The notes under the pieces: model-generated
What the model was told of the DNA's origin: nothing
Databases searched by the model: none
What the model saw: the letters and a program-made list of their open reading frames with translations, nothing else
Origin: Alphaproteobacteria bacterium
GTDB taxonomy: Bacteria > Pseudomonadota > Alphaproteobacteria > Rs-D84
DNA length: 64,000 nt
Assembly (NCBI GenBank): GCA_015062445.1
Contig: SUUQ01000005.1
Span: forward strand, 1,668 to 65,667
Direction of reading: 5' to 3'
Shown here: positions 1 through 64,000 of the stretch, piece after piece
How the letters are laid out: every line of letters starts with the position of its first letter
How positions within the stretch are numbered: the first letter of the stretch is position 1
Program-made: the position numbers and the translations under genes

Positions 1-8
1 TGGGCGAA

Positions 9-857
9 ATGCCGCCGCAGATTCGCGCAATGGCGCCCGATACAGATATTGCCCATGCGACATCTGAATTTATTTCGTTTATGACGACACTGGCCGCTGA
101 ATTTCATCGACAACTGGCGGATGGGCTGGATAAAGACAAGATTAAATTGACTGCCCCTGGCCAGTTATTTGGTCATGATGTAAAACTGGATTATGTTGCA
201 TCTGGTTCGGTTGGATCGGTCTATAAAATCCAAATTGGCGAACATGCATTTGCGTTCAAGATAAATCGCAATTCATCGCATGGCGAATTGACTGTTATGT
301 CCTTGCAGAAGCATGCCCGTGGTTTGGTAAACCGGATGCATATCGGTCATGTTTTTGAATATGGCGGGCGCAAGTATTCATGGGTGTTGTCGGATTTCAT
401 TGAAAACAATCGCACAGACAGTTTTGAATCAGCAATGGAAAAGATGTATTTTTTGTATCTGACCCGTGGCCTGACTGTCAAGGACGCACATCCCGGCAAT
501 TTCAAAGACGGTATGTTGATAGACACCCCATCACTGTCTGTGCGTAACGGCATGATTGATGATATAAAAAATCTGACCCGTATTCAGTTAGACATGGTTA
601 AAAAATTGGCATACTATATCAAGACTGACGATATGCCTGCATTTCGTGCTATGGTTGACCGTGCACTAAAATCGAACCCCAGTGTCATAGAGTATATGTT
701 CTTTGCGATGAAGTATGCACGTGGTGCCACTTTTCGTGTTGGCAAGACTGATGATTTTGCCATCCGCCTGCATAAATTCGAAGGCATCATAAATTCTGCC
801 TACAAGAATTTCAGACCTGTTGCCTTGGCACCCCAGCATTTACGACCAGGAAAATAA
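9..857 (+). CDS. Atypical kinase-like protein (aminoglycoside/choline-kinase-like fold); may be truncated at the window edge
   Basis: 282-aa ORF. It has a Gly-rich loop 'GSVGSVYK', a Lys in 'AFAFKI', a Brenner-type catalytic motif 'KDAHPGNF' (DxHPGN) and a downstream 'LIDT'. There is no signal peptide. The frame is open to the window start. Confidence 0.45.
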   Translation: MPPQIRAMAPDTDIAHATSEFISFMTTLAAEFHRQLADGLDKDKIKLTAPGQLFGHDVKLDYVASGSVGSVYKIQIGEHAFAFKINRNSSHGELTVMSLQKHARGLVNRMHIGHVFEYGGRKYSWVLSDFIENNRTDSFESAMEKMYFLYLTRGLTVKDAHPGNFKDGMLIDTPSLSVRNGMIDDIKNLTRIQLDMVKKLAYYIKTDDMPAFRAMVDRALKSNPSVIEYMFFAMKYARGATFRVGKTDDFAIRLHKFEGIINSAYKNFRPVALAPQHLRPGK

Positions 858-875
858 ACAAATTGATTTTTTTTG

Positions 876-903
876 TTGACAATTATACATATGCGTATAA
901 AAT
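876..903 (+). promoter_or_regulatory. Putative sigma70 promoter (-35 TTGACA, 16-nt spacer, -10 TAAAAT) upstream of the small ORF 937..1170
   Basis: TTGACA at 876-881 and TAAAAT at 898-903, in an AT-rich intergenic region. Confidence 0.3.
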
Positions 904-936
904 ACGTACCCCATAATTAATAACAAAGGCAATGTT

Positions 937-1170
937 ATGTCAATGACAGAACTGGATAAATTTGAATATAAACAATCGCGCGTTATATTGCATGCGGTTG
1001 ACGATGAGTATGTTGTATCCACTGCCCAGCGGATTCGTTTGGACGTAGTGTTGCGTTCAACAACCACGCACAAGGACTATCAAGATGCCCTGGACAAGTT
1101 TAATGCGCACCGTGCAACCATTCGTCAGCATCGCCGTTGTGCAGGTGCAACACTGGAAGTTCACCGTTAA
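937..1170 (+). CDS. Hypothetical small protein (77 aa)
   Basis: ORF preceded by a promoter-like sequence and an AT-rich RBS region. No recognisable motif. Confidence 0.3.
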   Translation: MSMTELDKFEYKQSRVILHAVDDEYVVSTAQRIRLDVVLRSTTTHKDYQDALDKFNAHRATIRQHRRCAGATLEVHR

Positions 1171-1251
1171 TATTATTCAATATATCGCCCTGTTTCGGGC
1201 GATATATTTGTTGAATAATGTTAATCATGAACGTAATAACAGGATGCAGAC

Positions 1252-1641
1252 ATGTATGCAATAAATCCAATGGATATATATTATCAGTCGATTGGTGCCA
1301 TAAAATGGTACGAACACGAAAACGGCTGTGTTACTTTAACTGGCACTGACGGTGTTTATGCTGTGAATATTGTCAAGCAAACCAGTTCATTCAGTGAACG
1401 GCATATCAGCCGTGGTCGTCTGGATGTATTGGCTGCAGATGAGTTTTATAACATTGCCTGTCGTTATCTGCGTGATGAAATCAAGTGGACCGAGCCAACA
1501 CGAAAATTCACCTGCAAATATAATCCGAACCGGTCCCGTGGCTGCACACCCCAGAATTGTCCCCGCTGTTTGGGTGGTTCTGCATACTGGGAAATATTTG
1601 CCAAAAGTTGTCCGCATCGCACAAATGGTCGCCAACGATAA
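1252..1641 (+). CDS. Hypothetical protein (129 aa, Cys-containing 'CPRC' motif)
   Basis: ORF with a plausible start after 'acaggatgcagac'. No family recognised. It overlaps the alternative-frame ORF 1370..1681, which is rejected. Confidence 0.35.
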   Translation: MYAINPMDIYYQSIGAIKWYEHENGCVTLTGTDGVYAVNIVKQTSSFSERHISRGRLDVLAADEFYNIACRYLRDEIKWTEPTRKFTCKYNPNRSRGCTPQNCPRCLGGSAYWEIFAKSCPHRTNGRQR

Positions 1642-1749
1642 TTTTTTAATTGCAATACAGATAAACACTTTGTTAAAGTAATAACCAGGACCAGGGTCCA
1701 GAAAGGAGAAAATCTACACGCCGTTTAATTGTCCTTTGCGGCGTGTTTT

Positions 1750-2244
1750 TTATATAATAATCCCCAGTGTATATTTTGCCAGCTCGCCAATTATAAACGA
1801 TATGATTGACACGCCTGTGCAGATAATCAGCATTTCGATTGCGTGTCGCCAAAATGGTTGTCTGTGCATATTTCTGATACACCAATTGCAACCGAAAATA
1901 ATAATTATTGCCATCCCAAACGATACCGCCAGTGCGACATGCGTATTTTTTATCAGAACAAATGGTGCGATTAAAAATGCACATGTTCCCAGGTATGACA
2001 TTCCTGTGGTTAATCCGGCCTGCAACGCAAATGGATTATCATTTGTTTTTTCTGCTAAATAGTTTGATGCCCCCATTGACAGTCCTGCTGCCACAGATGC
2101 AATGATTGCGGACAGTATAATCAGTTTTCGTTCTGCTAATGCGAATGTCAGTCCACCAATCATCCCCGTCAGTGAAACCAGTGCATCATGCATTCCCAAC
2201 ACGATTGCCCCTGCACAAGATTTATTTTTCATGCTGCACAACAT
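1750..2244 (-). CDS. VIT1/CCC1-family (vacuolar iron transporter-like) membrane protein
   Basis: Multi-TM 164-aa protein. Motifs 'GMHDALVSLTGMIGG' and 'FLIAPFVL' match the conserved TM signatures of the CCC1/VIT/nodulin-21 family. Confidence 0.5.
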   Translation of the reverse strand: MLCSMKNKSCAGAIVLGMHDALVSLTGMIGGLTFALAERKLIILSAIIASVAAGLSMGASNYLAEKTNDNPFALQAGLTTGMSYLGTCAFLIAPFVLIKNTHVALAVSFGMAIIIIFGCNWCIRNMHRQPFWRHAIEMLIICTGVSIISFIIGELAKYTLGIII

Positions 2245-2347
2245 ATCAGATATTTATACAGATCTTCCACAGGAATAAAAACAATTGACCCGACATGGTG
2301 AATTCTTTACTCTGTTTCACGCACAAGGTAAAAAGGGGATTATTATC

Positions 2348-2983
2348 ATGGCAAAAAATGCAGTTTTGAACGGTACCACTGAACGTCAGTTTTTAATAGA
2401 TGTTGCATGTATATTGCAACGCAGTGATTTATCAAATTTAGATTTGCGCACAACCGAAGGGCCAGAAAAATATCACAGAACCCACAATGCCTTGATTGAT
2501 AATTACGAGATTTCTATTTCTCGTACCCCTGTATACGGTTTCCAGACACCTTTGCACCAGTTGTTGGGGATTGGGGAATGGATGTTGTCTGCAGACCGAT
2601 ACGAACGTTTTGAGGTTTGTATTTGTGAAAACATGTACAGCATTCGTTTTCAAGAGACACCGTTTTCCAATATATTAAAAAACAATCGGAATGTGATAAT
2701 GCATCACGGTACCATGTCGAATTCCAGTGGATATTATCGTGCATCGGCCCATCAGAAACGTGGCTTAACATCGTCCATGCGAAATGATTTGTACCATGCT
2801 GCGAATTGCCATTTGTTCGAGCCGTGCCGGGATATTTATCAGTTGCTGGATGCCGAAAGTATGCGTCGCAGACTGGCAGCTACATGCAATCTGGCACCTG
2901 TGATACACAAATCAACCGACATCCCATCTGCCCAGCAACGCATGTTATCGTGTATAGAGCAGCATTTATTGAAAACCAAATAA
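2348..2983 (+). CDS. Hypothetical protein, paralog A of a tandem pair
   Basis: Start chosen at MAKNAVL with RBS 'aaaagggga'. Shares 'HNALIDNYEIxISRTPVY...P...LL..G.W....RYERFEV.I.EN' and 'YY' and 'NQHLF.P...YQLLD.E' with the next gene. Confidence 0.6.
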   Translation: MAKNAVLNGTTERQFLIDVACILQRSDLSNLDLRTTEGPEKYHRTHNALIDNYEISISRTPVYGFQTPLHQLLGIGEWMLSADRYERFEVCICENMYSIRFQETPFSNILKNNRNVIMHHGTMSNSSGYYRASAHQKRGLTSSMRNDLYHAANCHLFEPCRDIYQLLDAESMRRRLAATCNLAPVIHKSTDIPSAQQRMLSCIEQHLLKTK

Positions 2984-3040
2984 ATATTGAATTTTACATT
3001 TATTGGTCTATAGTGATTGCACACTAATAAAGGTAAAACG

Positions 3041-3673
3041 ATGTCAAAACGACATGATACACGATTGACACCTGCCCAACAGTCTCAACAGGAATTTATG
3101 ACAGGGCTGGTTAATGTTCTGGCGCACAGTGATTTGTCAAAAATGGATTTAAGTGCGCTGGTAAACGAACACAATGCATACAGTGCATTGATTGACAACT
3201 ATGAAATAATGATAACACGTACACCTGTGTATGCATACCCAACACCAATCAGACGTTTGTTGTGTTGCGGGAATTGGGTTTTTGAACCTGGTCTGTATGA
3301 ACGTTACGAAGTCAGAATTTTTGAAAATCCAAAAAACATGCGTCTGCACCAGTGTGTCAGCATGTTCGGTCGTGCCAACACGCACTTTAACACGGTACTG
3401 GAATACGGCACGATGTCGACAAACCGTGGGTATTATCTGTGCAATAAATATGAATGGCAAAATACAACAGACCCTGAAAATATGTACAATCGCCAGAACC
3501 AGCATTTGTTTGTTCCATCTAAGCAGTTATACAATATACTGGACAGTGAATACAACACCCGTGCATCTCGTGCGGTTGATTATAAATTATCAGACGCATC
3601 AGATTTTGGTGCGATGTATGGTCGTATGTTGCAAACTGTTCGTAATAAATATTTCGGCGAAAACAGCAAATAA
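3041..3673 (+). CDS. Hypothetical protein, paralog B of a tandem pair
   Basis: Start at MSKRHD with RBS 'aaaggtaaaacg'. Collinear similarity over its full length to 2348..2983. Confidence 0.6.
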   Translation: MSKRHDTRLTPAQQSQQEFMTGLVNVLAHSDLSKMDLSALVNEHNAYSALIDNYEIMITRTPVYAYPTPIRRLLCCGNWVFEPGLYERYEVRIFENPKNMRLHQCVSMFGRANTHFNTVLEYGTMSTNRGYYLCNKYEWQNTTDPENMYNRQNQHLFVPSKQLYNILDSEYNTRASRAVDYKLSDASDFGAMYGRMLQTVRNKYFGENSK

Positions 3674-3707
3674 AAATCTGCCACCAAATTTGGTGGTTTT
3701 TTTTTAT
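3672..3707 (+). terminator. Rho-independent terminator
   Basis: Perfect palindrome 'ccaccaaatttggtgg' (3681-3696) followed by a T10 run. Confidence 0.7.
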
Positions 3708-3712
3708 TTGCA

Positions 3713-4678
3713 TTGATTTATGAAAATATTCTATTCTGTACCCGCAATGTCCACAAGGGGGAAAAAGTGACACCTGAATTTGAACAGCGCTTATTATCCA
3801 TGCGCCCTGATGCGCCACGCACAGTTGCGTTGGCAAATGCGACCGATGTGCATGCGTTGGCATCATTAATTACAGCCCATAAAATGGGTTTTATAAATGC
3901 GATATTATGTGGGGATACGGCCGATGTTAAATCTGTCGCTGTGCGACATGACTTAGATATCTCGACATTTGAAATTGTGCACTGTGAATCCGATTTGGCC
4001 GCAGCGGATACGGCGGTATCCCTGGTTCGTGACGGTCATGCTGATATATTAATGAAGGGCCAAATTCATACCGCAGATATCCTAAGGGCGGTGTTAAATC
4101 GTGAAACAGGTATTCGTGGTGACGGGATATTGTCGCACGTTGCGGTTGTATATTCGCCTACATACCAGCGTCAGTTATTTATGACGGACATTGCGATGGT
4201 TATGTACCCCAGTTTAGAACAAAAGGTTGACCTGATAAGAAATGCGGTATCATTTGCCCGCCACATGGGTGTTGCGATGCCACGTGTTGCGCCCCTGTGT
4301 GCGGTTGAAACACTAAATCCGAAAATGCAGGCGACTGTTGATGCGGCGGCATTGCGCACGATGAATATTGATGGCAAAATCACAGATTGTATTGTATCTG
4401 GTCCGATTGCGTTTGACTTGGCGGTGTCCTCTGACGCTGTTCGTGCCAAGGGTTTTTCAGGGCCGGTTGCGGGTGATGCAGACATACTGCTGTTTCATAA
4501 TATCGAAGCGGGCAATAACACGATTAAGGCCATGGTAAATTTTGGCGATTGGTTTTTTGGTGGTGTTGTACTAGGGGCACGTGCACCGATTGTTATAAAT
4601 TCACGTTCTGATTCAGAACAATCGAAATTGTATTCAGTGTGCTGTGCATGTACGATGCGAAAATCACATGTTCGGTAA
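3713..4678 (+). CDS. Phosphate acetyl/butyryl-transferase family protein (Pta/Ptb)
   Basis: 'TVALANATDVHAL', 'DILMKGQIHTADILRAV' and 'GILSHVAVV' resemble the PTA_PTB family. The track start is TTG. A GTG at about 3766 with RBS 'aagggggaaaaa' is the more likely start. Confidence 0.65.
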   Translation: MIYENILFCTRNVHKGEKVTPEFEQRLLSMRPDAPRTVALANATDVHALASLITAHKMGFINAILCGDTADVKSVAVRHDLDISTFEIVHCESDLAAADTAVSLVRDGHADILMKGQIHTADILRAVLNRETGIRGDGILSHVAVVYSPTYQRQLFMTDIAMVMYPSLEQKVDLIRNAVSFARHMGVAMPRVAPLCAVETLNPKMQATVDAAALRTMNIDGKITDCIVSGPIAFDLAVSSDAVRAKGFSGPVAGDADILLFHNIEAGNNTIKAMVNFGDWFFGGVVLGARAPIVINSRSDSEQSKLYSVCCACTMRKSHVR

Positions 4679-5656
4679 TACGAATATTTCCATATTTGTA
4701 TCGCCATACAAAGAACTGCCTGTATACTTGTAAAATTTATCCAGCGGATTCACGACCGAGTATTGAACGTCATTATCCGTCTTGATTTGCAGTGTTCCAT
4801 TTTGTATGCGCGTTGTCATATCTGCATACCACACCCTGTTATCGTCTGATGTTTTTATATTCAGTGCTGGTGTTGTGTTTTTATATGGGTACAGTGTGAT
4901 TGCGACATCTGTTCCAGCATACAGTGTGCGTGTTGCTACACAGTCTGAAATATCATCTGCACAGTTTCCATATCCGCATGTTTGTGTGCCGGCTGGACAC
5001 GGGTATCGGGCCAGGTCGCCATCTGGTGACCAGTATCCATACCCAACAGGTTGACACGATTGATATGGTACGTATCCGGCCACCCATTTGCCGTTTCGTA
5101 CGTCATAAAATCCCGCATCGCACGTGACCAGTTGCAGTCCGTTGATGCAACCCTGTCCATTTAGTGATTCGGGGCCGTACACTGCATTGCCGTCTGTTCC
5201 ACTGATATAATAGCATGCTGTATAACCTGTGCCGTGCGAATTTGTTAACCTTGCCCCATTGTAATTTTCAGATGGTGGTTTGTACGGCCACACGGATATC
5301 CTGGTTAATATTTTGCTGCAATAACATTTTGTAATACTGTCATGTGCCCCAATTTTGGCATTGCTGGGATAGTCTATGATGCCAATGCATGCCGGCGAAG
5401 ACGGGCATCTTTTTAGATTGTTTCCTGATTGTTCGCCATAAACAACCGTATGTGTTTCTGAATAATATGCCCCAATAGAATCCGGTATTTGTTTACATGG
5501 TTGGCCGGCGGTGGATACAAAGTATCCTGCTTCACATACTGTTTTGCACAGACCGCTGTCATCAATTATTGAATATCCATCTGCGCAATCTGCGAACGCA
5601 TTTGATGTACACGTTCCCAATACCAGTACAAACATTAAAATTTTCATATGTATCAT
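4664..5656 (-). CDS. Secreted cysteine-rich protein (signal peptide MIHMKILMFVLVLGTCTSNAFA)
   Basis: The long ORF 4664..5815 is trimmed to the internal Met that begins a classic signal peptide. The mature part is very Cys/Gly/Tyr-rich with repeated 'C..GY' units. Confidence 0.6.
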   Translation of the reverse strand: MIHMKILMFVLVLGTCTSNAFADCADGYSIIDDSGLCKTVCEAGYFVSTAGQPCKQIPDSIGAYYSETHTVVYGEQSGNNLKRCPSSPACIGIIDYPSNAKIGAHDSITKCYCSKILTRISVWPYKPPSENYNGARLTNSHGTGYTACYYISGTDGNAVYGPESLNGQGCINGLQLVTCDAGFYDVRNGKWVAGYVPYQSCQPVGYGYWSPDGDLARYPCPAGTQTCGYGNCADDISDCVATRTLYAGTDVAITLYPYKNTTPALNIKTSDDNRVWYADMTTRIQNGTLQIKTDNDVQYSVVNPLDKFYKYTGSSLYGDTNMEIFVLPNM

Positions 5657-6048
5657 ATTGCCCCCCGTGCTAAGAATTAAAGAAAACCACCAAAAATTTG
5701 GTGGTCGGGAAGTTAGAAAAATCATAAACACGAATGACCCTGTGGCCTTTGGTAAAAACCTGTTGTATAGCCACAGCTTCCCGACACGCAATTGTCGGGA
5801 CAAAAACAACGGCACAAATGTGCCGACATTTTATGTCGGATTCAGTGCAATAAATCGCACTGCGTGTTTATGGGATTTTCTAAGTCCCGAATCCACATCC
5901 CTGCAGATTCAAAAAAATTATAGCACATTACCCCTTCAAACACAAGGTGAACCGATAAATATTAAAAAAGTGCCGATTTTTTTCTTGCAATTATGTGTAT
6001 CATGCCCCACAATCGTCTGGCCTTAAATTTTTATTAAAAGGAGAACTT

Positions 6049-8709
6049 ATGACTAATAAATGGGTATATACCTTTGGCAACGGCCAGGCCGAAGGCCAGG
6101 CAGATATGCGAAATCTGCTGGGTGGTAAAGGTGCAAATTTGGCTGAAATGAACTTGGTTGGTTTGCCTGTTCCTGCGGGTTTTACAGTAACGACCGATGT
6201 GTGTAAATATTACTATGATAACAATCAGACATATCCATCTGATTTAATGGACCAGGTACGTGCCGGTATTGCGCATGTTGAATCCATTATGGGTAAAAAG
6301 TTTGCAGACATGGAAAATCCATTATTGGTATCTGTGCGTTCTGGTGCACGTGTATCAATGCCTGGGATGATGGACACAGTTTTGAATTTGGGTTTGAATG
6401 ACGAAACAGTTTGTGCATTGGCGAAAATTTCTGGTAACGAACGTTTTGCATATGATTCATATCGCCGCTTTATTATGATGTTCAGCGAAGTTGTGATGGG
6501 TGCAGATATTGACCTGTTCGAACACACACTGGAACGTATGAAGGAAGACAAGGGCTATAAACTGGATACAGAATTGACAGCCGAAGATTTGAAAGAATTG
6601 GTTGAAAAATTCAAAGAAATCGGTGTCAAGATTGGCAAAGTATTCCCACAAGACCCATGGAAACAGTTGGAAATGGGTATCGGTGCGGTTTTCGGCTCGT
6701 GGATGAGTAAAAAGGCCATTACATATCGTAAATTGAACAATATCCCTGCTGATTGGGGTACCGCAGTTAACGTCCAGGCAATGGTATTTGGTAATTCTGG
6801 CGATGATTCTGCAACTGGCGTATGTTTCAGCCGTGACCCAGCCACAGGTGAAAATAAATACTATGGTGAATACTTGATTAATGCCCAGGGCGAAGACGTT
6901 GTTGCGGGTATTCGCACCCCACAACCGATGAGCAAGGATGATTCCGGCCGCCTGTCATTGGAAGAAGCAATGCCAGCGGTATATCAGGAACTGTGTGATG
7001 TTCGTGAAAAATTGGAACAGCACTATAAAGACATGCAGGACATGGAATTTACCATCGAACATGGGAAACTGTGGATGTTACAGTGCCGTAATGGTAAACG
7101 TACTGCGGCGGCTGCGGTCCGTATGGCGGTTGAAATGGTGTCCGAAGGCCTGTTGACCAAAGAAGAGGCAATCTTGCGTGTTGGTGCGGACCAACTGGAC
7201 CATTTGCTGCACCCAATGCTGGACCCCAAGGCGGAAAAGAAAGTTATCGCAACTGGTCTGCCTGCATCGCCTGGTGCGGCTGTAGGTATGGCTGTATTTA
7301 ATGCCGAAGACGCAGAAAAATGGGCGGCCGCCGGTAAAAAGGTTATGTTAATCCGTATCGAAACATCACCCGAAGACATCGCCGGTATGAACGCAGCCCA
7401 GGGTGTTATCACCGCCCGTGGTGGTATGACATCACATGCCGCTGTGGTTGCCCGTGGTATGGGTACACCATGCGTATCAGGTTCGCCTGACATCAAAATC
7501 GACTATGAATCCAAGACATTAAAGACAACATCTGGTGTTGTAATTAACGAAGGCGATTGGATTTCTATTGATGGTGCCAAGGGGCAAATTATCGAAGGAA
7601 AAATCCCAACAGTATCTGTTGAATTGACTGGTAACTTTGGCACATTGATGCAGTGGGTTGACGAAATCAAAACATTGACGGTCAAGGCCAATGCCGAAAC
7701 ACCAAAAGATGCCAAACAGGCACGTGACTTTGGCGCCGAAGGTATTGGTTTGGCACGTACAGAACACATGTTCTTTGACCCATCCCGTATCCAGGATATG
7801 CGTGAAATGATTCTGGCCGAAGACGAAACCGGGCGCCGTGCGGCATTGGCAAAATTGTTGCCATACCAGCGTGCTGACTTTATTGAACTGTTCAAGATTA
7901 TGGATGGTCTGCCGGTTACAGTTCGTCTGATTGACCCACCATTACATGAATTCTTGCCACACACCGATGCAGAAATCGAAGAATTGGCATCGCATATCGG
8001 CAAATCTGTTGAATTCATTAAACAGCGTGCAGAACAGTTGCATGAACAGAACCCGATGTTGGGTCATCGTGGTTGCCGTCTGGCGATTACATACCCAGAA
8101 ATCTGTGAAATGCAAACACGTGCGATTTTGTCTGCTGCATTAGAGGTTAAAAAGGCAGGCATTCGTGTATTCCCAGAAATCGAAGTTCCATTGGTTGGTT
8201 CGAAAAAAGAAGTCGATATTGTCAAGGCAGTTATCGATGCCACCGCCCAATCATTGTTTGCAGAAACTGGTGAATCCGTTGAATACACAGTGGGTTCTAT
8301 GATTGAATTGCCACGTGCAGCGGTTCTGGCAAATGAAATCGCAGAAAGTTGTGAATTCTTTGAATTCGGCACCAACGACCTGACCCAGACAACATTGGGT
8401 ATGTCCCGTGACGACACGGCCAAGATTTTGGATGAATACCGTGCACGTGGTGTTTATGTTGCTGATCCATTTGCATCTGTTGACCAGGCCGGTGTTGGTC
8501 TGTTGATAAAAGATGCTGTGAAAAAGGCACGTGATACCAAGGGCGAACACATCCATCTGGGTGTATGTGGTGAACACGGTGGTGATCCAGAATCCATTAT
8601 GTTCTTCCACCAGTGTGGATTTAATTCGGTGTCATGTTCACCGTTCCGTGTGCCAATTGCACGTCTTGCGGCGGCCCAGGCAGCGGTCAAATACCCACGC
8701 AAGAACTAA
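6049..8709 (+). CDS. ppdK: Pyruvate, phosphate dikinase
   Basis: 'GGKGANLAEM', the PEP-utilising His domain 'GGMTSHAAVVARGMG', and a C-terminal PEP/pyruvate-binding TIM barrel. RBS 'aaaggagaa' precedes the ATG at 6049. Confidence 0.95.
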   Translation: MTNKWVYTFGNGQAEGQADMRNLLGGKGANLAEMNLVGLPVPAGFTVTTDVCKYYYDNNQTYPSDLMDQVRAGIAHVESIMGKKFADMENPLLVSVRSGARVSMPGMMDTVLNLGLNDETVCALAKISGNERFAYDSYRRFIMMFSEVVMGADIDLFEHTLERMKEDKGYKLDTELTAEDLKELVEKFKEIGVKIGKVFPQDPWKQLEMGIGAVFGSWMSKKAITYRKLNNIPADWGTAVNVQAMVFGNSGDDSATGVCFSRDPATGENKYYGEYLINAQGEDVVAGIRTPQPMSKDDSGRLSLEEAMPAVYQELCDVREKLEQHYKDMQDMEFTIEHGKLWMLQCRNGKRTAAAAVRMAVEMVSEGLLTKEEAILRVGADQLDHLLHPMLDPKAEKKVIATGLPASPGAAVGMAVFNAEDAEKWAAAGKKVMLIRIETSPEDIAGMNAAQGVITARGGMTSHAAVVARGMGTPCVSGSPDIKIDYESKTLKTTSGVVINEGDWISIDGAKGQIIEGKIPTVSVELTGNFGTLMQWVDEIKTLTVKANAETPKDAKQARDFGAEGIGLARTEHMFFDPSRIQDMREMILAEDETGRRAALAKLLPYQRADFIELFKIMDGLPVTVRLIDPPLHEFLPHTDAEIEELASHIGKSVEFIKQRAEQLHEQNPMLGHRGCRLAITYPEICEMQTRAILSAALEVKKAGIRVFPEIEVPLVGSKKEVDIVKAVIDATAQSLFAETGESVEYTVGSMIELPRAAVLANEIAESCEFFEFGTNDLTQTTLGMSRDDTAKILDEYRARGVYVADPFASVDQAGVGLLIKDAVKKARDTKGEHIHLGVCGEHGGDPESIMFFHQCGFNSVSCSPFRVPIARLAAAQAAVKYPRKN

Positions 8710-8713
8710 AACA

Positions 8714-8739
8714 AATCCCCCAATCGGGGGATTTTTTAT
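8714..8739 (+). terminator. Rho-independent terminator after ppdK
   Basis: Hairpin 'atcccccaatcgggggat' followed by a T6 run. Confidence 0.75.
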
Positions 8740-9143
8740 CTGGAAAATTCAACAGGTTTAATTGTTCTGCTTTTCTTATCTATTTCTATTTTTTGAATTA
8801 TCCACCGGTTATCTATTTTCTTTTCCGTTATTTTCAGTGGTGTTCCAGGGAAAAAGTCTGTCTGCAAAATATTTGGTCCGATAATTTGTGTCAGTATTGT
8901 ATCTTCCAGTCCATCTTTATCTGTATCCAGATACCACATCATGTATTTATTTTCGGAATTTATGATATAAACATCTGATTCACGTTTTGCGATAAAGTTT
9001 CCAACAATTTGTCTGGTGTCTGAAATTTGAACTTCTTTTTTTATTGACTCAGCATTATTTTTTGCTGGGGTTTTTGCGGGTGTACCTGTGCTGATTGCGG
9101 CGATTCCGCCCATAATAATGGCTTTTTTAATTTTACTGACCAT
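8736..9143 (-). CDS. Hypothetical secreted protein (135 aa)
   Basis: N-terminal signal-like 'MVSKIKKAIIMGGIAAISTG' and a Lys-rich region. No family recognised. Confidence 0.45.
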   Translation of the reverse strand: MVSKIKKAIIMGGIAAISTGTPAKTPAKNNAESIKKEVQISDTRQIVGNFIAKRESDVYIINSENKYMMWYLDTDKDGLEDTILTQIIGPNILQTDFFPGTPLKITEKKIDNRWIIQKIEIDKKSRTIKPVEFSR

Positions 9144-9241
9144 ATGCTATCTCCGTGGTACCCGTCTGTTTTTCATTATATCAGATAAAAATAACTAAAC
9201 AATTGCAAACCTGGCTTTTTTAGCATAAAATATTACACATT

Positions 9242-11281
9242 ATGAAATTCAAGAAAATCATACGTATACTGTTAAACATAATCTTTTGGGCCTTTGTTGC
9301 GGGTATTGCATCTTTGGCGGTGCTGGTTTTGATATATGGTAACGATTTGCCTGATTATAAAAAGTTGGCGACCTATGCACCACCGGTTGCGACCCGTCTG
9401 TATGCGTCTGATGGTTCACTGTTGATTGAATATGCCGAAGAACGCCGTGTCTTTATTGATTATGCAGACATGCCGCCCCAGTTGGTAAATGCGTTTATTG
9501 CCGCCGAAGACCAAAACTTCTGGACGCATCCCGGTATTGACGTCCAGGGTATAATTCGTGCAGTTGCCAATAATGGGCTGCGAATGATGGGGTATGATAC
9601 AACATTGTCTGGCGCATCGACCATAACGCAACAGGTTGCCAAGAATTTCTTTTTAACATCCGAACGCACTATTTCCAGAAAGATAAAAGAAGCGATATTG
9701 GCCCTGCGTCTGGAACGTGCATTTTCCAAGCAGCATATTTTAACCCTGTATATGAATCAGATATTCTTGGGGGCCCGTGCATATGGTGTTGGGTCTGCTG
9801 CCTTGATGTATTTTAACAAGCCCGTATCAGAATTAACATTGGCAGAATGTGCATTTTTGGCATCATTGCCCAAGGCACCAAACAATCGTGACCGTGCAGT
9901 TGAACGTCGCAACTATGTGCTTCGCCGCATGCAGGAAGAAGGTTTTATCACACCGGACCAGGCGGCCGCTGCATCTGCAGAAGAGTTAAATATCAACAGC
10001 GGTTTTACTGCCCAGATGCAACCTGAATTTCAATATTTTGCCGAAGATGTTCGTCGTCAGTTATTGGGGACACTTGGTCGTGAAACATTGTATAACCAGG
10101 GGCTGTACATCAAGACGACAATCGTACCTGAATTGCAGATTGCGGCCTCGAACGCATTGAACAAAGAACTGGATGCGTATAATGCGGGGCGCAACGAAAA
10201 ATTACAAGGGGCGATTATCGCAATGAATCCGCACACGGGGCGCATTGTTGCGATGACTGGTGGTCGTTCATTTCGTGACAGTTCGTTTAACCGTGCCACC
10301 CAGGCATACCGACAAATTGGTTCAACGATAAAGCCATTTGTGTATCTGGCGGCATTGGAACGTGGGTACAGTCCACAAACAATGATATTGGATGCGCCGA
10401 TTGTTGGCTGGCGTGAAAATGACACATTATGGAAACCTGAAAATTATGACAAGAAATTTTTGGGTGATGTCCCACTGCGTCTGTCGTTGGAAACATCTCG
10501 CAATGTTCCGACCGTGCGCTTGGTCGAGCAAATTGGAACAGAAAACGCAATCGAGGCCGCCCAACGTTTTGGTGTATATCCATCAGACATGTCGAACATG
10601 AATTTATCAATGGCATTGGGTTCTGGTGAAACGACACTGGAAAAATTGGTTTTGGGTTATTCTGCCTTTATAAACGGTGGTCGTGTGATTCAGCCAAAAT
10701 TGGTTGACTATATCGCAGACAGATATGGTCGTGTTATTGATGGCACACCAACACAGATTATAGAATGGTCGCCTGATTTACTGCCACCTGAAACGGTGAT
10801 AGAGTCTGAACCCTTGTCTGACCCGCAAAGTCTGTATCAAATGGTTTCCATTTTACAGGGGGCGGTTGAACGTGGCACTGGCAAACAGGCCCGTGTTCCT
10901 GGCCACACCATTGCGGGCAAGACGGGCACTACAAACGATGTCAAAGATGTATGGTTTGTTGGTTTTTCCAAGAATTTAATTGCGGGTGTTTATCTGGGGT
11001 ATGACACACCAAAGTCATTGGGCCGTGGTGCGGGGTCGCACATGGCGGCACGTGTTTTTGCAGATTTTATGCGTGTTGCGCTGGCAAATGAAAAGAATCA
11101 GCCGTTTTCTGTGCCAGATGGTATGACGTTTATGCGTGTAAATCGCCGCAGTGGCGCATCTGCATCCTCAGACCCATCTGGCACGATTATACAAGAGGCA
11201 TTCAAACCAGGTCAAATGCCGAATCCTGCGCCGTCCCAGGCATCCAGTGCCCAGGGGCCGGTTGTTGGTGGTGTTTTCTAG
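9242..11281 (+). CDS. mrcA: Penicillin-binding protein 1A (bifunctional transglycosylase/transpeptidase)
   Basis: N-terminal TM; GT51 motif 'EDQNFWTHPGID'; transpeptidase motifs 'STIKP', 'SRN' and 'KTGT'. Confidence 0.9.
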   Translation: MKFKKIIRILLNIIFWAFVAGIASLAVLVLIYGNDLPDYKKLATYAPPVATRLYASDGSLLIEYAEERRVFIDYADMPPQLVNAFIAAEDQNFWTHPGIDVQGIIRAVANNGLRMMGYDTTLSGASTITQQVAKNFFLTSERTISRKIKEAILALRLERAFSKQHILTLYMNQIFLGARAYGVGSAALMYFNKPVSELTLAECAFLASLPKAPNNRDRAVERRNYVLRRMQEEGFITPDQAAAASAEELNINSGFTAQMQPEFQYFAEDVRRQLLGTLGRETLYNQGLYIKTTIVPELQIAASNALNKELDAYNAGRNEKLQGAIIAMNPHTGRIVAMTGGRSFRDSSFNRATQAYRQIGSTIKPFVYLAALERGYSPQTMILDAPIVGWRENDTLWKPENYDKKFLGDVPLRLSLETSRNVPTVRLVEQIGTENAIEAAQRFGVYPSDMSNMNLSMALGSGETTLEKLVLGYSAFINGGRVIQPKLVDYIADRYGRVIDGTPTQIIEWSPDLLPPETVIESEPLSDPQSLYQMVSILQGAVERGTGKQARVPGHTIAGKTGTTNDVKDVWFVGFSKNLIAGVYLGYDTPKSLGRGAGSHMAARVFADFMRVALANEKNQPFSVPDGMTFMRVNRRSGASASSDPSGTIIQEAFKPGQMPNPAPSQASSAQGPVVGGVF

Positions 11282-11305
11282 GTATAAAAAAAAGGGGGCG
11301 AAAGC

Positions 11306-11596
11306 ATGAAAAAAACAATCTTGTTCATTATTTTGGCTGTTTGCCTGTGTGCGTGTGGCAATGATGATTCCAGAATTCATTGTGGCGATTATCATGTGTC
11401 TGACATGACGTTCGGTGCAGATGGTGCGGTGTTGCATGCGGTTGTAAACGATGTGCCGGTTAATTTTTATCTGGTTGTGTCTGCATCTGGTGCCAAATAT
11501 GACGGTGTCATAGATGCGCATCATGCTGTTTTGTGGTCTCATGGTGATACCTGGACAATGTTTATTGACGAAGGTGCCGCCATTGAATGTAAATAA
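11306..11596 (+). CDS. Small lipoprotein (96 aa)
   Basis: Lipobox 'LAVCLCAC' right after the signal peptide. RBS 'aaaagggggcgaaagc'. Confidence 0.55.
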   Translation: MKKTILFIILAVCLCACGNDDSRIHCGDYHVSDMTFGADGAVLHAVVNDVPVNFYLVVSASGAKYDGVIDAHHAVLWSHGDTWTMFIDEGAAIECK

Positions 11597-11665
11597 TTCC
11601 CACAATAACATTTGTATCTGAAATCTTTTGTGATAGAATGTCAGCATACAGGGAAAGGATTTTGT

Positions 11666-12754
11666 ATGCTGACAGATTATTTTTATCAAACAGGATTATC
11701 TTTTTTTGCCAGTGGCTGGACTCAGTTTGCTGGTGGTTTTTTTGTTGCGTTTATGATAATGCTGATGTTTGGTCGTTCGTTTATTCGTGCGATGCATACG
11801 TTGCAGAAAAAGGGGCAACCCATCAGTGAAAATGTGCCAGAATCGCACCGTAAAAAGGCGGGTACTCCGACCATGGGGGGGATTCTGCTGATTGTTGCCA
11901 TTTTGATTGGCAGTTTATTGTTTATGCCGCTGTCAAATCCGACGGGTTGGATTGCTTTGTCTGCCCTGGTGATGTTTGGTGCATTGGGTTTTATTGATGA
12001 TTATAAAAAGGTTACATCTCAATCTAAAAAGGCATCAAACGGTCTGTCACCAATGACCCGGTTGATTGTCGAAGGCATCTTTGTTGTTATTTTGGCATAT
12101 TTGATAAATCAGACGATGCCACCATACATATCTGAATATTCATTGGCGATTGGTTCCGGGATAATATTGCCATTGGGGATATGGTATTATGTTTTTGGTT
12201 ACTTTGTAATCTGTGGCAGTGCCAATGCCACCAACATTACCGATGGTTTGGATGGTATGCTGGCCAAGTTATTTTTACCTGTGCTGGTTGTATTGGTTGT
12301 TGCGTTATACGGTGCGACCCGTATCGGGTTTATGGATACAGTAATGTTCCTGCCGATGGCCAGTGGTCTGTATGCGGTATTGGGTGCGGCATTTGGTGCT
12401 GTATTGGGATTTTTGTGGTTTAATTCCAAACCTGCATCTATTTTTATGGGGGACGTTGGTTCATTGGCATTGGGGGGCTTTATGGGAACGGTTGCCATGT
12501 TGTTAAAGTCTGAATTGATTATGGGGATTGCAGCGGGCATGATGGTACTGATATTGTTGTCATCATTTATTCAAACCATGTATTTCAAGGCGACTCGCAA
12601 AATTAGTGGCACTGGTCGTCGTGTGTTTTTGCGTGCCCCCCTGCATCATCATTTCGAAGAATTGGGCTGGACAGAAACCAAGATTGTTGAACGTTTCTTT
12701 ATTGTGTCGGTTCTGTTTTCTGGATTGGCATTGGTATTGTTAAAATTTGCCTAA
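11666..12754 (+). CDS. mraY: Phospho-N-acetylmuramoyl-pentapeptide transferase
   Basis: 'KKAGTPTMGGILLI', 'NATNITDGLDG' and a polytopic membrane profile. Start set at MLTDYFY with RBS 'cagggaaagga'. Confidence 0.92.
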   Translation: MLTDYFYQTGLSFFASGWTQFAGGFFVAFMIMLMFGRSFIRAMHTLQKKGQPISENVPESHRKKAGTPTMGGILLIVAILIGSLLFMPLSNPTGWIALSALVMFGALGFIDDYKKVTSQSKKASNGLSPMTRLIVEGIFVVILAYLINQTMPPYISEYSLAIGSGIILPLGIWYYVFGYFVICGSANATNITDGLDGMLAKLFLPVLVVLVVALYGATRIGFMDTVMFLPMASGLYAVLGAAFGAVLGFLWFNSKPASIFMGDVGSLALGGFMGTVAMLLKSELIMGIAAGMMVLILLSSFIQTMYFKATRKISGTGRRVFLRAPLHHHFEELGWTETKIVERFFIVSVLFSGLALVLLKFA

Positions 12755-12772
12755 GGGGATGGGGGCAGACAT

Positions 12773-13921
12773 ATGTTCAAGATAAGACGCAGCGAAGACA
12801 GTAAGTTAACCAGTTGGTATTTTGAAACAGATCGACGTTTGCTGGGGTGTATACTGCTGTTGATGTTGTTGTCTGTGATATTTGTTGTGTCTGCAGGTTC
12901 TGTTGCAGCAGAGCGCATTGGTCAGTCGTGGCATTTCTTTTTAGTCAAGGCGATACCGTTTTATATCCTGGGGTTGTTTCTGTTATTTGGGACCAGTTTT
13001 TTAACCAAGAAACAGGTATTGATATTGTCTGGATTGAATCTGGCATTTGGCCTGGCATTATTACCGTTAACGGTTATTGCGCCGCACATAATAAATAATT
13101 CTGCCCGATTTGTGTCGTTTGGATTTTTTAACATTATGCCATCAGATATTATGAAACCCGGTTTTATAATAATGACGGCATACTTTTTGTCATTGATGAA
13201 GGAACGATATGGTTCTGAAATATTTTTCAACAAAGATGCTTGGCGGTTTGATACATGGCTCAGTTGGGTGTATTATCTGTTGTTGTTTGCGATTGTTTTG
13301 TTTGTGATATTTAATCATCCAGATTTTGGAACGTCTGTACTGTATTTGGCGGTATTTTCTGCGATGATTTTTATTGCAGGATTGCCGTTGGTTTTAATAC
13401 CTGTACTGGCGGGTGTTGGTGTGTTAATGTTGATTGTTGGATTTTTCACATTTGGTCACATACATCGCCGTATCATTGCATTTTTTACAGGCACCGGTGA
13501 CACGTACCAGGTTGATAATTCTGTTGATGCGATACGCAATGGTGGTCTGCTGGGGGCGGGCGATGATGCATTTGTAAAACAATATCTGCCAGACGTGCAT
13601 ACAGACTTTATATTTGCAGCGATTGCCGAAGACATTGGTGCGATAATGTCGTGTGGTTTGTTATTGGTATTATTTTATGTTTTTCGCCGATTAGTATTAA
13701 ATGCGACCCGTGCCCGTGATTTATTTGTATTGTATGCAGTTGGTGGAACGGCGGCATTGTTTGGTACCCAGATATGCTTTAACATGTTAACGACATTGAA
13801 CCTGTTTGCGCCCAAGGGCATGACATTGCCGTTTATATCATACGGGGGCAGTTCTTTGTTGGCATATTGCTTTTTATTTGGTCTGATATTGGCGATTATA
13901 CGTGAAGACAAATGGAAATAA
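12773..13921 (+). CDS. ftsW: Peptidoglycan glycosyltransferase FtsW (SEDS family)
   Basis: SEDS motifs 'TDFIFAAIAEDIGAI' and 'GMTLPFISYGGSS'. Lies between mraY and murG. Confidence 0.88.
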   Translation: MFKIRRSEDSKLTSWYFETDRRLLGCILLLMLLSVIFVVSAGSVAAERIGQSWHFFLVKAIPFYILGLFLLFGTSFLTKKQVLILSGLNLAFGLALLPLTVIAPHIINNSARFVSFGFFNIMPSDIMKPGFIIMTAYFLSLMKERYGSEIFFNKDAWRFDTWLSWVYYLLLFAIVLFVIFNHPDFGTSVLYLAVFSAMIFIAGLPLVLIPVLAGVGVLMLIVGFFTFGHIHRRIIAFFTGTGDTYQVDNSVDAIRNGGLLGAGDDAFVKQYLPDVHTDFIFAAIAEDIGAIMSCGLLLVLFYVFRRLVLNATRARDLFVLYAVGGTAALFGTQICFNMLTTLNLFAPKGMTLPFISYGGSSLLAYCFLFGLILAIIREDKWK

Positions 13922-13938
13922 GAACAAAAGGGGATGTT

Positions 13939-14982
13939 ATGAAGATTTGGATTGCAACAGGTGGCACAGGCGGGCATGTTTATCCGGCACTCAGCGTTGC
14001 CCAGTGTTTGGCATCACGTGGTCACAAGATAACAATTTCGTGTGATGGTCGTGTTCGTGAAATGGTTCGCCGTGGTATGCCGTCTGGCGCGCGTTTGGTG
14101 CATGTTTGGGCATCTGGTGTTGGTGCGAAAAGTCGTATAAAACAGATTTTTGCATTGTCCAAGATTGCGGTGTCTGCGGCGGCATTAACATTGCGTTTTA
14201 TGTTGTTTCGCCCAGATCGTGTTGTTGCGTTTGGTGGGTATGCATCTGTGCCTGCGGTGTTTGCAGCACATGTGTGGGGTGTGCCGACATTTTTGCATGA
14301 ACAGAATGCTGCGATTGGACGTGCAAATCGTTTTTCGATGCGTTGGGTCCGGACATTGATGACCAGTTTTCCGAACGTGTCAGGCATTCCAAATTCGGAC
14401 ACCCGTGTTGTTTACACAGGGCTGCCTGTACGTAATGACTTTTTATCACATGCAGGTTCTGCGATACCAAATTCTTCACGTCTGTTGGTGACAGGCGGGT
14501 CGCTGGGGGCCCAGATTTTAGATGATGTTGTGCCGGTTGCGATTGCATCGATGAAGAACAAAAAGATATTTGTCACACACCAAACCCGTCCCCAAAACGT
14601 TGAACGTCTGCAGCAATTTTATGCAGACAATGGTATTCGTGCAAACGTTTTGTCGTTTATCCATGACATGGCGGGTGCGATTGCGGGTGCAGACCTGGTA
14701 ATTGGTCGCAGTGGTGCCAGCACTGTTGTAGAATTGCAAACGATTGGTCGTCCTGCGATATTGGTTCCGTTGGGGATTAACCCGGACCAGGCCGCCAATG
14801 CTGCCAGTTTTGCAAAAAATGGTGGTGGTTTTGCGATTGAACAGTCTAAATTCACGCCGAAATGGTTGTCTGCCACGTTAACAGAATTGTTTGACAATCC
14901 GTCTCGCCTGGAAAAAATGGCGACCAAGGCATTGGTAAAAAATGATGCGGTTGATTTAATTTGCGACCAGGTAACTAAATAG
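13939..14982 (+). CDS. murG: UDP-GlcNAc:lipid I N-acetylglucosamine transferase
   Basis: 'IATGGTGGHVYPALSVA' and C-terminal 'GRSGASTVVEL' (GT28 family). Start at MKIW with RBS 'aaaagggga'. Confidence 0.92.
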   Translation: MKIWIATGGTGGHVYPALSVAQCLASRGHKITISCDGRVREMVRRGMPSGARLVHVWASGVGAKSRIKQIFALSKIAVSAAALTLRFMLFRPDRVVAFGGYASVPAVFAAHVWGVPTFLHEQNAAIGRANRFSMRWVRTLMTSFPNVSGIPNSDTRVVYTGLPVRNDFLSHAGSAIPNSSRLLVTGGSLGAQILDDVVPVAIASMKNKKIFVTHQTRPQNVERLQQFYADNGIRANVLSFIHDMAGAIAGADLVIGRSGASTVVELQTIGRPAILVPLGINPDQAANAASFAKNGGGFAIEQSKFTPKWLSATLTELFDNPSRLEKMATKALVKNDAVDLICDQVTK

Positions 14983-14988
14983 ATAATC

Positions 14989-15019
14989 ATGGGGACGAAT
15001 TGCGTCCCCTTTTTTTTAT
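14989..15019. terminator. Bidirectional rho-independent terminator (murG / convergent OMP gene)
   Basis: Hairpin 'ggggacgaattgcgtcccc' followed by a T9 run, with an A-run on the other side. Confidence 0.7.
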
Positions 15020-15567
15020 CAGAAACTGTAATTTATCCCCATCCCCAGGAAGTTAAATCCCCGGTTTAGTTCTGTAAAATCACCATTGGAAAAGTGCAGG
15101 GTAAAAATCTCGGCATGCAGTTTGTCTGTGAGATTTTTTCCAACAAAAACCTTTTCACCGAACACCAGTCTGCTTTCCACATATTTATCGCCACTGTCAC
15201 GCATATATGGTCCGATTCCTGCACCGACATACCAACCGCACCACGATGCCAGGACGACATCCCATGATACCCCCATTGCGCCAAATGATGTCCCATCTGC
15301 GCTGCGGTATGCGATGTTTTGCAGCAAACTGATATTAACACGTGCCGGCAACCGCAGTAATTTTATTGGTTGGCTGTACTGCAGCATGGCCAATGTCATT
15401 GGGTTGATATTCCAATCCCAGGGCAGTATCAGATGTCCCAAATCGCCCTGGCCAGTACCCTGGGCAATCCAGATGCCGAAACTGTTTTGTGTATTGTTTG
15501 CAAACATTGGGTTTGCATTTGCCCTGGTTGCCAGCATGCATGCGCATAAAATCAGAAATTTTTTCAT
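15019..15567 (-). CDS. Small outer-membrane beta-barrel protein, PagL-like (possible lipid A deacylase)
   Basis: Signal peptide, alternating amphipathic strands, and a C-terminal '...GINYSF' (terminal Phe). 'LHFSNG...E' near the C-terminus resembles the His-x-Ser-Asn(Gly) active site of PagL. Confidence 0.45.
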   Translation of the reverse strand: MKKFLILCACMLATRANANPMFANNTQNSFGIWIAQGTGQGDLGHLILPWDWNINPMTLAMLQYSQPIKLLRLPARVNISLLQNIAYRSADGTSFGAMGVSWDVVLASWCGWYVGAGIGPYMRDSGDKYVESRLVFGEKVFVGKNLTDKLHAEIFTLHFSNGDFTELNRGFNFLGMGINYSF

Positions 15568-15651
15568 AGGGAAATTATATTCACAAAAATGAACATTATC
15601 TATCAGACAGAATTCTTAATATTTGTTTGTCTTTTGGGCTTTAATTATTGT

Positions 15652-15679
15652 TTACAGAAATAAAAAAAATTGATATAAT
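15652..15679 (+). promoter_or_regulatory. Strong sigma70 promoter with extended -10 (TTTACA, 16-nt spacer, TGaTATAAT)
   Basis: TTTACA at 15652-15657 and TGATATAAT at 15671-15679. The 87-nt leader that follows contains a stem-loop 'ttccgatatttttcggaa'. Confidence 0.5.
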
Positions 15680-15765
15680 TAAACAAACAAGACATGCGGC
15701 ATGCATGTTGTAACGTCACAGAAAGGTTGGATTTCCGATATTTTTCGGAATACAGGGAGAGTTTA

Positions 15766-17910
15766 ATGAAAAGTCAAAAAATTGCAGATTCTGTCAAGAA
15801 TGCGGTCAGTACAGTATTTTTACTGGCTGGTGCTTTTTTTGTATGTTCAACATTGTTATCTATGCGTTCTGTTTTGGCGGATCCGATTGCGCCGGTTGAT
15901 GCAAATATGTTGTTGGGCCCCCAGTCTGGGCGGCGGGATGCAGCAACGGCACGTGCGCCTGGTCGGACCAGTCCACGAAATTCAGTATCACGTACGACTG
16001 TTGCCCGTACGGCTGTGCCTGGTGGTGTTACAAATGTGGCGCCTGCGGCGGGTCGTGGTAATACTGTGACGTCACGTGCGGTTACATCTCGTGCTGCGAC
16101 AAATCGTGCTGATGCGGCGGCGGGGCGTGTAAATTCAAATGGTTCACGTAATGTTGTTTCACGTAAAAGTGCGGTGACGACCCGTGCCAACGCGGTTGCG
16201 AACCGCGCTGTACGTGCCCGTACTGCAACAACAGACATGGCAAGTAATGCCCGTATTTCCCTGCAGGGCAGTGCGATACGCGGTTCCAAGACATCGACCG
16301 GTTCGTCATATTCCTATTTGACAGGCAAATTATACACTGGCAATTACTCAAATATCATCGATTCAACAACAGGTTTGATTTCAACAGACGCATTTAATAA
16401 TTGTATGGAAAGTTATTATACATGTATGGATGAAATTTGTACTGCGCGAAATGCGGCCCAACGTCGTTGTGCCTGTGCAGGTCGTGTTCGCGACTTTGCC
16501 GAGGCGGAAACAGCCCTGGAAACCGCCAACGAAGAATTGATTAAGGTTTCAGGTGAATTGGCCCTGTTAATTGCGAACAAGGGTAAAGATGTATCCGAAG
16601 CGTTCCAATTAACCGATGCGGAAAAGGTTATGAACTGTGTTTCCTGGCAAGATGTAACGAAAAAATACGGCATGGATTCCAGCGAGGCAATAGATTGGTG
16701 CTATAACCATGGAATTTATGGCAGTGGCGGCGGTCGTGTGTCGTCCTGTGCCCAGCCATCATATTGTTCTGAATCTGGCAATGATTTTGGCTTTAACGTT
16801 TCCAGTTTGGATGGCAGTGGTTCGGACATATTGGCATCCTTACAGGCCTGGGCTGATGCCAAAGAGCAAACATTAACGATTATCACCGATAACACAGACA
16901 CATTGTTGTCTGCGTTTGATAACCTGTCATCGGTTGTCAGTGGCATGGCCGGGATTGGTGGTGCATTATCTGTATCAGATACCTTGTCAGACTCGCTGGC
17001 AGAAACATGGGGGTATGAATTGTTTGAATATGCCCACAACAACGTTTGTGCCCGCGTGCTGGATTCGTGCTTTAACGGTATATTTGAGGCCTGCGGTACC
17101 CCGCCATCTGGCACCAAGTGCAGCAATGGTGCGTCCCAGTGTCCATATAATTACAACAGTCACATAACTGTAAACAACACTGGTACATACGAATTGAACT
17201 TTGTTAATGCGTCCAGTGGTTACAGTGCATCAAATTCTGCAACATGCTTTGGTTATACATCTGCATCTGGCGATCCGTATTCCAGTCTGCGTGGTCCTGT
17301 TGCAGATGCGCGCCGCAGCATTATGCAAAAATATGCACTGGACGCGAACGCCGACTGTGATGCGTATGGCGAACAGTTGCGTGCCACCGCGCAAAACATT
17401 GGTTATCAAAAGGTTGCCGCCCAACAGGCGCTGCAACAAAAGCGTCTGGAATTTGCCCGCGAAGAATCTGATTCTATATTATCCGCGGCGATTCAGGCCG
17501 GTACAAACTTTAACGAATGTATCAGTGAAATTTATGACTGTTATGAAACACAGTTGACATCAAATCCATCATGGCCGGATGCGCGTATCAGAACATATTG
17601 TTCCCAGATTGCGAACGTTCCGCATTGCTATGAAGAAATGATTTGTAATCCATCGACATCCCAGTTCAAAGCCGTTATTGACCAAGCGGATTCGACAAAC
17701 TGTGATAACACCCAGGATTACACAACAAACACATGTCGCAATATTGTTACATTGAACGAAATCCTGAACGGAACAGGTGCTGGCAATATTGGTTCTGACT
17801 TTGACCCATACACCAGCAAGGATTCTGCCACCATCCGCGAAGACTGTTTGATTGACAGCGGGGTTGACAGTATCCGAAAATGGTTTGAAGAAAATCGTCA
17901 GAAACAATAA
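15766..17910 (+). CDS. Large secreted protein: disordered Arg/Thr/Ser/Ala-rich N-terminal region plus a Cys-rich C-terminal domain (paralog 1)
   Basis: Start at MKSQKI with RBS 'acagggagag' and a signal peptide. Low-complexity segment 'SRAVTSRAATNRADAAAGRV...'. More than 30 Cys in the C-terminal 500 aa. 'C..Y..CMD..C...........RC.C' is shared with the next gene. Confidence 0.75.
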   Translation: MKSQKIADSVKNAVSTVFLLAGAFFVCSTLLSMRSVLADPIAPVDANMLLGPQSGRRDAATARAPGRTSPRNSVSRTTVARTAVPGGVTNVAPAAGRGNTVTSRAVTSRAATNRADAAAGRVNSNGSRNVVSRKSAVTTRANAVANRAVRARTATTDMASNARISLQGSAIRGSKTSTGSSYSYLTGKLYTGNYSNIIDSTTGLISTDAFNNCMESYYTCMDEICTARNAAQRRCACAGRVRDFAEAETALETANEELIKVSGELALLIANKGKDVSEAFQLTDAEKVMNCVSWQDVTKKYGMDSSEAIDWCYNHGIYGSGGGRVSSCAQPSYCSESGNDFGFNVSSLDGSGSDILASLQAWADAKEQTLTIITDNTDTLLSAFDNLSSVVSGMAGIGGALSVSDTLSDSLAETWGYELFEYAHNNVCARVLDSCFNGIFEACGTPPSGTKCSNGASQCPYNYNSHITVNNTGTYELNFVNASSGYSASNSATCFGYTSASGDPYSSLRGPVADARRSIMQKYALDANADCDAYGEQLRATAQNIGYQKVAAQQALQQKRLEFAREESDSILSAAIQAGTNFNECISEIYDCYETQLTSNPSWPDARIRTYCSQIANVPHCYEEMICNPSTSQFKAVIDQADSTNCDNTQDYTTNTCRNIVTLNEILNGTGAGNIGSDFDPYTSKDSATIREDCLIDSGVDSIRKWFEENRQKQ

Positions 17911-17920
17911 GAATAAAAAA

Positions 17921-17948
17921 CCATCCCCCGATTGGGGGATTTTTTTAT
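17921..17948 (+). terminator. Rho-independent terminator
   Basis: Hairpin 'atcccccgattgggggat' followed by a T7 run. Confidence 0.75.
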
Positions 17949-17998
17949 GAAAACATTTTTAATCATCAATAAAATATGATATAATTACCCAAACGGAA

Positions 17999-20146
17999 AT
18001 GAGAAAGTTATTAACTTGTTTTATATCACTGCTGGTTGCGTCACCGTATGCGGTTGCGGCTGATTCTGCTGTGTCCCGTGCATTGCCTGGGGCGACTGTT
18101 GGCACGACAACACAATCCGGCACATCACGTGTGGCTACGCGTGGCACGATATCGCGCAGTATACCCACAAATTCATCTAATGCTAATACTGATAGTGCTG
18201 AGCCAACATCTTCAACCAGTCGCACTGGAAATATAACACGTGCGCTCAGTGCGAATACTGTATCTAATTCTGCCCGCAGCAGTTTAGACGACACTGTAAG
18301 TACCGTTGGTCGTAACAGTCGTGTATCGTCTGCCAGTATCAACAGTAATCCAGTTGTTCGGCGCGCAGGGTTGGTTTTGCGTCCCTCTACAGCCGAGGTT
18401 GGCGGCCGCGCCACCATTGACGAAACAGGAACACAAACCGGTTCCAACATGGACGAAGCCATCAGAAAAGTGTCATCACGTGCGGCTGCAACTGCCACCC
18501 GTGAATCGATTGCAGATGCCACGGCTCGCCTGGAACAGACGGCTGCACTGAACCAATCGTGCCAGCAACAGTATAATGATTGCATGGACCAGTTTTGTGC
18601 TGTTATTGATGCCAACCAGGGGCGCTGTTCTTGTTCTTCAAATTTGTCGCGGTACACACGTGTTGAATCTGCGGTCAAAGATGCCAATACCCAGTTGAAC
18701 GAAGTTGCCCAGCGTATTCGCTATGTTGGCCTGTCTGCGGATGAAATACGCGCCATCATGAACGAGACCGAAGCCGAACAGGCGCTAAGTGGTGCTGTCG
18801 ACACATCAACCAACCGCAACATGTTGGAAGAAATCGAAGATTTAATTCGTGATCCTGTCTCAAACACATCGTATTCGGCTGACACATATACCAGTCTGGA
18901 TTTAGACCTGGATTTTTCATCAGATGCATCGGATTTATTTAATCTGGACTTTTTATCCAGTGGCACCAGTGGCAGTTTTTCTAACCTGCGTGGCACAGAT
19001 TTGTACAACGCGGCCAAGCGGCGTTGTAATTCAATCTTGACCCGTTGCAAGGGGGCAGGTGCCACCGTACAGCAGATAACAGGTAATTATGACCTGGCGA
19101 TTGATAAAGACTGTATTGCATACGAACAGGGGTTGACCAAGATGAATGAAACCCTGGTGTCGAATGTCCGCAGTGCGAATTTAATGTTGCAAAAGGCACG
19201 CCTGGCGGTATTGCAGAACAAAAACCAATACGATGCCAAGGGGTGTGTTGCGGCGCTGGAAAACTGTATGAAGGATGATATGGTTTGTGGCGATGACTAT
19301 TTCAAGTGCGTTGACCCAACCAAAAAATATATCGATGAAAATGGCGAAGTTGTATTGGGGCAAAACATATCGAATATCACCGCATTTATGTCTGGGTACA
19401 ATAACGCAATGATATCAGAAGATGGATATTTGAAAAATGCATACAGTGTCCAAAAAATATCGGATGACTCATGCAAGGCGGCCCCCACGGGTGATAAGGT
19501 CAAGATGGGGGGGAATGACGGTTCTTGCATGGTAAAGTATTTGTTGCAAAAAATTGGAACTGGTCAAAAGGTCACAGACGAGGGGCTCTGTCGTGCTGTC
19601 CTGGACAAGTGTCAGCGTTACACATACGATGCCAATGGCAATTATATGCCATACAATGACATTGTTGAAAACTATGTCCAGCGTGCCATGGTGAACATCC
19701 GTGCGGCCCAGTACAATATAATCTCGGACTATGCATCCACATGCATGGTTGATATTGCCAACTGTTACAACCAGCAGGTGACCCAGGTAAACGCATGGTC
19801 ATCAAATGCCAGTGTGACAAACATATACAATGTTATGCGTGGTGCGTGTCGCAATGTTGCGCTGACCTGTGCCTATGCGGTATTTGCCGCTGATACAACA
19901 AGTTGTCCAGCCAACAATGCCGATAAATGCATCAACAGCATATCTGAAATGTTCTATCAGTCATTATTGTGTCCAGACAATTCGACCTATGTTGCAACTG
20001 CGGTGGGTGCAGAGAACGTTGGCAATGGCCGTGAATATGTCAACGTCAATTGCAAATGTAATAATGGCTACGAGGCCTGGGGTAATGCGTGTCTGTTAAA
20101 ATGTACGGACAATAAAACACGCAATGCCTATGGTACATGCGAATAG
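17999..20146 (+). CDS. Large secreted protein: disordered Ser/Thr/Arg-rich N-terminal region plus a Cys-rich C-terminal domain (paralog 2)
   Basis: Signal peptide 'MRKLLTCFISLLVASPYAVAAD'. Region 'QSCQQQYNDCMDQFCAVIDANQGRCSC' is collinear with 'NNCMESYYTCMDEICTARNAAQRRCAC' in paralog 1. Extended -10 'TGATATAAT' at 17977-17985. Confidence 0.75.
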   Translation: MRKLLTCFISLLVASPYAVAADSAVSRALPGATVGTTTQSGTSRVATRGTISRSIPTNSSNANTDSAEPTSSTSRTGNITRALSANTVSNSARSSLDDTVSTVGRNSRVSSASINSNPVVRRAGLVLRPSTAEVGGRATIDETGTQTGSNMDEAIRKVSSRAAATATRESIADATARLEQTAALNQSCQQQYNDCMDQFCAVIDANQGRCSCSSNLSRYTRVESAVKDANTQLNEVAQRIRYVGLSADEIRAIMNETEAEQALSGAVDTSTNRNMLEEIEDLIRDPVSNTSYSADTYTSLDLDLDFSSDASDLFNLDFLSSGTSGSFSNLRGTDLYNAAKRRCNSILTRCKGAGATVQQITGNYDLAIDKDCIAYEQGLTKMNETLVSNVRSANLMLQKARLAVLQNKNQYDAKGCVAALENCMKDDMVCGDDYFKCVDPTKKYIDENGEVVLGQNISNITAFMSGYNNAMISEDGYLKNAYSVQKISDDSCKAAPTGDKVKMGGNDGSCMVKYLLQKIGTGQKVTDEGLCRAVLDKCQRYTYDANGNYMPYNDIVENYVQRAMVNIRAAQYNIISDYASTCMVDIANCYNQQVTQVNAWSSNASVTNIYNVMRGACRNVALTCAYAVFAADTTSCPANNADKCINSISEMFYQSLLCPDNSTYVATAVGAENVGNGREYVNVNCKCNNGYEAWGNACLLKCTDNKTRNAYGTCE

Positions 20147-20151
20147 ACCTT

Positions 20152-20186
20152 AAAAAATCCCCACAAAAATGTGGGGGGTTTTATTT
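20152..20186. terminator. Bidirectional terminator between paralog 2 and dnaQ
   Basis: Hairpin 'ccccacaaaaatgtgggg' flanked by an A-run and a T-run. Confidence 0.7.
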
Positions 20187-20858
20187 GTTAATAATTTTCA
20201 TAAACTTTTCGTGATTTTCCAATTCATCTGGTTTTGGTTCAAACTTTCTGTATGGGAAATTTCCACCAACTTTTGGATGTGCCAGCATTGCCGCATGCTG
20301 TTTTGCGATAATGTCGTGAATATCTGGTGCGGGTTCTGTGTTTTCCAGTTCCAAATACACCTTGGCCAGAATTTCCGAGTCAATCAATGCCCCGTGTGCA
20401 TCTGCACGTGCCGTCAGTGAAATTCCATACCATTTTGCCAACGCATCCAGTGTATAACTTTTTGGCCCAAACACACGATTTCGTGCGATAACCAGTGTAT
20501 CCATCTGTTGTTCACGTGGAATTGTTTTCAGGTTCAGTCTTTGTAATTCCTGGTTAACAAATGGAAAGTCAAAGTCCAGTCCATTGTGTGCGACAATCGG
20601 GCTGTCCCCGATGTATTCCAAGAATCGTGGTGCGATTTCAGACATCTTTGGTTTATCTTCCAAAAATGCATTTGAAATTTTATGAACCATATATGTGTCA
20701 GGTGGGATAATTTTACCTTCTGGGTTAATGTATTCATGGAAAGAATTATCTGTAATTTTTCCGTCTAAAATTTCGACAGCCCCGATTTCGATAACACGGT
20801 CGCCGTGCATATAGTCAAAACCTGTTGTTTCAATGTCAAAGCAAATAACACGTTTCAT
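20181..20858 (-). CDS. dnaQ: DNA polymerase III epsilon subunit (3'-5' exonuclease)
   Basis: Exo I motif 'FDIETTGFD'; 'HNGLDFDFPFV'; Exo III 'HGALIDSEILAKVY'. Confidence 0.9.
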   Translation of the reverse strand: MKRVICFDIETTGFDYMHGDRVIEIGAVEILDGKITDNSFHEYINPEGKIIPPDTYMVHKISNAFLEDKPKMSEIAPRFLEYIGDSPIVAHNGLDFDFPFVNQELQRLNLKTIPREQQMDTLVIARNRVFGPKSYTLDALAKWYGISLTARADAHGALIDSEILAKVYLELENTEPAPDIHDIIAKQHAAMLAHPKVGGNFPYRKFEPKPDELENHEKFMKIINK

Positions 20859-20910
20859 TGTTAAAAATCCATTCCTTTATCATAAATGTTTGTGGTATTA
20901 TAATGAAACG

Positions 20911-23001
20911 ATGGACACAATGCTAGAAAATCTTAACAACGAACAGCGCCTGGCGGTTGAAACGACCGATGGTCCACTGTTGGTATTGTCTGGCGCCGGC
21001 ACGGGCAAGACACGTGTTCTAACAACTCGCATTGCATATATATTAAACAAACATCTGGCGATGCCGTGGCAGGTTTTATCCCTGACCTTTACGAACAAGG
21101 CCGCCCGTGAAATGCAGACTCGTCTGACAGATTTATCCGATGGCCTGTGGAATCCGCATGACATCTGGTGTGGTACGTTTCATTCAATGTGTCTGCGTAT
21201 ATTGCGTGCCAACGCACCATATGTTGGACTGAATCGTAACTTCATCATATATAACGAAGACGACCAAAAATCAGTCATAAAATCATTATTGTCAGAATCA
21301 ACGAAAAAGCCCGAAGACTATGTCGAAGAATTTTCACGTATCAAAGACAAGGGGCTGTCGGCATTGTCATATCACGACCGTATTTATGATGCCTATAACG
21401 CAGAATTGTTGCGTCTAAATGCGGTTGATTTTGGCGATATAATATTGCGTGTTTTGGAATTGTTTGAAAAAAATCCTGATATATTGTCCCGCTATCAAAA
21501 TCAGTTCAAATATATTCTGGTGGACGAATTTCAAGACACAAACAATGCCCAAATGGAATTTTTGCAGATGCTGACCCGTGGCCAAGACACACCAAATATT
21601 TGCTGTGTTGGTGATGATGACCAGTCTATTTATTCATGGCGTGGTGCCGAGATAAAACATATCTTGAATTTTGAAAAAACATTTCCCAATGCCCAGATAA
21701 TTCGTCTGGAAACAAACTATCGCAGTACATCGAATATCTTGAATGCCGCCAATTCATTAATTCGTCACAATCGTGGTCGCCTGGGCAAAGACCTGCGTTC
21801 TGTTCCCGGGGCCAACGGTGGTGCCGGTGAACCCGTGTATGTTTTGACATTGCCATCTGACCGGGACGAGGCACGCATAATCGCCGATGCGATTTCACGT
21901 GATGGCACCAATGATTTTACCCAGTATGTACTGTTAATTCGCAGCGGTGGTTTGTCCCGTGTATTCGAAGAAGAATTTGCCACCCGTGGCATACCATATC
22001 GTGTTATTGGTGCGACCAAGTTCTATGACCGTATGGAAATCCGTGATGTGATTGCATATCTGCGTTTATTGGTGTTTCCGTTTGACGATGTGTCTTTTCT
22101 GCGTGTGATTGGCAAGCCCCGTCGTGGTTTTGGCCCCCGTGCGATTGAAAATTTGCGTTCATCTGGCACACATTTAATGGGTGCATTGCGTACAGCCGCA
22201 TTGTCGCCCAAGATGCGTTCAGTTGCGGATGAATTTTTATCTGCATTTGATTTTCAGTGGCCATCTATGTCGCCACGTGATGCCGCCAATACATTGCTGG
22301 AACGCAGTGGTTATATGAACATGTGGGCCCAGTCTCGTGATTCTGATGCCCAGGACAGAATATCGAACATACGTGAATTGTTGTCATCTGTGATATCCAG
22401 GTATGATACATTGCCTGAATTCTTGGAACAGGCAGCCCTGATGATGACGGACGACGATGATACCAATGACACATCGCACAATAACAATAATGTTCGAATT
22501 ATGACAATCCACGCAGCCAAAGGGTTGGAATTTGATACGGTATTTTTACCCTGCTGGGAAGAGGGTATATTCCCCAACGACAAATCAATCGGTGACGGTT
22601 CGGTCGAAGAAGAACGTCGTCTGGCATATGTTGCAATAACCCGTGCAAGACATCGTTGCATAATATCGAATTCTATGTCACGTTTGATGTATGGTTCACG
22701 TCAGTATAATTCCCCCAGTCGCTTTATAACCGAAATGGACAATCGTTATTTGGATTTCCAGGGTGGTACCCCACGACCCATGTATTCGGATACGTATAAA
22801 ACTGTTCCACGTTCATATGATACGCAACGACGTCCTGCCCGAATAAAGTCTGCATCATACGTTGGCAAACTGGTATCGCATTCTGAATTGGGGGGCGGTG
22901 TTGTCATCGAAGACAATGGTTCGATATTAACAGTTGCATTCAAAACACGTGGCATTAAAAAGGTTGCCCGTGAATACATAACTGTTCTTGCCCAGGTATA
23001 A
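20911..23001 (+). CDS. uvrD: ATP-dependent DNA helicase, UvrD/Rep family
   Basis: Walker A 'SGAGTGKT', 'LTFTNKAAREM', 'VDEFQDTN' and 'TIHAAKGLEFD'. Start set at MDTMLEN to avoid overlap with dnaQ. Confidence 0.88.
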   Translation: MDTMLENLNNEQRLAVETTDGPLLVLSGAGTGKTRVLTTRIAYILNKHLAMPWQVLSLTFTNKAAREMQTRLTDLSDGLWNPHDIWCGTFHSMCLRILRANAPYVGLNRNFIIYNEDDQKSVIKSLLSESTKKPEDYVEEFSRIKDKGLSALSYHDRIYDAYNAELLRLNAVDFGDIILRVLELFEKNPDILSRYQNQFKYILVDEFQDTNNAQMEFLQMLTRGQDTPNICCVGDDDQSIYSWRGAEIKHILNFEKTFPNAQIIRLETNYRSTSNILNAANSLIRHNRGRLGKDLRSVPGANGGAGEPVYVLTLPSDRDEARIIADAISRDGTNDFTQYVLLIRSGGLSRVFEEEFATRGIPYRVIGATKFYDRMEIRDVIAYLRLLVFPFDDVSFLRVIGKPRRGFGPRAIENLRSSGTHLMGALRTAALSPKMRSVADEFLSAFDFQWPSMSPRDAANTLLERSGYMNMWAQSRDSDAQDRISNIRELLSSVISRYDTLPEFLEQAALMMTDDDDTNDTSHNNNNVRIMTIHAAKGLEFDTVFLPCWEEGIFPNDKSIGDGSVEEERRLAYVAITRARHRCIISNSMSRLMYGSRQYNSPSRFITEMDNRYLDFQGGTPRPMYSDTYKTVPRSYDTQRRPARIKSASYVGKLVSHSELGGGVVIEDNGSILTVAFKTRGIKKVAREYITVLAQV

Positions 23002-23030
23002 GACCATGCAGATACAATCTGGTACAGTTA

Positions 23031-24332
23031 TTATTTTTTACCACCAGATTTTATAATATTGTACCATGTTTTTGTTGTTGCTTTGGTTTTATTCCACAGT
23101 GTTTTTACATCGCTTTTCAGCATGTCGCCCATTTTTGTGTCGATTGTCCCACCCAGTTCACTGGCGATTTTCATTGCATTCTTGGCCAGGTACATTGCGA
23201 TTGCAACAATCAACAGTGTGACAAAGAATCCAGGGTTATCAAACTGGGGGATTGTGTCAGTTGTTCCAAAATCAACAATGTATCCCAACAGTGCCACGCA
23301 AATTGCGATAACGATACTTAACACTATAAAGTGCAGGGCCGCATTAATAAACCGTGAAATTTGCGATTGCAGTGATTCTGGTTTAAATATTCCCATAAAT
23401 CCGTTAAAAATATCACCTGCGATACCCTTGTACGATGTTTTTCCGATTGTTTCTGCCAGTGCAGTAAATGGCAACATAATAATTCCCAAGAATAAATCTG
23501 CAATCACACCGAACGCAATAAACGCAAATCGCCAGCTTAGCATTATAAAGCATATAATCAGTGTTACACCGGCGGCGAATCCAAAAACACTGTTTCCGAC
23601 TGACATGCCAATCCATTTCCACCCCAGTGCCACCACGGTATAGCAAAACCCAGCCAATCTGGTTGGTACGCACATAATATTTGCAGCATGTTCTGCATCA
23701 ATCAGGTTTTCTGGCAACGTGTGATTTGCGGCATATTCATGAATTGCCCCGCATGTATCTGGCAGGTTAATTCCCGCCGTCTGTGTAATTGCATTCAGAA
23801 TTGTATCTGAAATGATTGTTCCCATTTGCAGTATTGGTGACATAACAAACATAAAAGTTTTTGCTGGTCCAATCATCAGAATGCCTGTCCAGACTGCGAC
23901 CATAACACCCCTTTTTACGATTTCCTTGATTTTGTCTTCTGGTTTACTTTGACCTGTGATGATTGTGTATGCTTCGAACCCAATCCAGAACCCGTATGCA
24001 ATGATAATAAACAGTATCACAAAGCGCACCAGTGAAGTGTCCAGCACATGTGCTACAAATGAAAACGCATTCATAAATGCCAGTCCAATTTTTGCTTCGA
24101 CGGGGACAAAGTCTGCCACGATTTGTTTTTGTGCATTGTCTTGGAAGTATTGCACATCATTGCCCAGTGTTTCTACAAATCGCTGGTGATTATTTTCTGT
24201 TGCCCATGTGCCGTATTCGCCAACATCTGCCATCGGCAGGTTTGATTCTGCACAGACCCCTGGCGACATCAGACAGATTGCCATCGCAATGACAGGCACG
24301 ATTTTTGATAAAAAATTTTTTATCACATTCAT
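23031..24332 (-). CDS. Polytopic membrane protein, member A of a 5-gene paralog array (VirB6/TrbL-like?)
   Basis: Signal peptide, at least 6 TM segments, Cys pairs in loops, and a Lys-rich C-tail 'KTLWNKTKATTKTWYNIIKSGGKK'. Its start overlaps the stop of the upstream gene. Confidence 0.6.
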   Translation of the reverse strand: MNVIKNFLSKIVPVIAMAICLMSPGVCAESNLPMADVGEYGTWATENNHQRFVETLGNDVQYFQDNAQKQIVADFVPVEAKIGLAFMNAFSFVAHVLDTSLVRFVILFIIIAYGFWIGFEAYTIITGQSKPEDKIKEIVKRGVMVAVWTGILMIGPAKTFMFVMSPILQMGTIISDTILNAITQTAGINLPDTCGAIHEYAANHTLPENLIDAEHAANIMCVPTRLAGFCYTVVALGWKWIGMSVGNSVFGFAAGVTLIICFIMLSWRFAFIAFGVIADLFLGIIMLPFTALAETIGKTSYKGIAGDIFNGFMGIFKPESLQSQISRFINAALHFIVLSIVIAICVALLGYIVDFGTTDTIPQFDNPGFFVTLLIVAIAMYLAKNAMKIASELGGTIDTKMGDMLKSDVKTLWNKTKATTKTWYNIIKSGGKK

Positions 24333-25819
24333 TACTTTTTACCCATTGCCTTGGAAATTTTTTCTGTTATTTGCACAGGTACATGCCATATTTTTTGTCC
24401 CAGGTCATGTATCCATGCACCAAAGTCAAACTGTTCACCTGTCGCGACATTTGCATTTTCGCCTGGTATCGGCAGTTTCACACCGCCCGCCGGCAACAGT
24501 TTATCGATTTTCGGACTGATTGCATAATAGTACAAACAGAACAGGCACACCATCATCAGCAAGAAATTCCATCCGTCTTTCATAAAATCGAATGCCCCCG
24601 GGTATTTTCTTTCTACTTCGGCCCGCCGTGCTGTAAAGCAGTTTTTGAATGCATCTTTATCCATTTCACCATTTGCCAGTGCGACCTGTTCACAGGTTTT
24701 GAAAACATTCATGACACTTAACGTTTGTGCATCTGGATTTTCTGGAACCTGGCCCATCATTGGGGGCAGTATTGCGCTGTAGCCGTCATTTGGACCTGGC
24801 ATAAATGTGTCTGCAGTATATGATACAGTTGCGTATATGACCAGTACTTTCAATGTGATTGCCACGATTCTTACTGCAGACGATATCAGCATCTCTAATG
24901 CCTTGCTGACCAGTCCGCTGGCCTTGGCCCAGGTTCCTTCAAATGCACTTGCCGCCAGCAGCAGTGGCATAAAAATGATTAAGAAAATTAACTTGAACAC
25001 CACAGACAATATTTGAAAGAATAAATCAAATCCGATAATCATGAACATTATCACCAATACCAATCCTGCAATCCATGTGAATGCGCCCCCGCCCATCCCC
25101 ATCCATGCATAGTTCATCATTGCAAAACCACCTGCGGCCCCGGCCAGCATAACAGAGTTTATATTTCCCATCACGCACATAAAAGGGTTCATAACCGGGT
25201 TCAGTATATCTGACGATTCTGTATTATGACCTGATGCCAACGCATTGCATTGTGCCGCATCTGTCACCCCAGTTGCCGCCATTGACAGTTCGGCCCCGAC
25301 ATACAGCACGGGCGTGATGGTGATTTGTGAAACGGTCTTCAGTGCATCTGTGCCGCCCATTCCCAGCGCCCCCATCAGAACACCAACAAATATGATTCTG
25401 ATGCCTTGCTTCCATATTTTTTCGAACCATGGGTGGAATTCAATTTTATGTTCCTTAGGTTCCAGTGTTGCTGTCTGCTTTGCGTGATTAAATATGTATT
25501 GTACGGTGTGTATAAAGATAAAAATACCGAACCCGATAACCATCAAAATCCACAGGTTGTCCACCATCAACGTCCAGAATTTTTCTGTTGCGCTGCCCAG
25601 TACACCGAATAAATCTGCGATATATCGACACAGGAAACATCCGTTTGCCGTTGCAATGTCGCCATTTTCAACACCTGCTGCGACCAAGAAATTATCCATG
25701 CTGGTATATGTTATTGCTGCCCCACCAATTGACGAAGATACATACCAAATCCCCAGCCCCAGTGCAACCAGTCCCATAACTATTCTGACAGCGATTAAGA
25801 TTAATTGTGCTTTTAACAT
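24332..25819 (-). CDS. Polytopic membrane protein, member B of the array
   Basis: About 10 TM segments. Shares the 'P(L/F)xxLxxxxFxGxW' TM motif ('PLLLAASAFEGTW') and a Lys-rich tail with its paralogs. Coupled TAATG-type overlaps on both sides. Confidence 0.6.
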   Translation of the reverse strand: MLKAQLILIAVRIVMGLVALGLGIWYVSSSIGGAAITYTSMDNFLVAAGVENGDIATANGCFLCRYIADLFGVLGSATEKFWTLMVDNLWILMVIGFGIFIFIHTVQYIFNHAKQTATLEPKEHKIEFHPWFEKIWKQGIRIIFVGVLMGALGMGGTDALKTVSQITITPVLYVGAELSMAATGVTDAAQCNALASGHNTESSDILNPVMNPFMCVMGNINSVMLAGAAGGFAMMNYAWMGMGGGAFTWIAGLVLVIMFMIIGFDLFFQILSVVFKLIFLIIFMPLLLAASAFEGTWAKASGLVSKALEMLISSAVRIVAITLKVLVIYATVSYTADTFMPGPNDGYSAILPPMMGQVPENPDAQTLSVMNVFKTCEQVALANGEMDKDAFKNCFTARRAEVERKYPGAFDFMKDGWNFLLMMVCLFCLYYYAISPKIDKLLPAGGVKLPIPGENANVATGEQFDFGAWIHDLGQKIWHVPVQITEKISKAMGKK

Positions 25820-27009
25820 TATTTGCTGTCCTTTTTATCGCCACCTGACACGATTGTTTTTCCAATTTTAACAGTTGTGTCGACCGCATCTTTGACCAGT
25901 GTTATCATGTCGTTTGCCAGTTGTTCACCCATATCTTTTTTCTCGGACACATCAAATGCCGCCAGAATCATTTTTGTGATTTGTGGAATTTGTCCTTGGA
26001 TATAGTTTAGCACATATACCAACACAATCGCACTCATAAACGTCATTGCCTGCAGGTTTTCTGTATTCAAATCCGCTTCGAATATTTGTCCTGTGGTAAT
26101 TGCGTTCATCAAGTCGGCTGCCGACGCATCTGGCGCAGAAAAGAATTTTGCGATAATGACCATAATGACTGTGTATGTCAGTACCACTGACCCCAACGTG
26201 ACAATTGCATTAATCAGATTTTTAATTTGATTAACACCGACCCCTGACCCCAGTTTTCCAATCCATTCTGGCACATGTTCTGCGCCTTTGAATGCGAATG
26301 TCACCAGCGAGATTGGAAAGAAAAACGCAAAGAAAGCCATCGCCACAATTGCATCTGCGAAATAGCAACAATATCTAAAGAACAGCTTAAAGAATCCCCA
26401 TGCTAAATACAGTCCGATAAAGAACAAAATAATATGTTTAATCAAACTACCTGGTCCCAACAGTGCCTGCCATGAAAATGCCTGGTCCATCATTGCGATT
26501 CCCAGTTTTATGTATGCCTGGAATTGTGTGATTGTTTTTTTCATCAACAGTATAATTTTGTCCCGCAGTTGTGGTCTGAAAAAACCATCTTCGGTCATTT
26601 TTTCTGGTTGGTATGTTACTTTTTCTTCGACCGCATCTGTGTCCATTTGTGTGATTGTCTGGGTGTATGTCAATGTGATTTGTGCAACTGGCTCAAACGT
26701 AATAGTTGTTAAAATCCGTGGCAGCATAACCCCCATCCCCATCAGCGCAATTGCGACAATGCCATTTATAAAAACTTTTTGAATTGATTTTTCATACAGT
26801 GTATCTGCGAAATCATTTTGGAAATTTTTCCAAATTGCATTAACCATGAATACTGCAAACAGCATCACAAACAGTACAACACAAATTTGGCTGAATGTGC
26901 CGTATATTTCTGCAGCTGCAACAGATATGATTTGAAACAGTCTGTCAAACACCCCACAGCCCCAACACTGCACTGCATTTTCCACCAAAGATGATGCGAA
27001 ATTATTCAT
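25819..27009 (-). CDS. Polytopic membrane protein, member C of the array
   Basis: Multi-TM; 'PISLVTFAFKGAEHVPEW' motif; Lys/Asp tail 'GGDKKDSK'. Overlaps its neighbours by 1 nt. Confidence 0.6.
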   Translation of the reverse strand: MNNFASSLVENAVQCWGCGVFDRLFQIISVAAAEIYGTFSQICVVLFVMLFAVFMVNAIWKNFQNDFADTLYEKSIQKVFINGIVAIALMGMGVMLPRILTTITFEPVAQITLTYTQTITQMDTDAVEEKVTYQPEKMTEDGFFRPQLRDKIILLMKKTITQFQAYIKLGIAMMDQAFSWQALLGPGSLIKHIILFFIGLYLAWGFFKLFFRYCCYFADAIVAMAFFAFFFPISLVTFAFKGAEHVPEWIGKLGSGVGVNQIKNLINAIVTLGSVVLTYTVIMVIIAKFFSAPDASAADLMNAITTGQIFEADLNTENLQAMTFMSAIVLVYVLNYIQGQIPQITKMILAAFDVSEKKDMGEQLANDMITLVKDAVDTTVKIGKTIVSGGDKKDSK

Positions 27010-28274
27010 TATTTTTTAATCCATCCTGCGGCGGTTCCGATTGCTTTTCCTGTTTTTTTGATGTTTCCCCAAATTGTGCCTGCGTCAGATTTTACACTGT
27101 TGTACAGTCCATCCATTCCGCCGCCGATATATTTCTTTAATTGTTCTTGTGTCTTGTCATAAATTTTGAACATCAAATACAGTGTTAATATTGCCGACAT
27201 CCATATCAAAGAATGTTGTCCAAAACCTGCGCCAGAATTTGCGATTTGTGGAACATTGCTGGCTGCACTGCCACCTGCGGCGACGACAAAAGTTGATACA
27301 TTTTCCATAAACAGTGCCCGTATAACTGCCAGATTTATACACAGCATAAATGCACACGCAATCATTGTCACGATTAATTGTTGCAGTGCCTTGGTAATGC
27401 CGCTGAATGCGGGCCAAACATCGAACCATTTATCACTGGGTTTTACAACATATGTCAGTACATAGAATGGATACAGAATTAATTGCATCCCGAAATTAAA
27501 TATCCCCTGGATAATCAGCAGTGCCATAAACAGATTGCTGCTGACGAATGTCAGTATTAAGATAATTCCTGTCACGATATTCATAAAATCTTGTCCGCCG
27601 TGCGGTATCAGTGTCATCAAACCTTTCAGTCCCTGGGTCAGACTATCAAATCCCCGCTTGATAATTTGATTGTTTGCATGTGACAGTTCTGATACGGGCT
27701 GTACCAGAAATTCACACGATTCCTGTGAAATCCAATCGTGTGCCAGAATGTCCGGTGGGCACTCAACTTTTGGTGGCTGTGCACCTGCTGCGTTAATTTG
27801 TTCTGTGATGTGACTGGTGTAAATCGCCCCCAGTTCCAAGAATGGATTAACCAACCACTGTGTTAAAAACACTGGTTTCATCTGCAACAAAAACAGTGCG
27901 GCAATAATTGCCCGCCCGCCTGATTTTAATGTGTTTTCGACAATCTGTGTCCCGGTAATTTTTCCATCGTAAATTTCGCCGCCCCCTGATATTCCCAGAA
28001 ATGACAGCCACTGTTTTGGAAAGTACATTTTTACCAGCGAAATCGTAATTGTAATCCCCAAGAATATCCAAACAAACGCATAGATAAAACCATTGCCGTT
28101 TCCGACAAAGAAATCATAAATTCCGGTTGCTACCAACATCATCGCATCCAGTACCATTGGAACGAACGGCGCCAGGTTCAGTGAATCGATGATATTTCCT
28201 GCATATGCCAAATCTGGGCACAGCATTGCCACCGCCAAACACAACCCAAAAAAAACTTTTTTCAGTAAATACAT
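27009..28274 (-). CDS. Polytopic membrane protein, member D (first gene of the 4-gene operon)
   Basis: Signal peptide 'MYLLKKVFFGLCLAVAMLCPDLAYA'; 'PFYVLTYVVKPSDKWFDVW' motif; tail 'KKTGKAIGTAAGWIKK'. Confidence 0.6.
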   Translation of the reverse strand: MYLLKKVFFGLCLAVAMLCPDLAYAGNIIDSLNLAPFVPMVLDAMMLVATGIYDFFVGNGNGFIYAFVWIFLGITITISLVKMYFPKQWLSFLGISGGGEIYDGKITGTQIVENTLKSGGRAIIAALFLLQMKPVFLTQWLVNPFLELGAIYTSHITEQINAAGAQPPKVECPPDILAHDWISQESCEFLVQPVSELSHANNQIIKRGFDSLTQGLKGLMTLIPHGGQDFMNIVTGIILILTFVSSNLFMALLIIQGIFNFGMQLILYPFYVLTYVVKPSDKWFDVWPAFSGITKALQQLIVTMIACAFMLCINLAVIRALFMENVSTFVVAAGGSAASNVPQIANSGAGFGQHSLIWMSAILTLYLMFKIYDKTQEQLKKYIGGGMDGLYNSVKSDAGTIWGNIKKTGKAIGTAAGWIKK

Positions 28275-28342
28275 TCTCTGTTTTTATTTTTATCTTTTCA
28301 ATTATATCACATTTTGTGCAAAATATGATATACTTAAAAACG

Positions 28343-29632
28343 ATGAACCGATTAAAAAAATTTTGGATTGTATTTTTATCGTTCTTGCCATGGGCGGCGG
28401 GTGCGGCTGTTCCGTTATTGGTTGGCGGCATTGCAGGTGTCGGGGTTTTGGCGGGATTTTCGATATATCGCACAGCGGTTCCGGTCAGTCCAACAGATGC
28501 GTATCAGTTTTTTTCCAGTTGTTGGACATGCCAAATGTTTTCTGACATCATGGCAACAATGTCTGGTATATTGCCCCGCATTTATCATGCCTTGGGTGAA
28601 ACGATTGTTCCGTTCACAATAATGTTAACGGCGATATGGCTGGCCTGGAAATTGGTCAGCAATTTGATGAACGGGAAAATGGAAGATGGTTGGTCATTGA
28701 CCAGTACATTTGTGAATCACATGGTGCGACTGGGGATTGTTTGCATATTTTTATTGGCACCCCTGCCACGGTTGATATCAGATGTTGCGATTACACCGAT
28801 TTTCAATATTGGCATGTCGCTAAATCGTGTGGTTGTACATGACGATAATTTTGACATGTGTGTTATATCTACTGCGTTGGCAGATCCTGTGTCTGTTGAT
28901 TCGGCTGCGGCGGATTCTGGTGCATTTTCACCGACCATGCGTCATAATCTGGCATGTGAATTGGCGGGCATTCATCAAATGACAGGTATGGGCATGACAG
29001 TTGGCTGGACGATGCTGAATATGGCATTTGATGCAGATTATATGCACAAGATTTTATGGGATGTTCCTATTTTTCCAAACATCATATTGTTTTTTTCGGG
29101 TTTATTGATAATGGTGCTGTTTTTTGCGGCATTGCTGCCCATACCGATATACTTTTTAGAAATTTTTATCACATTATCACTGGATTTGGTAATGTTGCCG
29201 TTTATGTTGTTGGCATGGTTGTTTCAGGGCTGGCAGATATCTTTGGCGGGTGCGGGCAAAACGATTCGTGGGATTATTGACGATGTAATAAATGCGACCT
29301 TTGCGTTGGCGATAACAGGTGTGTTTGTCACGTTTGCGATAATGTTCCTGGATGCGATATTTGGCGATTGGAATGGGGTATCTGTTTTATCGACTGCCTT
29401 AACTCAAAACGATTCGAAATTTATGATGGATGCCTTGATGATGCGCAATGACAGTTTGGTAACCATTATATTGATGGGTATATTTATTGCGATGTTTATG
29501 ATAATGATACCTGCATTATCCAAGACCTTGTTCAACGTACAAATGTCGACCCGATTCTATGACACGACCAAAAAGAACATTGAAATTGTATGGGAAAACC
29601 TGAAAAAGTGGTACTCCGCAATAAAAAAATAA
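28343..29632 (+). CDS. Polytopic membrane protein, member E (divergently transcribed paralog)
   Basis: Start chosen at MNRLKKFW (signal peptide). The track ORF 28205.. overlaps member D. 'PFMLLAWLFQGW' motif; tail 'ENLKKWYSAIKK'. Confidence 0.6.
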   Translation: MNRLKKFWIVFLSFLPWAAGAAVPLLVGGIAGVGVLAGFSIYRTAVPVSPTDAYQFFSSCWTCQMFSDIMATMSGILPRIYHALGETIVPFTIMLTAIWLAWKLVSNLMNGKMEDGWSLTSTFVNHMVRLGIVCIFLLAPLPRLISDVAITPIFNIGMSLNRVVVHDDNFDMCVISTALADPVSVDSAAADSGAFSPTMRHNLACELAGIHQMTGMGMTVGWTMLNMAFDADYMHKILWDVPIFPNIILFFSGLLIMVLFFAALLPIPIYFLEIFITLSLDLVMLPFMLLAWLFQGWQISLAGAGKTIRGIIDDVINATFALAITGVFVTFAIMFLDAIFGDWNGVSVLSTALTQNDSKFMMDALMMRNDSLVTIILMGIFIAMFMIMIPALSKTLFNVQMSTRFYDTTKKNIEIVWENLKKWYSAIKK

Positions 29633-29700
29633 AAAATCAAGTGGTTTATTTAACCTGACCCCCTTTTTTGTATCATCCGAATCTGATATAATTCATACCA

Positions 29701-30210
29701 ATGACAAAGTTTCCGATTCTTTATTGGCCTCGCCGTACGACTGGTGACAATGAATACCAGTTGGCACGCAAAGTGATAAACAACACGACTGGTGTTATGC
29801 CGGACGTATTGACCGAAGATGTCAATATTGCGGTATTTTTACAGGACAATCCTGGTGCGGTTATATATTATCCTGTATTTTGTGGTTCGACGGGGTGGTG
29901 GGGTGAATTATTGGGTGGTGATGCGGTTGTGTGTGACAAACTGATAATATCGCCAGAATGCCAGTTAATGGTTATCGAGCCGGGTAAAACGGCCCGTCCA
30001 CGTGGCACGACCCAGTTATTAGCAGCAGAGATTTATCCAACCAGTGGCTTTTTCAAAAAGATGAACTCTGGCATTGCAACGGTTGCAGATATGCTGGCAA
30101 CGGATGCGGGCACGATATTGGCGCTGTTTTCTGGTCGCAACCAGGGGCAGTTTATAAATATTTTGGAATCGACTGGCAATTCGTATTTGGGATGCATTGG
30201 TCGTTATTAA
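29701..30210 (+). CDS. Hypothetical protein (169 aa)
   Basis: ORF with a TATAAT box at 29687-29692 just upstream (possibly a leaderless transcript). No recognisable family. Confidence 0.4.
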   Translation: MTKFPILYWPRRTTGDNEYQLARKVINNTTGVMPDVLTEDVNIAVFLQDNPGAVIYYPVFCGSTGWWGELLGGDAVVCDKLIISPECQLMVIEPGKTARPRGTTQLLAAEIYPTSGFFKKMNSGIATVADMLATDAGTILALFSGRNQGQFINILESTGNSYLGCIGRY

Positions 30211-30214
30211 ATTC

Positions 30215-30242
30215 TTGCTTTCTGTAAAAATACCTGTATAAT
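30215..30242 (+). promoter_or_regulatory. Putative sigma70 promoter of rpmE (-35 TTGCTT, 16-nt spacer, -10 TATAAT)
   Basis: TTGCTT at 30215-30220 and TATAAT at 30237-30242. RBS 'aaaggtaaaaatc' lies before the ATG at 30278. Confidence 0.4.
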
Positions 30243-30277
30243 TCACTGGCTAAAATTCTAAAACAAAGGTAAAAATC

Positions 30278-30490
30278 ATGAAAAAAGGAATTCATCCTGA
30301 ATATCACGAAATCAATGTCACACGTACAGATGGCAAAACGGTCAAGATGTATTCATCTGTCAAGAAAGACTTGGTTTTATCAACAGATAACTTGAACCAT
30401 TCCGCCTGGACTGGCCAACGTTCAAATGCCGGTGAAAAGGGCCAGCGTGCCAGCCAATTCAAAACAAAATTTGCTGGATTTAAATTTTAA
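30278..30490 (+). CDS. rpmE: 50S ribosomal protein L31
   Basis: 'MKKGIHPEYHEINVT..DG' is the canonical L31 N-terminus. 70 aa. Confidence 0.9.
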   Translation: MKKGIHPEYHEINVTRTDGKTVKMYSSVKKDLVLSTDNLNHSAWTGQRSNAGEKGQRASQFKTKFAGFKF

Positions 30491-30519
30491 TGTAAATTTC
30501 GTCTGACGGGGGCGGCGAT

Positions 30520-31224
30520 ATGGAACATGTAATCAAAGGTTCAACAGAATTAAACAAGATGTTTGCTGCGTTGCAGCGCACGACTGCTGGTTTGCGTCGT
30601 GATTTTGGCGAAGTTGAAAACTTGCAACAATCGCTTCGCAGTGCGCGTGACTTTGTGCACAAGGCGGCGAATCGTATCGAAGAGAGCATTTTGTCTGATT
30701 TGTTGTTGGTTCGTCCGTCTGCGGGCATCCTGACACCAAACATGTCACGTCCTGGTGATGGCCGTGACGAATTTGTGTTGGCATTGTCTGGCGCCCAGAA
30801 TTTTGTTCGTGGCAATCCGCATTTTGCGATATCTTTGGCCCTGCGTTCAAACGACGAAACCAAGATTGCATTAATTTATTCGCCAATTGACGATCGTTTG
30901 TATTATGCAGAATCTGGCAACGGTGCGTATGTATTTTCTGCATATCATTCCACCCGCATCAGTGTTTCATCTTTATCAGATGTATCTGAAATAACAGTTG
31001 GCTATAATGTTTCTGATGGTCGTCCGATGGTTGGTGATTTTCGTTGCACGGGCTGTCCTGCGTTGGATTTGGCATGGGTTGCATCCGGCAAGTTGGATGC
31101 ATATATATCAGACCCGTTGGACTATGCAGAAATTGCAGCTGGTGATTTAATTATTCGCGAGTCTGGCGGTCGCATAGAAATGCTGGCTGATTTGGTTGCA
31201 ACCAATGGTCGTGTTGAAATGTAA
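30520..31224 (+). CDS. Inositol monophosphatase-family protein (degenerate metal-binding motif)
   Basis: 'GAQNFVRGNPHFAISLAL', 'ALDLAWVASGKLDAYIS' and 'DYAEIAAGDLIIRESGG' align to SuhB/IMPase. The expected 'DP(I/L)DGT' is replaced by 'RPGDGRDE'. Confidence 0.55.
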   Translation: MEHVIKGSTELNKMFAALQRTTAGLRRDFGEVENLQQSLRSARDFVHKAANRIEESILSDLLLVRPSAGILTPNMSRPGDGRDEFVLALSGAQNFVRGNPHFAISLALRSNDETKIALIYSPIDDRLYYAESGNGAYVFSAYHSTRISVSSLSDVSEITVGYNVSDGRPMVGDFRCTGCPALDLAWVASGKLDAYISDPLDYAEIAAGDLIIRESGGRIEMLADLVATNGRVEM

Positions 31225-31230
31225 GATATA

Positions 31231-31258
31231 TTCCCCCAAATGGGGGGATTTTTTTTGT
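31231..31258 (+). terminator. Rho-independent terminator
   Basis: Hairpin 'cccccaaatggggg' followed by a T8 run. Confidence 0.75.
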
Positions 31259-31326
31259 TGATATATTTTTCTGCTTGCGTGCGATTCGTGATTTGTTCTA
31301 TGATTGCATCAGGAAGGAAAGGAATT

Positions 31327-32640
31327 ATGCGTCATTTAACATTCAGTATATTGGCTGTACTGTTGATTGTGCCTGGTATTGCATCGGCACGAATGCCGGT
31401 TGTAAATGTATCATCTGGTGGTGTGTCTGCACGTTCTGCATTTGGCGAAGATGTCAGTGCATCTGTATCTGGCGGTACATTGCCATCTGTTGCGTCGCCG
31501 TCGGTATCGACACGTACACGTTCGGTTGTTTCACGTCCTGTGACTGCATCGGTTGCACCGGCCAGGACCGTGGACCGTGGGGAACAGTTTGTTGCATCGA
31601 ATGATGTTTTGGTTCCTCGCCGCCCCAGCAACGATTTATGGGCGAAAAGCGATGGTGCCTTGCGTATGCCCAGCCCCAGTGAATTTTCTGTTATTCGTTC
31701 TGACGGTGTTTTGCCCGAAGAAAGCTTAGATAACGCATATGTTGCGTCTGTTTCGGCACGTCCGGCTGCGCCTGTTGCATCGATTTCTGAGTCTGTGTCG
31801 GAACTGGATAATCAAATTGCACGTTTGATTGAGTTGCAAAAGCATGCCAATGATAATGCACGTTCTGTATCGCCCCGTGTTGCGCCTGTGGCACCGGCGA
31901 TGCCGGCTGCACCTGTTGTTGCAGCTGTGGAACCTGCTGTGCCGGCTGTGGTTGATTTGCCTGCGTCGCCCCGTGTTGCAGATTCTGATGTATCGCTGCG
32001 TCGATTGGTTGTTCCGATGTCAGATGATGTTGTTGTTCGCAGTGTTGAAAAAAATATTTCGCCACGTATTGCTGCGGTTCGTGATGATATGACCAAGATG
32101 AGTCCTGCAGAACTTCGTCGTGCATTCAGAAAGACGTTTTTATCAGAAAACAAACATCTGTCCACATATTCGATTGATGATGGCTTTGATGTTGCCAGTG
32201 ATATGTCTGCATCTATCGAAGGTTTTACAGCCCGTCGTGATTTGTCTGAAACTGGTGGCATTCGTCCGTTGGAAATCAAGATTAAATTTCGCAACGAAGA
32301 TTCTGCATTATCACGTGAAAACTATAATTTGTTAACTGAATATGCCGGCATTGTGGTCAGCAAACCAACCCGTGCCATCCAGGTTGCCATCCCCCAGGTA
32401 ATGACCACTAACAAGGATGCTCGCAAATTGGCGGCCCGCCGCCTGGCGATTGTTGAACAGGTTTTAACCGACAACGGTGTGTCCCAGCAGCGAATTGTGC
32501 CGGTTTTATCCAGTCGTGACGAACAGGGATTTGTATTGCGTATAATCTCTGGTGATCAGTATGAAACCCTGACCCAGCAACAACGTGATATATTTGGTGA
32601 TACGATTAATAAAAAGACCTATAAAAGTATGTCGTGGTAA
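31327..32640 (+). CDS. OmpA-family protein with a long Pro/Ala/Val-rich linker
   Basis: Signal peptide 'MRHLTFSILAVLLIVPGIASA'; PAV-rich repeats; the C-terminal 'ARKLAARRLAIVEQVLTDNGVSQQRI' resembles the OmpA_C peptidoglycan-binding motif. RBS 'ggaaggaaagg'. Confidence 0.55.
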   Translation: MRHLTFSILAVLLIVPGIASARMPVVNVSSGGVSARSAFGEDVSASVSGGTLPSVASPSVSTRTRSVVSRPVTASVAPARTVDRGEQFVASNDVLVPRRPSNDLWAKSDGALRMPSPSEFSVIRSDGVLPEESLDNAYVASVSARPAAPVASISESVSELDNQIARLIELQKHANDNARSVSPRVAPVAPAMPAAPVVAAVEPAVPAVVDLPASPRVADSDVSLRRLVVPMSDDVVVRSVEKNISPRIAAVRDDMTKMSPAELRRAFRKTFLSENKHLSTYSIDDGFDVASDMSASIEGFTARRDLSETGGIRPLEIKIKFRNEDSALSRENYNLLTEYAGIVVSKPTRAIQVAIPQVMTTNKDARKLAARRLAIVEQVLTDNGVSQQRIVPVLSSRDEQGFVLRIISGDQYETLTQQQRDIFGDTINKKTYKSMSW

Positions 32641-32654
32641 ATTTTTGGAATCAT

Positions 32655-33356
32655 ATGATTGGATTTTTATTTCCGCCGGCGTGTCCATTGTGTGATACTC
32701 CGGTATCCACACATGGTCAGTTGTGTGGTACATGTTGGGCGGCGATAAATTGGATTGATAATCCAAAGTGTTACCGTTGTGGTTATCCGTTTCCTGCGAA
32801 TTTGGATTTAGATGACCGTCCAATGTGTCCTGTATGTGCGGCTGGCAAATGTGAACTGGATTGGATACGGTCTGCGTGTGTATATGATGATGCGTCACGT
32901 TCTGCGATGTTGCCGTTCAAGCATGGTGGTCGCATACGTTATGCCCGTTTTATGTCGCATGCGATGATATGGGCATTGCGTGATATTGATGTTGATGCAG
33001 ATATTGTTATGCCTGTGCCGTTGGCATCCCGTCGTTTGTTTCATCGTGGCTATAACCAGGCGGCATTGTTGGCACGTCCGATTTCACGTGCACTGGGTGT
33101 GCCGATGGATTTAGATTCTGTTCGCCGCAAATATCGTCCAGATATGGGGCATAAAAATTCCCGGGAACGTGCTGTGAATATTCACGGGGTATTCAGTGTG
33201 TTATCACCGGACAAGATTCGTGGCAAAAAGATTTTATTGGTTGACGATGTTATGACAACGGGCGCAACGTTTGCCGAGTTGCGCCGTATATTGATTGCCT
33301 CTGGTGCTGTGGCTGTATACGGCGTATCGTTTTGTCGTGTTGTTCGTGCGATTTAG
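32655..33356 (+). CDS. comF: ComF-family phosphoribosyltransferase-domain protein
   Basis: N-terminal double zinc ribbon 'CPLCD...CGTCW...CYRCG' and a C-terminal PRTase motif 'ILLVDDVMTTGAT'. Confidence 0.8.
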   Translation: MIGFLFPPACPLCDTPVSTHGQLCGTCWAAINWIDNPKCYRCGYPFPANLDLDDRPMCPVCAAGKCELDWIRSACVYDDASRSAMLPFKHGGRIRYARFMSHAMIWALRDIDVDADIVMPVPLASRRLFHRGYNQAALLARPISRALGVPMDLDSVRRKYRPDMGHKNSRERAVNIHGVFSVLSPDKIRGKKILLVDDVMTTGATFAELRRILIASGAVAVYGVSFCRVVRAI

Positions 33357-33360
33357 TTTA

Positions 33361-33741
33361 TTATGCCTGATAGATTTTTGTTTTTGCGCCGCCAAAAATA
33401 TTTTGCAGTTGATTTTTTGTTTCTTGCCATATCAGTTTGTCTGAACACATTTTAATCAGGTTCAAAATACTTTGTTCTTCTGGCAGATATATTGTGCGTC
33501 CCGCAGGGATTATCACGGTTGACACGGTGTTTTCGTTCAGTGTGACACTGTATTCATAGGCCAACATATTTTTGTTGTTCGTTGTACGCATGCATGCGCA
33601 TGTCAGCAACACCCCATCGTGTGTTATAACGCTGTATTCCTTCATGATTCCATCTGGGTCTATAAACACCGAAACGGTTCCTGCGGATATGATTTTCTGC
33701 AACAAAGTTTGCAGTTCTTGATCTGATGAAATTACGTTCAT
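33361..33741 (-). CDS. Hypothetical protein (126 aa)
   Basis: ORF only. No motif recognised. Confidence 0.35.
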   Translation of the reverse strand: MNVISSDQELQTLLQKIISAGTVSVFIDPDGIMKEYSVITHDGVLLTCACMRTTNNKNMLAYEYSVTLNENTVSTVIIPAGRTIYLPEEQSILNLIKMCSDKLIWQETKNQLQNIFGGAKTKIYQA

Positions 33742-33966
33742 TTTGTATTACTTTTGCTGTTGCATTTATGTATATCACAATATGTTGCTTTGTCAAGGTT
33801 TGTTCGTCTGTCGTTTGGCAAGATGTTCCAACGATATTGCATGTTCGTGGCAAGATTGGGCCATTTGGTTGCACCCAGAATTGGAATGTGCTGGATGCAT
33901 CGGGACTGCCATCGGATATCCAGGGGCCAGATACCACCACATGGTCACCGGTTATTGTAAAATAAC

Positions 33967-33995
33967 AGAATGCCCGTTCGGGCATTCTTTTTTTA
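33967..33995. terminator. Hairpin + T-run terminator (T-run on the + strand)
   Basis: 'agaatgcccgttcgggcattct' followed by a T7 run. It lies at the 3' end of the minus-strand gene 33993..34526 and after the 79-aa + ORF 33726..33965. Confidence 0.55.
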
Positions 33996-34526
33996 TCTGA
34001 TTTTATTTTCTTTCAAGATATTTTTTATTCCGGTGATTTGAATCGGGTGCATTTTGTTTGATTTTGTAATACATAAATCCAGTATCTTGTCCAGTGTTTG
34101 TTGTGTTTCGGACTGTAGTATATTGTTTCTGATTCCAACAGGTCGATAATTGTGTTTGAACTTGTCGAAATTATATGCCTGAATTTGGTCGACATAGATT
34201 GATAGATTATATGATTGCGGGTTGTGTTTTATTTGCAGCACCGGAATTGCATCGCATTTAACAGCTTCTTTTTCTGCTTTCTTGCGTTTTTCGCCAGATT
34301 CCTGACTGTTATTTGTCTTCTTTGATTTTCTTGGTTTTATTTCCTGGAAATAGAACACGGAATATGTGTCAGTCAAAGATGTTTGTTCGCCGCTGGCATC
34401 CCGTGATGTTTCGATTGTATGGTACACATCATTTTGCTTCAGAATGTTTGTAACTTCGTTCAGAAATTTTTGCATTACTAACCTCTTGGCTTTGTAATAT
34501 GCTATCACAAATGTTTTGGTTGTCAA
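33993..34526 (-). CDS. Hypothetical basic, Lys-rich protein (177 aa)
   Basis: ORF with a charged 'KPRKSKKTNNSQESGEKRKKAEKEAVK' segment. No family recognised. Confidence 0.4.
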   Translation of the reverse strand: MTTKTFVIAYYKAKRLVMQKFLNEVTNILKQNDVYHTIETSRDASGEQTSLTDTYSVFYFQEIKPRKSKKTNNSQESGEKRKKAEKEAVKCDAIPVLQIKHNPQSYNLSIYVDQIQAYNFDKFKHNYRPVGIRNNILQSETQQTLDKILDLCITKSNKMHPIQITGIKNILKENKIR

Positions 34527-34620
34527 TAATTTGGTTGTTCATGCGGTCTTTTTCTTGAAATTTGATTTTAATCTGATACGATTTTACACAGGTTATTTTT
34601 TTACAAACAGGATAGATAAA

Positions 34621-37017
34621 ATGAACATAGAACTTGGCAAGAATATCAGCCCACGTGAAATAGAAACCAGAATTCAAGAATTTTGGGATAAAAACACATT
34701 TTGGAACAATGATGTTAATTCGGATAAACCATCATTTTGCATTATGATGCCGCCGCCAAATGTGACGGGGTCTTTGCATATGGGGCATGCGATGAATAAT
34801 GTTCTGACAGATATTGTTTGTCGGTATAAACGTATGTCTGGCTATGACGTTTTATGGCAGCCCGGAACCGATCATGCATCTATTGCGACCCAGTTGCTGG
34901 TTGAACGTGATTTGTCCAAACGTGGTATTAATCCACATTCACTATCGTTGTCTGACAAGTTGAATGCCGCCTGGGCATGGCGTGCTGACAAAGGTGGCCA
35001 GATTATGAACCAGTTGCATATTCTGGGTGTGACCCCTGTTTGGCATCGTGAACGTTTTACTATGGACGATGGGCTGTCCAGTGCGGTTACAAAACTGTTT
35101 GTGAAAATGTATAACGAAGGTTTAATCTATCGTGAAAAACGTCTGGTTAATTGGTGCCCAAAACAGCAAACCTCTGTATCGGATTTAGAGGTTGAAACCC
35201 GTGAAGAACACGGCAAGTTTTATTACTTTAACTATCCATTGGTCGGCGGTGGTTTTGTCGAGATTGCAACCACACGTCCCGAAACATTATTTGGTGACCA
35301 GGCAATTGCGGTACACCCTGAAAATGAAAAATTAAAACACCTGATTGGCAAACATGCGATTATTCCATTAACTGATATTGAAATTCCAATTGTTGGTGAT
35401 GAACATGCAGATCCAGACAAGGGGACAGGTGCTGTAAAGATTACACCGGCGCATGACTTTGATGACTGGGAGGTTGGCATTCGTCACAACCTGACACCGG
35501 TCTGCATTCTGACACCAGATGCGAAATTAAATGATAATCCAGTGGTACCGACCAAATATCGTGGCATGGACCGGTATGCGGCACGTGCGGCTGTTGTTGA
35601 AGATATTGAAGCGGCGGGGCTGTTGGTCCGGGTTGAAGACAAGGTTATTCCGACCCCATATTCTGAACGTGGCCAGGTTCCTGTAGAGCCATATCTGACG
35701 GACCAGTGGTTTGTTGATGCGGAAAAATTAGCAATCCCTGCAATTGCGGCGGTAGAAAGCGGCAAGATTAAGTTTATGCCAGAACATCGTTATAACCTGT
35801 TTATGTCGTGGATGAAGAATATTCGTCCATGGACAATTTCGCGTCAATTGTGGTGGGGGCATCATATACCTGCCTGGTATGATGCGGATGGCAATGTCTA
35901 TGTTGCAGAAACGGAAAGCGCAGCAATTGAAATGTCGGGGGGCAAGGCATTGACCCGTGATCCTGATGTTTTGGACACGTGGTTTTCGTCTGGGTTGTGG
36001 CCATTTTCAACATTGGGCTGGCCTGAACAGACATTGGAATTGTCTAAATATTATCCAACAGATTTGCTGTACACAGCGGCGGATATTATATTCTTTTGGG
36101 TTGCCCGTATGATTATGATGGGGATTTATGTGATGGGTGATGTTCCGTTCCATACCGTAAATTTCCACGGCATTATTCGTGACAGCAAAGGGCAAAAGAT
36201 GTCCAAGACCAAGGGTAACGGTACAGATCCGCTGGATGCGGTTGATAAATTTGGTGCAGATGCCCTGCGTTATTGGATTTCCACAGCGCCAATTGGTACA
36301 GATATTCGTTATTCCGATGACGAGGTTAAACGTGGTTCAAAACTGCTGACCAAGTTATGGAATGCATCAAAATATGTCTTGATGAATTTGTCTGATTTTG
36401 AACCGGCAACAGCCACGCAGGTTCCGGTGTCTGAACGTTTTATCGAAGACAGATGGGTTTTGTCTGAATTGAACAAGACAATCGCCGAAACACGCAAGCA
36501 TTTGGATAAATATGATAACTATAATTCACGTGCTGCAATCGATAGCTTCTTATGGGATATTTTCTGTGACCAGTATTTGGAATTTATCAAAGACCGATTC
36601 TGGGCACCGGAAAAATACAGCGCCCAATCAAAATTATCTGCCCAGTGGACATTGTACACCGTCCTGCGTGCGATAATTGGTTTGTATGCACCATTTATTC
36701 CATTCTTGACCGAAGAATTATGGCAAAAGATTTATCGTGATATCGAAGGTGGCGAAACATTACATCTGACCCAATATCCGTTGGTAAAACCAGAATATGA
36801 CACAGACGTATCGAAAATGGATGTTGCGCTGGAATTGTTAAAAAATATCCGTGGTTTGCGCACCGAACGCAAAATTGGAAACGGTGCCAAGCTGGAAACA
36901 TTGACAATTCCATCCGATACACCGACCGAGTTGCATGGTTTGATTAAATCTGCGGCACGTGCCAATAATATCGAATTGGGTGATGCGCTGGATTTTGTTG
37001 TTGCCCAGCAGAACTAG
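34621..37017 (+). CDS. valS: Valyl-tRNA synthetase (short form lacking the C-terminal coiled coil)
   Basis: HIGH motif 'GSLHMGHA', 'KMSKTKGN' and editing-domain signatures. Start MNIELGK at 34621 with RBS 'acaggatag'. 798 aa. Confidence 0.93.
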   Translation: MNIELGKNISPREIETRIQEFWDKNTFWNNDVNSDKPSFCIMMPPPNVTGSLHMGHAMNNVLTDIVCRYKRMSGYDVLWQPGTDHASIATQLLVERDLSKRGINPHSLSLSDKLNAAWAWRADKGGQIMNQLHILGVTPVWHRERFTMDDGLSSAVTKLFVKMYNEGLIYREKRLVNWCPKQQTSVSDLEVETREEHGKFYYFNYPLVGGGFVEIATTRPETLFGDQAIAVHPENEKLKHLIGKHAIIPLTDIEIPIVGDEHADPDKGTGAVKITPAHDFDDWEVGIRHNLTPVCILTPDAKLNDNPVVPTKYRGMDRYAARAAVVEDIEAAGLLVRVEDKVIPTPYSERGQVPVEPYLTDQWFVDAEKLAIPAIAAVESGKIKFMPEHRYNLFMSWMKNIRPWTISRQLWWGHHIPAWYDADGNVYVAETESAAIEMSGGKALTRDPDVLDTWFSSGLWPFSTLGWPEQTLELSKYYPTDLLYTAADIIFFWVARMIMMGIYVMGDVPFHTVNFHGIIRDSKGQKMSKTKGNGTDPLDAVDKFGADALRYWISTAPIGTDIRYSDDEVKRGSKLLTKLWNASKYVLMNLSDFEPATATQVPVSERFIEDRWVLSELNKTIAETRKHLDKYDNYNSRAAIDSFLWDIFCDQYLEFIKDRFWAPEKYSAQSKLSAQWTLYTVLRAIIGLYAPFIPFLTEELWQKIYRDIEGGETLHLTQYPLVKPEYDTDVSKMDVALELLKNIRGLRTERKIGNGAKLETLTIPSDTPTELHGLIKSAARANNIELGDALDFVVAQQN

Positions 37018-37038
37018 GGAAAAAAAACGGGGGCGGTT

Positions 37039-37776
37039 ATGGCAGATAAATTAACAGAACGGCGTGTGCTTCAGGCATATCAGTGCGACAGGTTTGGAAA
37101 TGTTCGTCCACTGATTTTGATGAATGAACTGCAATCGATTGCAGACCGTCATGCCGAAGTTTTGGGCTGTGGTCGCACGTATTGTCTGGAAAATAATGTT
37201 GGCTGGGTTGTGATGTATTACCTGGTTGACATTATTGAACTGCCCCGTGAATCCGAAGAGTTAACATTTACCACCTGGCCGTCATGCCAAGATGCCTTGC
37301 GTGCGACCCGTGACTTTGAAATTCGTGGGGCCGATGGTCGGTTAATGGTTCGTGCCACATCCCAATGGATATTGATTGACATGTCGTCACGTCGTCCGTT
37401 GCCGTTGGCGAATCATTTGTCGCCTGATGTTGTTGTGCCACACCGTGCATACGGGTGTGCATTTGAAAAGTTCCCAGATTTTGAAACAAACAAAACGCAT
37501 GTTATGAAGTGTCGCTTTGATGATATTGATGTAAACCAGCATATAAACAATGCGGTTTATGCGGTCTGGGCGACCGAAAGTGTGGGTTATAAATATCGCA
37601 GCAATCACACATTGCGTAAAATCGATATTAATTTTAAGAAAGAAGTCAGCCCGGACACCCCTGAAATACGAATTGATGTTGCGATTGATGGTCTGGTGTC
37701 ACGTCATAAAATTTGTTCTGGCGATACGGTTCATGCGGTTGTTATTTGCCATTGGGATGAAATTAGCTGTTGCTAA
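37039..37776 (+). CDS. Acyl-ACP thioesterase-family protein
   Basis: Double hot-dog organisation. 'NVGWVVMYYLVDI' and the second-half 'NQHINNAVYAVWATES' resemble Acyl-ACP_TE (PF01643). Confidence 0.6.
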   Translation: MADKLTERRVLQAYQCDRFGNVRPLILMNELQSIADRHAEVLGCGRTYCLENNVGWVVMYYLVDIIELPRESEELTFTTWPSCQDALRATRDFEIRGADGRLMVRATSQWILIDMSSRRPLPLANHLSPDVVVPHRAYGCAFEKFPDFETNKTHVMKCRFDDIDVNQHINNAVYAVWATESVGYKYRSNHTLRKIDINFKKEVSPDTPEIRIDVAIDGLVSRHKICSGDTVHAVVICHWDEISCC

Positions 37777-37820
37777 ATATTCTATAATTTGCCATAATAA
37801 AACCAAGTTGGTTACAACAT

Positions 37821-38183
37821 GTGCAAACTGTGGAGGGTGTTGTGCATAGAATCTTGTTAGTTTTACTGTGTTTTATGTGCTCGCATGCGTATGCTGGTGT
37901 GGCCAGTTCTGGGTATGTTGGGGCTGCGATTGCTACACATAAATCTGATGTTGAAAACCCGCACTCTGTCACTGCGGCCCAGGTTGGTTTGGGCAGTGTG
38001 AAAAATGTCGACACAACCAATGCAGAAAATATTACCAGCGGCAAATTAAATACCGAACGTTTATCTGTTGGTACTGCGACTGGTACTGTTGCGGCTGGTG
38101 ATGATGCGCGGTTTAATACGATTGCTACATATCGTCCGTCTGGCATACCACCTGCTGGCATGGTGTGGGTCTGGTTTGAATAA
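37821..38183 (+). CDS. Small secreted hypothetical protein (120 aa)
   Basis: Signal peptide 'ILLVLLCFMCSHAYAGVA'. Gly/Ala/Thr-rich. Confidence 0.4.
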   Translation: MQTVEGVVHRILLVLLCFMCSHAYAGVASSGYVGAAIATHKSDVENPHSVTAAQVGLGSVKNVDTTNAENITSGKLNTERLSVGTATGTVAAGDDARFNTIATYRPSGIPPAGMVWVWFE

Positions 38184-38194
38184 GGAAATAAAAT

Positions 38195-38224
38195 AAAAAA
38201 ACCGCCAATTGGCGGTTTTTTATT
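38195..38224. terminator. Bidirectional terminator (small secreted gene / rpmH)
   Basis: 'aaaaaaaccgccaattggcggtttttta'. Confidence 0.75.
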
Positions 38225-38426
38225 AGTTTGCTGCATTCACAGCCAGCCGTTTACGACCTGTTGCGCGGCGGCGATTTAATACGTCACGACCGCCGGCGGT
38301 TGCCATACGTGCACGGAATCCGTGTGTGCGAACACGGCGTGTTTTAGATGGCTGATATGTACGTTTTGTTGCCATGGTTTTTATCCTTACTTTTTTTACT
38401 TTTTCTTTCCTTGTCCCAAAGTACAC
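38223..38426 (-). CDS. rpmH: 50S ribosomal protein L34
   Basis: '[37 protein letters not shown]' is canonical L34. Confidence 0.9.
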
Positions 38427-38614
38427 CGAGCAGCATCATCAGTACCCTGGAAAAAATCCGTTTGTGCGTATATTTAATCATACGTTTTAATAAAACGCAA
38501 CCTTTTTATTTAGATTTTATTAAACCCATCTTTTTCATCCCTTCTAACATCAGGTGATAAACAAAGATTGCGACAAACAGTCTGTAAAATGGTAGAAACA
38601 TGATTTGTTTTTCC

Positions 38615-38800
38615 TTACTTTTGTTTGGTGTTAATGTTTTTTGCCAGTTTTTCGATTGTAGCCACGAACTGGATAATCTGTTTTATGTTCCAGTTTTGAC
38701 ATGCATACATCAACCGTTCAGATTCGGTTAATCCGGTTCTGTTTTTCAGGTTGCCTGTATGTTCGTATGCTTCTTTCAGTGCGTTTTTGAATATGCTCAT
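38615..38800 (-). CDS. Hypothetical small protein (61 aa)
   Basis: ORF in an otherwise empty intergenic region upstream of gyrA. Weak support. Confidence 0.2.
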   Translation of the reverse strand: MSIFKNALKEAYEHTGNLKNRTGLTESERLMYACQNWNIKQIIQFVATIEKLAKNINTKQK

Positions 38801-38946
38801 GTTTAATTATTTTATGTTATTTTGTTGTTTTGGGATAGTATATCACAAAACCGTGTTTTGTCAATGTGTTTTTTTGGTATTAATTCTTGACCAAAAGTGC
38901 AAAAATCTGCTATATTTCGTATGTAAATAACACAGGGAAAGGTAGT

Positions 38947-41679
38947 ATGTCAGAAAATACAAATGAAGTAATTGAAACACGTGTTCCCCAGTCTTCATTG
39001 GAACACGAAATGCGAACCAGTTTTTTGGACTATGCGATGTCGGTTATTGTTGATCGTGCATTGCCTGATGTTCGTGACGGGTGCAAGCCTGTGCATCGCA
39101 GGATTCTGTATGTTATGAACGATGTTGCGCCTGCGACCAAACCGACTGTCAAGTCTGCCCGTATTGTCGGTGATGTTATGGGTAAGTACCACCCACATGG
39201 CGACAGTTCTATTTACGAAGCGATGGTTCGTATGGGTCAGGATTTTTCTATGGGTGAAATGTTGGTTCAGGGCCAGGGTAACTTTGGTTCTCGTGACGGG
39301 GACAAGGCGGCGGCTATGCGCTATACCGAGGCACGTTTATCCAAACTGGGTGCGTCATTAATGGATGATATGGACAAAGACACGGTTGATTGGATGCCGA
39401 ACTTTGACGGCAGCTTGCAAGAGCCAGTTGTTCTGCCGACCAAGTTTCCAAACTTTTTGGTAAACGGTGGTTCTGGTATTGCGGTTGGTATGGCAACAAA
39501 CGTTCCGACCTATAACTTGGGCGAGGTGTGCAATGGTATCCTGGCGGTATTGGACAATCGTGATATATCTGATGACGAATTGTTTACGATTATCCCTGGG
39601 CCCGATTTTCCGACTGGTGCGATGATTATGGGGCATGCCGGTGCGTACAAAGCACACACCACAGGTCGTGGTTCTATTATAATTCGTTCAAAAACACACG
39701 TCGAAGATTTTCGTGATCACCAGGCGATTATTGTTGATGAAATTCCATACCAGGTGAACAAAGCGCAGATGATTATCAAAATCGCCGAATTGATTAAAGA
39801 CAAGCGAATCGAAGGCATATCTGAAATTCGTGACGAATCATCCAAAGAAGGTCTGCGAATTGTAATTGAATTAAAACGTGATGCGATTGCAGATGTTGTG
39901 CTGAATCATTTGTTTCAGTATACAGAAATGCAGACCAGTTTTCCGGTTAATATGATGGCATTGAATCGTGGTCGACCGATGTTGTTTAATGTTCGTGGTG
40001 TGCTGGATGCCTTTATAGAATTCCGTGCCGAAGTTATTCGTCGTCGCACCATCTTTGATTTGAACAAGGCACGCAATCGTGCGCATACGTTATTGGGGTT
40101 GTCTGTTGCTGTTGGTAATCTGGACGAAGTTATTGAATTGATTAAATCCAGTGCCAATCCAGAAGATGCGCGTACCGCCCTGGTGTCCCGTGGTTGGCGT
40201 GCGTCGGACATTGAATCATATATCCAATTGATTGATGATCCAAACACAGAGTATAAAGATGGCATGTTCTATATGTCCGAAGACCAGGCCCGTGCAATAT
40301 TGGAATTGCAACTGCATCGCCTGACGGGACTGGAACGTGACAAGATTCATGATGATTTGACATCGTTGGGTGCGACAATTCGTGATTTGTTAGAAATATT
40401 GGGCAGTCACGAACGTATTATTCAAATTATCCGCGATGAAACAACAATGGTTCGTGATAATTGGGCATCGCCCCGTCGGACTGAAATTTCCGATGCGGAA
40501 ATCGATATTGATATTGAAGACTTGATTGCTCGTGAAGACATGGTTGTAACGGTTTCCAACACTGGATATATCAAACGTGTTGCACTGGATACGTACCGTG
40601 CCCAGAAACGTGGTGGCAAGGGGCGCAATGCCATGACCACCAAAGACGATGACTATGTGGTCCAGGTATTTGTTGCGAACACGCATACACCGCTGTTGTT
40701 CTTCAGTTCACGTGGTTTGTGCTATAAATTAAAAACCTATAAATTGCCCGAGGCGGCGGCCGCTGCCAAGGGGCGTCCATTGGTAAATCTGTTGCCATTG
40801 GAACAGGGCGAAACAATCACTGCGATTTTACCTGTGCCGGACGAAGATGTTGCACGTGTTGCAGAATCTGGTATTGAACACTTCTTGATGTTTGTGACTG
40901 CATCTGGCACGGTTCGCCGCAACCGGATGAGTGACTTTGACTCCATCCGTGCCAACGGTAAAATTGCGATGAAATTAGACGAAGGTGACAGCTTGATATC
41001 TGTGTTGCCGTGCAACGAAGACCAGGATGTATTCTTGTCCACATATCGTGGCCGTGCCATACGATTCCCTGTGCCTGAAATTCGTGTGTTTGCAGGCCGC
41101 AATTCGACAGGTGTTCGTGGTATCACATTGGGGCCAGACGACAAGATTATCGGCATGGCAATGTTAAACCGTGGCGAATCTGATTCGGCGGTTCGTGCGG
41201 CCTATATCAAGCAATCACGTGCGGCACGTCGTGCTGCCACTGGTATCGAAGAAGAGGTCTCTGCCGACGAAGAAGAAACAACACTGGTTCTGGACGATGC
41301 CAAGATGGCACAAATGGCTGCGGCAGAACAGTTTATCTTGACTATATCTGAAAACGGCTTTGGCAAACGTACCAGTTCGTATGAATATCGTCTGACGCAT
41401 CGTGGTGGTGGCGGCTTTACAAATATCAAACTGGGGGGCAAGAATACGGCCGTTGCAGGTTCGTTCCCTGTATCTGATGACCAAGATATCATCATGGTTA
41501 CAGACGGTGGCAAGATTATCCGTACACCTGTGTCTGATGTTCGTATTGCGGGTCGTTCGACTGCGGGGGTTACATTGTTCCGTACGGCGGATAATGAACG
41601 TGTTGTATCTGCAATTGCAATCGAAGGTGCAGGCGAAGAAGAGTCTGCTGGGGCTGCAACCGATGCAGTGTCTGAATAA
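38947..41679 (+). CDS. gyrA: DNA gyrase subunit A
   Basis: '[16 protein letters not shown]', QRDR '[20 protein letters not shown]', active-site Tyr region '[10 protein letters not shown]', and C-terminal beta-pinwheel repeats. Start at MSENTNE. Confidence 0.95.
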
Positions 41680-41691
41680 AATGGGGGCGGC

Positions 41692-42078
41692 ATGGAAAAT
41701 ACAAATGAATATTTTGCATCAATAAACGATGTTTCAAAACGTTTGAACGTGCCGGCCCATACCTTGCGCTATTGGGAAAAACAGTTTCCTGTTGCCATCC
41801 GTCCCACGACGGGGGCAGGGGGGCGCCGTTATTATCGCACGGAAACGGTTGCAAAATTGATTGTAATTCGTGACCTGTTGTATACGCATGGTTTAACCAT
41901 TGCAGGGGTCAAGAAATTGCTGCGTGACGGCAATTTGCCGTCAAGTGCGGATGAATTGTTAATGAATCCGCCAGTTGTGCAAGACATGACAAATGTGGTG
42001 GCTGCGCCATCTGTGGATATATCGGATTTGAATCTGGCAATCAGTTTACTGGAAACCGCCAAGAATATTTTGCAATAA
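41692..42078 (+). CDS. MerR-family transcriptional regulator
   Basis: N-terminal HTH 'INDVSKRLNVPAHTLRYWEKQF'. Confidence 0.8.
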   Translation: MENTNEYFASINDVSKRLNVPAHTLRYWEKQFPVAIRPTTGAGGRRYYRTETVAKLIVIRDLLYTHGLTIAGVKKLLRDGNLPSSADELLMNPPVVQDMTNVVAAPSVDISDLNLAISLLETAKNILQ

Positions 42079-42107
42079 AAAAACCGCCGTTTGGCGGTTT
42101 TTTTAAT
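42077..42107. terminator. Bidirectional terminator
   Basis: 'aaaaaaaccgccgtttggcggttttttt'. Confidence 0.75.
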
Positions 42108-42669
42108 GACGTTCATTTTGCAGTTTTTGTAATTGCAATGTGTGCTGCTTGATTTGCGTGTTGTGGTATTCCTGGCGCATTTTATTCCAGTTGCTGCTGA
42201 AACGCATGGACAGCGGTACTTTTGCCAGCGAGTCTGCACGCACACTATCGCGTTGCAACTGTGCGACACGGTCTTGTGCGATTTTCATATCGTCTGCCGC
42301 CTTTATCAGTTCTTTATTTTTGCTGATATGCTGCGACTGCAAGTCTTCTGCCAGTTTTTCCATTTTTTCGGTCAATTCAAAGTATTTACAAGCCGATTTT
42401 GTGGTCGACTTCGTAAATTCCTTGTTGCTTTCCGCCTTCAGTTTCAGATACTGTTCGTCCTGTGCCAGTGTGTCAGAACTGATTAAAATTGCGCGTCTCT
42501 GCGCGGCTTCGTATTTTGCTTCGGCCCAATCCAGATGTTTTTTTGCGCTGTCCATCTTGGTATCGTCATAGTTTGGTGAATCGTACCTCAGAACACAAAT
42601 CGAAAACATCAGCCCTGCCAAACCTGCGGCACTCAATGTACCAATAAAAATATCTTTCATCTTTGTCAT
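42103..42669 (-). CDS. N-terminally membrane-anchored coiled-coil protein (188 aa)
   Basis: One TM 'IFIGTLSAAGLAGLMFSICVL' followed by a heptad-rich, charged sequence. Confidence 0.5.
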   Translation of the reverse strand: MTKMKDIFIGTLSAAGLAGLMFSICVLRYDSPNYDDTKMDSAKKHLDWAEAKYEAAQRRAILISSDTLAQDEQYLKLKAESNKEFTKSTTKSACKYFELTEKMEKLAEDLQSQHISKNKELIKAADDMKIAQDRVAQLQRDSVRADSLAKVPLSMRFSSNWNKMRQEYHNTQIKQHTLQLQKLQNERH

Positions 42670-42753
42670 ATCGTCTCCTTTTTTTGTCTAATATGCACTT
42701 CTTACACAATATATAATAGTACAAAAAATCACATTGTCAAGTGTTGGGTGCAG

Positions 42754-43353
42754 TTACCTAGACTTTTTATTTATCAGACTGTCTCTTTGTGATTCCAGCA
42801 TTTTTAATTTTTGCATCTGCACAGCGACTTTTGCATTTGTTGTGCTGTCAAAGTGTTTTTGTATACTGCTGGACAGATTTTCCAGTTTTTGTTTTTGTTT
42901 ATCAAATTCTTCGATTTTTTTTTCGTTCATATAAATCTGCCAGTATGCATTTTTAACCGCCGGCAGGTGATAAAAGTCATAGAACATTTTTTTATTTCTG
43001 CGAATTTTTGCATCAGGTGCATCTGCACGTGCTGCGAAAAAGGCCTCGTCAGTCAAGACGCGATTTTTGTATTTCAGATCATCGATTGCATGCTGGTTTT
43101 TCATGACCCAGTCATTTTCTGGGTGTTTGTTCAGTGAATCTCTGACCAGCAACGGCACGACAGACCGCAAACTGTCCACAGATTTACGTGTTTTCAAAAT
43201 TTGGTTTTCTGTATTGGCCAGTTTTTCCTGTATTTGCTTTTCTTTTTCGCCATACTGCACAATCAGTGTTGTGATTGTTGCCATAACTGCAAAGAACACA
43301 ACGACTTCGAAAATACCACTCAGCGATTTTTTAAAGTTTTCATATTTATCCAT
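42754..43353 (-). CDS. N-terminally membrane-anchored coiled-coil protein (199 aa)
   Basis: TM 'VVVFFAVMATITTLIV' followed by a Lys/Glu/Gln-rich coiled coil. Same architecture as the neighbour. Confidence 0.5.
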   Translation of the reverse strand: MDKYENFKKSLSGIFEVVVFFAVMATITTLIVQYGEKEKQIQEKLANTENQILKTRKSVDSLRSVVPLLVRDSLNKHPENDWVMKNQHAIDDLKYKNRVLTDEAFFAARADAPDAKIRRNKKMFYDFYHLPAVKNAYWQIYMNEKKIEEFDKQKQKLENLSSSIQKHFDSTTNAKVAVQMQKLKMLESQRDSLINKKSR

Positions 43354-43394
43354 AATTCACACCCAAAAAATATAATATCTGTATGTAAGGTTTA

Positions 43395-43575
43395 CGTCAC
43401 GAGATATCCCGTTTCACCCCGTGCCAAAAGGTTGATTCTTGGCACCCCCAACGGGAAACCGAGTGAATAAAAACCGCATGAGTTGCGTTATTAGCAACGA
43501 ATGACTGGTTTGCGTCACAAGGTTCGCCGTTTCACCCCGTGCCAATTGTTTGATTCTTGGCACCCCCAACGGGAA
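43395..43575. repeat. Two ~63-nt direct repeats (43395-43457 and 43513-43575) comprising the 3' 18 nt of tRNA-Glu plus 45 nt of its 3' flank
   Basis: 'cgtcac..gtttcaccccgtgccaa..ttgattcttggcacccccaacgggaa' occurs twice with a 118-bp period. The second copy is the genuine tRNA 3' end. Confidence 0.85.
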
Positions 43576-43632
43576 TCGAACCCGTGTTGCCAGAATGAGA
43601 ATCTGATGTCCTGACCGCTAGACGATGGGGGC
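43558..43632 (-). tRNA. tRNA-Glu (anticodon read as CTC)
   Basis: A 75-nt cloverleaf on the minus strand: GCCCCCA acceptor, GTCT/GGAC D-stem, anticodon loop TTCTCAT, T-loop TTCGATT, terminal CCA encoded. Confidence 0.8.
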
Positions 43633-43669
43633 AAATTTTTAACTGTTTCTGTACATAATATACAAAATC

Positions 43670-44500
43670 TTGCGATTTTCAAATGAAACTTTTCCCTTGC
43701 AGCATATTTTTTTATGTCCTAGGATAATTGTCGTTATGGCTATTTCTATACGCAGTTTTTTTACAAACATCATTTGTGGTTTGATACCTTCGCGCGATTT
43801 GCGACATCGTGTTCGTGTGTTTTTGAATAATCCGTCTTGTCGATTGTACATCAGATTTGTTCGTGAATGGGCGGAAAAAAACCGTGGTGGTGTACGCAAG
43901 ATAAAGATATCGTTGGGTTGTGGATGTCAAAACTTGGTTGTTTTGTTAAACGATTCAGATGTGTTTAAATTTCCATTGCATTCTGGTGGTAACGAACTTG
44001 CCCAGCGCGAGTTGCGAATTTATTCTGCATTGCGCACGATAACGCCAATTCCGATGCCGTCCATGGAAATTATCCATTGGCGCGGTCTGGTCGTTCGCAG
44101 ATATGAATTTATTCGTGGTAAATTATTGTGTGATTTTCCCACAGACAGTGTGTTGGTGCATCGTGAACATTTGGCGAAACAGTTGGCAAATTTCATGTAT
44201 ATCATTGGTTGCGCTGACCCGACCCAGATACGCGATATCAAGCCGTCAAAAACATCGCGTCCGGGGTTCATGTATGGGTGGTTTCACAATGATATTGGTC
44301 AGAATTTTCTGATGGATGACGACATGAACATTATTTGTTTTCTGGATTGGGAAAATACCCAGTTTTGTGATTTTCGTGAATCCTTGCGCCATGCCGAGCG
44401 CTTTTGGAACAAGAACGGCTATCGTGGTCTGATGACGGATGTTTTGTCGCAGTATTCCAGGTTGTACTATTCGTCTCAGGGGCAGTTTTTAGGTGAATAA
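43670..44500 (+). CDS. Aminoglycoside/choline-kinase-like phosphotransferase-family protein
   Basis: Brenner motif 'HNDIGQNFL' and Mg-binding 'LDWENTQF' (ID[F/W]E). A likely alternative start is MAISIRS at 43736. Sits between two tRNA genes. Confidence 0.5.
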   Translation: MRFSNETFPLQHIFLCPRIIVVMAISIRSFFTNIICGLIPSRDLRHRVRVFLNNPSCRLYIRFVREWAEKNRGGVRKIKISLGCGCQNLVVLLNDSDVFKFPLHSGGNELAQRELRIYSALRTITPIPMPSMEIIHWRGLVVRRYEFIRGKLLCDFPTDSVLVHREHLAKQLANFMYIIGCADPTQIRDIKPSKTSRPGFMYGWFHNDIGQNFLMDDDMNIICFLDWENTQFCDFRESLRHAERFWNKNGYRGLMTDVLSQYSRLYYSSQGQFLGE

Positions 44501-44542
44501 ATGCCTTAATTGCTGTAAAATACCCACAAACAAACACAGGAG

Positions 44543-44926
44543 ATGCAGATGACAGATATAGTAAATGAACTTGTAAACATTGCACAACAAGAATTGGTAA
44601 AACATGCACAAAGATTGGATCGTTTGGTTGCGTCAATGAATGCGGTCGATTTTGACCCTGGTGTAGAATCGGTCCAATCGGTCCGTGAAATGATAGAAAA
44701 TCAATCGAAACTGTATGATGTTGTTTTTGATATGCTAAAAACCGCATTGGAACAGCATCGTAATTTAATGTTGGCCATGGGCACCATGAATCAGTCTGTC
44801 CAACAGGATATCAATGCCACTACCGATTCAATTGATGCGATGTTGCATGCACTTGAACAAATGTCCAAGGCCGCTATCGAATCAATTGATTTGACGTTGA
44901 GTACACTTGAAAAAATGTCGCGTTAA
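44543..44926 (+). CDS. Hypothetical protein (127 aa, helical)
   Basis: ORF with RBS 'acaggagatgcag'. No family recognised. Confidence 0.4.
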   Translation: MQMTDIVNELVNIAQQELVKHAQRLDRLVASMNAVDFDPGVESVQSVREMIENQSKLYDVVFDMLKTALEQHRNLMLAMGTMNQSVQQDINATTDSIDAMLHALEQMSKAAIESIDLTLSTLEKMSR

Positions 44927-44929
44927 AAA

Positions 44930-44960
44930 ATATCCACCGCCCCCACGGGCGGTTTTTATT
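44930..44960 (+). terminator. Rho-independent terminator
   Basis: 'ccgcccccacgggcgg' followed by a T5 run. Confidence 0.65.
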
Positions 44961-44967
44961 TACACAA

Positions 44968-45210
44968 TCCGTGACGTATACCAAATAAAAAATGCCCCCT
45001 GTGGGCATTATTTATTTTGGTTGGGGCGCACACAGGGGAGTGGGGATGTTCCCCACTAGTGTTTTGGGAAATCTGTGATTTTTCGAAACACGTACAAAAC
45101 ATTGATAATGTTTTGGTGTACAATCACTGTAACTGATTGTACAAATCGTGACGAATAGCAAAATAAAAAATGCCCCTTGTGGGCATTGTTTTATTTTGGT
45201 TGGGGCGCAC
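44968..45210. repeat. Two ~65-nt direct repeats (44968-45031 and 45145-45210): the tRNA-Gln terminator hairpin plus the tRNA 3' 14 nt
   Basis: '..cgtgacg..aaataaaaaatgcccc(c/t)tgtgggcatt.ttttattttggttggggcgcac' occurs twice. Only the second copy continues into the full tRNA. Confidence 0.85.
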
Positions 45211-45270
45211 GGATTCGAACCATGATAAAGAGAACCAAAATCTCTTGTCCTACCATTAGACGACACCCCA
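45197..45270 (-). tRNA. tRNA-Gln (anticodon TTG)
   Basis: A 74-nt cloverleaf on the minus strand: TGGGGTG/CGCCCCA acceptor, anticodon stem AGAGA/TCTCT with loop TTTTGGT, T-loop TTCGAAT, CCA encoded. Resembles E. coli tRNA-Gln. Confidence 0.8.
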
Positions 45271-45506
45271 AAAGCAACATTGATTATAATTATCTTTTGT
45301 AAATTTGCAATAACAAATTTTTGTTTGGCTAAAACCGTGATAGGTTTCTGGTTATGTCGCACAAAAACGGTGGTCAAAAAACGACATTGTTCCTGGTGGG
45401 TATTTTATCACAAATCTGGCAAAAATCACAGAAGAAAAATGTCGTTTTTTGACCACCGTCAAAAATCGACATTGGCAAAGGTATATAAAACCCAGGGAGG
45501 ACAAGG

Positions 45507-46445
45507 GTGAGGGCTCTTTTTTACAGTGCAATTTTTTCGATTTTATGCACACCGTGTTTTGCAGACGTATTGCCATTGGATGATGCGTTGCGTTCCACAT
45601 ATCGTGCGTGTGTTGGTATTGACGACCAGTTAAACGATTTGCGTCGCATGGCGGGCATCAACACTGCGATAACTGCGGCTGGTACTGCGGCAGGGGCTGG
45701 TGCGACTGTGGTTGGTATTGTTAAAACGTCCAAGGATAAAAAGGCAGAATCGCTAGAGGCCATATTAAATGAAATCAAAGAAATGACACAAAATTCTGCC
45801 CCGATGACCACAGATGAAATTGACAGATTTATGTTTGAATTTAATGCGTACTATGAAACTGCGCTGAAAAGCACTGATTCCATACAATCAGAACTGGACA
45901 AGACGGTTGCCCAGTCTAAAAAGTTGGGTAATTGGCGAACAGGTTTACTGGCGGGCGGCACAGCCACCAACATTGCCGGTGCGGTTATTGCCAGTTCGAA
46001 CAAGGTTGACGGTGATATTTTTGTTCAAATAGAGCTGTGTAAAACATCTGTTGCGAATTTGCGCAACTCGATTATCCAGGCCCGTCTGAACGGCCAAGAC
46101 ATAACCGAGGCCGAGGAAATCATCCGTTTATGTGGCGAATATGATTATGCAGATTTGTCGAAAATTAATACCAAGGCCCGTGGTGCGACAATTTCGTCTG
46201 CGATTGGTGCGACCACTGGTGCGGTTGGTACGGTACTGTCGGCCAGTGCGAATTCCCAGAAAGTGCGTGACGATAATACAGACACGGGCAAACATCGTGA
46301 AAAGAATCTGAACACGGCATCGAATATAATGGCGGGTGCGACGACTGCGGCCTCTGCGACGGCGACCATATTTAATGCGACCCAAATTGGTGCGATACGT
46401 CGTGTATCAGACATTGCAGAAAAATGCACGGAGGTATTGAAATGA
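45507..46445 (+). CDS. Secreted helical Ala/Gly/Thr-rich protein (312 aa)
   Basis: Signal peptide 'MRALFYSAIFSILCTPCFA'. Repeated 'AGTAAGAGATVVGIV'-type segments. Its stop overlaps the next start (ATGA). Confidence 0.6.
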   Translation: MRALFYSAIFSILCTPCFADVLPLDDALRSTYRACVGIDDQLNDLRRMAGINTAITAAGTAAGAGATVVGIVKTSKDKKAESLEAILNEIKEMTQNSAPMTTDEIDRFMFEFNAYYETALKSTDSIQSELDKTVAQSKKLGNWRTGLLAGGTATNIAGAVIASSNKVDGDIFVQIELCKTSVANLRNSIIQARLNGQDITEAEEIIRLCGEYDYADLSKINTKARGATISSAIGATTGAVGTVLSASANSQKVRDDNTDTGKHREKNLNTASNIMAGATTAASATATIFNATQIGAIRRVSDIAEKCTEVLK

Positions 46446-49400
46446 AGAAAGTAATAACGACATTAATATGTTTTTTACTGACATTTTCTGCAAACGCAGC
46501 TGATGTTTTGTTGAAACTGAATTCTGAAACATTGGGTGCATCTATCAGCAGTCATTTTTCCGCAGAAGATGCAGTAAATGTAGCCATTCGTGTTCGAGAT
46601 TTGTTGGAAAAATCACCAGATGGCATTTCTGCTGTTGATATGTGGTCTGTTTGCACGGCCGGTGGCATAAAAATAGAAGAAAACTCGGGCAAGGCCAGAT
46701 GTCAGGCATTTTTACAATCGCTGGTTACATTTTCTGACAAAAATTATGTTCGTGTATGCAATGCGAATGAATTCAAGAAAATCTTGGATACAAATATTCG
46801 TGACATATCAAAATGCGAGCGGGAATTCTTTAACAAAACAAATGTTCAGTTGGTCCAAGCGGTTGAATTGGCCAAGATGTATGCGCGTGTAAAATGGAAC
46901 GATGACGGTGTTGTTTGCAGCAATACATACAACCAGGCCGAAAATGATGATTGGTTATCATGTAAATCGCTAAAAACTGGTGCGTTTTACGAATTTAAAT
47001 TTGACGATGTAAAAGAGTCGATTGACAACAGGATTCAAGATGATGTTCGTGACAGTGTGTGCAGACTGTACGATGGTTCCTGGTCTGCGGGTGATTACTG
47101 TGCATCTGTAACACCAGAAACCTGTGATAAAATATCTGATGGTTCCAAGACACTTGGTGTCCAGGTCGAATGGAAATCTGACAAATGTTATCTGTTGTTC
47201 CACCAGATAAGTGATTTCAGTGAAATCAAACAGGGCTGTGGTATTGATCCGTTAACGTTCTGTCGCAAACGTGACTTGCAGTTGCAATCTAATTTGGGGT
47301 TATATGATTTGTTGCAACAGCATGTATCTGACAAGTGTGGAACCCCCATGCACGATGTTCGTTGTGACGCAACATTTAAAACATTTCGTGGAACCAGTGG
47401 TGGTTGCAACCTGGGGATATTTGCACAAAAAGATGATATTATTTCATGCTATGCGGGCAATCAGCAGATAGATTTCTTGATTGACGATGTTAATGAATGG
47501 AGTGATAGCCGTGCCCAAGCAGGTCAACAGGGGGTGATGTGTATCACAGAAAACGGTACATTTGACGGCAAAAATTGTGTTGCCCTGAACGAGCAGGCGT
47601 GCACTGCATTGCAACAAGAAAACGCAACAGTTTGTCCAGAATGTAAAGAGGTTGAATGGGACCCAGGGCTGGGGTTGTGTGTTTTGAAATCTGCCCGTGC
47701 CATGACCAGAATCGACAAAGCCGTTGAATTTACTACGGCGGCTGGTGTTGTTGTTGCAGGTGTTGCCGTTGGTGTGTTGACTGGTGGTGCGGCGGCGCCA
47801 GGGGTTTGGGCAATTGTGGCCAAAACAGGAAGTGTATTGTTATACGCAGGTGGCGCAGCCGTTGTTGGGTCTGAAGCGGTTATGACATATGGAATATGGG
47901 ATCCGTTTGTAAAAGCTGCAAATAAATGTATTTTAGAAAATGATGCCAAATGTGCAGAAGATTTGGTTGTTCGCGAACTGAATTCTATGCAAAGTTATTC
48001 CGAAGATTTGACAGATAACGAAGCGGCTGCACTGGATGAAACATTCAAACATCTGATACAGATGATACCAGAAGATTCTGAATTCTGGACAGATTTCTTT
48101 GGAAATCCTGAATTCTTTGATTGCACTGTTCCTACCGATCCACAAACATGCGTTGTCAAAGAAAGTGCACAGTTCTGGCAGGTTGCAAGAACTGCTGGAA
48201 ACACCATGATGATTGCGGGTGGCGCACTAAAGATGCTGTCCAATATGGGGACGATATTCAAACAATCCAGGGAACTTCTGCGTCTAAGGGTTGAAGCAAT
48301 GCCACGGCATAAAAATATCGGGGTTTTGGCCCAGGTTAATGCATGGGGAACGCGTGGGATATCAATGCCCAATCGGATAATTCCAGAAGTTGCTGCAAAG
48401 CTGGGGTTGAACAATGTCACAACGAATTCGGAACTTGTAAAGGCGATGGGCTGGAAAGTTGGCCAAGAATTGATGTGGAATCCTACTACGCAAACAATCG
48501 TCCAGGGTGCGGCTATGAATCCATATGGTTTGGTGCCAATCGGTATTGGCACAGGTGGCTTGATTATGGTTCCAGACGATACTGATTTTATTGTTCAGCG
48601 TTCTTGGGCACAGGAATCAAACGAAATCCCAGAACCCGAGGTTATTCTTGATGACATTGTCATTGATGATACGATTGAACCACTGCCAACGGATATTGTG
48701 TTCGATGACACAGTGATTGTTGTGCCGCCGCGTAAGGTTCCAACGGTAAAACCTGGGGCAGACGAAATTCCAGAACCCGAGGTTATTCTTGATGACATTA
48801 TCATTGATGATACGATTGAACCGGTTCCCAATAATTCTGATTTCAATTCAGATCAGATCTATGTCTCGCCGATTCCGGTGTCTGCCGATGCGGGGCGTAA
48901 TGTTCAACCGTATTCTGTTGAACGTTCTGGCGGACGTGGTTGGATTGCCGCGGCAACTGTTGCGGGGCTGGTCGGAACAGGTGTACTGGTCGGTACATTG
49001 GTTGGCAAAGATCGCAATGATTCCAATAAATCAAATACCAACACATCAGGCAATTCTGCACTGGAATCGCTGATGGTTGTGGCAGGTGGGGTATTGGGAT
49101 ATGTAGACAACAATGAAATTACATTAATACCACTGCCAACTGTATTAAATACATACGCACCAATCGTGGATATAAACAATCGTGCAGTGGTTGTGGTGTT
49201 GTATCGTGGGTATAATCTGCCGTATTATCTGGATGCATCGGCTGGCACATGGGTTCCATTGCTGGGGATTGGTGCAAATGGCGGCTGGTTTAATACGTAT
49301 CCACAAACACCAACAACCGGTATATCTAAATTGGATGATATTACCCAGCTGTTAAATCGCATGCTGATGCCACGCACGGTTTCGCCATATGTTGGCCAAA

Positions 49401-49564
49401 ATGCGTCCGGGGTCCAGTTCCCATCAGCATCGACATTGGCATATTCGACAATAAATGCCATGTTCCCATTAGGTGTTGTAACTTCGTACAATGGCACGTT
49501 CAGCCCATCTGACCAGAAATTGTATGACAACAATTATCAAAAGATGCGAAATCTGTTTAACTAG
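46442..49564 (+). CDS. Large (1041 aa) secreted/membrane-anchored Cys-rich protein with an internal 47-aa tandem repeat
   Basis: Signal peptide 'MKKVITTLICFLLTFSANAADV'; more than 35 Cys in the N-terminal 420 aa; hydrophobic segments 'AAGVVVAGVAVGVLTGG' and 'WIAAATVAGLVGTGVLVGTLVG'; acidic repeat 'EIPEPEVILDDI(V/I)IDDTIEP' occurs twice. Confidence 0.7.
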   Translation: MKKVITTLICFLLTFSANAADVLLKLNSETLGASISSHFSAEDAVNVAIRVRDLLEKSPDGISAVDMWSVCTAGGIKIEENSGKARCQAFLQSLVTFSDKNYVRVCNANEFKKILDTNIRDISKCEREFFNKTNVQLVQAVELAKMYARVKWNDDGVVCSNTYNQAENDDWLSCKSLKTGAFYEFKFDDVKESIDNRIQDDVRDSVCRLYDGSWSAGDYCASVTPETCDKISDGSKTLGVQVEWKSDKCYLLFHQISDFSEIKQGCGIDPLTFCRKRDLQLQSNLGLYDLLQQHVSDKCGTPMHDVRCDATFKTFRGTSGGCNLGIFAQKDDIISCYAGNQQIDFLIDDVNEWSDSRAQAGQQGVMCITENGTFDGKNCVALNEQACTALQQENATVCPECKEVEWDPGLGLCVLKSARAMTRIDKAVEFTTAAGVVVAGVAVGVLTGGAAAPGVWAIVAKTGSVLLYAGGAAVVGSEAVMTYGIWDPFVKAANKCILENDAKCAEDLVVRELNSMQSYSEDLTDNEAAALDETFKHLIQMIPEDSEFWTDFFGNPEFFDCTVPTDPQTCVVKESAQFWQVARTAGNTMMIAGGALKMLSNMGTIFKQSRELLRLRVEAMPRHKNIGVLAQVNAWGTRGISMPNRIIPEVAAKLGLNNVTTNSELVKAMGWKVGQELMWNPTTQTIVQGAAMNPYGLVPIGIGTGGLIMVPDDTDFIVQRSWAQESNEIPEPEVILDDIVIDDTIEPLPTDIVFDDTVIVVPPRKVPTVKPGADEIPEPEVILDDIIIDDTIEPVPNNSDFNSDQIYVSPIPVSADAGRNVQPYSVERSGGRGWIAAATVAGLVGTGVLVGTLVGKDRNDSNKSNTNTSGNSALESLMVVAGGVLGYVDNNEITLIPLPTVLNTYAPIVDINNRAVVVVLYRGYNLPYYLDASAGTWVPLLGIGANGGWFNTYPQTPTTGISKLDDITQLLNRMLMPRTVSPYVGQNASGVQFPSASTLAYSTINAMFPLGVVTSYNGTFSPSDQKLYDNNYQKMRNLFN
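48623..48822 (+). repeat. Intragenic near-identical 59-nt direct repeat (48623-48681 and 48764-48822)
   Basis: 'gaaat(c/t)ccagaacccgaggttattcttgatgacatt(g/a)tcattgatgatacgattgaacc' occurs twice with a 141-nt period. Confidence 0.9.
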
Positions 49565-49569
49565 CTATA

Positions 49570-49599
49570 AAAGTGCCACATCCGTGGCATTTTTTTTGC
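49570..49599 (+). terminator. Rho-independent terminator
   Basis: 'gccacatccgtggc' followed by a T8 run. Confidence 0.7.
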
Positions 49600-49718
49600 A
49601 TCAGAAAGAATTGTTGCAAAAAAATACAAATTTTTACTTGAAAAAAAATTATTAAAACATATAATAATTAAGAAATTTAATAAATTTCCAACACGGACCC
49701 ATTATACAGGAGTTTACA

Positions 49719-50168
49719 TTGGCACGCAAGGAATTTGTTCGTCTTATGGAAGAAAACATTTGGACACTGGACAAAATCGCAGACAAACTGCGACTGGACC
49801 GTGTTGATACAACTGGATATCCACGTCAGCTGATGTCGATTTTGGTGCGCCTGCACAATGGCGGTCGTGCCCGGCTAAAGGATATTGCCCGTCGTGAACA
49901 TGTTTCGGCACCGAATCTGTGTGCGGCATTTCGCAAACTGGAACGTGATGGTATGGTTGTTCGCACCATTGACGAAGACGATCGCCGTAACACATGGTAC
50001 TGTGTATCGGAACGTGGTTCTGAATTGGCGGTTGTTGCGATGGACCTGTTTCGCAGCGGTATTGAACGTGTTTTTGCAAACGTGTCCCGTGAAGACGAAG
50101 CACGTCTGACTGATGCCCTGCGTACAATGCATGATGTATTAAAAAAGGTGGAGTTAAATAATGATTAA
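49719..50168 (+). CDS. MarR-family transcriptional regulator
   Basis: Winged-helix region 'QLMSILVRLHNGGRARLKDIARREHVSAPNLCAAFRKLERDGMVVR'. TTG start with RBS 'acaggag'. Confidence 0.75.
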   Translation: MARKEFVRLMEENIWTLDKIADKLRLDRVDTTGYPRQLMSILVRLHNGGRARLKDIARREHVSAPNLCAAFRKLERDGMVVRTIDEDDRRNTWYCVSERGSELAVVAMDLFRSGIERVFANVSREDEARLTDALRTMHDVLKKVELNND

Positions 50169-51492
50169 TCGTATCTGCACAGTGCCATTACTTGTGGCAT
50201 TGTTCGCCGGTGTTTCGATGCCGGCTTATTCTTTGGACTTGTCTTTATCAGATGCACTTGGCATGATAGAACGTGAATCACACGATATTAAAAAGGCAAA
50301 TGCCAACCTGGCCCGTGCCCAGGCATCATTGGATGCGGCCAATGCAAATCGTTGGTTTAAATTAGATGGTTCTATGTCATACATGAACATGGTGAATATT
50401 AAAAATCCAACAGAATCACAAAAGATTGAATTGCCGCCTGAAATGGGTGGTCTGATTTCTGAATCATTAAAGGATCAATCTGTTGTTATTGAAATCCCAG
50501 ATAATATTTTACAGGCGGGTTTGACCCTGACTCAGCCGATTTACACATTTGGTAAAATTGGCAATGCGGTCAAATCTGTTAAATCTGCAATCAAGATGGC
50601 GGAAAGTTCCAGTGAACTGACCCGTCGCCAGGTACGTTATGCTGCGGCTGATTTGTATTGGACGGCCCGCATGACAGATGACATTGTAAAATTGGCAGAA
50701 AACGATTTGAAAAATGCCCGTGATGCCCGGCGTAAATTAACAGCTGCGGGCCGTGCCCATCGCAGCAATTTGCTAAAGATTGAATCAGACATTGCATCCA
50801 AGGAAATAAATGTATCTGATGCATACTTCAATCGTGACACTGCCCATCGCATGTTAAAAATAATGGCGGGGATAGATGTGGACGAAGAACTGACATTGAC
50901 GGACAGTTTTCCATCTGAATTTGGTCCATTAAATGCGGGTGAATTGCAGACAACACCCCAATGGGACATACTGTCAGAACAGGTAAACATGTACGAACGT
51001 CTGGCCCGCAGCCAACGTGCCAACGGATATCCGACATTGGCGGCCACTGCATCGTATTCATATTCGACAATGGCGGGCGACATTGGTCATTTGTTTGATA
51101 AATCCGGGGGCCAGTCAACATATTGGGGATTGGCATTGCAGATGCCGATTTTCAGTGGTGGTCTGAACCGTGCCAATGCCACGATAGAGGCAATGAATGC
51201 CGCCGCCGCCCGTGAAGACCTGGCCCAGGCCAAGAAGATGATTACCGAAGAATATAACACTGCGGTCCAGCGATATGAACATCTGCGTGGCAATTTATCG
51301 ACATTGCAAAACGCACGTGATTTGGCGGCCAAGACATATACTTTGTCCCAGAATCGATTTGCATCTGGCCAGACATCTGCGGTTGAATTGGCGGATGTGT
51401 CTGCTGGCTTGTATCAGTTGGATTTGGCATTGTTAAATACACGATACAATATTTTAATGTCTGCAGAAACGGTAAAAAAATTGGGGGAATAA
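50161..51492 (+). CDS. TolC-like outer-membrane efflux protein
   Basis: Signal peptide plus two repeats of the OEP helical/beta pattern (e.g. 'LTLTQPIYTFGKI', 'ALQMPIFSGGL'). Overlaps the marR stop. Confidence 0.8.
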   Translation: MINRICTVPLLVALFAGVSMPAYSLDLSLSDALGMIERESHDIKKANANLARAQASLDAANANRWFKLDGSMSYMNMVNIKNPTESQKIELPPEMGGLISESLKDQSVVIEIPDNILQAGLTLTQPIYTFGKIGNAVKSVKSAIKMAESSSELTRRQVRYAAADLYWTARMTDDIVKLAENDLKNARDARRKLTAAGRAHRSNLLKIESDIASKEINVSDAYFNRDTAHRMLKIMAGIDVDEELTLTDSFPSEFGPLNAGELQTTPQWDILSEQVNMYERLARSQRANGYPTLAATASYSYSTMAGDIGHLFDKSGGQSTYWGLALQMPIFSGGLNRANATIEAMNAAAAREDLAQAKKMITEEYNTAVQRYEHLRGNLSTLQNARDLAAKTYTLSQNRFASGQTSAVELADVSAGLYQLDLALLNTRYNILMSAETVKKLGE

Positions 51493-51496
51493 GAAA

Positions 51497-52084
51497 ATGC
51501 AAAAGATAAAGAAAACAAAATTAAAACATATTTTATACGTTGCGCTGGTTGTGCTGATGGCAGGGTGGGTTGTGTTTCGCTTTGCGGCGGTTGCGTCTGA
51601 AAATGCCCGTTATGTATTTAATGCGGCCCGTGTTGCTGCAGATTCTGGTGCACCAATTCAGACCCTGGATGTTGCAACGCAATCTGGCACATTGTATTTA
51701 CCACTGTCGGTTCAGAACAATCGTGCATACGTATCTGGCGATGTTGCTGCCAATCTGAAGGCGGGCCAGCGTATTGGCAATGGCCAGATTGTATCTGTGT
51801 CACGTAATTTGGATTTAGATACTGGCCGTTTTGTTGTTCGTACATCTGGTGTATCTGACGGTTTGCAATTTGCCCAGTTTACGACCACGGGTCATTTTAT
51901 TCCGCTGTATGCGATAAATAATGGCACTGTTATGGTTGCCCAAGATGGTGTTGCAGTTTCTCGTGACATAACTGTTGCCCGCCAAGATGCAGAAAATGCC
52001 TATGTAACATCTGGGTTAAATGATGGTGATGTTGTTATATTGTCATCTGTATCTGCCGGAACCAAGGTTCGTGTGATTGAATAA
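51497..52084 (+). CDS. Short periplasmic adaptor (membrane-fusion-protein-like) subunit
   Basis: N-terminal TM, then a beta-rich region 'YVSGDVAANLKAGQRI' typical of barrel-sandwich/MP domains. It lacks the long alpha-hairpin. Lies between the OMP and the RND pump. Confidence 0.5.
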   Translation: MQKIKKTKLKHILYVALVVLMAGWVVFRFAAVASENARYVFNAARVAADSGAPIQTLDVATQSGTLYLPLSVQNNRAYVSGDVAANLKAGQRIGNGQIVSVSRNLDLDTGRFVVRTSGVSDGLQFAQFTTTGHFIPLYAINNGTVMVAQDGVAVSRDITVARQDAENAYVTSGLNDGDVVILSSVSAGTKVRVIE

Positions 52085-52117
52085 GTGTATGTATGAAAAA
52101 ATAAAAGGGGACATAAC

Positions 52118-55100
52118 ATGTTGAAATTTTTTGTTCGCAGACCGATTACAACATTAATGTTTGTTTTGGTATGGGTTGTATTGGGATTGGTATCATTTCC
52201 GAATATGAATATCGAGCGTACACCATCGGTTGATTTTCCAATGGTAACATCAACGTTTATATATCCTGGGGCATCGCCTGCCGAATTGGAATCCCAGGTT
52301 GTAAAACGTGCCGAAGATGCGATATCCGAAGTATCTGAATTAAAAAAGATAACATCATACATTTATGAAAACAGTGCCATGGTAATGGCGGAATTTAATC
52401 TGGGTGTAAACGTTAATGACAAGGCCTCAGAGGTAAAAACGAAACTGGATGCATTAACGTCCGAGTTTCCATCAGACATGGAACAACCTGTTGTTGAAAA
52501 GTTAAATGTATTACAGGAATCTGTGGTTGATATTGTTTTACGTGGTGCAGATGCCCGTGACCTGGAAGAATATGTTGACGATCATTTGTCGACCAAGATA
52601 ACAGGTATTTCTGGTGTGGCCAGTGTATCGGTATTTGGTGGTCGTGAACGTGCGATACGCATTGCGATGAATCCAGATGCGATGGCGGCCCATGGTGTAA
52701 CAATTATGGATGTTGTATCTGCATTGGGGGCGCATAACCTGAATGTACCTGGGGGTAAAATTGAAACATCGGTCAGTTCATCGAACGTTCGTTTTATTGG
52801 TGAATTTGCATCTGTTTCCCAGATTGCAGATCTGCAGATTACCACCGCCGAAGGTGACCAGTTTAAATTATCAGAAATTGCCACCATTACAGATTCTGCC
52901 CGTGATATTGAAACGGGGGCCCGTTATAATGGTGAACCTGTTGTTATTGCGTCTGTGGTCAAATCATCAGACGGTAATGCGATAAACATATCGCGTGAAA
53001 TACAAAAACGTATGCCTGAATTTGAATCAGACCTGCGTGCGACATTTCCAAATGCAGAAATATTAATTGCTGCGGATTCGTCGATTGCAGTATCTGACGA
53101 AACGGACAGCACGATTAACGGTATTATTTTGGGGGTAATATTCACTGTCTTGGTATTATTGGCATTTACCCGCAACTGGCGTTCGACAGTTATTGCCGGT
53201 GTTGTAATTCCTGCATCATTGATTGCTGGATTCTTCTTTATGGACGGTTCTGGCTTTACAATTAATGCGATGACATTGTTGGCATATTCATCTGCGTTGG
53301 GAACATTGGTATCGAATGCGATTATTCTGATTGAATCTGCACTGCAGGAAATGCATTCTGGCAAGAACCCAATCGATGCAGCGATTGATGGTACGAAAAA
53401 GGTTGCTGTATCCGTATTGGCGGGTGTTGGTACAAACGTAGTTGTGTTCCTGCCATTGGCATTTATGGGTGGAATTGTTGGCCAGTTCATGGTTCAGTTT
53501 GGTATGACGGTTGTATATTTAACATTGTTGTCATTAATGTTCTCGTTTACATTAACACCAATGATGATTGCCCAGTTTTTGCGATTGACTGGTGGGAAAA
53601 AGCGTTCCAAATCGGAACAGACTCCATCTGCAACATCACACAGCGATAACAACAGTTGGCTGTACCGCTGGTATAAATACCAGTCTGCCCATCCATGGCG
53701 TGTTATTGGTTTGGTTGCTGTGATATTTGTTGCATCTACAATGTTGATGCGTTTTGTCGGGAACGAATTTTCACCCACGACCGATGCAAATGAAATCACT
53801 ATAACTGCCCGTGCCCCAATGGGTGCGACCTTTGAAAAATCTGAATCCATCGCCCAGCAGTTGGAACAACGTTTATCCCAGTTCCCCGAAGTATCTGCAA
53901 CCACTGTGAAAATCGGCGACCAAGGATTGCAGAACATTGACATTACGGTTGAATTGGTTGACGTTTCCGACCGTGACATATCTGATAAAATGTTGGCACA
54001 AAAAATGTTGCCTGTGATATCAGATATTGCCGATGCAGAAATTCAGATTCGTGCGGGCGAAGCGCACTCGGCTGGCTCGACATCTGACCTGGTGTTGAAT
54101 GTTTTTGGTGATGACGATGCCCTGCGTGAATCCTATGCATCTAAAATCATTGACATAATCAATCAGATACCCGAAGTGCAATCTGCCGTTCGTGCCCAAC
54201 AGACACCTGCACTGGAAACCCAGTTTGTCCCCGACCAGGACAAGATGAATTTCTGGGGTGTTCAGAACGCATATGCCGGTACGATACTGCGTACTGCACT
54301 GTACGGGAACGATGATTACAAGTACAAAGAAAACGGCGAAGAATATCCGATAATTTTGGAATTTGCCAAACCGTTCAAAACTGCATCGTTCTTTGATAAC
54401 GTCTATGTAAATTCGCAAAAAGGCATGATACCATTATCTGCCCTGGGGGAAATCAAGATGGAACGTGCGACCCCTGATATTCGCCGTGAAAATAAAAATC
54501 GTCTGACAGAAATCGACATTAACATTGGTAAGTCCACAATGGGGCCGGTTCAGATGAAGATTCAGTCCGAACTGGATAAAATCGACTGGGAATATGGCTA
54601 TCATGCTGAATTTGGTGGTATGTCCGAACACCAGGCCGAAAGCAGCAGTGAAATTGGCAAAGCATTCTTGCTGGCAACCATCTTAACGTTTATGTTGTTG
54701 GCGGCGATAATGAATTCCTTGGCGCATCCATTTACAATTGTGACATCAATTTTGACCAGTTTTACAGGTGTGTTTGTGTTGATGTTCTTGTCTGGTGCAA
54801 CGATGAATATTGGTGCGATGTTGGCGTTTGTTATGTTGGTTGGATTGGTTGTTAATAATAACATCTTGGTATTGGAACCAACGATTAACCGGATTAATAA
54901 TGGCGAAGACATGCACACCGCCCTGTGGACAGAATTAAAAGACAAACGTAACATGGTTTTAATGACGTCCATCGCAGTTATTGCAGGTATGGTGCCCCAG
55001 TTATGGTCGATTGACGGCATGAAGGTTGCCATGGGTGCTGTTATGATTGGTGGTATGTTTGCCAGTTTGGTATTTACATTTACATTGACACCTGCATTGT

Positions 55101-55150
55101 TCTTTTTAATTGAACGTGCCCGTCATTGGCGACCAAAATTCCGCAAATAA
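52118..55150 (+). CDS. RND-family (HAE1/AcrB-like) efflux transporter
   Basis: 1010 aa, 12-TM architecture with two large periplasmic loops. The N-terminal 'RRPITTLMFVLVWVVLGLVSF' is typical of AcrB/CzcA. Confidence 0.9.
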   Translation: MLKFFVRRPITTLMFVLVWVVLGLVSFPNMNIERTPSVDFPMVTSTFIYPGASPAELESQVVKRAEDAISEVSELKKITSYIYENSAMVMAEFNLGVNVNDKASEVKTKLDALTSEFPSDMEQPVVEKLNVLQESVVDIVLRGADARDLEEYVDDHLSTKITGISGVASVSVFGGRERAIRIAMNPDAMAAHGVTIMDVVSALGAHNLNVPGGKIETSVSSSNVRFIGEFASVSQIADLQITTAEGDQFKLSEIATITDSARDIETGARYNGEPVVIASVVKSSDGNAINISREIQKRMPEFESDLRATFPNAEILIAADSSIAVSDETDSTINGIILGVIFTVLVLLAFTRNWRSTVIAGVVIPASLIAGFFFMDGSGFTINAMTLLAYSSALGTLVSNAIILIESALQEMHSGKNPIDAAIDGTKKVAVSVLAGVGTNVVVFLPLAFMGGIVGQFMVQFGMTVVYLTLLSLMFSFTLTPMMIAQFLRLTGGKKRSKSEQTPSATSHSDNNSWLYRWYKYQSAHPWRVIGLVAVIFVASTMLMRFVGNEFSPTTDANEITITARAPMGATFEKSESIAQQLEQRLSQFPEVSATTVKIGDQGLQNIDITVELVDVSDRDISDKMLAQKMLPVISDIADAEIQIRAGEAHSAGSTSDLVLNVFGDDDALRESYASKIIDIINQIPEVQSAVRAQQTPALETQFVPDQDKMNFWGVQNAYAGTILRTALYGNDDYKYKENGEEYPIILEFAKPFKTASFFDNVYVNSQKGMIPLSALGEIKMERATPDIRRENKNRLTEIDINIGKSTMGPVQMKIQSELDKIDWEYGYHAEFGGMSEHQAESSSEIGKAFLLATILTFMLLAAIMNSLAHPFTIVTSILTSFTGVFVLMFLSGATMNIGAMLAFVMLVGLVVNNNILVLEPTINRINNGEDMHTALWTELKDKRNMVLMTSIAVIAGMVPQLWSIDGMKVAMGAVMIGGMFASLVFTFTLTPALFFLIERARHWRPKFRK

Positions 55151-55180
55151 AAAAATCCCCGTTTGGGGATTTTTTATTTT
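55149..55180. terminator. Bidirectional terminator (RND pump / pyk)
   Basis: 'aaaaaaatccccgtttggggatttttta'. Confidence 0.75.
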
Positions 55181-55192
55181 ATTTTTTTAGTA

Positions 55193-56563
55193 TCAGTCCA
55201 TAGTTCTTAAACTGATTTTTTCTTCATCAACGATAACCAGTTTTCCCATATTGATATGGCATTGCCGTGCGGCATTAAATCCATCCCGCATACCGAACAG
55301 TTCTGTATCAAACATTGGGAACACACCCCGCAACAGGCACAGTTGATTTGCAATCATTGAATCGTTGCAAACTGCGATAACTGGGATATCTGGTTTTCTG
55401 CATGCGATTTGTGTTGTGGCAATTGTATCCCGTGCAAAGACAACGATTGCCGATGCCCGGTTCAGATATGCCATTGATGCGACCGACCGTGACCAGTCGT
55501 TTTCTGGGATATTTTCGACCCGTGACCAGTCATATGGATTTGCGATTGCGTCTGCGTCTGCATGCGACAGAATATTTGCCATTGTTTTGATGACGTTCAC
55601 AGGATTGATTCCGATTGTTGTTTCTTCGCTGGTCATGGTTGAATCTGCCCGCAAATACGCAGTGTTTGCCACGTCTGTAATTTCGGCCCGTGTTGGGAAT
55701 TCGCTGCACACCATCGACCCCAGCATTTGTGTTGCAACGATAACAGGTTTATTCATCTTTCTGCATTCACGAATTATGTGTCGTGAAATTGCAGGTACTT
55801 CAGCATACGGTACTTCGACCGCCAGGTCGCCCCGTGCAATCATAATACCGTCTGCAGCGGCGGCAATATCGGTTATACGTTCGACTGCGTTTGGTCGTTC
55901 AATTTTTGCGATGATTTTAATTGGTGCGCTGCTGCGTTGTGTTATAAAGTCGCGCACTTCTGCAACGTCTTCTGGTTTTTGCACAAAAGAAATTGCGACA
56001 TAGTCTGGTTTTTTTGTGATTGCATATTCCAGGTCTGCCCTGTCTTTGCCGGTCAGCACAGACGTATTAATTTCTGTATCAGGCAGGTTAAAACCCCGTC
56101 TGGACCAGATTTCGTTTCCACGAACAACTGTTGCATCAACCTTGCCATGTTCAGTATTGGTCACCTGCATTTCGATTTTGCCGTCGTTCAACAGAATTCT
56201 GTCGCCAACATTCAGTGAATCCAGCACATCCACATCGGGCAAATGCACACGTTTTTCATTACCTGGTGTTGGGTCTGAATCAAATGTGAACGTCTGCCCA
56301 ATTACCAGTGGATATTTATTTTCTGTTTCAAAGTTTCCAATGCGATGTTTTGGCCCCTGCAGGTCAATCATAATTGCCACAGGCATATTCAGTTCACTTG
56401 ATATTTCACGAATCATATCAATTTTTTTACCTTGGACATCACCTGTATCGTGGCTAAAGTTCAGTCGGCACATATTAACCCCGGCCAAAATCATTTGCGT
56501 CAGTGTTTCACGATCTTCGCAGTTTGGTCCGATTGATGCGGTAATTTTTGTAAACTTATTCAT
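55193..56563 (-). CDS. pyk: Pyruvate kinase
   Basis: 'KITASIGPN', 'NFSHD', 'DLQGPKHRIG' and 'MVARGDLAVEV' motifs. Confidence 0.93.
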   Translation of the reverse strand: MNKFTKITASIGPNCEDRETLTQMILAGVNMCRLNFSHDTGDVQGKKIDMIREISSELNMPVAIMIDLQGPKHRIGNFETENKYPLVIGQTFTFDSDPTPGNEKRVHLPDVDVLDSLNVGDRILLNDGKIEMQVTNTEHGKVDATVVRGNEIWSRRGFNLPDTEINTSVLTGKDRADLEYAITKKPDYVAISFVQKPEDVAEVRDFITQRSSAPIKIIAKIERPNAVERITDIAAAADGIMIARGDLAVEVPYAEVPAISRHIIRECRKMNKPVIVATQMLGSMVCSEFPTRAEITDVANTAYLRADSTMTSEETTIGINPVNVIKTMANILSHADADAIANPYDWSRVENIPENDWSRSVASMAYLNRASAIVVFARDTIATTQIACRKPDIPVIAVCNDSMIANQLCLLRGVFPMFDTELFGMRDGFNAARQCHINMGKLVIVDEEKISLRTMD

Positions 56564-56655
56564 AATAATTCCTTCCTGATTTCGATTTTGTTTTTCTTGA
56601 TTTTTTCGAATAATGATATATCATAAATGGCATAAATAAACAAGGGGAAAACAGA

Positions 56656-56904
56656 ATGAAGCAAGCAAATCACGGTGCCATTGACAACGAACAGTTGTTA
56701 AGTGTTATTCAAAGAATTGAAAAATTAAACGAAGATGCCGCAGCCATTGCCGCCGACATCAAAGAAATTTACAGCGAAGCGAAATCTGCTGGTTTTGATC
56801 CAAAGTATATCCGTCAAATGATACGTCTGCGTAAAATGGATCCAGATGAATTGGATGAAACCGATGAATTAACCCAGATGTATCGCAACGCATTGGGCAT
56901 ATAA
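56656..56904 (+). CDS. gapR: GapR-like DUF2312 nucleoid-associated protein
   Basis: 'LLSVIQRIEKLNED...DIKEIYSEAKSAGFDPKYIRQMIRLRKMD' matches the alphaproteobacteria-specific GapR/DUF2312 consensus. Confidence 0.85.
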   Translation: MKQANHGAIDNEQLLSVIQRIEKLNEDAAAIAADIKEIYSEAKSAGFDPKYIRQMIRLRKMDPDELDETDELTQMYRNALGI

Positions 56905-57218
56905 TGAAAACGTTCACAAAAACGGTCGAAGATTTCAGCTGCACCCATTGTGGTGCAGTTGTGCATGGTAATGGCTATACGAACCATTGTCCGCATTGTC
57001 TGTGGTCGTGTCATGTCGATAATAACCCTGGCGACCGTGCATCCACCTGTCGTGGTATGATGGAACCTGTGTCGGTTGAATCTGCGGGGGCACGATTTGT
57101 GATAACGCATCGTTGTACGGTCTGTGGACATACCCGCCGCCAGCATACGTCAGATGATGACAGCATGGATGCGATAATAGAATTATCAAAAAACACTGCC
57201 TTTATTTATGGAAAATAA
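56904..57218 (+). CDS. RNHCP-domain zinc-ribbon protein
   Basis: 'FSCTHCGAVVHGNGYTNHCPHCLWSCHVD' contains the family-defining (R/T)NHCP motif. The second ribbon is 'CTVCGH'. Confidence 0.5.
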   Translation: MKTFTKTVEDFSCTHCGAVVHGNGYTNHCPHCLWSCHVDNNPGDRASTCRGMMEPVSVESAGARFVITHRCTVCGHTRRQHTSDDDSMDAIIELSKNTAFIYGK

Positions 57219-57247
57219 AACTGCCCTGCATGGGGCATTTTTTTAAT
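57219..57247 (+). terminator. Rho-independent terminator
   Basis: 'gccctgcatggggc' followed by a T8 run. Confidence 0.65.
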
Positions 57248-57286
57248 GATTGACCCGCATACAGATTTTTTACTAACATAGATTGC

Positions 57287-58492
57287 ATGAGAAGAATGTT
57301 CGTTTTTTTAATCGCATGTATACTGTGCAACACTGCCTATGGTGCCCAGTATCGTGCCGCCCTGGTTGCAGACATGGACACCGGTCGTGTCCTGTACCAG
57401 GAAAATGCCACCCAGTTAAATTATCCGGCCAGTTTGACCAAGATTATGACACTGTATTTAACGTTTGATGCGCTGGAGCATGGTCGTCTGGCATTGGACG
57501 ATTATTTGATTGTGTCTGCGGCGGCTGCGAATGCAGAACCTGTAAAATTGGGACTGGCGGCGGGGTCAAAAATCCGTGTCGAAGACGCGATTAAGGCATT
57601 GGCGGTCTACAGTGCCAATGACGTTGCACGTGTTTTGGCGGAAAATCTAAAAGGGGGCCAGGAAGAATCCTTTGCAGATTTAATGACCCGTGTCGCCCAG
57701 CAGATTGGTCTGACCAATACCAACTTTGAAAATTCATCTGGTCTGCCAAATGACGACCATCTGTCTACGGCCCGTGACATTGCATTGTTGTCCATGGCGG
57801 TATATAAACATTTTCCCCAGTACTGGCACTTTTTCGGGATTAAATCCTGGACATATAATGGCAAGACCTATACCAACGGCAACCGTTTGCTGACATCATT
57901 TAACGGCTGTGATGGGATGAAGACCGGGTATACAAAAAAATCCAAGTATTCATTGGTTGCGACTGCGCATCGTGGCAATACGCATCTGATGTCTGTTGTT
58001 TTGGGGGCTGAAAACAAAGACGTTCGTGCAAATGTTGCCGCCCAGATGTTAAACCGTGGTTTTACAATGTTGGGCGATGGCAGTGCCCCTGTGGTTCGAA
58101 CAACCCCGGTACCCCCAATTGACAGCACCCACGGCCAGCCGATTTTATCGGACAATGTTGTTGATGCGGCTTCTGTATCTGATACGGCACCTGTTTCATC
58201 ATTTTCGTCTGCGTATAATGCGGCGACATCGAATGCGATGCCAAAATACACTGGTGCCGCTGTGTCGGGTGGTTCAGGTGGGGCAGGTGTCCAGTTTGGT
58301 GCATTTTCATCAGAATCTGCAGCCCGCACCCAGGTTGCAAATGTCAAAAATAAATTGGGTGTAAATGCCGTTGTTGAACCTACTGGCACTGGATTATACC
58401 GTGTACGTGTATATGGTCTGTCAGAATCTGCGGCGGGGCAACTAAAATCATCTGCGACGGCAAACGGTATTGACAGTTATGTTTTTCACTAG
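57287..58492 (+). CDS. D-alanyl-D-alanine carboxypeptidase (PBP5/6-type S11 peptidase) with a C-terminal SPOR domain
   Basis: 'SLTK' (SxxK), 'SAND' (SxN), 'KTGYT' (KTG), and the C-terminal 'VQFGAFSSESAART...YRVRVYGL' SPOR-like fold. Confidence 0.85.
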   Translation: MRRMFVFLIACILCNTAYGAQYRAALVADMDTGRVLYQENATQLNYPASLTKIMTLYLTFDALEHGRLALDDYLIVSAAAANAEPVKLGLAAGSKIRVEDAIKALAVYSANDVARVLAENLKGGQEESFADLMTRVAQQIGLTNTNFENSSGLPNDDHLSTARDIALLSMAVYKHFPQYWHFFGIKSWTYNGKTYTNGNRLLTSFNGCDGMKTGYTKKSKYSLVATAHRGNTHLMSVVLGAENKDVRANVAAQMLNRGFTMLGDGSAPVVRTTPVPPIDSTHGQPILSDNVVDAASVSDTAPVSSFSSAYNAATSNAMPKYTGAAVSGGSGGAGVQFGAFSSESAARTQVANVKNKLGVNAVVEPTGTGLYRVRVYGLSESAAGQLKSSATANGIDSYVFH

Positions 58493-58507
58493 TATTTTAT
58501 ATCTGCG

Positions 58508-59107
58508 ATGAATCCGAAAATAGAAAAGTTAATTAAGTTATTTGCAAAGTTGCCCCGTGTTGGCACCCGTGGTGGCCAGCGTATTGCCCTGTGTTTGTTG
58601 CAGGATAAAACAGGCCGTGGCGCATCGTTGGCAAATGCGATTGTTGATGCGTGTGAAAATATTGCACCATGTCCCAATTGTGGCATTTTGACTGATCGTG
58701 GGGCAGGGACATGTGAATATTGCCGTGACACATCACGTCGCAATGGCCAGTTATGTATTGTACGTGACCTGTCAGACGTTTGGACATTGGAAAAGTCATC
58801 TGTCTTTCATGGTCGTTATCATGTGATTGGTGGTGTTATATCTGGTGCATCTGGGACATTGCCAGATGATTTGAATCTGTTAACATTGCCTGGTCGCATT
58901 TCATCTGAAAATATTACCGAGGTTATATTTGCATTACCCAACACAGTCGAAGGTAAAACAACCCAGCATTATATCATGTCGATTATTGGTGATGCGTCTG
59001 GTGTATCATTTTCAGAATTGGCATCTGGTGTTCCGCTGGGGGGTGATTTAGATTATTTGGACGATGGAACACTGTCATTGGCATTTGGGGGACGTAAAGC
59101 ATTATGA
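58508..59107 (+). CDS. recR: Recombination protein RecR
   Basis: 'LPRVGTRGGQRIALCLL' HhH, a C4 zinc finger 'CPNCGILTDRGAGTCEYC', and a Toprim domain. Confidence 0.92.
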   Translation: MNPKIEKLIKLFAKLPRVGTRGGQRIALCLLQDKTGRGASLANAIVDACENIAPCPNCGILTDRGAGTCEYCRDTSRRNGQLCIVRDLSDVWTLEKSSVFHGRYHVIGGVISGASGTLPDDLNLLTLPGRISSENITEVIFALPNTVEGKTTQHYIMSIIGDASGVSFSELASGVPLGGDLDYLDDGTLSLAFGGRKAL

Positions 59108-59928
59108 CAGACATGATATCATCTTTGCCGCCTGTATCTGCGATGATGCGTGAATGTGGTCTGGAACCGAAAAAGCAGTTTGGTCAAAACTTTTTATTTG
59201 ATTTGAATTTGACGGGGCGCATTGCGAACAGTGTTCCCGATATTCATGATATTCCCGTGGTGGAAGTTGGTCCGGGCCCTGGTGGTCTGACCCGTGCAAT
59301 TTTGTTGGCGGGTGCCCCCCGTGTTATTGCGGTGGAAAAAGATGTGACGACCCGTCCGATATTATCCCAGATTGAATCCGCATCGAACGGTCGTTTGTCT
59401 GTTGTTTATGGTGATGCGCTGCGTGTTAATTTTGCAGACTTTGGATTGGGTCGGTATGCGATATGTGCGAATTTGCCGTATAATGTTGGCACAGAATTAT
59501 TAATTGGCTGGTTACAGAAAATTGCAAGTGGTGAACCGATTGCTTCATTAACATTGATGTTTCAACGTGAAGTTGCCCTGCGTATTACATCACGTCCTGG
59601 GGACGAGCATTATGGTCGCCTGGCGGTATTAACATCGTTAATTGCGGACGCACGCATATTATTTGATGTTCCAAATACTGCGTTTGTCCCCCGTCCACGT
59701 GTGCAAAGTGCAGTTGTTCAAATTATGCCCAACCCGGACAAGATTGCCCGCCTGGACGATATATCAAAATTGGAACAGATAACTGCGAAATTATTTGGCC
59801 AGCGCCGCAAGATGATACGTTCGATCATGCCGAACGTTGATTGGTCAGTTTACGGATTGACTGGGACCGAACGTGCCGAAGTTTTGTCCCCAGAAACATT
59901 TGCACTGTTGGCAAAGAATCTGATATAA
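59104..59928 (+). CDS. rsmA: 16S rRNA (adenine1518/1519-N6)-dimethyltransferase
   Basis: 'FGQNFLFD', SAM motif 'VVEVGPGPGGLT' and 'NLPYNVGT'. Overlaps the recR stop by 4 nt. Confidence 0.92.
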   Translation: MTDMISSLPPVSAMMRECGLEPKKQFGQNFLFDLNLTGRIANSVPDIHDIPVVEVGPGPGGLTRAILLAGAPRVIAVEKDVTTRPILSQIESASNGRLSVVYGDALRVNFADFGLGRYAICANLPYNVGTELLIGWLQKIASGEPIASLTLMFQREVALRITSRPGDEHYGRLAVLTSLIADARILFDVPNTAFVPRPRVQSAVVQIMPNPDKIARLDDISKLEQITAKLFGQRRKMIRSIMPNVDWSVYGLTGTERAEVLSPETFALLAKNLI

Positions 59929-59965
59929 TTATTTCGTCTTGAAATAAAATAACAAGAGAGAGAAT

Positions 59966-61675
59966 ATGTCCCTATCGCTGCTTGCATTTTTTGCAATAAT
60001 ATTTGTATTGGTTTATATGTTGCGTGTTGCCCGCATTGGTGCGCTGGTTGCGTTTTTATTGGCAGGTGTATTATCAGGACCATACGTTTTTAATTTTTTT
60101 CAGTTATCAGACACCTGGACATTTTTGGGTGATTTAGGGATATTATTCTTATGGTTTAATATTGGTCTGGAAATAAACATGCGTCGTCTGTGGCGCATGC
60201 GTCGAACGATATTTGGTTTTGGTGCGACCCAGGTTTTAATGGTTGCGATAATGTTGTTTCCGTTTTTGTTTGGATTTACCCAGTGGACGGTAACGGGCTG
60301 CATCATGGTTGCGTTAATGTTGGCGATGTCCAGTACATCTGCTGATTTACAGTTGTTAACAGACCGCAACCAGTTAAACACAGAAATGGGCCGCAAGACA
60401 TTTTCCATATTATTATTCCAAGACCTGTTATCAATTCCATTATTGGCAATGCTGCCGGCATTTTCTGGCGCATCAATCAGTCTGGGTGCCACAGCGATTG
60501 ACGTCGTTGTGATATCTGTTGCATTGGTGTTGTCTGTAATTGTGATTGGTCGATTTGTGATGACACCTATATTTCGTCATGTTGGCAAACTAAAATCCAA
60601 AGAGGCCTTTTTACTGGCCATCATGCTGAATATTATAATTTGGGCGGCCCTGGTTGAATTCATGGGGTTGCCTGCAGGTCTTGGGGCATTTTTGGCGGGT
60701 ATGTTGATGTCAGAAACAGTATACCGTCATCAAATCACGGCAGAAATTTCACCTTATGCGACATTGTTTTTGGCATTTTTCTTTATTTCGTTGGGCATGG
60801 GATTAAATCTGCCTATGTTGGGTGCGAATTGGCATATTGTACTGTTTGGTCTGATTGGTTTTATGGTGATAAAGTTTTTTGCGATATTTATTGTATCACG
60901 TGTTCGTGGTGTAAATTTTCCCGACAGCATGATGATTGCCCTGATATTGTCCCAGGGTGGCGAATTTGCATTGTTGATGTTGCAAACCATGAAGACCAGT
61001 GGTATTCGTGCAATACCATCTGGCCACGAAGAGATTTTAACAGCGATAATAATCCTGTCTATTATGGCGACACCATTATTGTTGTGGCTGCATGATTATT
61101 TGCAACGCAGTGGTCGGATATCGTTTGGTCGTACTGCACGCAGTCTAGAGCATCCAGAATCATCGATACAACCTGATGTAATTGTTTGTGGTTTTGGTCG
61201 TGTTGGTCAAACTGTATGTCAAATGCTGGATGCGCAGCATGTATCATACCTGGCGATTGATTTAGACATTGGTGCGGTGATGATGGGACGTGAAATGGGT
61301 TTTAATGTTGCCTATGGTAATACGACCAATCGTGATGTCTTGACAGATTTAGGGTTGCGACCCCGACGTGTAAAGTCTGTTGTTGTTGCGCTGGATAATG
61401 CATCCACCGCCCGCCAGACGATACAGACCATAAAATCGATTGCCCCACGCATGCGCATATTTGCCCGTGCCCGCAACTTGGCCGATGCCAAGATGTTAAT
61501 GTCATTGGGGGTTGCGGCTGCGATGCCTGAAACGATTGAATCATCATTTTTCCTGGGGTACAGTGTCCTGGATTATTTGGGTGTGCCTGAACAGGGAATT
61601 GAACAAATGTTAACAGATATGCGTGCAGATGACTATGCGTGTCTGTCAACTGTCATATCAGATAAGAAAGATTAA
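59966..61675 (+). CDS. Kef-type K+/H+ antiporter (CPA2) with a C-terminal TrkA-N domain
   Basis: 12-13 TM N-terminal domain and a Rossmann motif 'VIVCGFGRVGQTV'. Confidence 0.82.
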   Translation: MSLSLLAFFAIIFVLVYMLRVARIGALVAFLLAGVLSGPYVFNFFQLSDTWTFLGDLGILFLWFNIGLEINMRRLWRMRRTIFGFGATQVLMVAIMLFPFLFGFTQWTVTGCIMVALMLAMSSTSADLQLLTDRNQLNTEMGRKTFSILLFQDLLSIPLLAMLPAFSGASISLGATAIDVVVISVALVLSVIVIGRFVMTPIFRHVGKLKSKEAFLLAIMLNIIIWAALVEFMGLPAGLGAFLAGMLMSETVYRHQITAEISPYATLFLAFFFISLGMGLNLPMLGANWHIVLFGLIGFMVIKFFAIFIVSRVRGVNFPDSMMIALILSQGGEFALLMLQTMKTSGIRAIPSGHEEILTAIIILSIMATPLLLWLHDYLQRSGRISFGRTARSLEHPESSIQPDVIVCGFGRVGQTVCQMLDAQHVSYLAIDLDIGAVMMGREMGFNVAYGNTTNRDVLTDLGLRPRRVKSVVVALDNASTARQTIQTIKSIAPRMRIFARARNLADAKMLMSLGVAAAMPETIESSFFLGYSVLDYLGVPEQGIEQMLTDMRADDYACLSTVISDKKD

Positions 61676-61677
61676 CA

Positions 61678-61704
61678 AAATCCCCCGATGTGGGGATTTT
61701 TAAT
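61678..61704 (+). terminator. Rho-independent terminator
   Basis: 'atcccccgatgtggggat' followed by a T5 run. Confidence 0.7.
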
Positions 61705-61760
61705 TGCAATTGCACTTGTATCTTGTTATATTTTTGACTATCTAGAATTGGAAAGAAGAT

Positions 61761-62297
61761 ATGAAAAAAATATCAATGATTTTATCTGTAATATTTGGTG
61801 CGATAATCCTGGACCAATTGTCCAAGGGTATATTGTTGTATTTAATCACTGGCGGTGTACCGTTATATGGTCCTGCGTGGGAAATTGTTCCTGTTCCGTA
61901 TTTGATGGCCCATGTATGTGATATATTTAATTTTGTATTTACATGGAATCCTGGCACATCGTTTTCATTGTTTCGGACATTGGGTGAATCTGCGCCATTG
62001 GTTATTGTGATACTGACTGGTTTTGTGATTGGTTTTATATTGCACTATTTATTTTACCGTTCGAAATCGTTTGAACGTGTTCCATTGGCATTGATTGCAG
62101 GTGGTGCGATTGGCAACTTGATTGACCGCATACGCTTTGGTGCAGTTATTGATTTTCTAGATTTTCATATTGGTGGCTGGCATTGGCCTGCGTTTAACAT
62201 TGCGGACATATGCATTGTTGTTGGTGTTGGTCTGTATATATTGAACATGTACCTGGCACGTTGTCGCTGCATTAAACAAACAAAGGATGGTAAATAA
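61761..62297 (+). CDS. lspA: Lipoprotein signal peptidase II
   Basis: 'LDQLSK', 'GGAIGNLIDR', 'VIDFLDF' and 'FNIADICI' conserved blocks. Confidence 0.92.
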   Translation: MKKISMILSVIFGAIILDQLSKGILLYLITGGVPLYGPAWEIVPVPYLMAHVCDIFNFVFTWNPGTSFSLFRTLGESAPLVIVILTGFVIGFILHYLFYRSKSFERVPLALIAGGAIGNLIDRIRFGAVIDFLDFHIGGWHWPAFNIADICIVVGVGLYILNMYLARCRCIKQTKDGK

Positions 62298-63867
62298 AAT
62301 GGTTCGTTATATGGATAATAAAAATTCTGGGTTTAACATGTGGAATGCCAATCGTGCGGCGGCCCAGTCAAAACGGTCACCATTATCTGGTTTTTTATGG
62401 TGGACTGTTATATTTATTGCGTGTTGGTGGGCGATTGGTGCGATAATGGGGCCTCGTCAAACGGTTGATGTGGCTGACACATCTGTTACAGAATCTGATT
62501 TATCTGCGGTACCTGTATCAAATTTTTCATCAGATTTAATCAGTATTTCTGTCCAGGGACTGCGGATATCCGATATTGGTCTGTCTGAATACCAGTTATC
62601 CCCTGATGGCACAGAAAATGTTGTATTATTTGGCAGTGATGGTAATTATATTGAATCTGGTCTGATTGCAACTGGCACGACATCGCCTGTGGCTGAAACC
62701 GTCTGGACAGATCAGGGCAACATATACACCTGGACGAATTCAGATGGTGTTGTGTTCACCCGTTCTATAACGATTGACGGATATGTGACAACTGTTTTAG
62801 ACACGGTTCAGAACAATTCTGGGCATGACATATCTGTTGCACCATATGTGCGAATTGTGCGTGCGAACGACATGAAATCTGCATCTGGTATATCGACTGG
62901 TGCGATTGCATATGTCAATTCAGACACAGAACAAACTGCCTGGACGAAACTGGATAACCAGTCATATGCATATTCGACCACAAATGGTTTTGCGGGCTTC
63001 GCAGACCAGTACTGGGAAACAGTTGCGTCCATATCATCGCCTGACCAAACGATTCGGATAAAACGCAGTGGTGAAAACTATGTATCTGACACAGCGGCGG
63101 CGGCAACACCGATTGCAAATGACGGCACAGCAACATTTACCACCACCATATTCACCGGTCCCCGTGATCAAACAATTTTGGACACAGTCGAATCGAAAAT
63201 CCCAGGCATTTCCGAAACGATTGACTATGGGTGGTTTTGGTTTTTGGCACGTCCAATGTTGTGGTTATTAAATGCGATACATCACGTTGTGATGAACTAT
63301 GGCATTGCGATAATTATCATGACAATATTGTTGCGTTTATTGATGTGGCCATTGACACGAAAATCCTATGTATCGATGGCTGCGATGCAGAAAATGCAGC
63401 CCGAAATGCAACGTATCCAGAAACTGTACGCAAACGACAAGATGCGCCTGCAGATGGAAATGATGAAACTGTATCAAACGCACAAGACATCCCCAATGTC
63501 TGGGTGCTTGCCGATGTTGATTCAGATTCCGATATTCTTTGCATTGTACAAGGCCTTGTTGGTATCTGTTGCGATGCGTAACGCACACTTTTTATGGATA
63601 TCAGATTTATCTGCGATGGACCCATACTTTATATTGCCTATAATGATGGGGCTGACAATGTATATTCAACAACGTTTTCAGTCGCCATCGTCTGCGACTG
63701 GCACCGGCAATGATGCTGTTGCCCAGACACAACGCATGATGCGTTGGATGCCACTGTTATTTACAGTAATGTTTGCCTGGATGCCGGCGGGTTTGGTTTT
63801 ATATTGGACGGTATCGAACATATTTGGCATTATCCAGATGCAGATAATCAAACGTCAGTCGAAATAA
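62287..63867 (+). CDS. yidC: Membrane protein insertase YidC
   Basis: 'GWFWFLARPMLWLLN', 'GIAIIIMTILLRLLMWPL' and 'MQKMQPEMQRIQKLY' conserved region. The periplasmic P1 domain is present. Overlaps lspA by 11 nt. Confidence 0.93.
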   Translation: MVNKMVRYMDNKNSGFNMWNANRAAAQSKRSPLSGFLWWTVIFIACWWAIGAIMGPRQTVDVADTSVTESDLSAVPVSNFSSDLISISVQGLRISDIGLSEYQLSPDGTENVVLFGSDGNYIESGLIATGTTSPVAETVWTDQGNIYTWTNSDGVVFTRSITIDGYVTTVLDTVQNNSGHDISVAPYVRIVRANDMKSASGISTGAIAYVNSDTEQTAWTKLDNQSYAYSTTNGFAGFADQYWETVASISSPDQTIRIKRSGENYVSDTAAAATPIANDGTATFTTTIFTGPRDQTILDTVESKIPGISETIDYGWFWFLARPMLWLLNAIHHVVMNYGIAIIIMTILLRLLMWPLTRKSYVSMAAMQKMQPEMQRIQKLYANDKMRLQMEMMKLYQTHKTSPMSGCLPMLIQIPIFFALYKALLVSVAMRNAHFLWISDLSAMDPYFILPIMMGLTMYIQQRFQSPSSATGTGNDAVAQTQRMMRWMPLLFTVMFAWMPAGLVLYWTVSNIFGIIQMQIIKRQSK

Positions 63868-63869
63868 AA

Positions 63870-63899
63870 AAGTTCCGCCCACTGGGCGGATTTTTTTTA
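63870..63899 (+). terminator. Rho-independent terminator after yidC
   Basis: 'tccgcccactgggcgga' followed by a T8 run. Confidence 0.75.
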
Positions 63900-64000
63900 C
63901 TTTTCGAATTGTGATTTATCTGGAAACATTCGATTCAAGAAATCCCAGTTTTGTTTTCTGACATCATCTGTTATATTTGGTGTATCGTTGATACAAAACA

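Follow-up and report, generated by a model that had tools for sequence, protein, structure and literature searches.

Chlamydial OmcB (Chlam_OMP6/DUF11), of the cysteine-rich outer-membrane complex, is a conserved, beta-rich envelope protein of a host-dependent bacterium, in which a signal peptide and a basic N-terminal region are followed by a long C-terminal portion that has about 24 conserved Cys. TraN of F-type conjugation is a Cys-rich outer-membrane mating-pair stabiliser that mediates cell-cell surface contact, and Gram-negative S-layer proteins are abundant acidic surface proteins that are usually Cys-free. Here we compare with these systems the products of two neighbouring genes, A and B, in a 64,000-nucleotide stretch of DNA (the window) from Candidatus Enterousia, an uncultured gut lineage of the Alphaproteobacteria (order Rs-D84) with a genome of about 0.75-1.0 Mb. 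This anaerobe has no respiratory chain and no standard nutrient transporters, is suspected to depend on partner cells, from which its metabolites may come, and reportedly has many genes for hypothetical membrane-bound proteins that would serve transport or cell interaction (PMC12306168). Both ORFs of the original prediction were present on the plus strand, and the features of the locus are as follows.

15019-15567, minus strand, pagL-like outer-membrane beta-barrel gene (precomputed match to PF09411 PagL), divergent neighbour of A
15651-15679, plus strand, promoter of A (TTTACA, 17-nt spacer, TG-extended TATAAT; 11/12 consensus positions)
15671-15679, plus strand, extended -10 element of A, TGATATAAT
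15766-17910, plus strand, gene A (714 aa; a database protein of the same length is 100% identical)
16387-16635, plus strand, module 1 of A (aa 208-290), C-x6-C-x4-C-x9-C-x-C and, after it, the helix of highest conservation
17314-17541, plus strand, module 2 of A (aa 517-592), 'DC.AY...LQ.(K/A)RL...C-x6-C' segment
17923-17940, plus strand, intrinsic terminator of A (stem of 7 bp, five of them G-C, then TTTTTTT)
17977-17985, plus strand, extended -10 element of B, TGATATAAT, ending 13 nt upstream of the ATG
17999-20146, plus strand, gene B (715 aa)
18494-18790, plus strand, module 1 of B (aa 166-264), found by BLASTP and profile match to the A module
18974-19333, plus strand, module 2 of B (aa 326-445), found by profile searches
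19970-20143, plus strand, EGF-like C-terminal module of B (CKCNNGYEAWGNAC...), with beta-hairpins in the model
20158-20177, detected on both strands, bidirectional terminator of B and the convergent dnaQ-like gene

The A start codon at 15766 is preceded by AGGGAGAG. Protein A comprises a signal or anchor sequence (aa 1-38), a basic disordered region (39-205) and an acidic Cys-rich helical core (206-714), and protein B a signal peptide (aa 1-20, cleaved between AVA and ADS), a basic low-complexity region (21-180), a Cys-rich helical core (181-657) and an EGF-like C-terminal module (658-715). The Cys-rich domains had been put at about 500 aa, in agreement with acidic cores of about 510-535 aa. 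This order of signal peptide, basic N-terminus and Cys-rich C-terminal part is also that of OmcB, a likeness of architecture only. A and B have no sequence similarity to OmcB in Pfam, are predicted to be helical whereas OmcB is beta-rich, carry a much longer disordered tail, and have relatives with EGF-like C-terminal arrays. As an analogue, OmcB nevertheless offers a plausible picture of A and B as disulfide-locked envelope proteins with a polyanion-binding tail.

The predicted signal peptides were confirmed as hydrophobic N-terminal signal sequences in both proteins. That of B is ordinary, cleavable and poorly conserved, and that of A is unusually conserved (65-80 % identity) and followed by a plausible signal-peptidase site between VLA and DP. 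A conserved hydrophobic segment, a long low-complexity spacer and a folded C-terminal domain give A the architecture of TonB/TolA-type proteins, but there is no homology to these, the cleavage site in A is plausible, and the B signal peptide is of the usual kind. Inspection by eye found no lipobox ([LVI][ASTVI][GAS]C) at the end of either signal peptide; LLTC at residue 7 of B is too near the N-terminus, and FFVC at residue 27 of A is non-canonical, with Cys27 invariant. The predicted mature N-terminus of B, ADSAV, could imply covalent linkage to peptidoglycan through Ala-Asp, as in Brucella and Agrobacterium outer-membrane proteins; such linkage is known in Alphaproteobacteria and its motif has been described (PMC10787603). 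However, no more than about half of the close orthologs, and 15/123 diverse relatives, have AD after the cleavage site, and A, with a predicted mature N-terminus of DPIAP, has no motif. We therefore rejected this highly improbable linkage because the motif is not conserved.

The extended -10 promoters proposed for both genes proved to be present, and their position is kept in 21/21 orthologous loci of A and 76/77 of B. The element TGnTA(T/A)AAT lies 70-99 nt 5' of the A start codon in all 21 loci, a promoter-to-start distance of 10-19 nt is kept for B in 72/77, and a 27-nt block around the B promoter shares 81 % identity with the A promoter. Each gene also has its own terminator hairpin, as had been proposed. 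High expression of A and B is suggested by extended -10 promoters that are perfect and keep their position, and by private terminators. The 80-nt leader of A had no Rfam match and a fold z-score of -0.99, and the idea that it forms a regulatory RNA was rejected.

The two genes had been called tandem paralogs, and this description holds in part. They are adjacent in the window, but the tandem order recurs in only about 25/80 related loci, and the relationship is distant: profile searches detect two shared modules, and the remainder is without detectable similarity. In BLASTP, A and B are 26 % identical over 263 residues (E = 6e-12). A profile of module 1 from B matches A at E = 1.6e-18 (hhalign probability 97.4 %), and a profile of B residues 325-445 matches A residues 517-592 at i-E = 2.5e-8, plus all 40 family A sequences. 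The predicted Cys framework followed by a helix is present in module 1, one residue longer than had been described (C-x6-C-x4-C-x9-C-x-C; A 213-237, B 188-212). The helix next to it is 98 % identical among orthologs in A (residues 251-275) and 97 % in B (residues 226-250). These sequence matches support an ancient duplication as the origin of A and B.

Each protein has more than 1000 homologs, every one labelled hypothetical, and the joint family comprises at least 706 sequence clusters, none annotated. Look-up of the clusters of ten distant relatives returned no informative names, and no description of these proteins was found in the literature on Enterousia and Rs-D84. Scans of A and B against Pfam, NCBIfam and PHROGs gave nothing above threshold, in keeping with the earlier statement that no enzyme motif is recognisable; at E <= 1, Pfam returned only sub-threshold, unrelated matches, and PDB profile searches returned no match. 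A comparison with Helicobacter cysteine-rich/Sel1-like repeat proteins likewise gave no Sel1 or TPR match in Pfam or NCBIfam. AlphaFold2 models built from 38- and 40-sequence alignments had mean pLDDT values of 50.8 and 45.0, which do not allow a fold to be assigned, and contain almost no beta structure outside B residues 660-715; we tentatively describe both proteins as mostly helical on the basis of these low-confidence models.

Cross-species identity of A and B is 64-66 %, compared with 66 % for the neighbouring UvrD. This similar divergence implies that A and B are not fast-evolving antigens. Moreover, the low-complexity regions contain no DNA tandem repeats, which argues against phase or antigenic variation by repeat slippage. 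A and B are single-copy core genes of the genus and not an expanding variable family. The original idea that A and B are antigens or effectors of a family that evolves by duplication was not supported, in view of invariant Cys, UvrD-like identity, the lack of slippage-prone repeats and single-copy core status. The slow evolution of these core genes also argues against the idea that A and B are soluble effectors or toxins released against host or competitor cells, with the disordered N-terminus serving in translocation or uptake as in colicins. The layout, with its disordered N-terminus, its long helices and its variable C-terminus, is superficially like that of bacteriocins; however, the Sec signal and many disulfides set A and B apart from colicins, scans of Pfam, NCBIfam and PHROGs showed no catalytic or toxin domain, no immunity gene is adjacent, and the C-terminal extensions of relatives are structural repeats and not toxin modules. 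We consider release as effectors or toxins very improbable.

The mature proteins contain 24 (A) and 28 (B) Cys, short of the more than 30 that had been claimed; both counts are even. Cys make up 4.7 % (A) and 5.2 % (B) of the cores, compared with 0.99 % for 30 further genes of the window. This content distinguishes A and B from S-layer proteins, which they resemble in their acidic core and strong promoter. Every Cys is retained by 88 % or more of the orthologs (40 sampled per family), and with two exceptions by all of them. Among 150 diverse cluster representatives, 18 of the 28 Cys of B are near-invariant. Variable Cys are gained or lost in pairs (492/510, 31 with both and 68 with neither; 636/644, 27 with both and 28 with neither). 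We infer that A and B contain disulfide bonds. CxxC and CxxCH motifs are absent from both proteins, which makes a heme, metal (zinc) or thiol-oxidoreductase function unlikely. TraN is similar to A and B in being exported, about 600-700 aa long and endowed with more than 20 conserved Cys; unlike TraN, A and B have no Pfam TraN match, no conjugative cluster nearby and a different predicted secondary structure.

The N-terminal low-complexity regions had been given as 150-200 aa, and indeed span 160-170 aa that are disordered, basic and rich in Arg, Ser, Thr and Ala (A, A18 S12 R12 T12 V9 G9 N8 %; B, S16 T13 A12 R10 N8 %). Protein A is strongly bipolar, with a tail of net charge +17 (pI 11.9) and a core of net charge -33 (pI 4.4). 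The proposed periodic pattern '(S/T)R.(A/V)(T/A)' could not be upheld, as it occurs in exact form just twice per protein; a spacing of 4-7 residues between Arg is significant in A (shuffle p = 0.0002) and non-significant in B (p = 0.22). The tail is not a frame artefact, as its composition is conserved in 115 diverse relatives (median length 177 aa, median net charge +9). It is not universal, and some distant relatives have acidic N-termini rich in Glu, Asp and Tyr. Similar R/S/T-rich stretches lie in front of an OmpA-like domain in the window and of a beta-barrel-like protein of a related genome, which suggests that they are a periplasmic tether typical of the lineage.

The C-terminal module of B is the sole part of its model with pLDDT 77-86, and shows by eye a C-x-C-x2-G-Y-x4-G-x-C pattern at residues 685-698 like that of EGF-like and ephrin-receptor-like repeats. 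Neither protein, including this module, matched the Pfam EGF or Ephrin_rec_like models. Longer relatives repeat the EGF-like module of B many times, and among 30 long relatives scanned, true matches were obtained to Flg_new (Listeria-Bacteroides) repeats in 7 and to Ephrin_rec_like in 2 (best E 2.2e-6). Such C-terminal fusions occur in both families, with arrays of up to about 1500 aa; A and B of the window have little or no array. These repeats explain only a variable C-terminal appendage, whereas no match was obtained for the basic tail or for the conserved core, which is about 500 aa long. The repeats added in longer relatives point to a surface-displayed C-terminus, and so lend indirect support to the surface exposure of the original prediction.

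Together, A and B belong to an exported, Cys-rich, mostly helical family without known relatives, and are probably envelope or surface components. Our favoured interpretation, which we advance tentatively, is that of a helical envelope or surface protein which is stapled by disulfides, is tethered by its basic tail and uses its outer end for contact or adhesion. A and B would be strongly expressed and Sec-exported as structural proteins of the cell envelope, after which disulfide bonds, 12 in A and 14 in B, would lock the acidic, mostly alpha-helical core; many of them would come from recurring C-x6-C pairs on one helix face. The polycationic disordered tail would bind an anionic envelope polymer, peptidoglycan or LPS, and the C-terminal end, which in related species carries EGF-like, ephrin-receptor-like or Listeria-Bacteroides repeat arrays, would face outward. 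The likely role would be a protease-resistant surface scaffold or adhesin in contact with partner cells or host surfaces. What was observed is the export signal, the architecture, the invariance of Cys and the joint gain or loss of Cys pairs, the conserved promoters and the C-terminal fusions; the disulfides, the tethering, the surface exposure and the adhesive role are what we infer. Points against this interpretation are the anaerobic lineage without a respiratory chain, the non-universal tail, the near-absence of arrays from A and B of the window, the low-confidence models, and the want of an evident route over the outer membrane: no beta-barrel, autotransporter domain or lipobox was found, and no beta-barrel translocation domain of autotransporters or inverse autotransporters is seen in Pfam or in the models.

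A Sec signal without a recognisable outer-membrane translocation device would also fit purely periplasmic scaffolds, which would stiffen the envelope through intra- or intermolecular disulfides, as OmcB and OmcA do, without surface exposure. Conservation like that of housekeeping genes, R/S/T tails on proteins whose N-termini are expected in the periplasm, and the adjacent cell-wall genes (PBP1a, mraY, ftsW and murG) are consistent with such a role. We regard it as unlikely, given that the Flg_new, ephrin-receptor-like and EGF-like arrays of relatives are typical of extracellular display, that A and B have no sequence relation to Chlam_OMP6 or DUF11, and that peptidoglycan synthesis genes are present, so that a wall substitute is not obviously needed.

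The remaining neighbours of A and B are DNA-repair and uncharacterised membrane genes. Wherever A occurs, the pagL-like gene adjoins it upstream, even at loci in which A and B are apart; this constant pairing with an outer-membrane gene speaks for the surface-protein interpretation. The convergent dnaQ-like gene lies 3' of B and, together with uvrD, separates B from an array of five paralogous polytopic membrane proteins at 23031-29632, which are distant paralogs without a known family. Assignment of these five to VirB6/TrbL of type IV secretion was dropped, because Pfam and NCBIfam gave no TrbL/VirB6 match and no secretion ATPases are nearby; conjugation or type IV secretion genes are likewise absent from the neighbourhood. 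B is near the array in most loci and directly beside it in four (three in the same orientation), in which dnaQ and uvrD are missing. This proximity raises the question of whether A and B, the array and the PagL-like barrel make up a so far undescribed apparatus that crosses the envelope and serves uptake or secretion on contact. The 97-98 % identical helix after module 1 suggests a fixed protein partner, and a lineage without standard transporters may draw on partner metabolites. However, A and B are both monocistronic units with a private promoter and terminator. The linkage of B to the array may be plain within-genus synteny, as housekeeping genes are usually found in between. Distant family members have unrelated gene neighbourhoods, and no ATPase or other secretion-system marker is nearby. 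We judge such an apparatus improbable.

Candidatus Enterousia is widespread in the guts of both humans and livestock. A more specific and quite improbable version of the apparatus would join A, B, the PagL-like barrel and the five-paralog array into a novel envelope-spanning contact apparatus that attaches to partner cells and draws metabolites from them; if true, this would be how reduced-genome, transporter-poor gut alphaproteobacteria take metabolites from partner cells. The 12-14 apparent disulfides per protein raise the question of how these bonds are built by an anaerobe without a respiratory chain. A and B rank among the largest conserved Enterousia genes with strong-looking promoters, and are concrete surface candidates that could become targets for antibodies or FISH-sorting and an entry to studies of partner attachment.

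The original prediction described two tandem, paralogous, secreted Cys-rich proteins; most of this description held, and the Cys count, the motif and the degree of paralogy needed correction. Both long forward-strand open reading frames are present where they had been placed:

15766-17910, forward strand, gene A, encoding protein A (714 aa); low-complexity region at residues 39-205, directly after the signal sequence
17999-20146, forward strand, gene B, encoding protein B (715 aa); low-complexity region at residues 21-180, directly after the signal sequence

The preferred start of gene A is 15766, following AGGGAGAG, and the 714-aa product from this start matches a database protein at 100% identity. 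The extended -10 element TGATATAAT is present at 15671-15679 and 17977-17985, and each gene has its own terminator, a G+C-rich hairpin followed by a T run (17923-17940 and 20158-20177), as had been proposed. TGnTA(T/A)AAT precedes the start of A by 70-99 nt in 21/21 related loci. It precedes B in 76/77, in 72 of these by only 10-19 nt. The A and B promoter blocks are 81% identical across 27 nt. The conserved position of TGnTA(T/A)AAT across related loci argues that these promoter signals are not chance matches. At gene B (17977-17999), 13 nt separate the end of the extended -10 from the ATG, so that the predicted transcript should carry a leader of ~6-8 nt, without usable Shine-Dalgarno spacing. 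Conservation of this distance in 72/77 orthologous loci suggests a near-leaderless mRNA. Antisense open reading frames also cross the low-complexity coding regions of A (15774-16289, reverse strand, 171 aa) and B (17959-18687, reverse strand, 242 aa); these look like by-products of biased codon composition rather than genes.

Both proteins begin with a hydrophobic signal sequence, as predicted. The signal peptide of B is ordinary and cleavable (between AVA and ADS), and the signal sequence of A is longer and unusually conserved. Just past the B signal peptide lies the motif '(V/I)SRxIP' (window 18074-18088; residues 26-30), whose Ser26 and Arg27 show no variation among 38 orthologs amid variable surroundings and which is still seen as 'sR..p' in the diverse-family consensus; a sorting or processing function is possible. 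The low-complexity regions (A18 S12 R12 T12 V9 G9 N8% in A; S16 T13 A12 R10 N8% in B) are basic: net charge is +17 in A and +5 in B, and pI 11.9 and 11.3, respectively. The remainder of each protein is acidic (A, 509 residues, net charge -33; B, 535 residues, -16). The predicted periodic Arg motif held in part: the exact five-residue pattern occurs just twice per protein, but Arg spacing of 4-7 residues is commoner in A than in shuffled sequence (p = 0.0002), with no such excess in B. Among 40 orthologs per family, the low-complexity region is the most variable part of the proteins, with indels. Its composition persists across 115 diverse relatives (A 17, T 14, S 12, R 10, V 9%; median length 177 aa; median net charge +9), which marks it as a real feature under selection rather than a frame artefact.

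The cores contain 24 (A) and 28 (B) Cys residues, short of the >30 originally counted, or 4.7% and 5.2%, compared to 0.99% across 30 further genes in the window. A shared Cys framework is indeed present, with its motif corrected to C-x6-C-x4-C-x9-C-x-C. C-x6-C pairs number four in A and eight in B, and neither protein contains a CxxC or CxxCH motif. Among the 40 orthologs per family, conservation is 100% for all Cys but two and nowhere below 88%. Across 150 diverse cluster representatives, 18 B Cys are essentially invariant, and the two Cys of each variable pair (492/510, 636/644) are present or absent together. Even Cys counts and this paired gain and loss match the pattern expected of disulfide partners.

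BLASTP aligned A with B over the first 260 residues only (26% identity, E = 6e-12), and a profile comparison covering 93 columns gave a probability of 97.4%. When sub-profiles from diverse B relatives were run against family A sequences, two modules were detected in every one. Module 1, the Cys framework plus a helix, matches A 208-290 (E = 1.6e-18), and the helix after it is 97-98% identical among the 40 orthologs per family. Module 2, 'DC.AY...LQ.(K/A)RL...C-x6-C', matches A 517-592 (i-E = 2.5e-8). Between and after these modules, profile searches detected no similarity. Thus, the proposed paralogy stands, but homology confined to two modules implies ancient paralogs and not a recent duplication. 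A is adjacent to B in just ~25/80 related loci.

Metagenome-assembled genomes from gut samples of ruminants, horses, chickens and humans supplied the related loci; their labels are Candidatus Enterousia, 'Alphaproteobacteria bacterium' or 'uncultured Rickettsiales'. Enterousia, an anaerobe of order Rs-D84 with genomes of 0.75-1.0 Mb, has no TCA cycle, no respiratory chains and none of the standard transporters for uptake; dependence on partner cells is suspected (PMC12306168). A B relative is encoded in 270 species-level genomes. Searching exhaustively with a profile of the B alignment returned 706 clusters (defined at 50% identity) at E <= 0.001, of which 228 reached E <= 1e-30, with lengths up to 2338 aa. 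A and B each have >1000 database homologs, all unnamed or hypothetical and none with a Pfam domain. Within the same genome set, A and B show 64-66% identity to the window copies, compared to 66% for UvrD, 78% for a DnaQ-like protein and 81% for MurG. The similarity to UvrD implies that A and B are not fast-evolving. This rate and the absence of DNA tandem repeats under the low-complexity regions do not bear out the proposed 'antigen or effector evolving by duplication', and we consider it improbable that A and B are released effectors.

A and B had no significant match in Pfam, NCBIfam or PHROGs, nor in sequence-profile searches of PDB. Chlamydial OmcB, a cysteine-rich outer-membrane complex protein, combines a signal peptide and a basic N-terminus with ~24 conserved Cys. 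It shares these features with A and B and is their closest functional analogue; the F-type conjugation protein TraN is more remote. Neither is a homolog, and the defining profile matches were looked for and not found. A purely periplasmic, OmcB-like cross-linked scaffold is a less likely reading, one consistent with the lack of an evident outer-membrane translocation device, which counts against the surface model that we tentatively favor.

In longer relatives of both families, the C-terminus is extended by repeats, namely Cys-rich EGF-like modules, furin- or ephrin-receptor-like units and Listeria-Bacteroides repeats; among 30 long members, Flg_new was found in 7 (best E = 6.9e-41) and Ephrin_rec_like in 2. 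EGF-like, ephrin-receptor-like and Flg_new repeats are typical extracellular display domains, so the conserved core probably has its C-terminal end facing outward, lending indirect support to the predicted surface exposure. The C-terminal module of B itself resembles EGF-like repeats, a likeness that accounts for the appendage only.

The product of 31240-32640 (forward), whose C-terminus is weakly OmpA-like (Pfam E = 0.027), has, past its N-terminal hydrophobic segment, an R/S/T/A/V-rich low-complexity stretch like those of A and B, suggesting a lineage-specific linker type. In a related genome, this sequence type is likewise found ahead of a beta-barrel-like protein, in keeping with a lineage-typical tether in the periplasm. 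A PagL-like (PF09411) outer-membrane gene (15019-15567, reverse) is the divergent neighbor of A in every A-bearing locus examined, including where A is separated from B and murG. In L087, a locus from a related genome, genes at 5986-9158 and 13383-15455 flank the pagL-A pair; they encode two further Cys-rich exported proteins, one of 804 aa (33 Cys) and one of 250 aa (9 Cys), and two beta-barrel-like proteins with C-terminal Phe, one with an R/S/T-rich N-terminal extension. Another exported protein in the window (4664-5815, reverse; signal peptide MKILMFVLVLGTCTSNAFA, followed by DC) has 17 Cys and EGF- or ephrin-like 'C..GY......C...C..GY' modules, with no match in Pfam or PHROGs. A 1046-aa protein without family match (46424-49564, forward) has a signal peptide, hydrophobic segments, ~27 Cys within its first ~420 residues and a duplicated acidic block 'EIPEPEVILDDI(V/I)IDDTIEP'.

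Five distantly paralogous polytopic membrane proteins (396-495 aa; pairwise BLASTP E 2e-13 to 1e-3), four in tandem (23031-28274, reverse) and one divergent (28205-29632, forward), each end in a Lys-rich tail, e.g. '...WYNIIKSGGKK'. The array lies near gene B in most related loci and has no match in Pfam or NCBIfam, TrbL/VirB6 included. That A, B and these paralogs form parts of an unknown trans-envelope apparatus seems unlikely.

Our preferred, still tentative, model is that A and B are abundant, Sec-exported envelope proteins. Their helical core would be stapled by disulfides, and the basic tail would bind an anionic envelope polymer. Covalent tethering to peptidoglycan via Ala-Asp, a motif that is poorly conserved, is improbable. 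In the preferred model, the distal end would serve contact or adhesion and be built out into repeat arrays in other species. Poor structure models and the acidic, not basic, N-termini of some distant relatives weaken this model. We conclude that A and B represent a new, uncharacterized family of a familiar kind, the cysteine-rich exported envelope or surface protein.

Follow-up and report, generated by a model that had tools for sequence, protein, structure and literature searches.

Five intact open reading frames, four on the minus strand (A, B, C and D) and a divergent one on the plus strand (E), were recovered within the 64-kb window, i.e. the whole stretch of DNA that was analysed. The four consecutive minus-strand genes have the lengths given in the first-pass annotation. 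The operon begins with gene D (27009..28274, 421 aa), continues with genes C (25819..27009, 396 aa) and B (24332..25819, 495 aa) and ends with gene A (23031..24332, 433 aa). The reported TAATG stop/start overlaps are real at positions 27009, 25819 and 24332, the start of C overlapping the stop of D and the start of B that of C, and the genes A to D are translationally coupled. Gene E (28343..29632, plus strand) is divergently oriented as described, whereas its length is not 430 aa: translation from the ATG at 28343 yields 429 aa, and an in-frame ATG further upstream, at 28325, yields 435 aa. For P0001, a database protein identical to E, gene callers chose the upstream ATG, a codon that occurs in no more than 33 of the 77 orthologous loci. 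The intergenic spacer between D and E (28275..28342), across which E faces the operon, is indeed AT-rich (79% A+T), with a length of 68 bp instead of the 70 bp reported. It is presumed, from its position only, to be a shared promoter region; consensus promoter matches in the spacer region were no commoner than in shuffled sequences. The gene uvrD is located beyond gene A at the 3' end of the operon, and neither VirB3 nor VirB4 adjoins the array, as the annotation had stated.

Downstream of the array, two further plus-strand genes deserve attention. The gene h169 (29701..30210), located directly downstream of E, encodes a family-less protein of 169 aa without a Pfam or NCBIfam match. It adjoins E in 78 of 80 loci with 71-88% identity and a dN/dS of 0.04-0.08, and no homologues were found beside the arrays of other lineages. 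This co-conserved neighbour is possibly an accessory component. The gene h466 (31240..32640) specifies a secreted protein whose C-terminal domain is OmpA-like. Its last 130 aa share 35% identity (E-value 2e-19) with a 493-aa protein that is encoded directly downstream of a five-gene TrbL-like array at locus L082 and gives a faint OmpA match in Pfam. In many Enterousia genomes h466 lies about 6 kb further off. Its link to the array is weak, and a role as peptidoglycan-anchoring partner is possible. Cys-rich secreted proteins are encoded near the array as well.

The loci belong to Candidatus Enterousia, a tiny-genome gut bacterium placed by GTDB in the order Rs-D84 (PMC12306168). The comparison set comprised 80 Enterousia/Rs-D84 genomes or loci, including a locus of about 21 kb from the closed genome OZ007020.1 (L057), with 74-80 full-length orthologues per family; a relative of E is encoded by 227 species genomes. 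The block A-B-C-D/E-h169 is syntenic in 80 of 80 loci, whereas uvrD/dnaQ and other flanks rearrange. All five genes are under strong purifying selection, with dN/dS values of about 0.07-0.10 (D 0.07-0.09 and A 0.08-0.10 against L001/L002); gene A, the most divergent paralogue between species with 42-82% identity, reaches 0.22 against more distant genomes. The intact reading frames, the full-length orthologues and the low dN/dS values contradict the earlier suggestion of a degenerate T4SS module. The five-gene set and its type order, E-D-C-B-A, are fixed throughout Enterousia/Rs-D84 and were met again in at least one further lineage of Alphaproteobacteria, represented by a MAG; at the locus L083, the five genes are coupled and belong, in order, to the types E, A/D, C, B and A/D. 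Related loci in other lineages contain arrays of two, four or five members, and four VirB6 paralogues are given for Anaplasmataceae in a reference cited in PMC12857230, so that the number of five is not universal.

Common descent of the five paralogues and kinship with VirB6/TrbL

Direct pairwise similarity of the five proteins is weak, with 20-24% identity and C-E as the best pair (1e-13). Family-versus-family comparisons by hhalign aligned C with E (97.3% over 354 columns) and A with D (94.6% over 294 columns), followed by the colinear pairs A-B (88%), A-E (88%) and B-C (81%), whereas the profiles of B and D and of C and D gave no direct alignment. Against a 95-sequence superfamily alignment, all five family profiles aligned colinearly and nearly over their full length with HHalign probabilities of 99.3-100% (A 99.7%, E-value 8e-26, 320 columns; B 99.5%, E-value 3e-23; C 100%; D 99.3%, E-value 1e-20, 333 columns). 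The all-versus-all comparison proposed in the first-pass annotation as a check of common descent was thus weak at the pairwise level, while the profile comparisons establish mutual kinship, and the genes A to E are assigned by sequence comparison to one ancient superfamily of paralogues.

Two subtypes can be distinguished by protein features. An N-proximal CxxC motif, missed in the first-pass annotation, is invariant in B (C61/C64), C (C15/C18) and E (C60/C63); A and D are devoid of it and have signal-peptide-like N-termini. The annotated signal peptide or N-terminal transmembrane segment accordingly fits A and D and does not apply to C, whose first hydrophobic segment spans residues 42-60. 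Likewise, the periplasmic Cys pair ascribed to all five proteins is invariant in A (C194/C221), B (C191/C215, with a second invariant pair at 376/394), D (C172/C187) and E (C173/C205), whereas conservation among orthologues revealed no such pair in C. The Lys-rich C-terminal ends were confirmed in all five paralogues, while transmembrane helices in numbers of up to 10, as proposed, were not: a simple hydropathy scan for non-overlapping strongly hydrophobic segments detected about 4-6 per protein. The shared membrane-embedded motif P(F/L/I)xxLxxxxFxGxW stood with respect to its Pro, an invariant residue of every paralogue (A P288, B P285, C P232, D P269, within YPFxVL..V.K...KW, and E P286), and not with respect to its Trp, which is conserved only in B, C (W249), D and E (W297).

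This motif appears to be a degenerate form of the known VirB6 signature loop P-x7-F-x2-T-x6-W (PMC10732058). The strict signature is absent from all five paralogues, and P-x7-F-x2-T is kept only by B (PLLLAASAFEGT, residue 285); a hydrophobic residue is nevertheless present at position +8 from the invariant Pro in all five, with a nearby Trp in B, C, D and E, and P-x7-F-x2-T occurs in 50 of 95 distant homologues.

None of the five proteins matched the TrbL/VirB6 family PF04610 directly, even at E <= 1 (gathering score 25.9 bits), nor any other Pfam or NCBIfam model, so that the strong transporter match named beforehand as adverse to a VirB6-like reading did not occur. The connection is provided by distant homologues above the gathering score. 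A search of 1.8 billion representative proteins with the E profile yielded 174 relatives, and PF04610 was matched by 29 of 73 distant relatives of E. Among these proteins, P0197 was reached by the E profile with an E-value of 1.4e-8 and scores 34.5 bits on PF04610, and P0223 scores 27.8 bits. P0197 is matched by the profiles of E and B and P0223 by those of all five paralogues, in regions overlapping the PF04610 match, and the profiles of A, B, C and D recovered the same set of distant homologues as E. The best PDB sequence match of the superfamily profile, although not significant (E-value 2.8), is TrwI, the alignment being centred on an L-P-L...W motif that places the Pro-containing hydrophobic motif of the paralogues opposite 'GLGPLFILALIWQPT' of TrwI. 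An AF2 model of E alone (pLDDT 77.5), which is contingent on an alignment to homologues of 15-21% identity, matched TrwI chains in Foldseek with a probability of 1.00 and TM values of 0.54-0.57, whereas transporters reached about 0.1. The VirB6 fold, which in TrwI is a bundle of roughly seven elongated helices of mainly hydrophobic character, is predicted for E, the member most clearly linked to TrbL/VirB6. Transitive homology, the TrwI motif alignment and membership in a single superfamily support the view of the first-pass annotation that the proteins are VirB6/TrbL-like, and on these sequence comparisons the superfamily represents a distant branch of TrbL/VirB6; this homology contradicts the alternative that the proteins form an undescribed family without known relatives. 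It is highly improbable that the five are ordinary solute transporters, a reading essentially refuted, or unrelated polytopic proteins alike only in hydrophobic composition: the weak BLAST similarity of most pairs, the failure of B-D and C-D to align directly and the missing Pfam matches would agree with it, but the near full-length colinear superfamily alignments, the invariant Pro, the lack of an ABC, MFS or other transporter HMM match and the low TM values of transporter structures argue against it.

Genomic context and comparison with known secretion systems

Searches for other T4SS components, which directly covered about 7% of the genome, gave negative results throughout. No T4SS Pfam family was detected in the 40 large ORFs of the window, and a Walker-A search left no protein unexplained, either in the window or in 120 clusters of non-window proteins from the 80 loci; both levels of search agree with the earlier statement that a T4SS ATPase, VirB8-11 and VirD4 are missing from the 64 kb. 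No virB2-B5 or virB7-B11 gene is adjacent to the array. VirB4, VirB8-11 and VirD4 were also undetected when the variable flanks at the 80 loci and the arrays of other lineages were searched; none of the eight related array loci inspected (L081-L083, L085, L087-L090) encodes a T4SS ATPase in the available sequence, which extends for up to 10 kb to either side. A working T4SS is accordingly only putative. Several uncultured lineages repeatedly show orphan chromosomal arrays beside which no T4SS gene was detected, and one conserved type of orphan cluster comprises genes for a lipoprotein, a small transmembrane protein and an HTH regulator together with three to four TrbL-like genes, one of which includes a Peptidase_M23 fusion.

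Amplified VirB6 genes are known from the Trw locus of Bartonella, where trwL and trwJ-I-H are tandemly amplified, giving several tandem copies of the VirB6 homologue. Those copies are recent and highly similar, and the genes for VirB5 and VirB7 were amplified together with them within an entire T4SS locus, whereas A to E are ancient paralogues (about 20% identity) that stand by themselves. The rvhB6 array of Rickettsiales follows rvhB3-rvhB4, whereas the present array has housekeeping flanks, one inverted member and no adjoining VirB3/VirB4. RvhB6 proteins are moreover extended by large flanking insertions, while in the compact paralogues the VirB6-like region makes up nearly the whole protein. 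Common to both are divergent VirB6 paralogues, RvhB6a-e occurring in three to five copies and the present five as four tandem genes plus a divergent one, and a chromosomal array in a reduced-genome alphaproteobacterium with T4SS genes outside a single operon (PMC10732058). The organism belongs to the order Rs-D84 and not to Rickettsiales (PMC12306168). The comparison with the Rickettsiales VirB6 expansion drawn in the first-pass annotation is thus apt as an analogy, with the set of paralogues in common and with differences in the rvhB3-rvhB4 position, the extended form and the order.

TrwI, the VirB6 protein of R388 (PDB 7O3V, 8RT9, 8RTD), shares the Pro-containing hydrophobic motif. It is encoded by one gene, comprises 342 aa compared with 396-495 aa and is only about 12-15% identical; distant homologues reach the gathering score of PF04610, which does not detect the five themselves, and the paralogues add the N-proximal CxxC (B, C, E) and the periplasmic Cys pairs. 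DotA of the Dot/Icm system (PDB 9NGY) forms a pentameric protochannel with IcmX, whereas a pentamer is a proposal in the present case. DotA is also far larger (857 residues in the solved chain) and belongs, as the product of one gene, to a T4BSS of about 27 components, and no sequence similarity to the paralogues was detected. With respect to these systems, the genes A to E appear as an ancient five-paralogue orphan set of the known VirB6/TrbL kind.

A proposed pentameric platform and its alternatives

VirB6/TrbL proteins of T4SS constitute a pentameric platform that extends upwards from the inner membrane, termed the stalk base or protochannel. Pentamers were described for VirB6 of R388 (PMC9259494) and for DotA of Legionella (PMC12857230). 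Our preferred reading, held with about even confidence, is that the five paralogues co-assemble into a VirB6-type five-fold platform of a T4SS-derived envelope apparatus. The five products would be made in near-equal amounts and would form one ring, in the simplest case with one copy per paralogue. Such a 1:1:1:1:1 heteropentamer is possible, the argument for it consisting of the five-to-five coincidence, the coupling and the co-conservation of the genes. Within the apparatus, the ring would make up the core in the inner membrane and periplasm; a host- or partner-dependent bacterium could use such an apparatus for contact-dependent exchange with another cell. Rs-D84 genomes are smaller than 1 Mb and devoid of standard transporters, and their metabolites were proposed to come from other cells (PMC12306168). 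The remaining T4SS parts, such as VirB4, might be scattered elsewhere in the genome, as in Rickettsiales rvh, or absent.

The first of these possibilities leads to a more conventional explanation that agrees on the identity of the proteins and denies anything new, and that we regard as tenable though somewhat doubtful. The array would then be the VirB6 expansion of a complete, scattered rvh-like P-type T4SS, with virB3/4, virB8-11 and virD4 elsewhere on the chromosome of about 0.9 Mb and the paralogues forming alternative or mixed VirB6 assemblies in an effector-secreting machine. VirB6 homology, a reduced genome of a presumably partner-dependent organism and the label 'Rickettsiales bacterium' given by submitters to some of these MAGs are consistent with this explanation, as are the dispersed gene clusters of rvh itself, with rvhB6 in three to five copies (PMC10732058). 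Against it stand the flanks of uvrD and housekeeping genes, which differ between species, the size of only 396-495 aa and the eight related loci devoid of a T4SS ATPase, and, as weak negative evidence, a published metabolic reconstruction of Rs-D84 that mentions no T4SS and only 'hypothetical membrane-bound proteins' (PMC12306168).

The second possibility, a channel working on its own, is unlikely. It implies that a T4SS protochannel was exapted for uptake or exchange as an ATPase-independent envelope conduit or membrane-remodelling platform, perhaps together with h169, h466 and the Cys-rich secreted proteins, and that no VirB4-powered T4SS exists in the lineage. However, every T4SS described so far has VirB4, VirB6 is not known to act alone, and absence from the neighbourhood, in the small part of the genome covered, is not absence from the genome. 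The recurrence of orphan arrays across several uncultured lineages, the lack of a P-loop candidate in the window and the variable flanks, the OmpA-like partner conserved beside arrays in two lineages and the shortage of standard transporters in Rs-D84 (PMC12306168) point in its direction. The strongest form of this idea, in which Rs-D84/Enterousia and several orphan-array lineages have no VirB4-type ATPase and the paralogues form an obligate heteropentameric, ATPase-independent conduit, is given an equally low probability. If true, transporter-poor bacteria with genomes of less than 1 Mb would depend on a new system for exchange or uptake that is derived from a T4SS.

Organisation and conservation of the gene array

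The five ORFs of the array were all present exactly at the positions assigned to them in the first-pass annotation. Genes A (23031-24332, 433 aa), B (24332-25819, 495 aa), C (25819-27009, 396 aa) and D (27009-28274, 421 aa) are located on the minus strand, and gene E (28343-29632, 429 aa) on the plus strand. The proposed one-base TAATG overlaps were seen in the sequence at all three junctions (D/C, C/B and B/A), and the genes D and E diverge, as described, from a common A+T-rich spacer of 68 bp (79% A+T). An alternative start of E is provided by an in-frame ATG at position 28325, six codons upstream, that was found in 33 of 77 orthologous loci and from which an identical database protein ('hypothetical protein' of an Alphaproteobacteria MAG) was called. 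Consensus searches for promoters and terminators in the array locus yielded no more matches than shuffled sequences. With respect to the deduced proteins, the Lys-rich tail was borne out in all five, and the pair of periplasmic Cys residues is invariant in four of them, with C as the exception. The claimed number of up to 10 TM helices was not reached; hydropathy analysis revealed about 4-6 strongly hydrophobic segments, without mutual overlap, in each protein. Apart from these minor corrections, the initial observation on the array was confirmed.

A scan of species-representative genomes detected 227 stretches encoding a relative of E. The best 80 of these loci belong to Candidatus Enterousia and unnamed gut Alphaproteobacteria from ruminants, horses, birds and humans. 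The block A-B-C-D(-)/E(+)-h169-IMPase, in which h169 denotes the 169-aa ORF 3' of E, is intact and colinear in 80 of 80 loci, with h169 directly downstream of E in 78 of them; the uvrD/dnaQ gene pair, the genes of two Cys-rich proteins (715 and 738 aa) and h466/comF shift their positions among these loci. Comparison with the closest genomes resulted in dN/dS values of 0.07-0.10 for each of the genes A-E, and the neighbouring IMPase gene falls into the same range. These values indicate that A-E are working genes and not relics, and the purifying selection contradicts the earlier suggestion of a degenerate T4SS module.

Enterousia has been placed in the uncultured order Rs-D84 and is characterized by genomes of less than about 1 Mb that lack biosynthetic pathways as well as standard transporters for sugars, amino acids and peptides, and it has been proposed to depend on other cells as an obligate symbiont or parasite (PMC12306168). 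No mention of a T4SS was found in the Rs-D84 literature (PMC12306168).

Relationship of A-E with each other and with VirB6/TrbL

Pairwise BLAST similarities among the five proteins are weak (20-24% identity), with the best pairs being C-E (1e-13), A-D (4e-6) and A-B (1e-4). Family profiles were therefore compared that had been built from 74-80 orthologues per gene, taken from the 80 loci. HHalign assigned probabilities of 97% to the pair C-E (354 aligned columns), 95% to A-D (294), 88% to A-B (116), 88% to A-E (167) and 81% to B-C (267), and all five alignments are colinear; direct alignments of B-D and C-D were not obtained. Each family moreover aligns nearly end to end with a superfamily alignment of 95 distant domains, with probabilities and E-values of 99.7% and 8e-26 for A, 99.5% and 3e-23 for B, 100% and 5e-54 for C, 99.3% and 1e-20 for D, and 100% and 7e-51 for E. 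Common descent of A-E is thereby established, and the split among the five is ancient. A similarity due to composition only was rejected on the basis of the superfamily-profile alignments. Two subtypes can be distinguished: B, C and E have an invariant N-proximal CxxC in common, and A and D are devoid of CxxC and possess signal-peptide-like N-termini. A Pro residue is invariant in all five proteins (A288, B285, C232, D269 and E286).

Searches of Pfam and NCBIfam yielded no match for any of the five proteins, even at E <= 1. A transporter family was rejected on the basis of these blank searches together with the Foldseek TM values of about 0.1 between the E model and transporters. The connection to VirB6 is based on four lines of evidence, namely profile search, PDB sequence search, structure and motif. 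The profile of E detected 174 relatives among 1.84 billion representative proteins, many of them with lengths of 400-1500 aa. Of the distant relatives scanned, 29 of 73 matched PF04610 (TrbL/VirB6; lowest E-value 1.2e-8), and a Peptidase_M23 domain was present in nine. Two distant relatives exceeded the TrbL gathering score of 25.9 bits: P0197 (34.5 bits), whose TrbL-matching region is the region covered by the E and B profiles, and P0223 (27.8 bits), which is matched by all five profiles. The PDB sequence search with the superfamily profile gave TrwI, the VirB6 protein of R388, as the top match at a non-significant E-value of 2.8, and in this alignment the conserved 'LPL...W.F..T' falls on 'GLGPLFILALIWQPT' of TrwI. 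A phmmer search of the PDB sequences with E gave no match. A homologue search with a multi-domain alignment returned only its own first sequence, and a search with a second alignment returned 14 proteins, none of which was informatively named. A tblastn search of 72,556 plasmids with E was blank, so that the family does not represent a plasmid conjugation gene.

An AlphaFold2 model of E that was calculated from a 53-sequence alignment including distant homologues reached a pLDDT of 77.5 and a pTM of 0.72; a model based on a shallow alignment of 17 orthologues (pLDDT 40.7) was discarded. Foldseek matched the former to TrwI chains with a probability of 1.00 and TM values of 0.54-0.57. In a separate structural comparison, all other entries were at or below 8.6. 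The signature of VirB6 proteins has been described as P-x7-F-x2-T-x6-W (PMC10732058). Its P-x7-F-x2-T part is kept in B and in 50 of the 95 distant homologues, and A, C, D and E have retained the Pro together with a hydrophobic residue at position +8. The TM-embedded motif of the P...F.G.W type in the first-pass annotation is probably a degenerate form of this known signature. The proposed VirB6-like nature of the array is thus supported, the alternative of an unrelated new family is not, and the proteins A-E are very probably compact, highly divergent members of the VirB6/TrbL superfamily.

Genomic surroundings and related arrays

The window is of chromosomal, housekeeping type, and among its identified genes are those of PBP1a, MraY, FtsW, MurG, DnaQ, UvrD, an IMPase-like protein, ComF and LeuRS as well as GyrA, AcrB/TolC, pyruvate kinase, RecR and YidC. 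The non-membrane protein h169 (29701-30210, plus strand) is 71-88% identical across the loci with dN/dS values of 0.04-0.08 and is more conserved than A-E; it gave no family match, and no homologue was found beside the arrays of other lineages. The 466-aa ORF h466 (31240-32640, plus strand) encodes an OmpA-like C-terminal domain of about 130 aa. On an unrelated contig with 30% GC (L082), five tandem TrbL-like genes are followed immediately by a gene for an OmpA-like protein (17448-18929) that is 35% identical to the C-terminus of h466 (E 2e-19), and both proteins terminate with ...M(S/N)W. The protein h466 may represent a peptidoglycan-anchoring partner.

The Cys-rich paralogues encoded at 15694-17910 (738 aa) and 17999-20146 (715 aa) on the plus strand are about 30% identical, carry signal peptides, linkers rich in Ser and Thr and numerous Cys residues, and are without a match in Pfam or NCBIfam. 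Their genes lie near the array in the window and elsewhere in other Enterousia genomes; the proteins may be surface or adhesin proteins. The gene of a dnaQ-like exonuclease (20181-20858, minus strand) and the longest uvrD ORF (20833-23001, plus strand) overlap head-to-head by 26 nt, and the true start of uvrD is probably a downstream ATG (MDTMLENL...). Two large uncharacterised overlapping ORFs (45507-46445 and 46424-49564, plus strand; 312 and 1046 aa) gave no Pfam or NCBIfam match. The region 50161-55150 (plus strand) contains a TolC-like OEP gene, a 195-aa ORF without family match and an AcrB-family RND pump, an efflux system kept in a genome of less than 1 Mb that is otherwise without standard transporters.

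A second five-gene array was identified in the unrelated Alphaproteobacteria MAG JAFGXE01 (L083, 39% GC), where five overlapping genes occupy positions 664-8216 on a single strand and encode proteins of 432, 625, 582, 465 and 413 aa. In the second of these, about 240 aa at the N-terminus form an additional domain. Profile comparison assigned the genes, in this order, to the types E, A/D, C, B and A/D, which by this assignment is the E|D-C-B-A order of the window array. Since the type order is identical and the strand layout differs, the two layouts are set apart by an inversion of either E or D-C-B-A. At least two alphaproteobacterial lineages diverged only after the five types had arisen. A further, widespread chromosomal cluster type from human gut and other metagenomes (L085, 2337-12777; L088, 2989-13879; L089, 1931-11879; L090, 3587-14143) contains, in this order, genes for a lipoprotein (144 aa), a 283-aa protein and a small TM protein (57-71 aa), a run of three or four TrbL-like genes and the gene of a double-HTH regulator; the final TrbL-like gene (1292-1497 aa) is fused to Peptidase_M23.

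A putative five-fold platform and its implications

VirB6 is the least understood of the conserved T4SS subunits, and its pentameric role at the base of the stalk was first seen in 2022. Multiple VirB6 paralogues are present in some bacteria with reduced genomes. The TrwI pentamer, of which each subunit contributes two helices to the inner membrane, bears the VirB5 pentamer together with the site of pilus assembly (PMC9259494), and DotA represents an equivalent pentameric protochannel (PMC12857230). The most economical model that we infer is that the products of A-E would jointly form a single five-fold platform of the VirB6 type, possibly with one subunit each. This model builds on the number of five paralogues, the translational coupling of four of them and the maintenance of set and order both in Enterousia/Rs-D84 and in a second lineage. 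Such a platform may serve a T4SS of the scattered rvh type or a derivative without VirB4. Pfam-detectable genes for VirB4, VirB8-11 and VirD4 were found neither in the 64-kb window nor among 120 non-window protein clusters from the 80 loci, nor in the neighbourhoods of the arrays L082, L083, L085 and L088-L090. If the genomes are without VirB4, the platform would represent the first T4SS derivative of a VirB6-only kind.

TrwI/VirB6 is the closest structural relative of A-E. In gene organisation, the array comes closest to the rvh system of the Rickettsiales, which has three to five copies of rvhB6 (PMC10732058). The RvhB6 proteins are extended by large insertions, whereas A-E are compact; the host orders differ (Rickettsiales and Rs-D84), and the five types of the window array predate the split of at least two alphaproteobacterial lineages. 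Unlike the window array, that of rvhB6 is preceded by rvhB3-rvhB4, and in the Trw system of Bartonella trwI is known to be amplified only as recent duplicates within a full T4SS locus. The array described here represents a Pfam-invisible, compact, five-type VirB6 set in an orphan chromosomal context of a widespread gut lineage with reduced genomes.

As the family is invisible to PF04610, an HMM created from these sequences would improve the annotation of T4SS in metagenomes. The array may likewise have implications for the five RvhB6 proteins of Rickettsia. Why several VirB6 paralogues exist becomes testable by setting five genes against a five-fold symmetry: the paralogue number equals the symmetry of the ring, four of the genes are translationally coupled and the order of the five types recurs in a second lineage, so that the paralogues can be examined as putative positions in one heteropentamer. 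For Enterousia, a widespread gut lineage, these data offer a first clue to the function of about 6.6 kb that encode 'hypothetical membrane proteins'.

Follow-up and report, generated by a model that had tools for sequence, protein, structure and literature searches.

Genes and Features of the Window

The DNA analyzed here, a stretch of 64 kb that is referred to below as the window, is bacterial chromosome with a G + C content of about 43%, and its closest relatives among named records are those titled "MAG: Alphaproteobacteria bacterium". Its genes include gyrA (38947-41679), a MerR regulator gene, leuS, an RND efflux operon and cell-wall genes, and many of its open reading frames (ORFs) belong to no Pfam family. 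Two tRNA genes, tRNA-Glu and tRNA-Gln, were detected by ARAGORN and Rfam, both on the minus strand, and an APH-like protein of 254 aa is encoded between them. In the tRNA regions no Rfam family other than these two tRNAs was found, even at E ≤ 1. The positions of the tRNA genes and of the features that follow them are collected in Table 1.

Upstream of tRNA-Glu a block reading GCAAGG(G)AAAA(G/C)TTTCATTTGAAA (window 43683-43705) is kept in all the lineages compared, with homologous sites in the related loci L011, L031 and L038, and the rest of the intergenic DNA around it is not conserved. From its sequence, this block may correspond to the -35 region and an upstream element.

Table 1. Features at the tRNA-Glu and tRNA-Gln loci, in window coordinates.
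Feature	Position	Strand	Remarks
199-aa gene downstream of tRNA-Glu	42754-43353	-	no known family (Pfam)
Candidate promoter in F2/X	-35-like GTGACG 43395-43400; -10-like TATTAT 43372-43377	-	17-nt gap
Glu F2, second trailer copy	43389-43439	-	about 82% identical to F1
Glu R', dead copy of the last 18 nt of tRNA-Glu	43440-43457	-	attR-like position
Glu S, single-copy spacer	43458-43506	-	49 nt
Glu F1, trailer copy adjoining tRNA-Glu	43507-43557	-	51 nt; ends in TTGTGACGCAAACC
tRNA-Glu 3' end, last 18 nt	43558-43575	-	repeat copy 1, "core"
tRNA-Glu(CTC), intact	43558-43632	-	ARAGORN; Rfam RF00005, 60 bits
Candidate tRNA-Glu promoter	43655-43682	-	TTGAAA-16-TATTAT; adjoins the upstream block kept in all lineages
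Gln F2, second trailer copy	44958-45017	-	terminator hairpin 44991-45009
Gln R', dead copy of the last 14 nt of tRNA-Gln	45018-45031	-	
Gln S, single-copy spacer	45032-45135	-	104 nt; several perfect inverted repeats
Gln F1, trailer copy adjoining tRNA-Gln	45136-45196	-	with CGTCACG; intrinsic-terminator hairpin 45169-45187
tRNA-Gln 3' end, last 14 nt	45197-45210	-	repeat copy 1
tRNA-Gln(TTG), intact	45197-45270	-	ARAGORN, Rfam

Direct Repeats at the Two tRNA Genes

An earlier note on this DNA had described a 63-nt unit that occurs twice, 118 bp apart, downstream of tRNA-Glu, and this is correct (43395-43457 and 43513-43575, 55 of 63 positions identical). When extended without gaps the repeat reaches 69 nt (43389-43457 and 43507-43575), of which 60 (87%) are identical at the same spacing of 118. 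Its composition is also as described, that is, the last 18 nt of tRNA-Glu (TTCCCGTTGGGGGTGCCA, tRNA sense) followed by 3' flank, the flank or trailer being about 51 nt long in the extended repeat. Between the copies there is no mismatch in the first 26 nt or in an internal 19-mer, and each of these sub-motifs occurs twice in the 64-kb window, the chance expectations being 0.01 and 0.05. In tRNA sense the order is tRNA (TTCCCGTTGGGGGTGCCA), the trailer copy F1 (51 nt), the spacer S (49 nt), the dead tRNA copy R' (18 nt), the second trailer copy F2 (51 nt), a further 35 nt and the ATG of the 199-aa gene. The islet between the repeats, F1 + S, measures 100 bp and is non-coding.

The same phenomenon had been claimed for tRNA-Gln and was confirmed there. 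Its repeat (45136-45210 and 44958-45031) has 68 of 72 aligned bases identical with five gaps at a spacing of 178, and the unit joins the final 14 nt of tRNA-Gln to a trailer of about 60 nt, in which there is a strong canonical terminator hairpin. The Gln islet, again F1 + S, measures 165 bp and is likewise non-coding. At both loci one repeat copy is the true 3' end of the intact tRNA and the other is a fragment, and the fragments begin in the T-loop (Glu) or the T-stem (Gln) and run exactly to CCA. Furthermore, the Glu region is present on nine independent contigs from metagenomes (JGI, ENA), and on eight of these the Gln region is present too, in all cases with 0 mismatches; therefore, both arrangements are no assembly artefact, and they are real and fixed in the window species.

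The heptamer CGTCACG/CGTGACG stands near the distal end of each trailer copy, the tRNA-proximal Glu copy reading CGTCACA, and its orientation relative to tRNA-Glu is opposite to that relative to tRNA-Gln. At the Glu locus it falls within the block TTGTGACGCAAACC, which is both the left base of the hairpin described below and the repeat bounding a deletion in the related locus L039. In the whole window the heptamer was found 16 times as against 6.35 expected from shuffles, an excess that could come from the context of codons, from a motif for methylation or restriction, or from a binding site.

Several further features of the islets were considered. F1 can pair with the tRNA-Glu 3' end in the window (GTGCCAA/TTGGCAC and CCGTT/AACGG), and the resulting tRNA 3' end/trailer hairpin was rejected as a conserved feature, being strong in the window, partly kept in L035 and absent in L038. 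A small ORF read by eye in S + R' was discarded as well, its frame and start codon not being conserved over the three lineages with the insert, and so was a promoter TTGACG/GTGACG-17-GCTAAT in F1 + S, which has a poor -10 with no A at position 2. The site GTGACG-17-TATTAT (43400-43372), from its sequence, may offer a promoter-like site for the 199-aa gene (ORF 42754-43353). Because R' matches the tRNA 3' end exactly over 18-19 nt, it was also considered as a primer-binding site or a guide of a retroelement, CAST or TnpB-like system; this was rejected, there being no reverse transcriptase, transposase or scaffold, and the duplicated trailer would be left unexplained. The IHF consensus WATCAANNNNTTR is matched at six places in the whole window, three of which lie inside the two islets in tRNA sense (43425-43437, 43543-43555 and 45095-45107, minus strand), and none was found in the islets of the relatives; as evidence for attP arms these putative sites are a lead only.

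The Gln spacer contains two perfect inverted repeats, AAAACATT/AATGTTTT (45096-45103 and 45107-45114) and TGTACAATCA/TGATTGTACA (45117-45126 and 45134-45143), which in sequence resemble operators or the binding sites of recombinases. A stretch of about 40 nt in the same spacer (45073-45110) is about 86% identical to an intergenic site of L034 (9004-9046) with no tRNA-Gln nearby, so some of the spacer may be long-standing regulatory DNA of the chromosome and not foreign.

The tRNA-Glu Site in Related Lineages

Relatives were found with the 199-aa protein, gyrA and the APH-like 254-aa protein as anchors and gave loci from about nine related lineages, which are roughly equidistant (gyrA DNA about 81-83% identical, star-like trees). 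A comparison of this junction in related genomes, as the earlier note had proposed, yielded five lineages with an empty site and two with a homologous insert, one of the two being a species that is polymorphic for it. The empty lineages, which lack F, S and R', are L011, L031, L034/36/37, L042-46 and L040/41. In insert-free relatives the 199-aa gene starts 25-84 nt past tRNA-Glu; the distance from tRNA-Glu to the next gene is 34 nt (to the ATG) in L011, 39 nt in L031, 84 nt in L034/36/37 and 25-52 nt in L042-46. In L040 and L041 the tRNA-Glu(CTC) gene (5906-5980) is inverted with respect to its conserved neighbours and lies 20 nt before the APH-like gene.

An insert homologous to that of the window, with the same order and size, is present in L035 (F1 49 nt, S 48 nt, R' 19 nt and a short F2 remnant) and in L038 (F1 48, S 48, R' 19 and F2 47 nt). 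The Glu unit is therefore 115-118 bp long in three divergent lineages, each of which has a sister lineage lacking the insert, and three independent decays to this same size are unlikely. The loci L038 and L039 belong to one species, being about 98% identical with an identical anchor protein, and L039 has a single Glu trailer of the F1 type, without the S + R' + F2 that are present in L038. The difference comes to 114 nt and is bounded by a 10-nt repeat, GACGCAAACC, which ends both trailers; because of this boundary it looks like a short-repeat deletion that left a "solo" trailer, not like an excision at tRNA ends. In other words, the difference between the L038 and L039 alleles is not the one that recombination between the two core repeats would give.

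In each of the three lineages R' is identical to the 3' end of the resident tRNA-Glu, although the acceptor variants differ (GGGGGT in the window, GGGACT in L035 and GGGAGT in L038). If the islet were ancestral, R' should not match the acceptor variant of each lineage, yet it does, and in tracking the resident variant it is unlike a neutral ancient fragment. The match may be due to recent separate insertions in each lineage, to gene conversion between the copies or to selection on R'. In addition, F1 and F2 are closer to each other within one genome than between genomes, and the two trailers of L038, beside R' and beside the tRNA, are only about two-thirds alike.

The tRNA-Gln Site in Related Lineages

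At tRNA-Gln the 14-mer GTGCGCCCCAACCA is present in exactly two copies each in the window, L031 and L038/L039, and three non-homologous inserts share a bracket of 14-16 nt there. The window insert measures 178 bp and that of L031 189 bp, and the insert of L038/L039 is longer, at 1127-1147 bp. No empty tRNA-Gln site was seen among the loci compared. Because these inserts are unrelated and lie at one boundary, the tRNA-Gln 3' end appears to have been hit repeatedly, always at the same boundary.

The largest of them is an islet of 1.13 kb between 16-nt repeats of the tRNA-Gln end (L038 10432-11544, L039 10406-11538). It encodes an 81-aa GIY-YIG protein directly after the tRNA (L038 11192-11437, minus strand; PF01541, E = 1.5e-16) and a 163-aa ORF of no family (10500-10991, plus strand). 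The islet begins with CACTTCGCC and ends with CATTTCGCC, and a hairpin-rich stretch lies directly after the tRNA. The sequence that follows R' in L038/L039 matches by blastn the trailer adjoining the live tRNA-Gln of L031 (about 90% over 106 nt), which indicates that the new islet entered exactly at the CCA end and displaced an older trailer.

A degenerate 3' remnant of tRNA-Gln (GGTTCGAAATTCGTTAACTATCGTCAACCA) was found in L011 (6400-6466), together with a trailer that resembles Gln F2 of the window (93% identical, as against 88% for Gln F1). This remnant lies at the far side of an island with genes for Mrr (Mrr_cat) and an AAA ATPase (AAA_15), and in the sister contig L014, in which positions 1-142 are the matching edge, the island also carries a large serine recombinase of 511 aa.

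Recombinases and Further Copies

The earlier note had advised looking for a cognate integrase elsewhere, and none turned up among the 30 window ORFs scanned against Pfam, which contain no integrase domain; the Glu and Gln islets have neither an integrase nor coding capacity. The large serine recombinase at the edge of the L014 island is the only recombinase seen in the related loci. The viral contig L047 carries a Phage_integrase gene beside a 30-nt partial tRNA-Glu 3' end of the L035 acceptor variant, which suggests that a tRNA-Glu 3' end is used as an att site. The L047 fragment differs from that of the window in its boundary, and the contig contains no F or S sequence.

Outside the tRNA-Glu locus the F and S motifs were found neither in the window nor in about 405 kb of related DNA. 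The Glu flank 19-mer TTGGCACGGGGTGAAACGG occurred in no viral contig, two genome contigs and ten metagenome contigs; these 12 matches were considered as relatives of the flank and dismissed as due to chance, and both of those that were inspected in full fall within genes. The 23-mer of S described below had no match in viral contigs, and a blastn search with the islets against phages and plasmids returned only tRNA-Glu genes or nothing. A search for other copies of the flank thus produced nothing beyond chance matches, and the idea of a small repeat family seeded with CGTCACG is not supported: in the DNA and collections searched, flank and spacer were seen at their own locus alone, the two loci share nothing beyond the heptamer, which is in excess over the whole window and stands in opposite orientation relative to the two tRNAs, and a dispersed family of the REP or MITE kind was rejected for want of copies at unrelated loci.

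Probable Insertion at tRNA 3' Ends

These arrangements are best read as insertion hot spots at tRNA 3' ends, at which serial insertions were followed by decay, so that the remaining islets are cargo-less (probability about 0.58). What the analysis shows is repeats, empty sites, inserts of homologous and of unrelated kinds, and an older trailer that was displaced; what we infer is the recombinase, the order of events and the part of S as a terminator. DNA would be inserted site-specifically at the tRNA 3' end, likely by a tyrosine integrase that is encoded elsewhere or has since been lost, and each insertion would bring a new tRNA 3' end with its own trailer. Because the inserted DNA would supply a fresh 3' end, the tRNA would stay intact, and the earlier 3' end and trailer would be pushed downstream and left as a dead fragment in the attR position. 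What remains after cargo loss would be F1 + S, that is, the 100 bp of the Glu islet and the 165 bp of the Gln islet. Flank would be found within the repeat because the inserted DNA starts with a trailer homologous to the displaced one, and the source of such a trailer may be serial insertion of related elements or an attP that captured the host trailer. S, with its hairpin and U-run, would most likely end or process the tRNA-Glu transcript, and F2/X could give a promoter-like site for the downstream gene.

The earlier note had called the arrangement att-scar-like, and this reading largely stands, with partial support from the data. The empty tRNA-Glu sites in five lineages, the polymorphic species and the unrelated inserts at the tRNA-Gln boundary support it; the lack of an integrase among the 30 window ORFs and the L038/L039 indel, which is bounded by a 10-nt repeat and not by tRNA ends, count against it. 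Moreover, several features of the Glu locus do not fit a simple scar, namely its constant size and order, a hairpin with an invariant 23-mer, the matching of R' to its own acceptor variant and the likeness of F1 and F2 within genomes.

The Spacer Hairpin and a Possible Structured Trailer

The Glu spacer S holds the 23-mer TTCGTTGCTAATAACGCAACTCA (43479-43501), which is invariant in all three insert-bearing lineages, and forms the hairpin GTTGC-TAATAAC-GCAAC followed by GGTTTTTAT. It is part of an extended 27-bp hairpin (43452-43529, minus strand) that runs from the 3' half of F1 through S to the first 6 nt of R'. By RNAalifold and explicit pair counts over the three lineages, 91% of the cells of this hairpin are paired and 4 pairs are compensatory, and equally good hairpins arose in 8 of 500 shuffles. 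Its G-U pairs fit the tRNA-sense strand, and the few variable positions around the invariant 23-mer change in pairs. The upper hairpin with GGUUUUUAU is present in the three lineages, and three pairs of the lower stem covary. The compensatory changes point to long-term selection on the structure rather than to a neutral scar, and this conservation, seen in three sequences only, is suggestive, not proven. The S hairpin is weak for a terminator, with -10.7 to -14.3 kcal/mol and z-scores of -1.2 to -2.6, and a consensus scan did not call S as an intrinsic terminator. As folded, the upper hairpin with GGUUUUUAU after it resembles an intrinsic terminator, though a rather weak one, and the modeled structure suggests that S most likely terminates or processes the tRNA-Glu transcript.

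Consequently, the Glu arrangement might be an old, vertically inherited structured 3'-trailer module that arose by a single local partial duplication and was then shaped by selection, repeated loss, and gene conversion or unequal exchange, its long hairpin terminating or processing the tRNA-Glu transcript and separating the downstream gene. The 27-bp hairpin with its 4 compensatory pairs among three sequences and its G-U pairs in tRNA sense would be expected of such a module, and so would the invariant 23-mer and U-run in S, the greater closeness of F1 and F2 within than between genomes, the identity of R' with the resident variant in all three lineages and the restriction to a single copy at one locus; loss by short-repeat deletion, which it needs, is seen directly in L039. 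Nevertheless, we consider this explanation rather unlikely. At least 4 or 5 independent complete losses would be needed, both trailer copies included, and a module offers no reason for a copy of the acceptor 3' strand with CCA. The architecture at tRNA-Gln, which brackets unrelated inserts, points to insertion, and the hairpin is weak for a terminator and known from three sequences.

Other Explanations

It is improbable, though several of the Glu features would suit it, that the unit of about 116 bp (core + F + S) is a miniature, non-autonomous element consisting of attP only and moved in trans by an integrase encoded elsewhere, its tRNA-end copy staying matched to the host since mismatched copies could not integrate or would damage the tRNA. 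Constant size and order in three scattered lineages, presence and absence between strains of one species (L038/L039), an R' that matches the host variant, conserved blocks in S including a 5-7-5 inverted repeat of the kind used by recombinases, and IHF-consensus sites in F1 and F2 of the window are all in its favor. However, no free or second copy was found in the searched collections, the sole polymorphism seen is not the product of core-by-core excision, the nine contigs of the window species are all identical, and the IHF matches are absent from the islets of relatives; in addition, a circle of 116 bp would presumably be a poor recombination substrate with no obvious route of transfer. The broader proposition that the 115-118-bp Glu unit is not a decaying scar, and is instead a self-maintaining miniature element or RNA module of the tRNA-Glu(CTC) 3' end, is a long shot as well. 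If it were true, movement or copying of the unit in trans would account for the patchiness of its distribution, for its unvarying architecture and for the polymorphism between strains, and the unit would be essentially a cargo-less attachment site with a conserved hairpin whose tRNA-end copy co-evolves with the host acceptor stem.

Plain local duplication by replication slippage or unequal exchange, with neither recombinase nor function, is very improbable for either locus, even though the repeats are short and close together, a deletion between 10-nt repeats does occur at the Glu locus and no integrase was found. Of the 118 nt at Glu the repeat takes up 69, and of the 178 nt at Gln about 75, and S is left unduplicated, so at least two events would be required at each locus. 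Such duplication also stands against the same 14-16-nt boundary of three unrelated Gln inserts and against the conservation of S across lineages whose gyrA DNA is about 82% identical. Finally, it is hardly credible that the tRNA-Gln insertions are the work of a free-standing nuclease gene of the GIY-YIG type, which would home to the tRNA 3' end and bring a replacement end, the 178-bp islet of the window being the remainder after loss of the nuclease gene, since this idea, prompted by the 81-aa GIY-YIG protein (PF01541) directly after the tRNA and between the 16-nt tRNA-end repeats of L038/L039, rests on one gene, whose product is a bare catalytic domain with no DNA-binding part and no NCBIfam match, and the window islet shares no sequence with the L038/L039 islet and nothing links GIY-YIG to the Glu locus.

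Comparison with Known Systems

Insertion at tRNA 3' ends, the reading preferred here, can be compared with several known systems. Direct repeats of partial tRNA genes, attL and attR, reportedly flank the prophages, integrative and conjugative elements (ICEs) and genomic islands that integrate into tRNA genes, and accounts of them are attributed to Reiter in 1989 and Williams in 2002. The window loci are like these in having an intact tRNA with a downstream direct fragment of its 3' end, from the T-loop or T-stem to CCA, in the empty site of relatives (Glu) and in the different inserts at the same boundary (Gln). They are unlike them in that only 100-165 bp of non-coding DNA lie between the repeats and no integrase was found, and in that the repeat extends about 50-60 nt into the trailer with 82-94% identity.

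Partial tRNA genes occur as attR remnants at integration sites (PMC9897764), and in the tycheposons of Prochlorococcus islands serial integrations push older elements and partial tRNAs outward (bioRxiv 10.1101/2020.12.28.424599). As in such serial arrays, newer insertions at tRNA-Gln push older material away (L038/L039, L031) and degenerate remnants occur (L011). The likeness, one of arrangement, ends there: no integrase or replication genes of the tycheposon type were seen, the islets are far smaller, and the phylum is a different one.

The window islets also resemble the CIMEs in being att-flanked DNA without an integrase at an integration site, and they differ from them in being about 100-165 bp long with no parent element known. 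The CIMEs of Streptococcus thermophilus are flanked by att sites, lack a recombination module and persist at the site of a larger element family; they are kilobases long and derive from known ICEs.

With the intrinsic terminators and 3' external transcribed spacers of tRNA operons the Glu locus shares the hairpin in S, which is preceded by an A-tract and followed by a U-run and has compensatory changes in its lower stem, and Gln F1 and Gln F2 each hold a canonical terminator. However, the Glu hairpin is weak, its base takes in part of a dead tRNA copy, and over 23 nt its loop and upper stem do not vary, a constancy that terminator function does not need.

The phenomenon is thus an ordinary one with a modest twist, and it is well supported that a known kind of tRNA insertion footprint is present in an unstudied clade. 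In a clade of uncultured Alphaproteobacteria about which little is known, two tRNA genes now stand out as hot spots of insertion, and insertions can shrink to about 100 bp of non-coding DNA and still keep the diagnostic repeat of the tRNA end. In annotation, recognition of this footprint avoids the calling of pseudo-tRNAs and helps to locate islands in metagenome-assembled genomes. The wider interest is limited to two features of the Glu islet, the conserved hairpin and the dead copy matched to the tRNA, which hint that some "scars" are kept by selection or are still mobile.

Other Observations

A few further observations concern the surroundings of these loci. The tRNA-Cys of L029 has an ordinary terminator and no fragment. 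Four consecutive large ORFs of 433, 495, 396 and 421 aa without a Pfam match lie on the minus strand at 23031-28274 of the window, and in L031 three ORFs without a family likewise follow one another, with lengths of 396, 483 and 434 aa, the first of them truncated where the locus ends. A 26-nt inverted repeat (45367-45392 and 45434-45459), whose arms are 96% complementary with 41 nt between them, lies in the interval from the tRNA-Gln promoter to the ORF 45507-46445. In addition, the ORF 44543-44926 contains two tandem 54-nt units, 80% identical, at window 44812-44919, and because the units lie inside the ORF the small protein has an internal repeat of 18 residues.

Follow-up and report, generated by a model that had tools for sequence, protein, structure and literature searches.

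Direct repeats of a tRNA 3' end are a classic signature of integration (PMC9897764; tycheposon preprint), and a locus that carries such repeats poses the question of whether they are the scars of a lost element or parts of something that the cell maintains. The question arises in a stretch of 64,000 nucleotides, here called the window, from a member of Candidatus Enterousia, a genus of gut bacteria (Alphaproteobacteria, order Rs-D84, as placed by GyrA), whose genomes are smaller than 1 Mb and about 90% coding (PMC12306168). In the window, the last 14 nucleotides of tRNA-Gln recur exactly about 178 nucleotides downstream, and the 3' end of the nearby tRNA-Glu is likewise repeated. A preliminary description interpreted the two tRNAs and their copies as bracketing a small islet at 43.64-45.2 kb, consistent with a decayed integrative element. 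Here, we present evidence for a different reading, to which we give a probability of about 0.62: the 178-nucleotide interval represents a single copy of a structured and non-coding repeat unit linked to the tRNA, which we call 'RtT-like' after the tyrT repeats of Escherichia coli. Comparison across the genus demonstrates that the unit is selected, structured, physically tied to its cognate tRNA gene, and held identical to the 3' end of that tRNA.

The repeat units of tRNA-Gln and tRNA-Glu

In the direction of tRNA transcription, the features at tRNA-Gln are the following.

45283-45310, minus strand: promoter-like TTGCAA-N16-TATAAT for tRNA-Gln, agreeing at 10/12 positions (consensus scan)
45197-45270, minus strand: tRNA-Gln(UUG) with encoded CCA (ARAGORN; Rfam tRNA, 57.7 bits)
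45197-45210, minus strand: core 1, the 3'-terminal 14 nt of tRNA-Gln, GTGCGCCCCAACCA (exact search)
45161-45196, minus strand: predicted terminator hairpin 1, stem-loop at 45169-45187, A-tract before and U-tract after, bidirectional type (terminator scan)
45023-45159, minus strand: body of the unit, W type (single-sequence fold, eight-unit consensus fold, covariance model R1)
45147-45153, minus strand: 5' strand of the predicted closing stem, the 'anticore' (W-type fold)
45117-45143, minus strand: predicted hairpin A (W-type fold)
45095-45115, minus strand: predicted hairpin B (W-type fold)
45059-45091, minus strand: predicted hairpin C (W-type fold)
45039-45057, minus strand: predicted hairpin D (W-type fold)
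45027-45034, minus strand: 3' strand of the predicted closing stem, taking in the first 5 nt of core 2 (W-type fold)
45018-45031, minus strand: core 2, an exact copy of GTGCGCCCCAACCA including CCA, at the 3' end of the unit (exact search, alignment, fold)
44983-45017, minus strand: predicted terminator hairpin 2, stem-loop at 44991-45009, a copy of terminator 1 (alignment and terminator scan)
44963-44982, minus strand: end of a partial second unit, with a copy of the anticore region, CGTCACG, at 44970-44976 (alignment)

The core comprises the last three nucleotides of the T stem, the 3' strand of the acceptor stem, the discriminator and the encoded CCA, and its two exact occurrences in the 64-kb window, both on the minus strand, compare with about 0.10 expected by chance. 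Beyond the core, similarity spans the terminator hairpin and some 20 nucleotides more, reaching about 55 nucleotides past the tRNA end. The proximal (approximately 45141-45210) and distal (approximately 44963-45031) copies are each about 70 nucleotides long, are about 85% identical, have a start-to-start spacing of 178-179, and are separated by 112 nucleotides of non-coding DNA. The preliminary description had identified the repeated sequence as the tRNA-Gln 3' end plus its terminator, at 44968-45031 and 45145-45210; the identification holds, and these coordinates are correct within a few bases. Because no third core follows the copy of the anticore, the array amounts to about 1.4 units, that is, one full unit and a 0.4-copy stub.

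Both stem-loops, 45169-45187 and 44991-45009, combine a G+C-rich hairpin with a U-tract and are predicted to act as intrinsic terminators on either strand. A consensus scan found no sigma-70-like promoter within the Gln unit, and the promoter-like site of tRNA-Gln is the only one that it found upstream of the unit on the minus strand. This site, TTATTGCAAA-N16-TATAAT, is kept genus-wide. We rejected the possibility that a promoter had been duplicated along with the tRNA end, since the 12-nucleotide match at register 178 that suggested it (45098-45109 and 45276-45287) is not conserved and the region following the -10 element varies between species.

The arrangement at tRNA-Glu, again listed in the direction of transcription, is the following.

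43655-43682, minus strand: promoter-like TTGAAA-N16-TATTAT for tRNA-Glu (promoter scan)
43558-43632, minus strand: tRNA-Glu(CUC) with encoded CCA (ARAGORN; Rfam)
43558-43575, minus strand: Glu core 1, the 3'-terminal 18 nt of tRNA-Glu (exact search)
43440-43557, minus strand: short-type Glu unit of 118 nt, ending in Glu core 2 (repeat search, fold)
43440-43457, minus strand: Glu core 2 (exact search)
43389-43439, minus strand: partial second Glu unit, copying the first ~51 nt after the core (repeat alignment)

The tRNA-Glu 'scar' noticed previously is real: the 18-mer TTCCCGTTGGGGGTGCCA is present exactly at 43558-43575 and 43440-43457 (0.00 expected by chance), within a 69-nucleotide repeat (43507-43575 and 43389-43457) of 87% identity and a spacing of 118. 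About 50 nucleotides of non-coding DNA separate the copies, and a terminator scan found no minus-strand terminator-like site between tRNA-Glu and its unit. As each unit ends in a copy of its cognate tRNA 3' end, the distal 'scar' is the unit's own 3' end. The far end of the partial Glu unit overlaps a promoter-like site, 43372-43400, that faces a 199-aa ORF.

Recurrence, fold and constraint across Enterousia

The units were followed through a comparison set of 80 species loci (here numbered with the prefix L) with 10-kb flanks, obtained from a GTDB scan. Additionally, an exact-protein look-up returned ten near-identical metagenome contigs that share the layout of the window. One to three tandem units of about 171-185 nucleotides, all with the same 14-mer at their end, lie downstream of tRNA-Gln in species representatives and in contigs from gut metagenomes. 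Exact core copies 3' of tRNA-Gln, with a period of 171-182 nucleotides, are present in 14 GTDB species loci. The number of extra Gln cores ranges from 0 to 3 among species, and the total reaches four in L084 and three in L046, L083 and L089; degenerate cores occur in L029, L039 and L064. When metagenome contigs were searched with the gapped pattern core-N150-180-core, the array began at tRNA-Gln in 17 of 18; the remaining contig, L094, has no tRNA, and its 14-mer is a chance occurrence within an unrelated, G+C-rich tandem repeat of 183 bp; it was excluded.

The Gln units fall into several types, W (the type of the window), M1-3 and X, whose order and combination differ by species: W precedes M in L046, M precedes W in L083, and L084 has M2-M1-M2. 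A covariance model built from the W-type units (R1) scores 141.5 bits on the unit of the window, and its matches in 1.59 Mb of sequence lie exclusively 3' of tRNA-Gln, on the same strand. The architecture extends to other tRNAs. An extra tRNA-Glu core is found at 113-188 nucleotides in 21 loci and an extra tRNA-Cys core at 194 nucleotides in L013. The sampled genes for tRNA-Trp (three), tRNA-Gly (two) and tRNA-Tyr (one) lack an extra core. An intrinsic terminator hairpin precedes each of the Gln and Cys units.

The Gln unit of the window has a predicted single-sequence fold of -55.6 kcal/mol (z = -6.5), in which the final nine nucleotides of core 2, CCCCAACCA, are single-stranded. The consensus fold of eight homologous W-type units contains the terminator hairpin, the closing stem and four further hairpins, a total of 57 pairs with 96.2% of cells paired. 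Compensatory changes, on both sides of a pair, occur in 18 of these 57 pairs against 9.5 +/- 1.8 in column shuffles, in a small set of eight sequences that includes some close relatives and with the structure predicted on the same alignment on which changes were counted. None of 500 shuffles reached 18 changed pairs, and controls with slid partners gave 1-4. Helix 1, which corresponds to terminator hairpin 1, contains five pairs with compensatory changes, and in the predicted closing helix (helices 2-3), which is 94-100% paired, the changes are one-sided only. G-U cells number 25 and A-C cells 5, an excess that favours the tRNA strand and fits RNA better than DNA. The short-type Glu unit is predicted to form a rod, with AACGG and GGCAC from close to the 5' end paired to CCGUU and GUGCC in the core; the consensus fold from seven species has compensatory changes in 7 of 29 pairs. 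The consensus fold of the M type, obtained from a MAFFT alignment, is weak (-9.3 kcal/mol), probably because the 5' segment is misaligned; single-sequence folds of this type are more consistent.

Predicted pairing of the 5' segment with the tRNA-derived 3' end is frequent among the unit types. In the Gln-M, Gln-X, Glu-short and Cys units, as well as in the E. coli Tyr unit, the cognate core gives the best duplex energy in the row for the 5' segment, and in several types core, terminator and anticore together form a long palindrome. The W-type 5' segment reaches -4.9 kcal/mol with the core alone, not above shuffles, and its predicted closing stem uses only the first five nucleotides of the core plus three flanking nucleotides; the Glu-long 5' segment gives -6.8 against a shuffled mean of -11.1. 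A universal rule that the 5' segment is complementary to the core was therefore dropped, being true in five of seven unit types, with W and Glu-long failing on the tRNA-derived bases only. Two other identities for the unit were also discarded. A coding unit, comparable to Tpr, is ruled out by the lack of any ORF kept in frame or start across the eight W-type units, and a degenerate whole tRNA gene by the failure of the Rfam tRNA model to match the units.

The unit body of the window is 77-88% identical to those of L046, L083 and L029, at an evolutionary distance at which four-fold degenerate sites of gyrA are 46-58% identical, near saturation. An identity so far above that of the gyrA sites argues for strong selection on the unit, and on this comparative evidence the unit type of the window is under purifying selection. 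The distal core, furthermore, changes together with its tRNA. The 3' strand of the tRNA-Glu acceptor stem varies by lineage (GGGAC, GGGAG, GGGGG or CATTGGGAC), and the variant in the distal Glu core matches that of the same genome's tRNA-Glu in 20 of 21 loci; all three GGGNN variants are found inside one homologous family of short-type Glu units. A neutral scar would not track its tRNA in this way.

Origin and possible role of the units

Could the copies nonetheless be attL/attR-type scars of a decayed tRNA-targeting integrative element, such as a prophage, an island or a tycheposon-like element, with the tRNAs bracketing the islet? The repeats have the form of the integration signature cited above, they begin in the T stem or T loop, as att cores often do, and the neighbourhood differs among species. 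The expectation that DNA next to the tRNAs would be variable in relatives was borne out: a GIY-YIG gene (L011, L044, L049) or a 3.4-kb block of three genes (L054) is inserted exactly between the tRNA terminator and the unit. The geometry does not fit, however. The two tRNA genes share the minus strand, and each has its copy on its own 3' side; therefore, the 43.64-45.2 kb segment is not bracketed by the copies. Nor does the segment look foreign. The ancestral order is gyrA, MerR, ORFs of 188 and 199 aa, tRNA-Glu, variable and often APH-like genes, tRNA-Gln, MarR and efflux genes, and the APH-like gene at 43736-44500 has counterparts of 35-63% identity adjacent or close to tRNA-Glu in about 20 further species of Enterousia, the kind of synteny that the preliminary description had itself set against an islet. 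The Pfam APH match of this ORF is weak (E = 0.037), and ORFs in the same region of relatives reach 1e-15; the neighbouring 127-aa ORF is patchily distributed. The composition of 43640-45200 is ordinary, with a GC content of 0.407 against 0.437 for the window and a tetranucleotide distance at the 86th percentile among equal-sized windows.

The proposed remnants of an integrase were likewise not encountered. Pfam detected no recombinase domain in the two ORFs between the tRNAs, and none is among the top 25 families listed in a Pfam scan of 150 ORF representatives. A crude screen for the tyrosine-recombinase box motif, whose pattern matched the box sequences of lambda Int, XerC and XerD, gave no credible match in the six-frame translation of 1.59 Mb comprising the window and related loci. 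The repeat junction had no occurrence in IMG/VR in exact-pattern scans and no blastn match among phages (INPHARED) or plasmids (PLSDB). In view of this geometry, the synteny of the APH-like gene, the ordinary composition, and the absence of a recombinase and of any phage, plasmid or IMG/VR junction from these searches, the islet and its decayed integrase are unsupported. The period, moreover, stays at 171-185 nucleotides in dozens of genomes with no ORF between the copies, and the inter-copy DNA is conserved, structured and under purifying selection. We consider an att scar very improbable.

Neutral tandem duplication, with functionless copies of the tRNA 3' end and the flanking DNA made by replication slippage or unequal crossing-over, would fit the head-to-tail layout, the partial last copy of a 1.4-unit array, the 0-3 extra cores among species and the degenerate cores of three loci. 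It does not predict a unit body that is conserved well beyond four-fold sites, compensatory changes that keep 96% of cells paired, the retention of units in genomes smaller than 1 Mb, or the same architecture at three tRNAs here and at E. coli tyrT, and we regard it as improbable. A somewhat better case can be made for an element acting at the DNA level, either recombination modules rich in hairpins or a miniature element specific for tRNA ends, mobile or marking a cassette boundary, which would serve as a hot spot for the insertion and removal of genes. The shuffled order of W, M1-3 and X types in L046, L083 and L084, the insertions placed precisely between terminator and unit, a unit that lacks a promoter, and the palindromic core-terminator-anticore modules are all in keeping with such an element, and conservation of the hairpins could also reflect a function of the DNA. 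Folding might then take place in single-stranded DNA, as it does for integron attC sites and REP/RAYT substrates. Against it, the Pfam scan and the motif screen turned up no transposase or recombinase nearby, units never occur away from their cognate tRNA in 1.59 Mb, and the 25 G-U and 5 A-C cells fit RNA better; unit and core are specific to each tRNA, which leaves no single sequence that could be the mobile one. On balance, an element of this kind is unlikely.

We thus favour an RtT-like repeat unit tied to its tRNA, and propose the following anatomy. Read in the direction of the tRNA, such a unit would begin with a terminator-type hairpin, followed by a short 5' segment whose pairing with the beginning of the tRNA-derived 3' segment closes the structure; two to four internal hairpins would follow, then the exact last 14-19 nucleotides of the cognate tRNA including CCA, and finally the tRNA's own trailer. 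Shifts in copy number, and the upkeep of core identity, may both come from unequal homologous recombination or gene conversion between the core-terminator-anticore modules of about 70 nucleotides. The unit would be expressed from the tRNA promoter in the direction of the tRNA. For Glu, this could be direct co-transcription with the tRNA; for Gln, it would require read-through of terminator 1, and expression could be low because a predicted strong intrinsic terminator precedes the unit and no promoter-like site lies within it. Since the unit and the tRNA have their 3' end and trailer in common, the enzymes of tRNA 3' processing would be expected to trim the unit to the CCA end, as for the rtT RNA in E. 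coli. Such trimming would yield a stable RNA, about 135-180 nucleotides long, that ends in a tRNA-like, single-stranded ...CCA tail.

More speculatively, the RNA might act as a mimic or decoy of the cognate tRNA 3' end toward factors that read that end. Candidates for such factors include enzymes of tRNA processing and repair, CCA addition, charging and stress signalling. It is possible, and at present we hold it only tentatively, that RtT-like units constitute a general and independently recurring class of small RNAs that mimic the tRNA 3' end, are tethered to and co-evolve with their cognate tRNA, are matured by the machinery of tRNA 3' ends, and act on the factors that read those ends. If this were true, the presence of units at three tRNAs in a genome smaller than 1 Mb would mean an important function, and comparison with the Enterousia units would help to explain what E. 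coli rtT does, a question that has stood since the RNA was described in 1991. The Enterousia loci also supply dozens of natural variants for finding which parts of the unit matter. For annotation, a brief repeat of a tRNA 3' end downstream of the gene is not by itself sufficient ground for calling an att scar or the boundary of an island.

Comparison with known tRNA-linked repeats

Partial-tRNA att sites, as known from islands, prophages and tycheposons, resemble the Enterousia loci in that an intact tRNA is followed by a directly repeated copy of its 3' part and the neighbouring DNA is variable, and arrays of partial tRNA fragments can accumulate in att-site systems. The window differs from them in having neither a detected recombinase nor cargo between the copies. 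It differs further in its fixed spacing, in the conserved and structured DNA between copies, in the extension of the repeat by about 55 nucleotides, and in a copy that co-evolves with the tRNA. A second point of reference is provided by small RNAs derived from the 3' external transcribed spacer of tRNA transcripts, of which 3'ETS-leuZ of E. coli is an example. As with these RNAs, a functional product of the Enterousia units would be excised from a tRNA trailer by the tRNA-processing machinery; unlike the Enterousia units, 3'ETS small RNAs are single, unrepeated spacers without a copy of the tRNA 3' end.

The resemblance is closer to the tyrT-tyrV locus of E. coli K-12, where four tandem units of 178 bp each end in the 3' 17-19 nucleotides of tRNA-Tyr, including CCA. 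To our knowledge, the E. coli tyrT repeats and their rtT RNA are the only described example of their kind. Like them, the Enterousia units form tandem arrays that follow immediately after a tRNA gene and share its strand, with a period of 178 at tRNA-Gln in the window, and they end in an exact copy of the tRNA 3' end including CCA (14 nucleotides for Gln and 18 for Glu). In the RF00391 ('RtT') consensus, as in the predicted Enterousia folds, a closing stem takes in the first bases of the tRNA-derived segment, and about nine nucleotides at the 3' end stay unpaired. Internal hairpins and a GGTTCGA motif resembling a T loop are present in the units of both. One E. coli tyrT repeat unit encodes the small RNA rttR (Bosl & Kersten 1991, according to the citation in PMC3318445), and rttR is annotated on one of the four K-12 units.

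The two systems also differ. The Enterousia units have no detectable sequence or profile homology to those of E. coli: RF00391, which scores 133-137 bits on the four E. coli units, has no match in the window at its gathering score (45 bits), none in 43300-45350 at E <= 10, and none in L069, L063, L014 or L083 at E <= 5, and no Rfam family matches the units at gathering or relaxed thresholds. Their host is alphaproteobacterial rather than enterobacterial, they occur at three tRNAs (Gln, Glu and Cys) with separate unit families for each, a terminator hairpin precedes the Gln and Cys units, the Gln core is 14 nucleotides long, and they contain no small basic ORF like Tpr. Judged by analogy, the closest known counterpart of the Enterousia units is the 178-bp tyrT repeat of E. 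coli (RtT/RttR), which RF00391 does not link to them and which their architecture matches. The RtT-like architecture is now seen in a lineage that is distant from E. coli and whose reduced genomes have lost most of their dispensable DNA; it is present there at several tRNAs, shows covariation and purifying selection, and co-evolves with the tRNA acceptor stem. Together, these observations argue that the architecture is functional and able to arise or persist broadly.

Genes and repeats around the window's tRNA-Gln

The following features lie on either side of tRNA-Gln (45197-45270, minus strand).

45507-49564 (+), genes for two putative secreted proteins of 312 and 1046 aa, between tRNA-Gln and MarR
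45367-45459, 26-nt inverted repeat upstream of the 312-aa ORF, with 96% complementary arms 41 nt apart
45095-45115 (-), hairpin B (AAAACATTATCAATGTTTT) of the W unit, the structured non-coding repeat 3' of tRNA-Gln
44812-44919 (+), 54-nt (18-codon) tandem duplication, 80% identity, inside a 127-aa ORF

The two putative secreted proteins occupy the position between tRNA-Gln and MarR only in the window species, and in at least 11 relatives approximately 150-250 nt separate tRNA-Gln from the MarR start. Homologues of the 312-aa protein are located elsewhere in other species, which makes 45507-49564 the block that was inserted locally, 5' of tRNA-Gln. The inverted repeat may act as operator or terminator. 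Hairpin B is near-invariant between species, including its loop. This degree of conservation suggests that structure is not all that matters and that the hairpin makes a sequence-specific contact. The 127-aa protein had no Pfam family.

A metagenome contig retrieved by the scan for the core, the copy of the tRNA 3' end that closes each unit, was rejected as unrelated to the tRNA-Gln units; L094:1804-2180 is G+C-rich, lacks a tRNA, and is a 183-bp tandem repeat (2.1 copies) flanked by two protein genes that includes, by chance, the 14-mer identical to the tRNA-Gln core.

tRNA-Glu and its unit

In tRNA-Glu (43558-43632, minus strand), as in the rest of the genus, a G1-U72 wobble pair caps the acceptor stem. 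Pairs 2-71 and 3-70 have undergone compensatory changes in the window lineage (GCCCCCA/UGGGGGU versus GGUCCCA/UGGGACU). Two features lie beyond the tRNA-Glu gene.

43372-43400 (-), promoter-like GTGACG-N17-TATTAT
42754-43353, 199-aa ORF

Since the promoter-like site and the end of the distal Glu repeat overlap, and the site points toward the 199-aa ORF, the tRNA-Glu unit may abut or feed into transcription of that ORF. At the related locus L054 (8743-12251), a block of three genes, one encoding a homologue of the 312-aa protein seen in the window, separates tRNA-Glu and its terminator from a long-type Glu unit and core. This unit and core are intact 3.4 kb from tRNA-Glu, and the distant core retains the tRNA variant of that lineage (CATTGGGAC). 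This arrangement implies either a recent insertion or a unit that can persist once separated from its tRNA.

GIY-YIG ORFs beside tRNA-Gln

In three species, a small GIY-YIG nuclease ORF (approximately 81 aa; Pfam PF01541, E = 3.6e-16) lies immediately 3' of tRNA-Gln, flanked by the tRNA-Gln terminator on one side and by the core and remains of a W unit on the other.

GIY-YIG ORFs at related loci
L049, 19611-19856 (-)
L044, 18610-18855 and 15457-15930 (-)
L011, downstream of tRNA-Gln

Approximately 2.9 kb of unrelated ORFs lie between the two copies at L044. The GIY-YIG ORF at tRNA-Gln may represent a homing-type insertion at that site.
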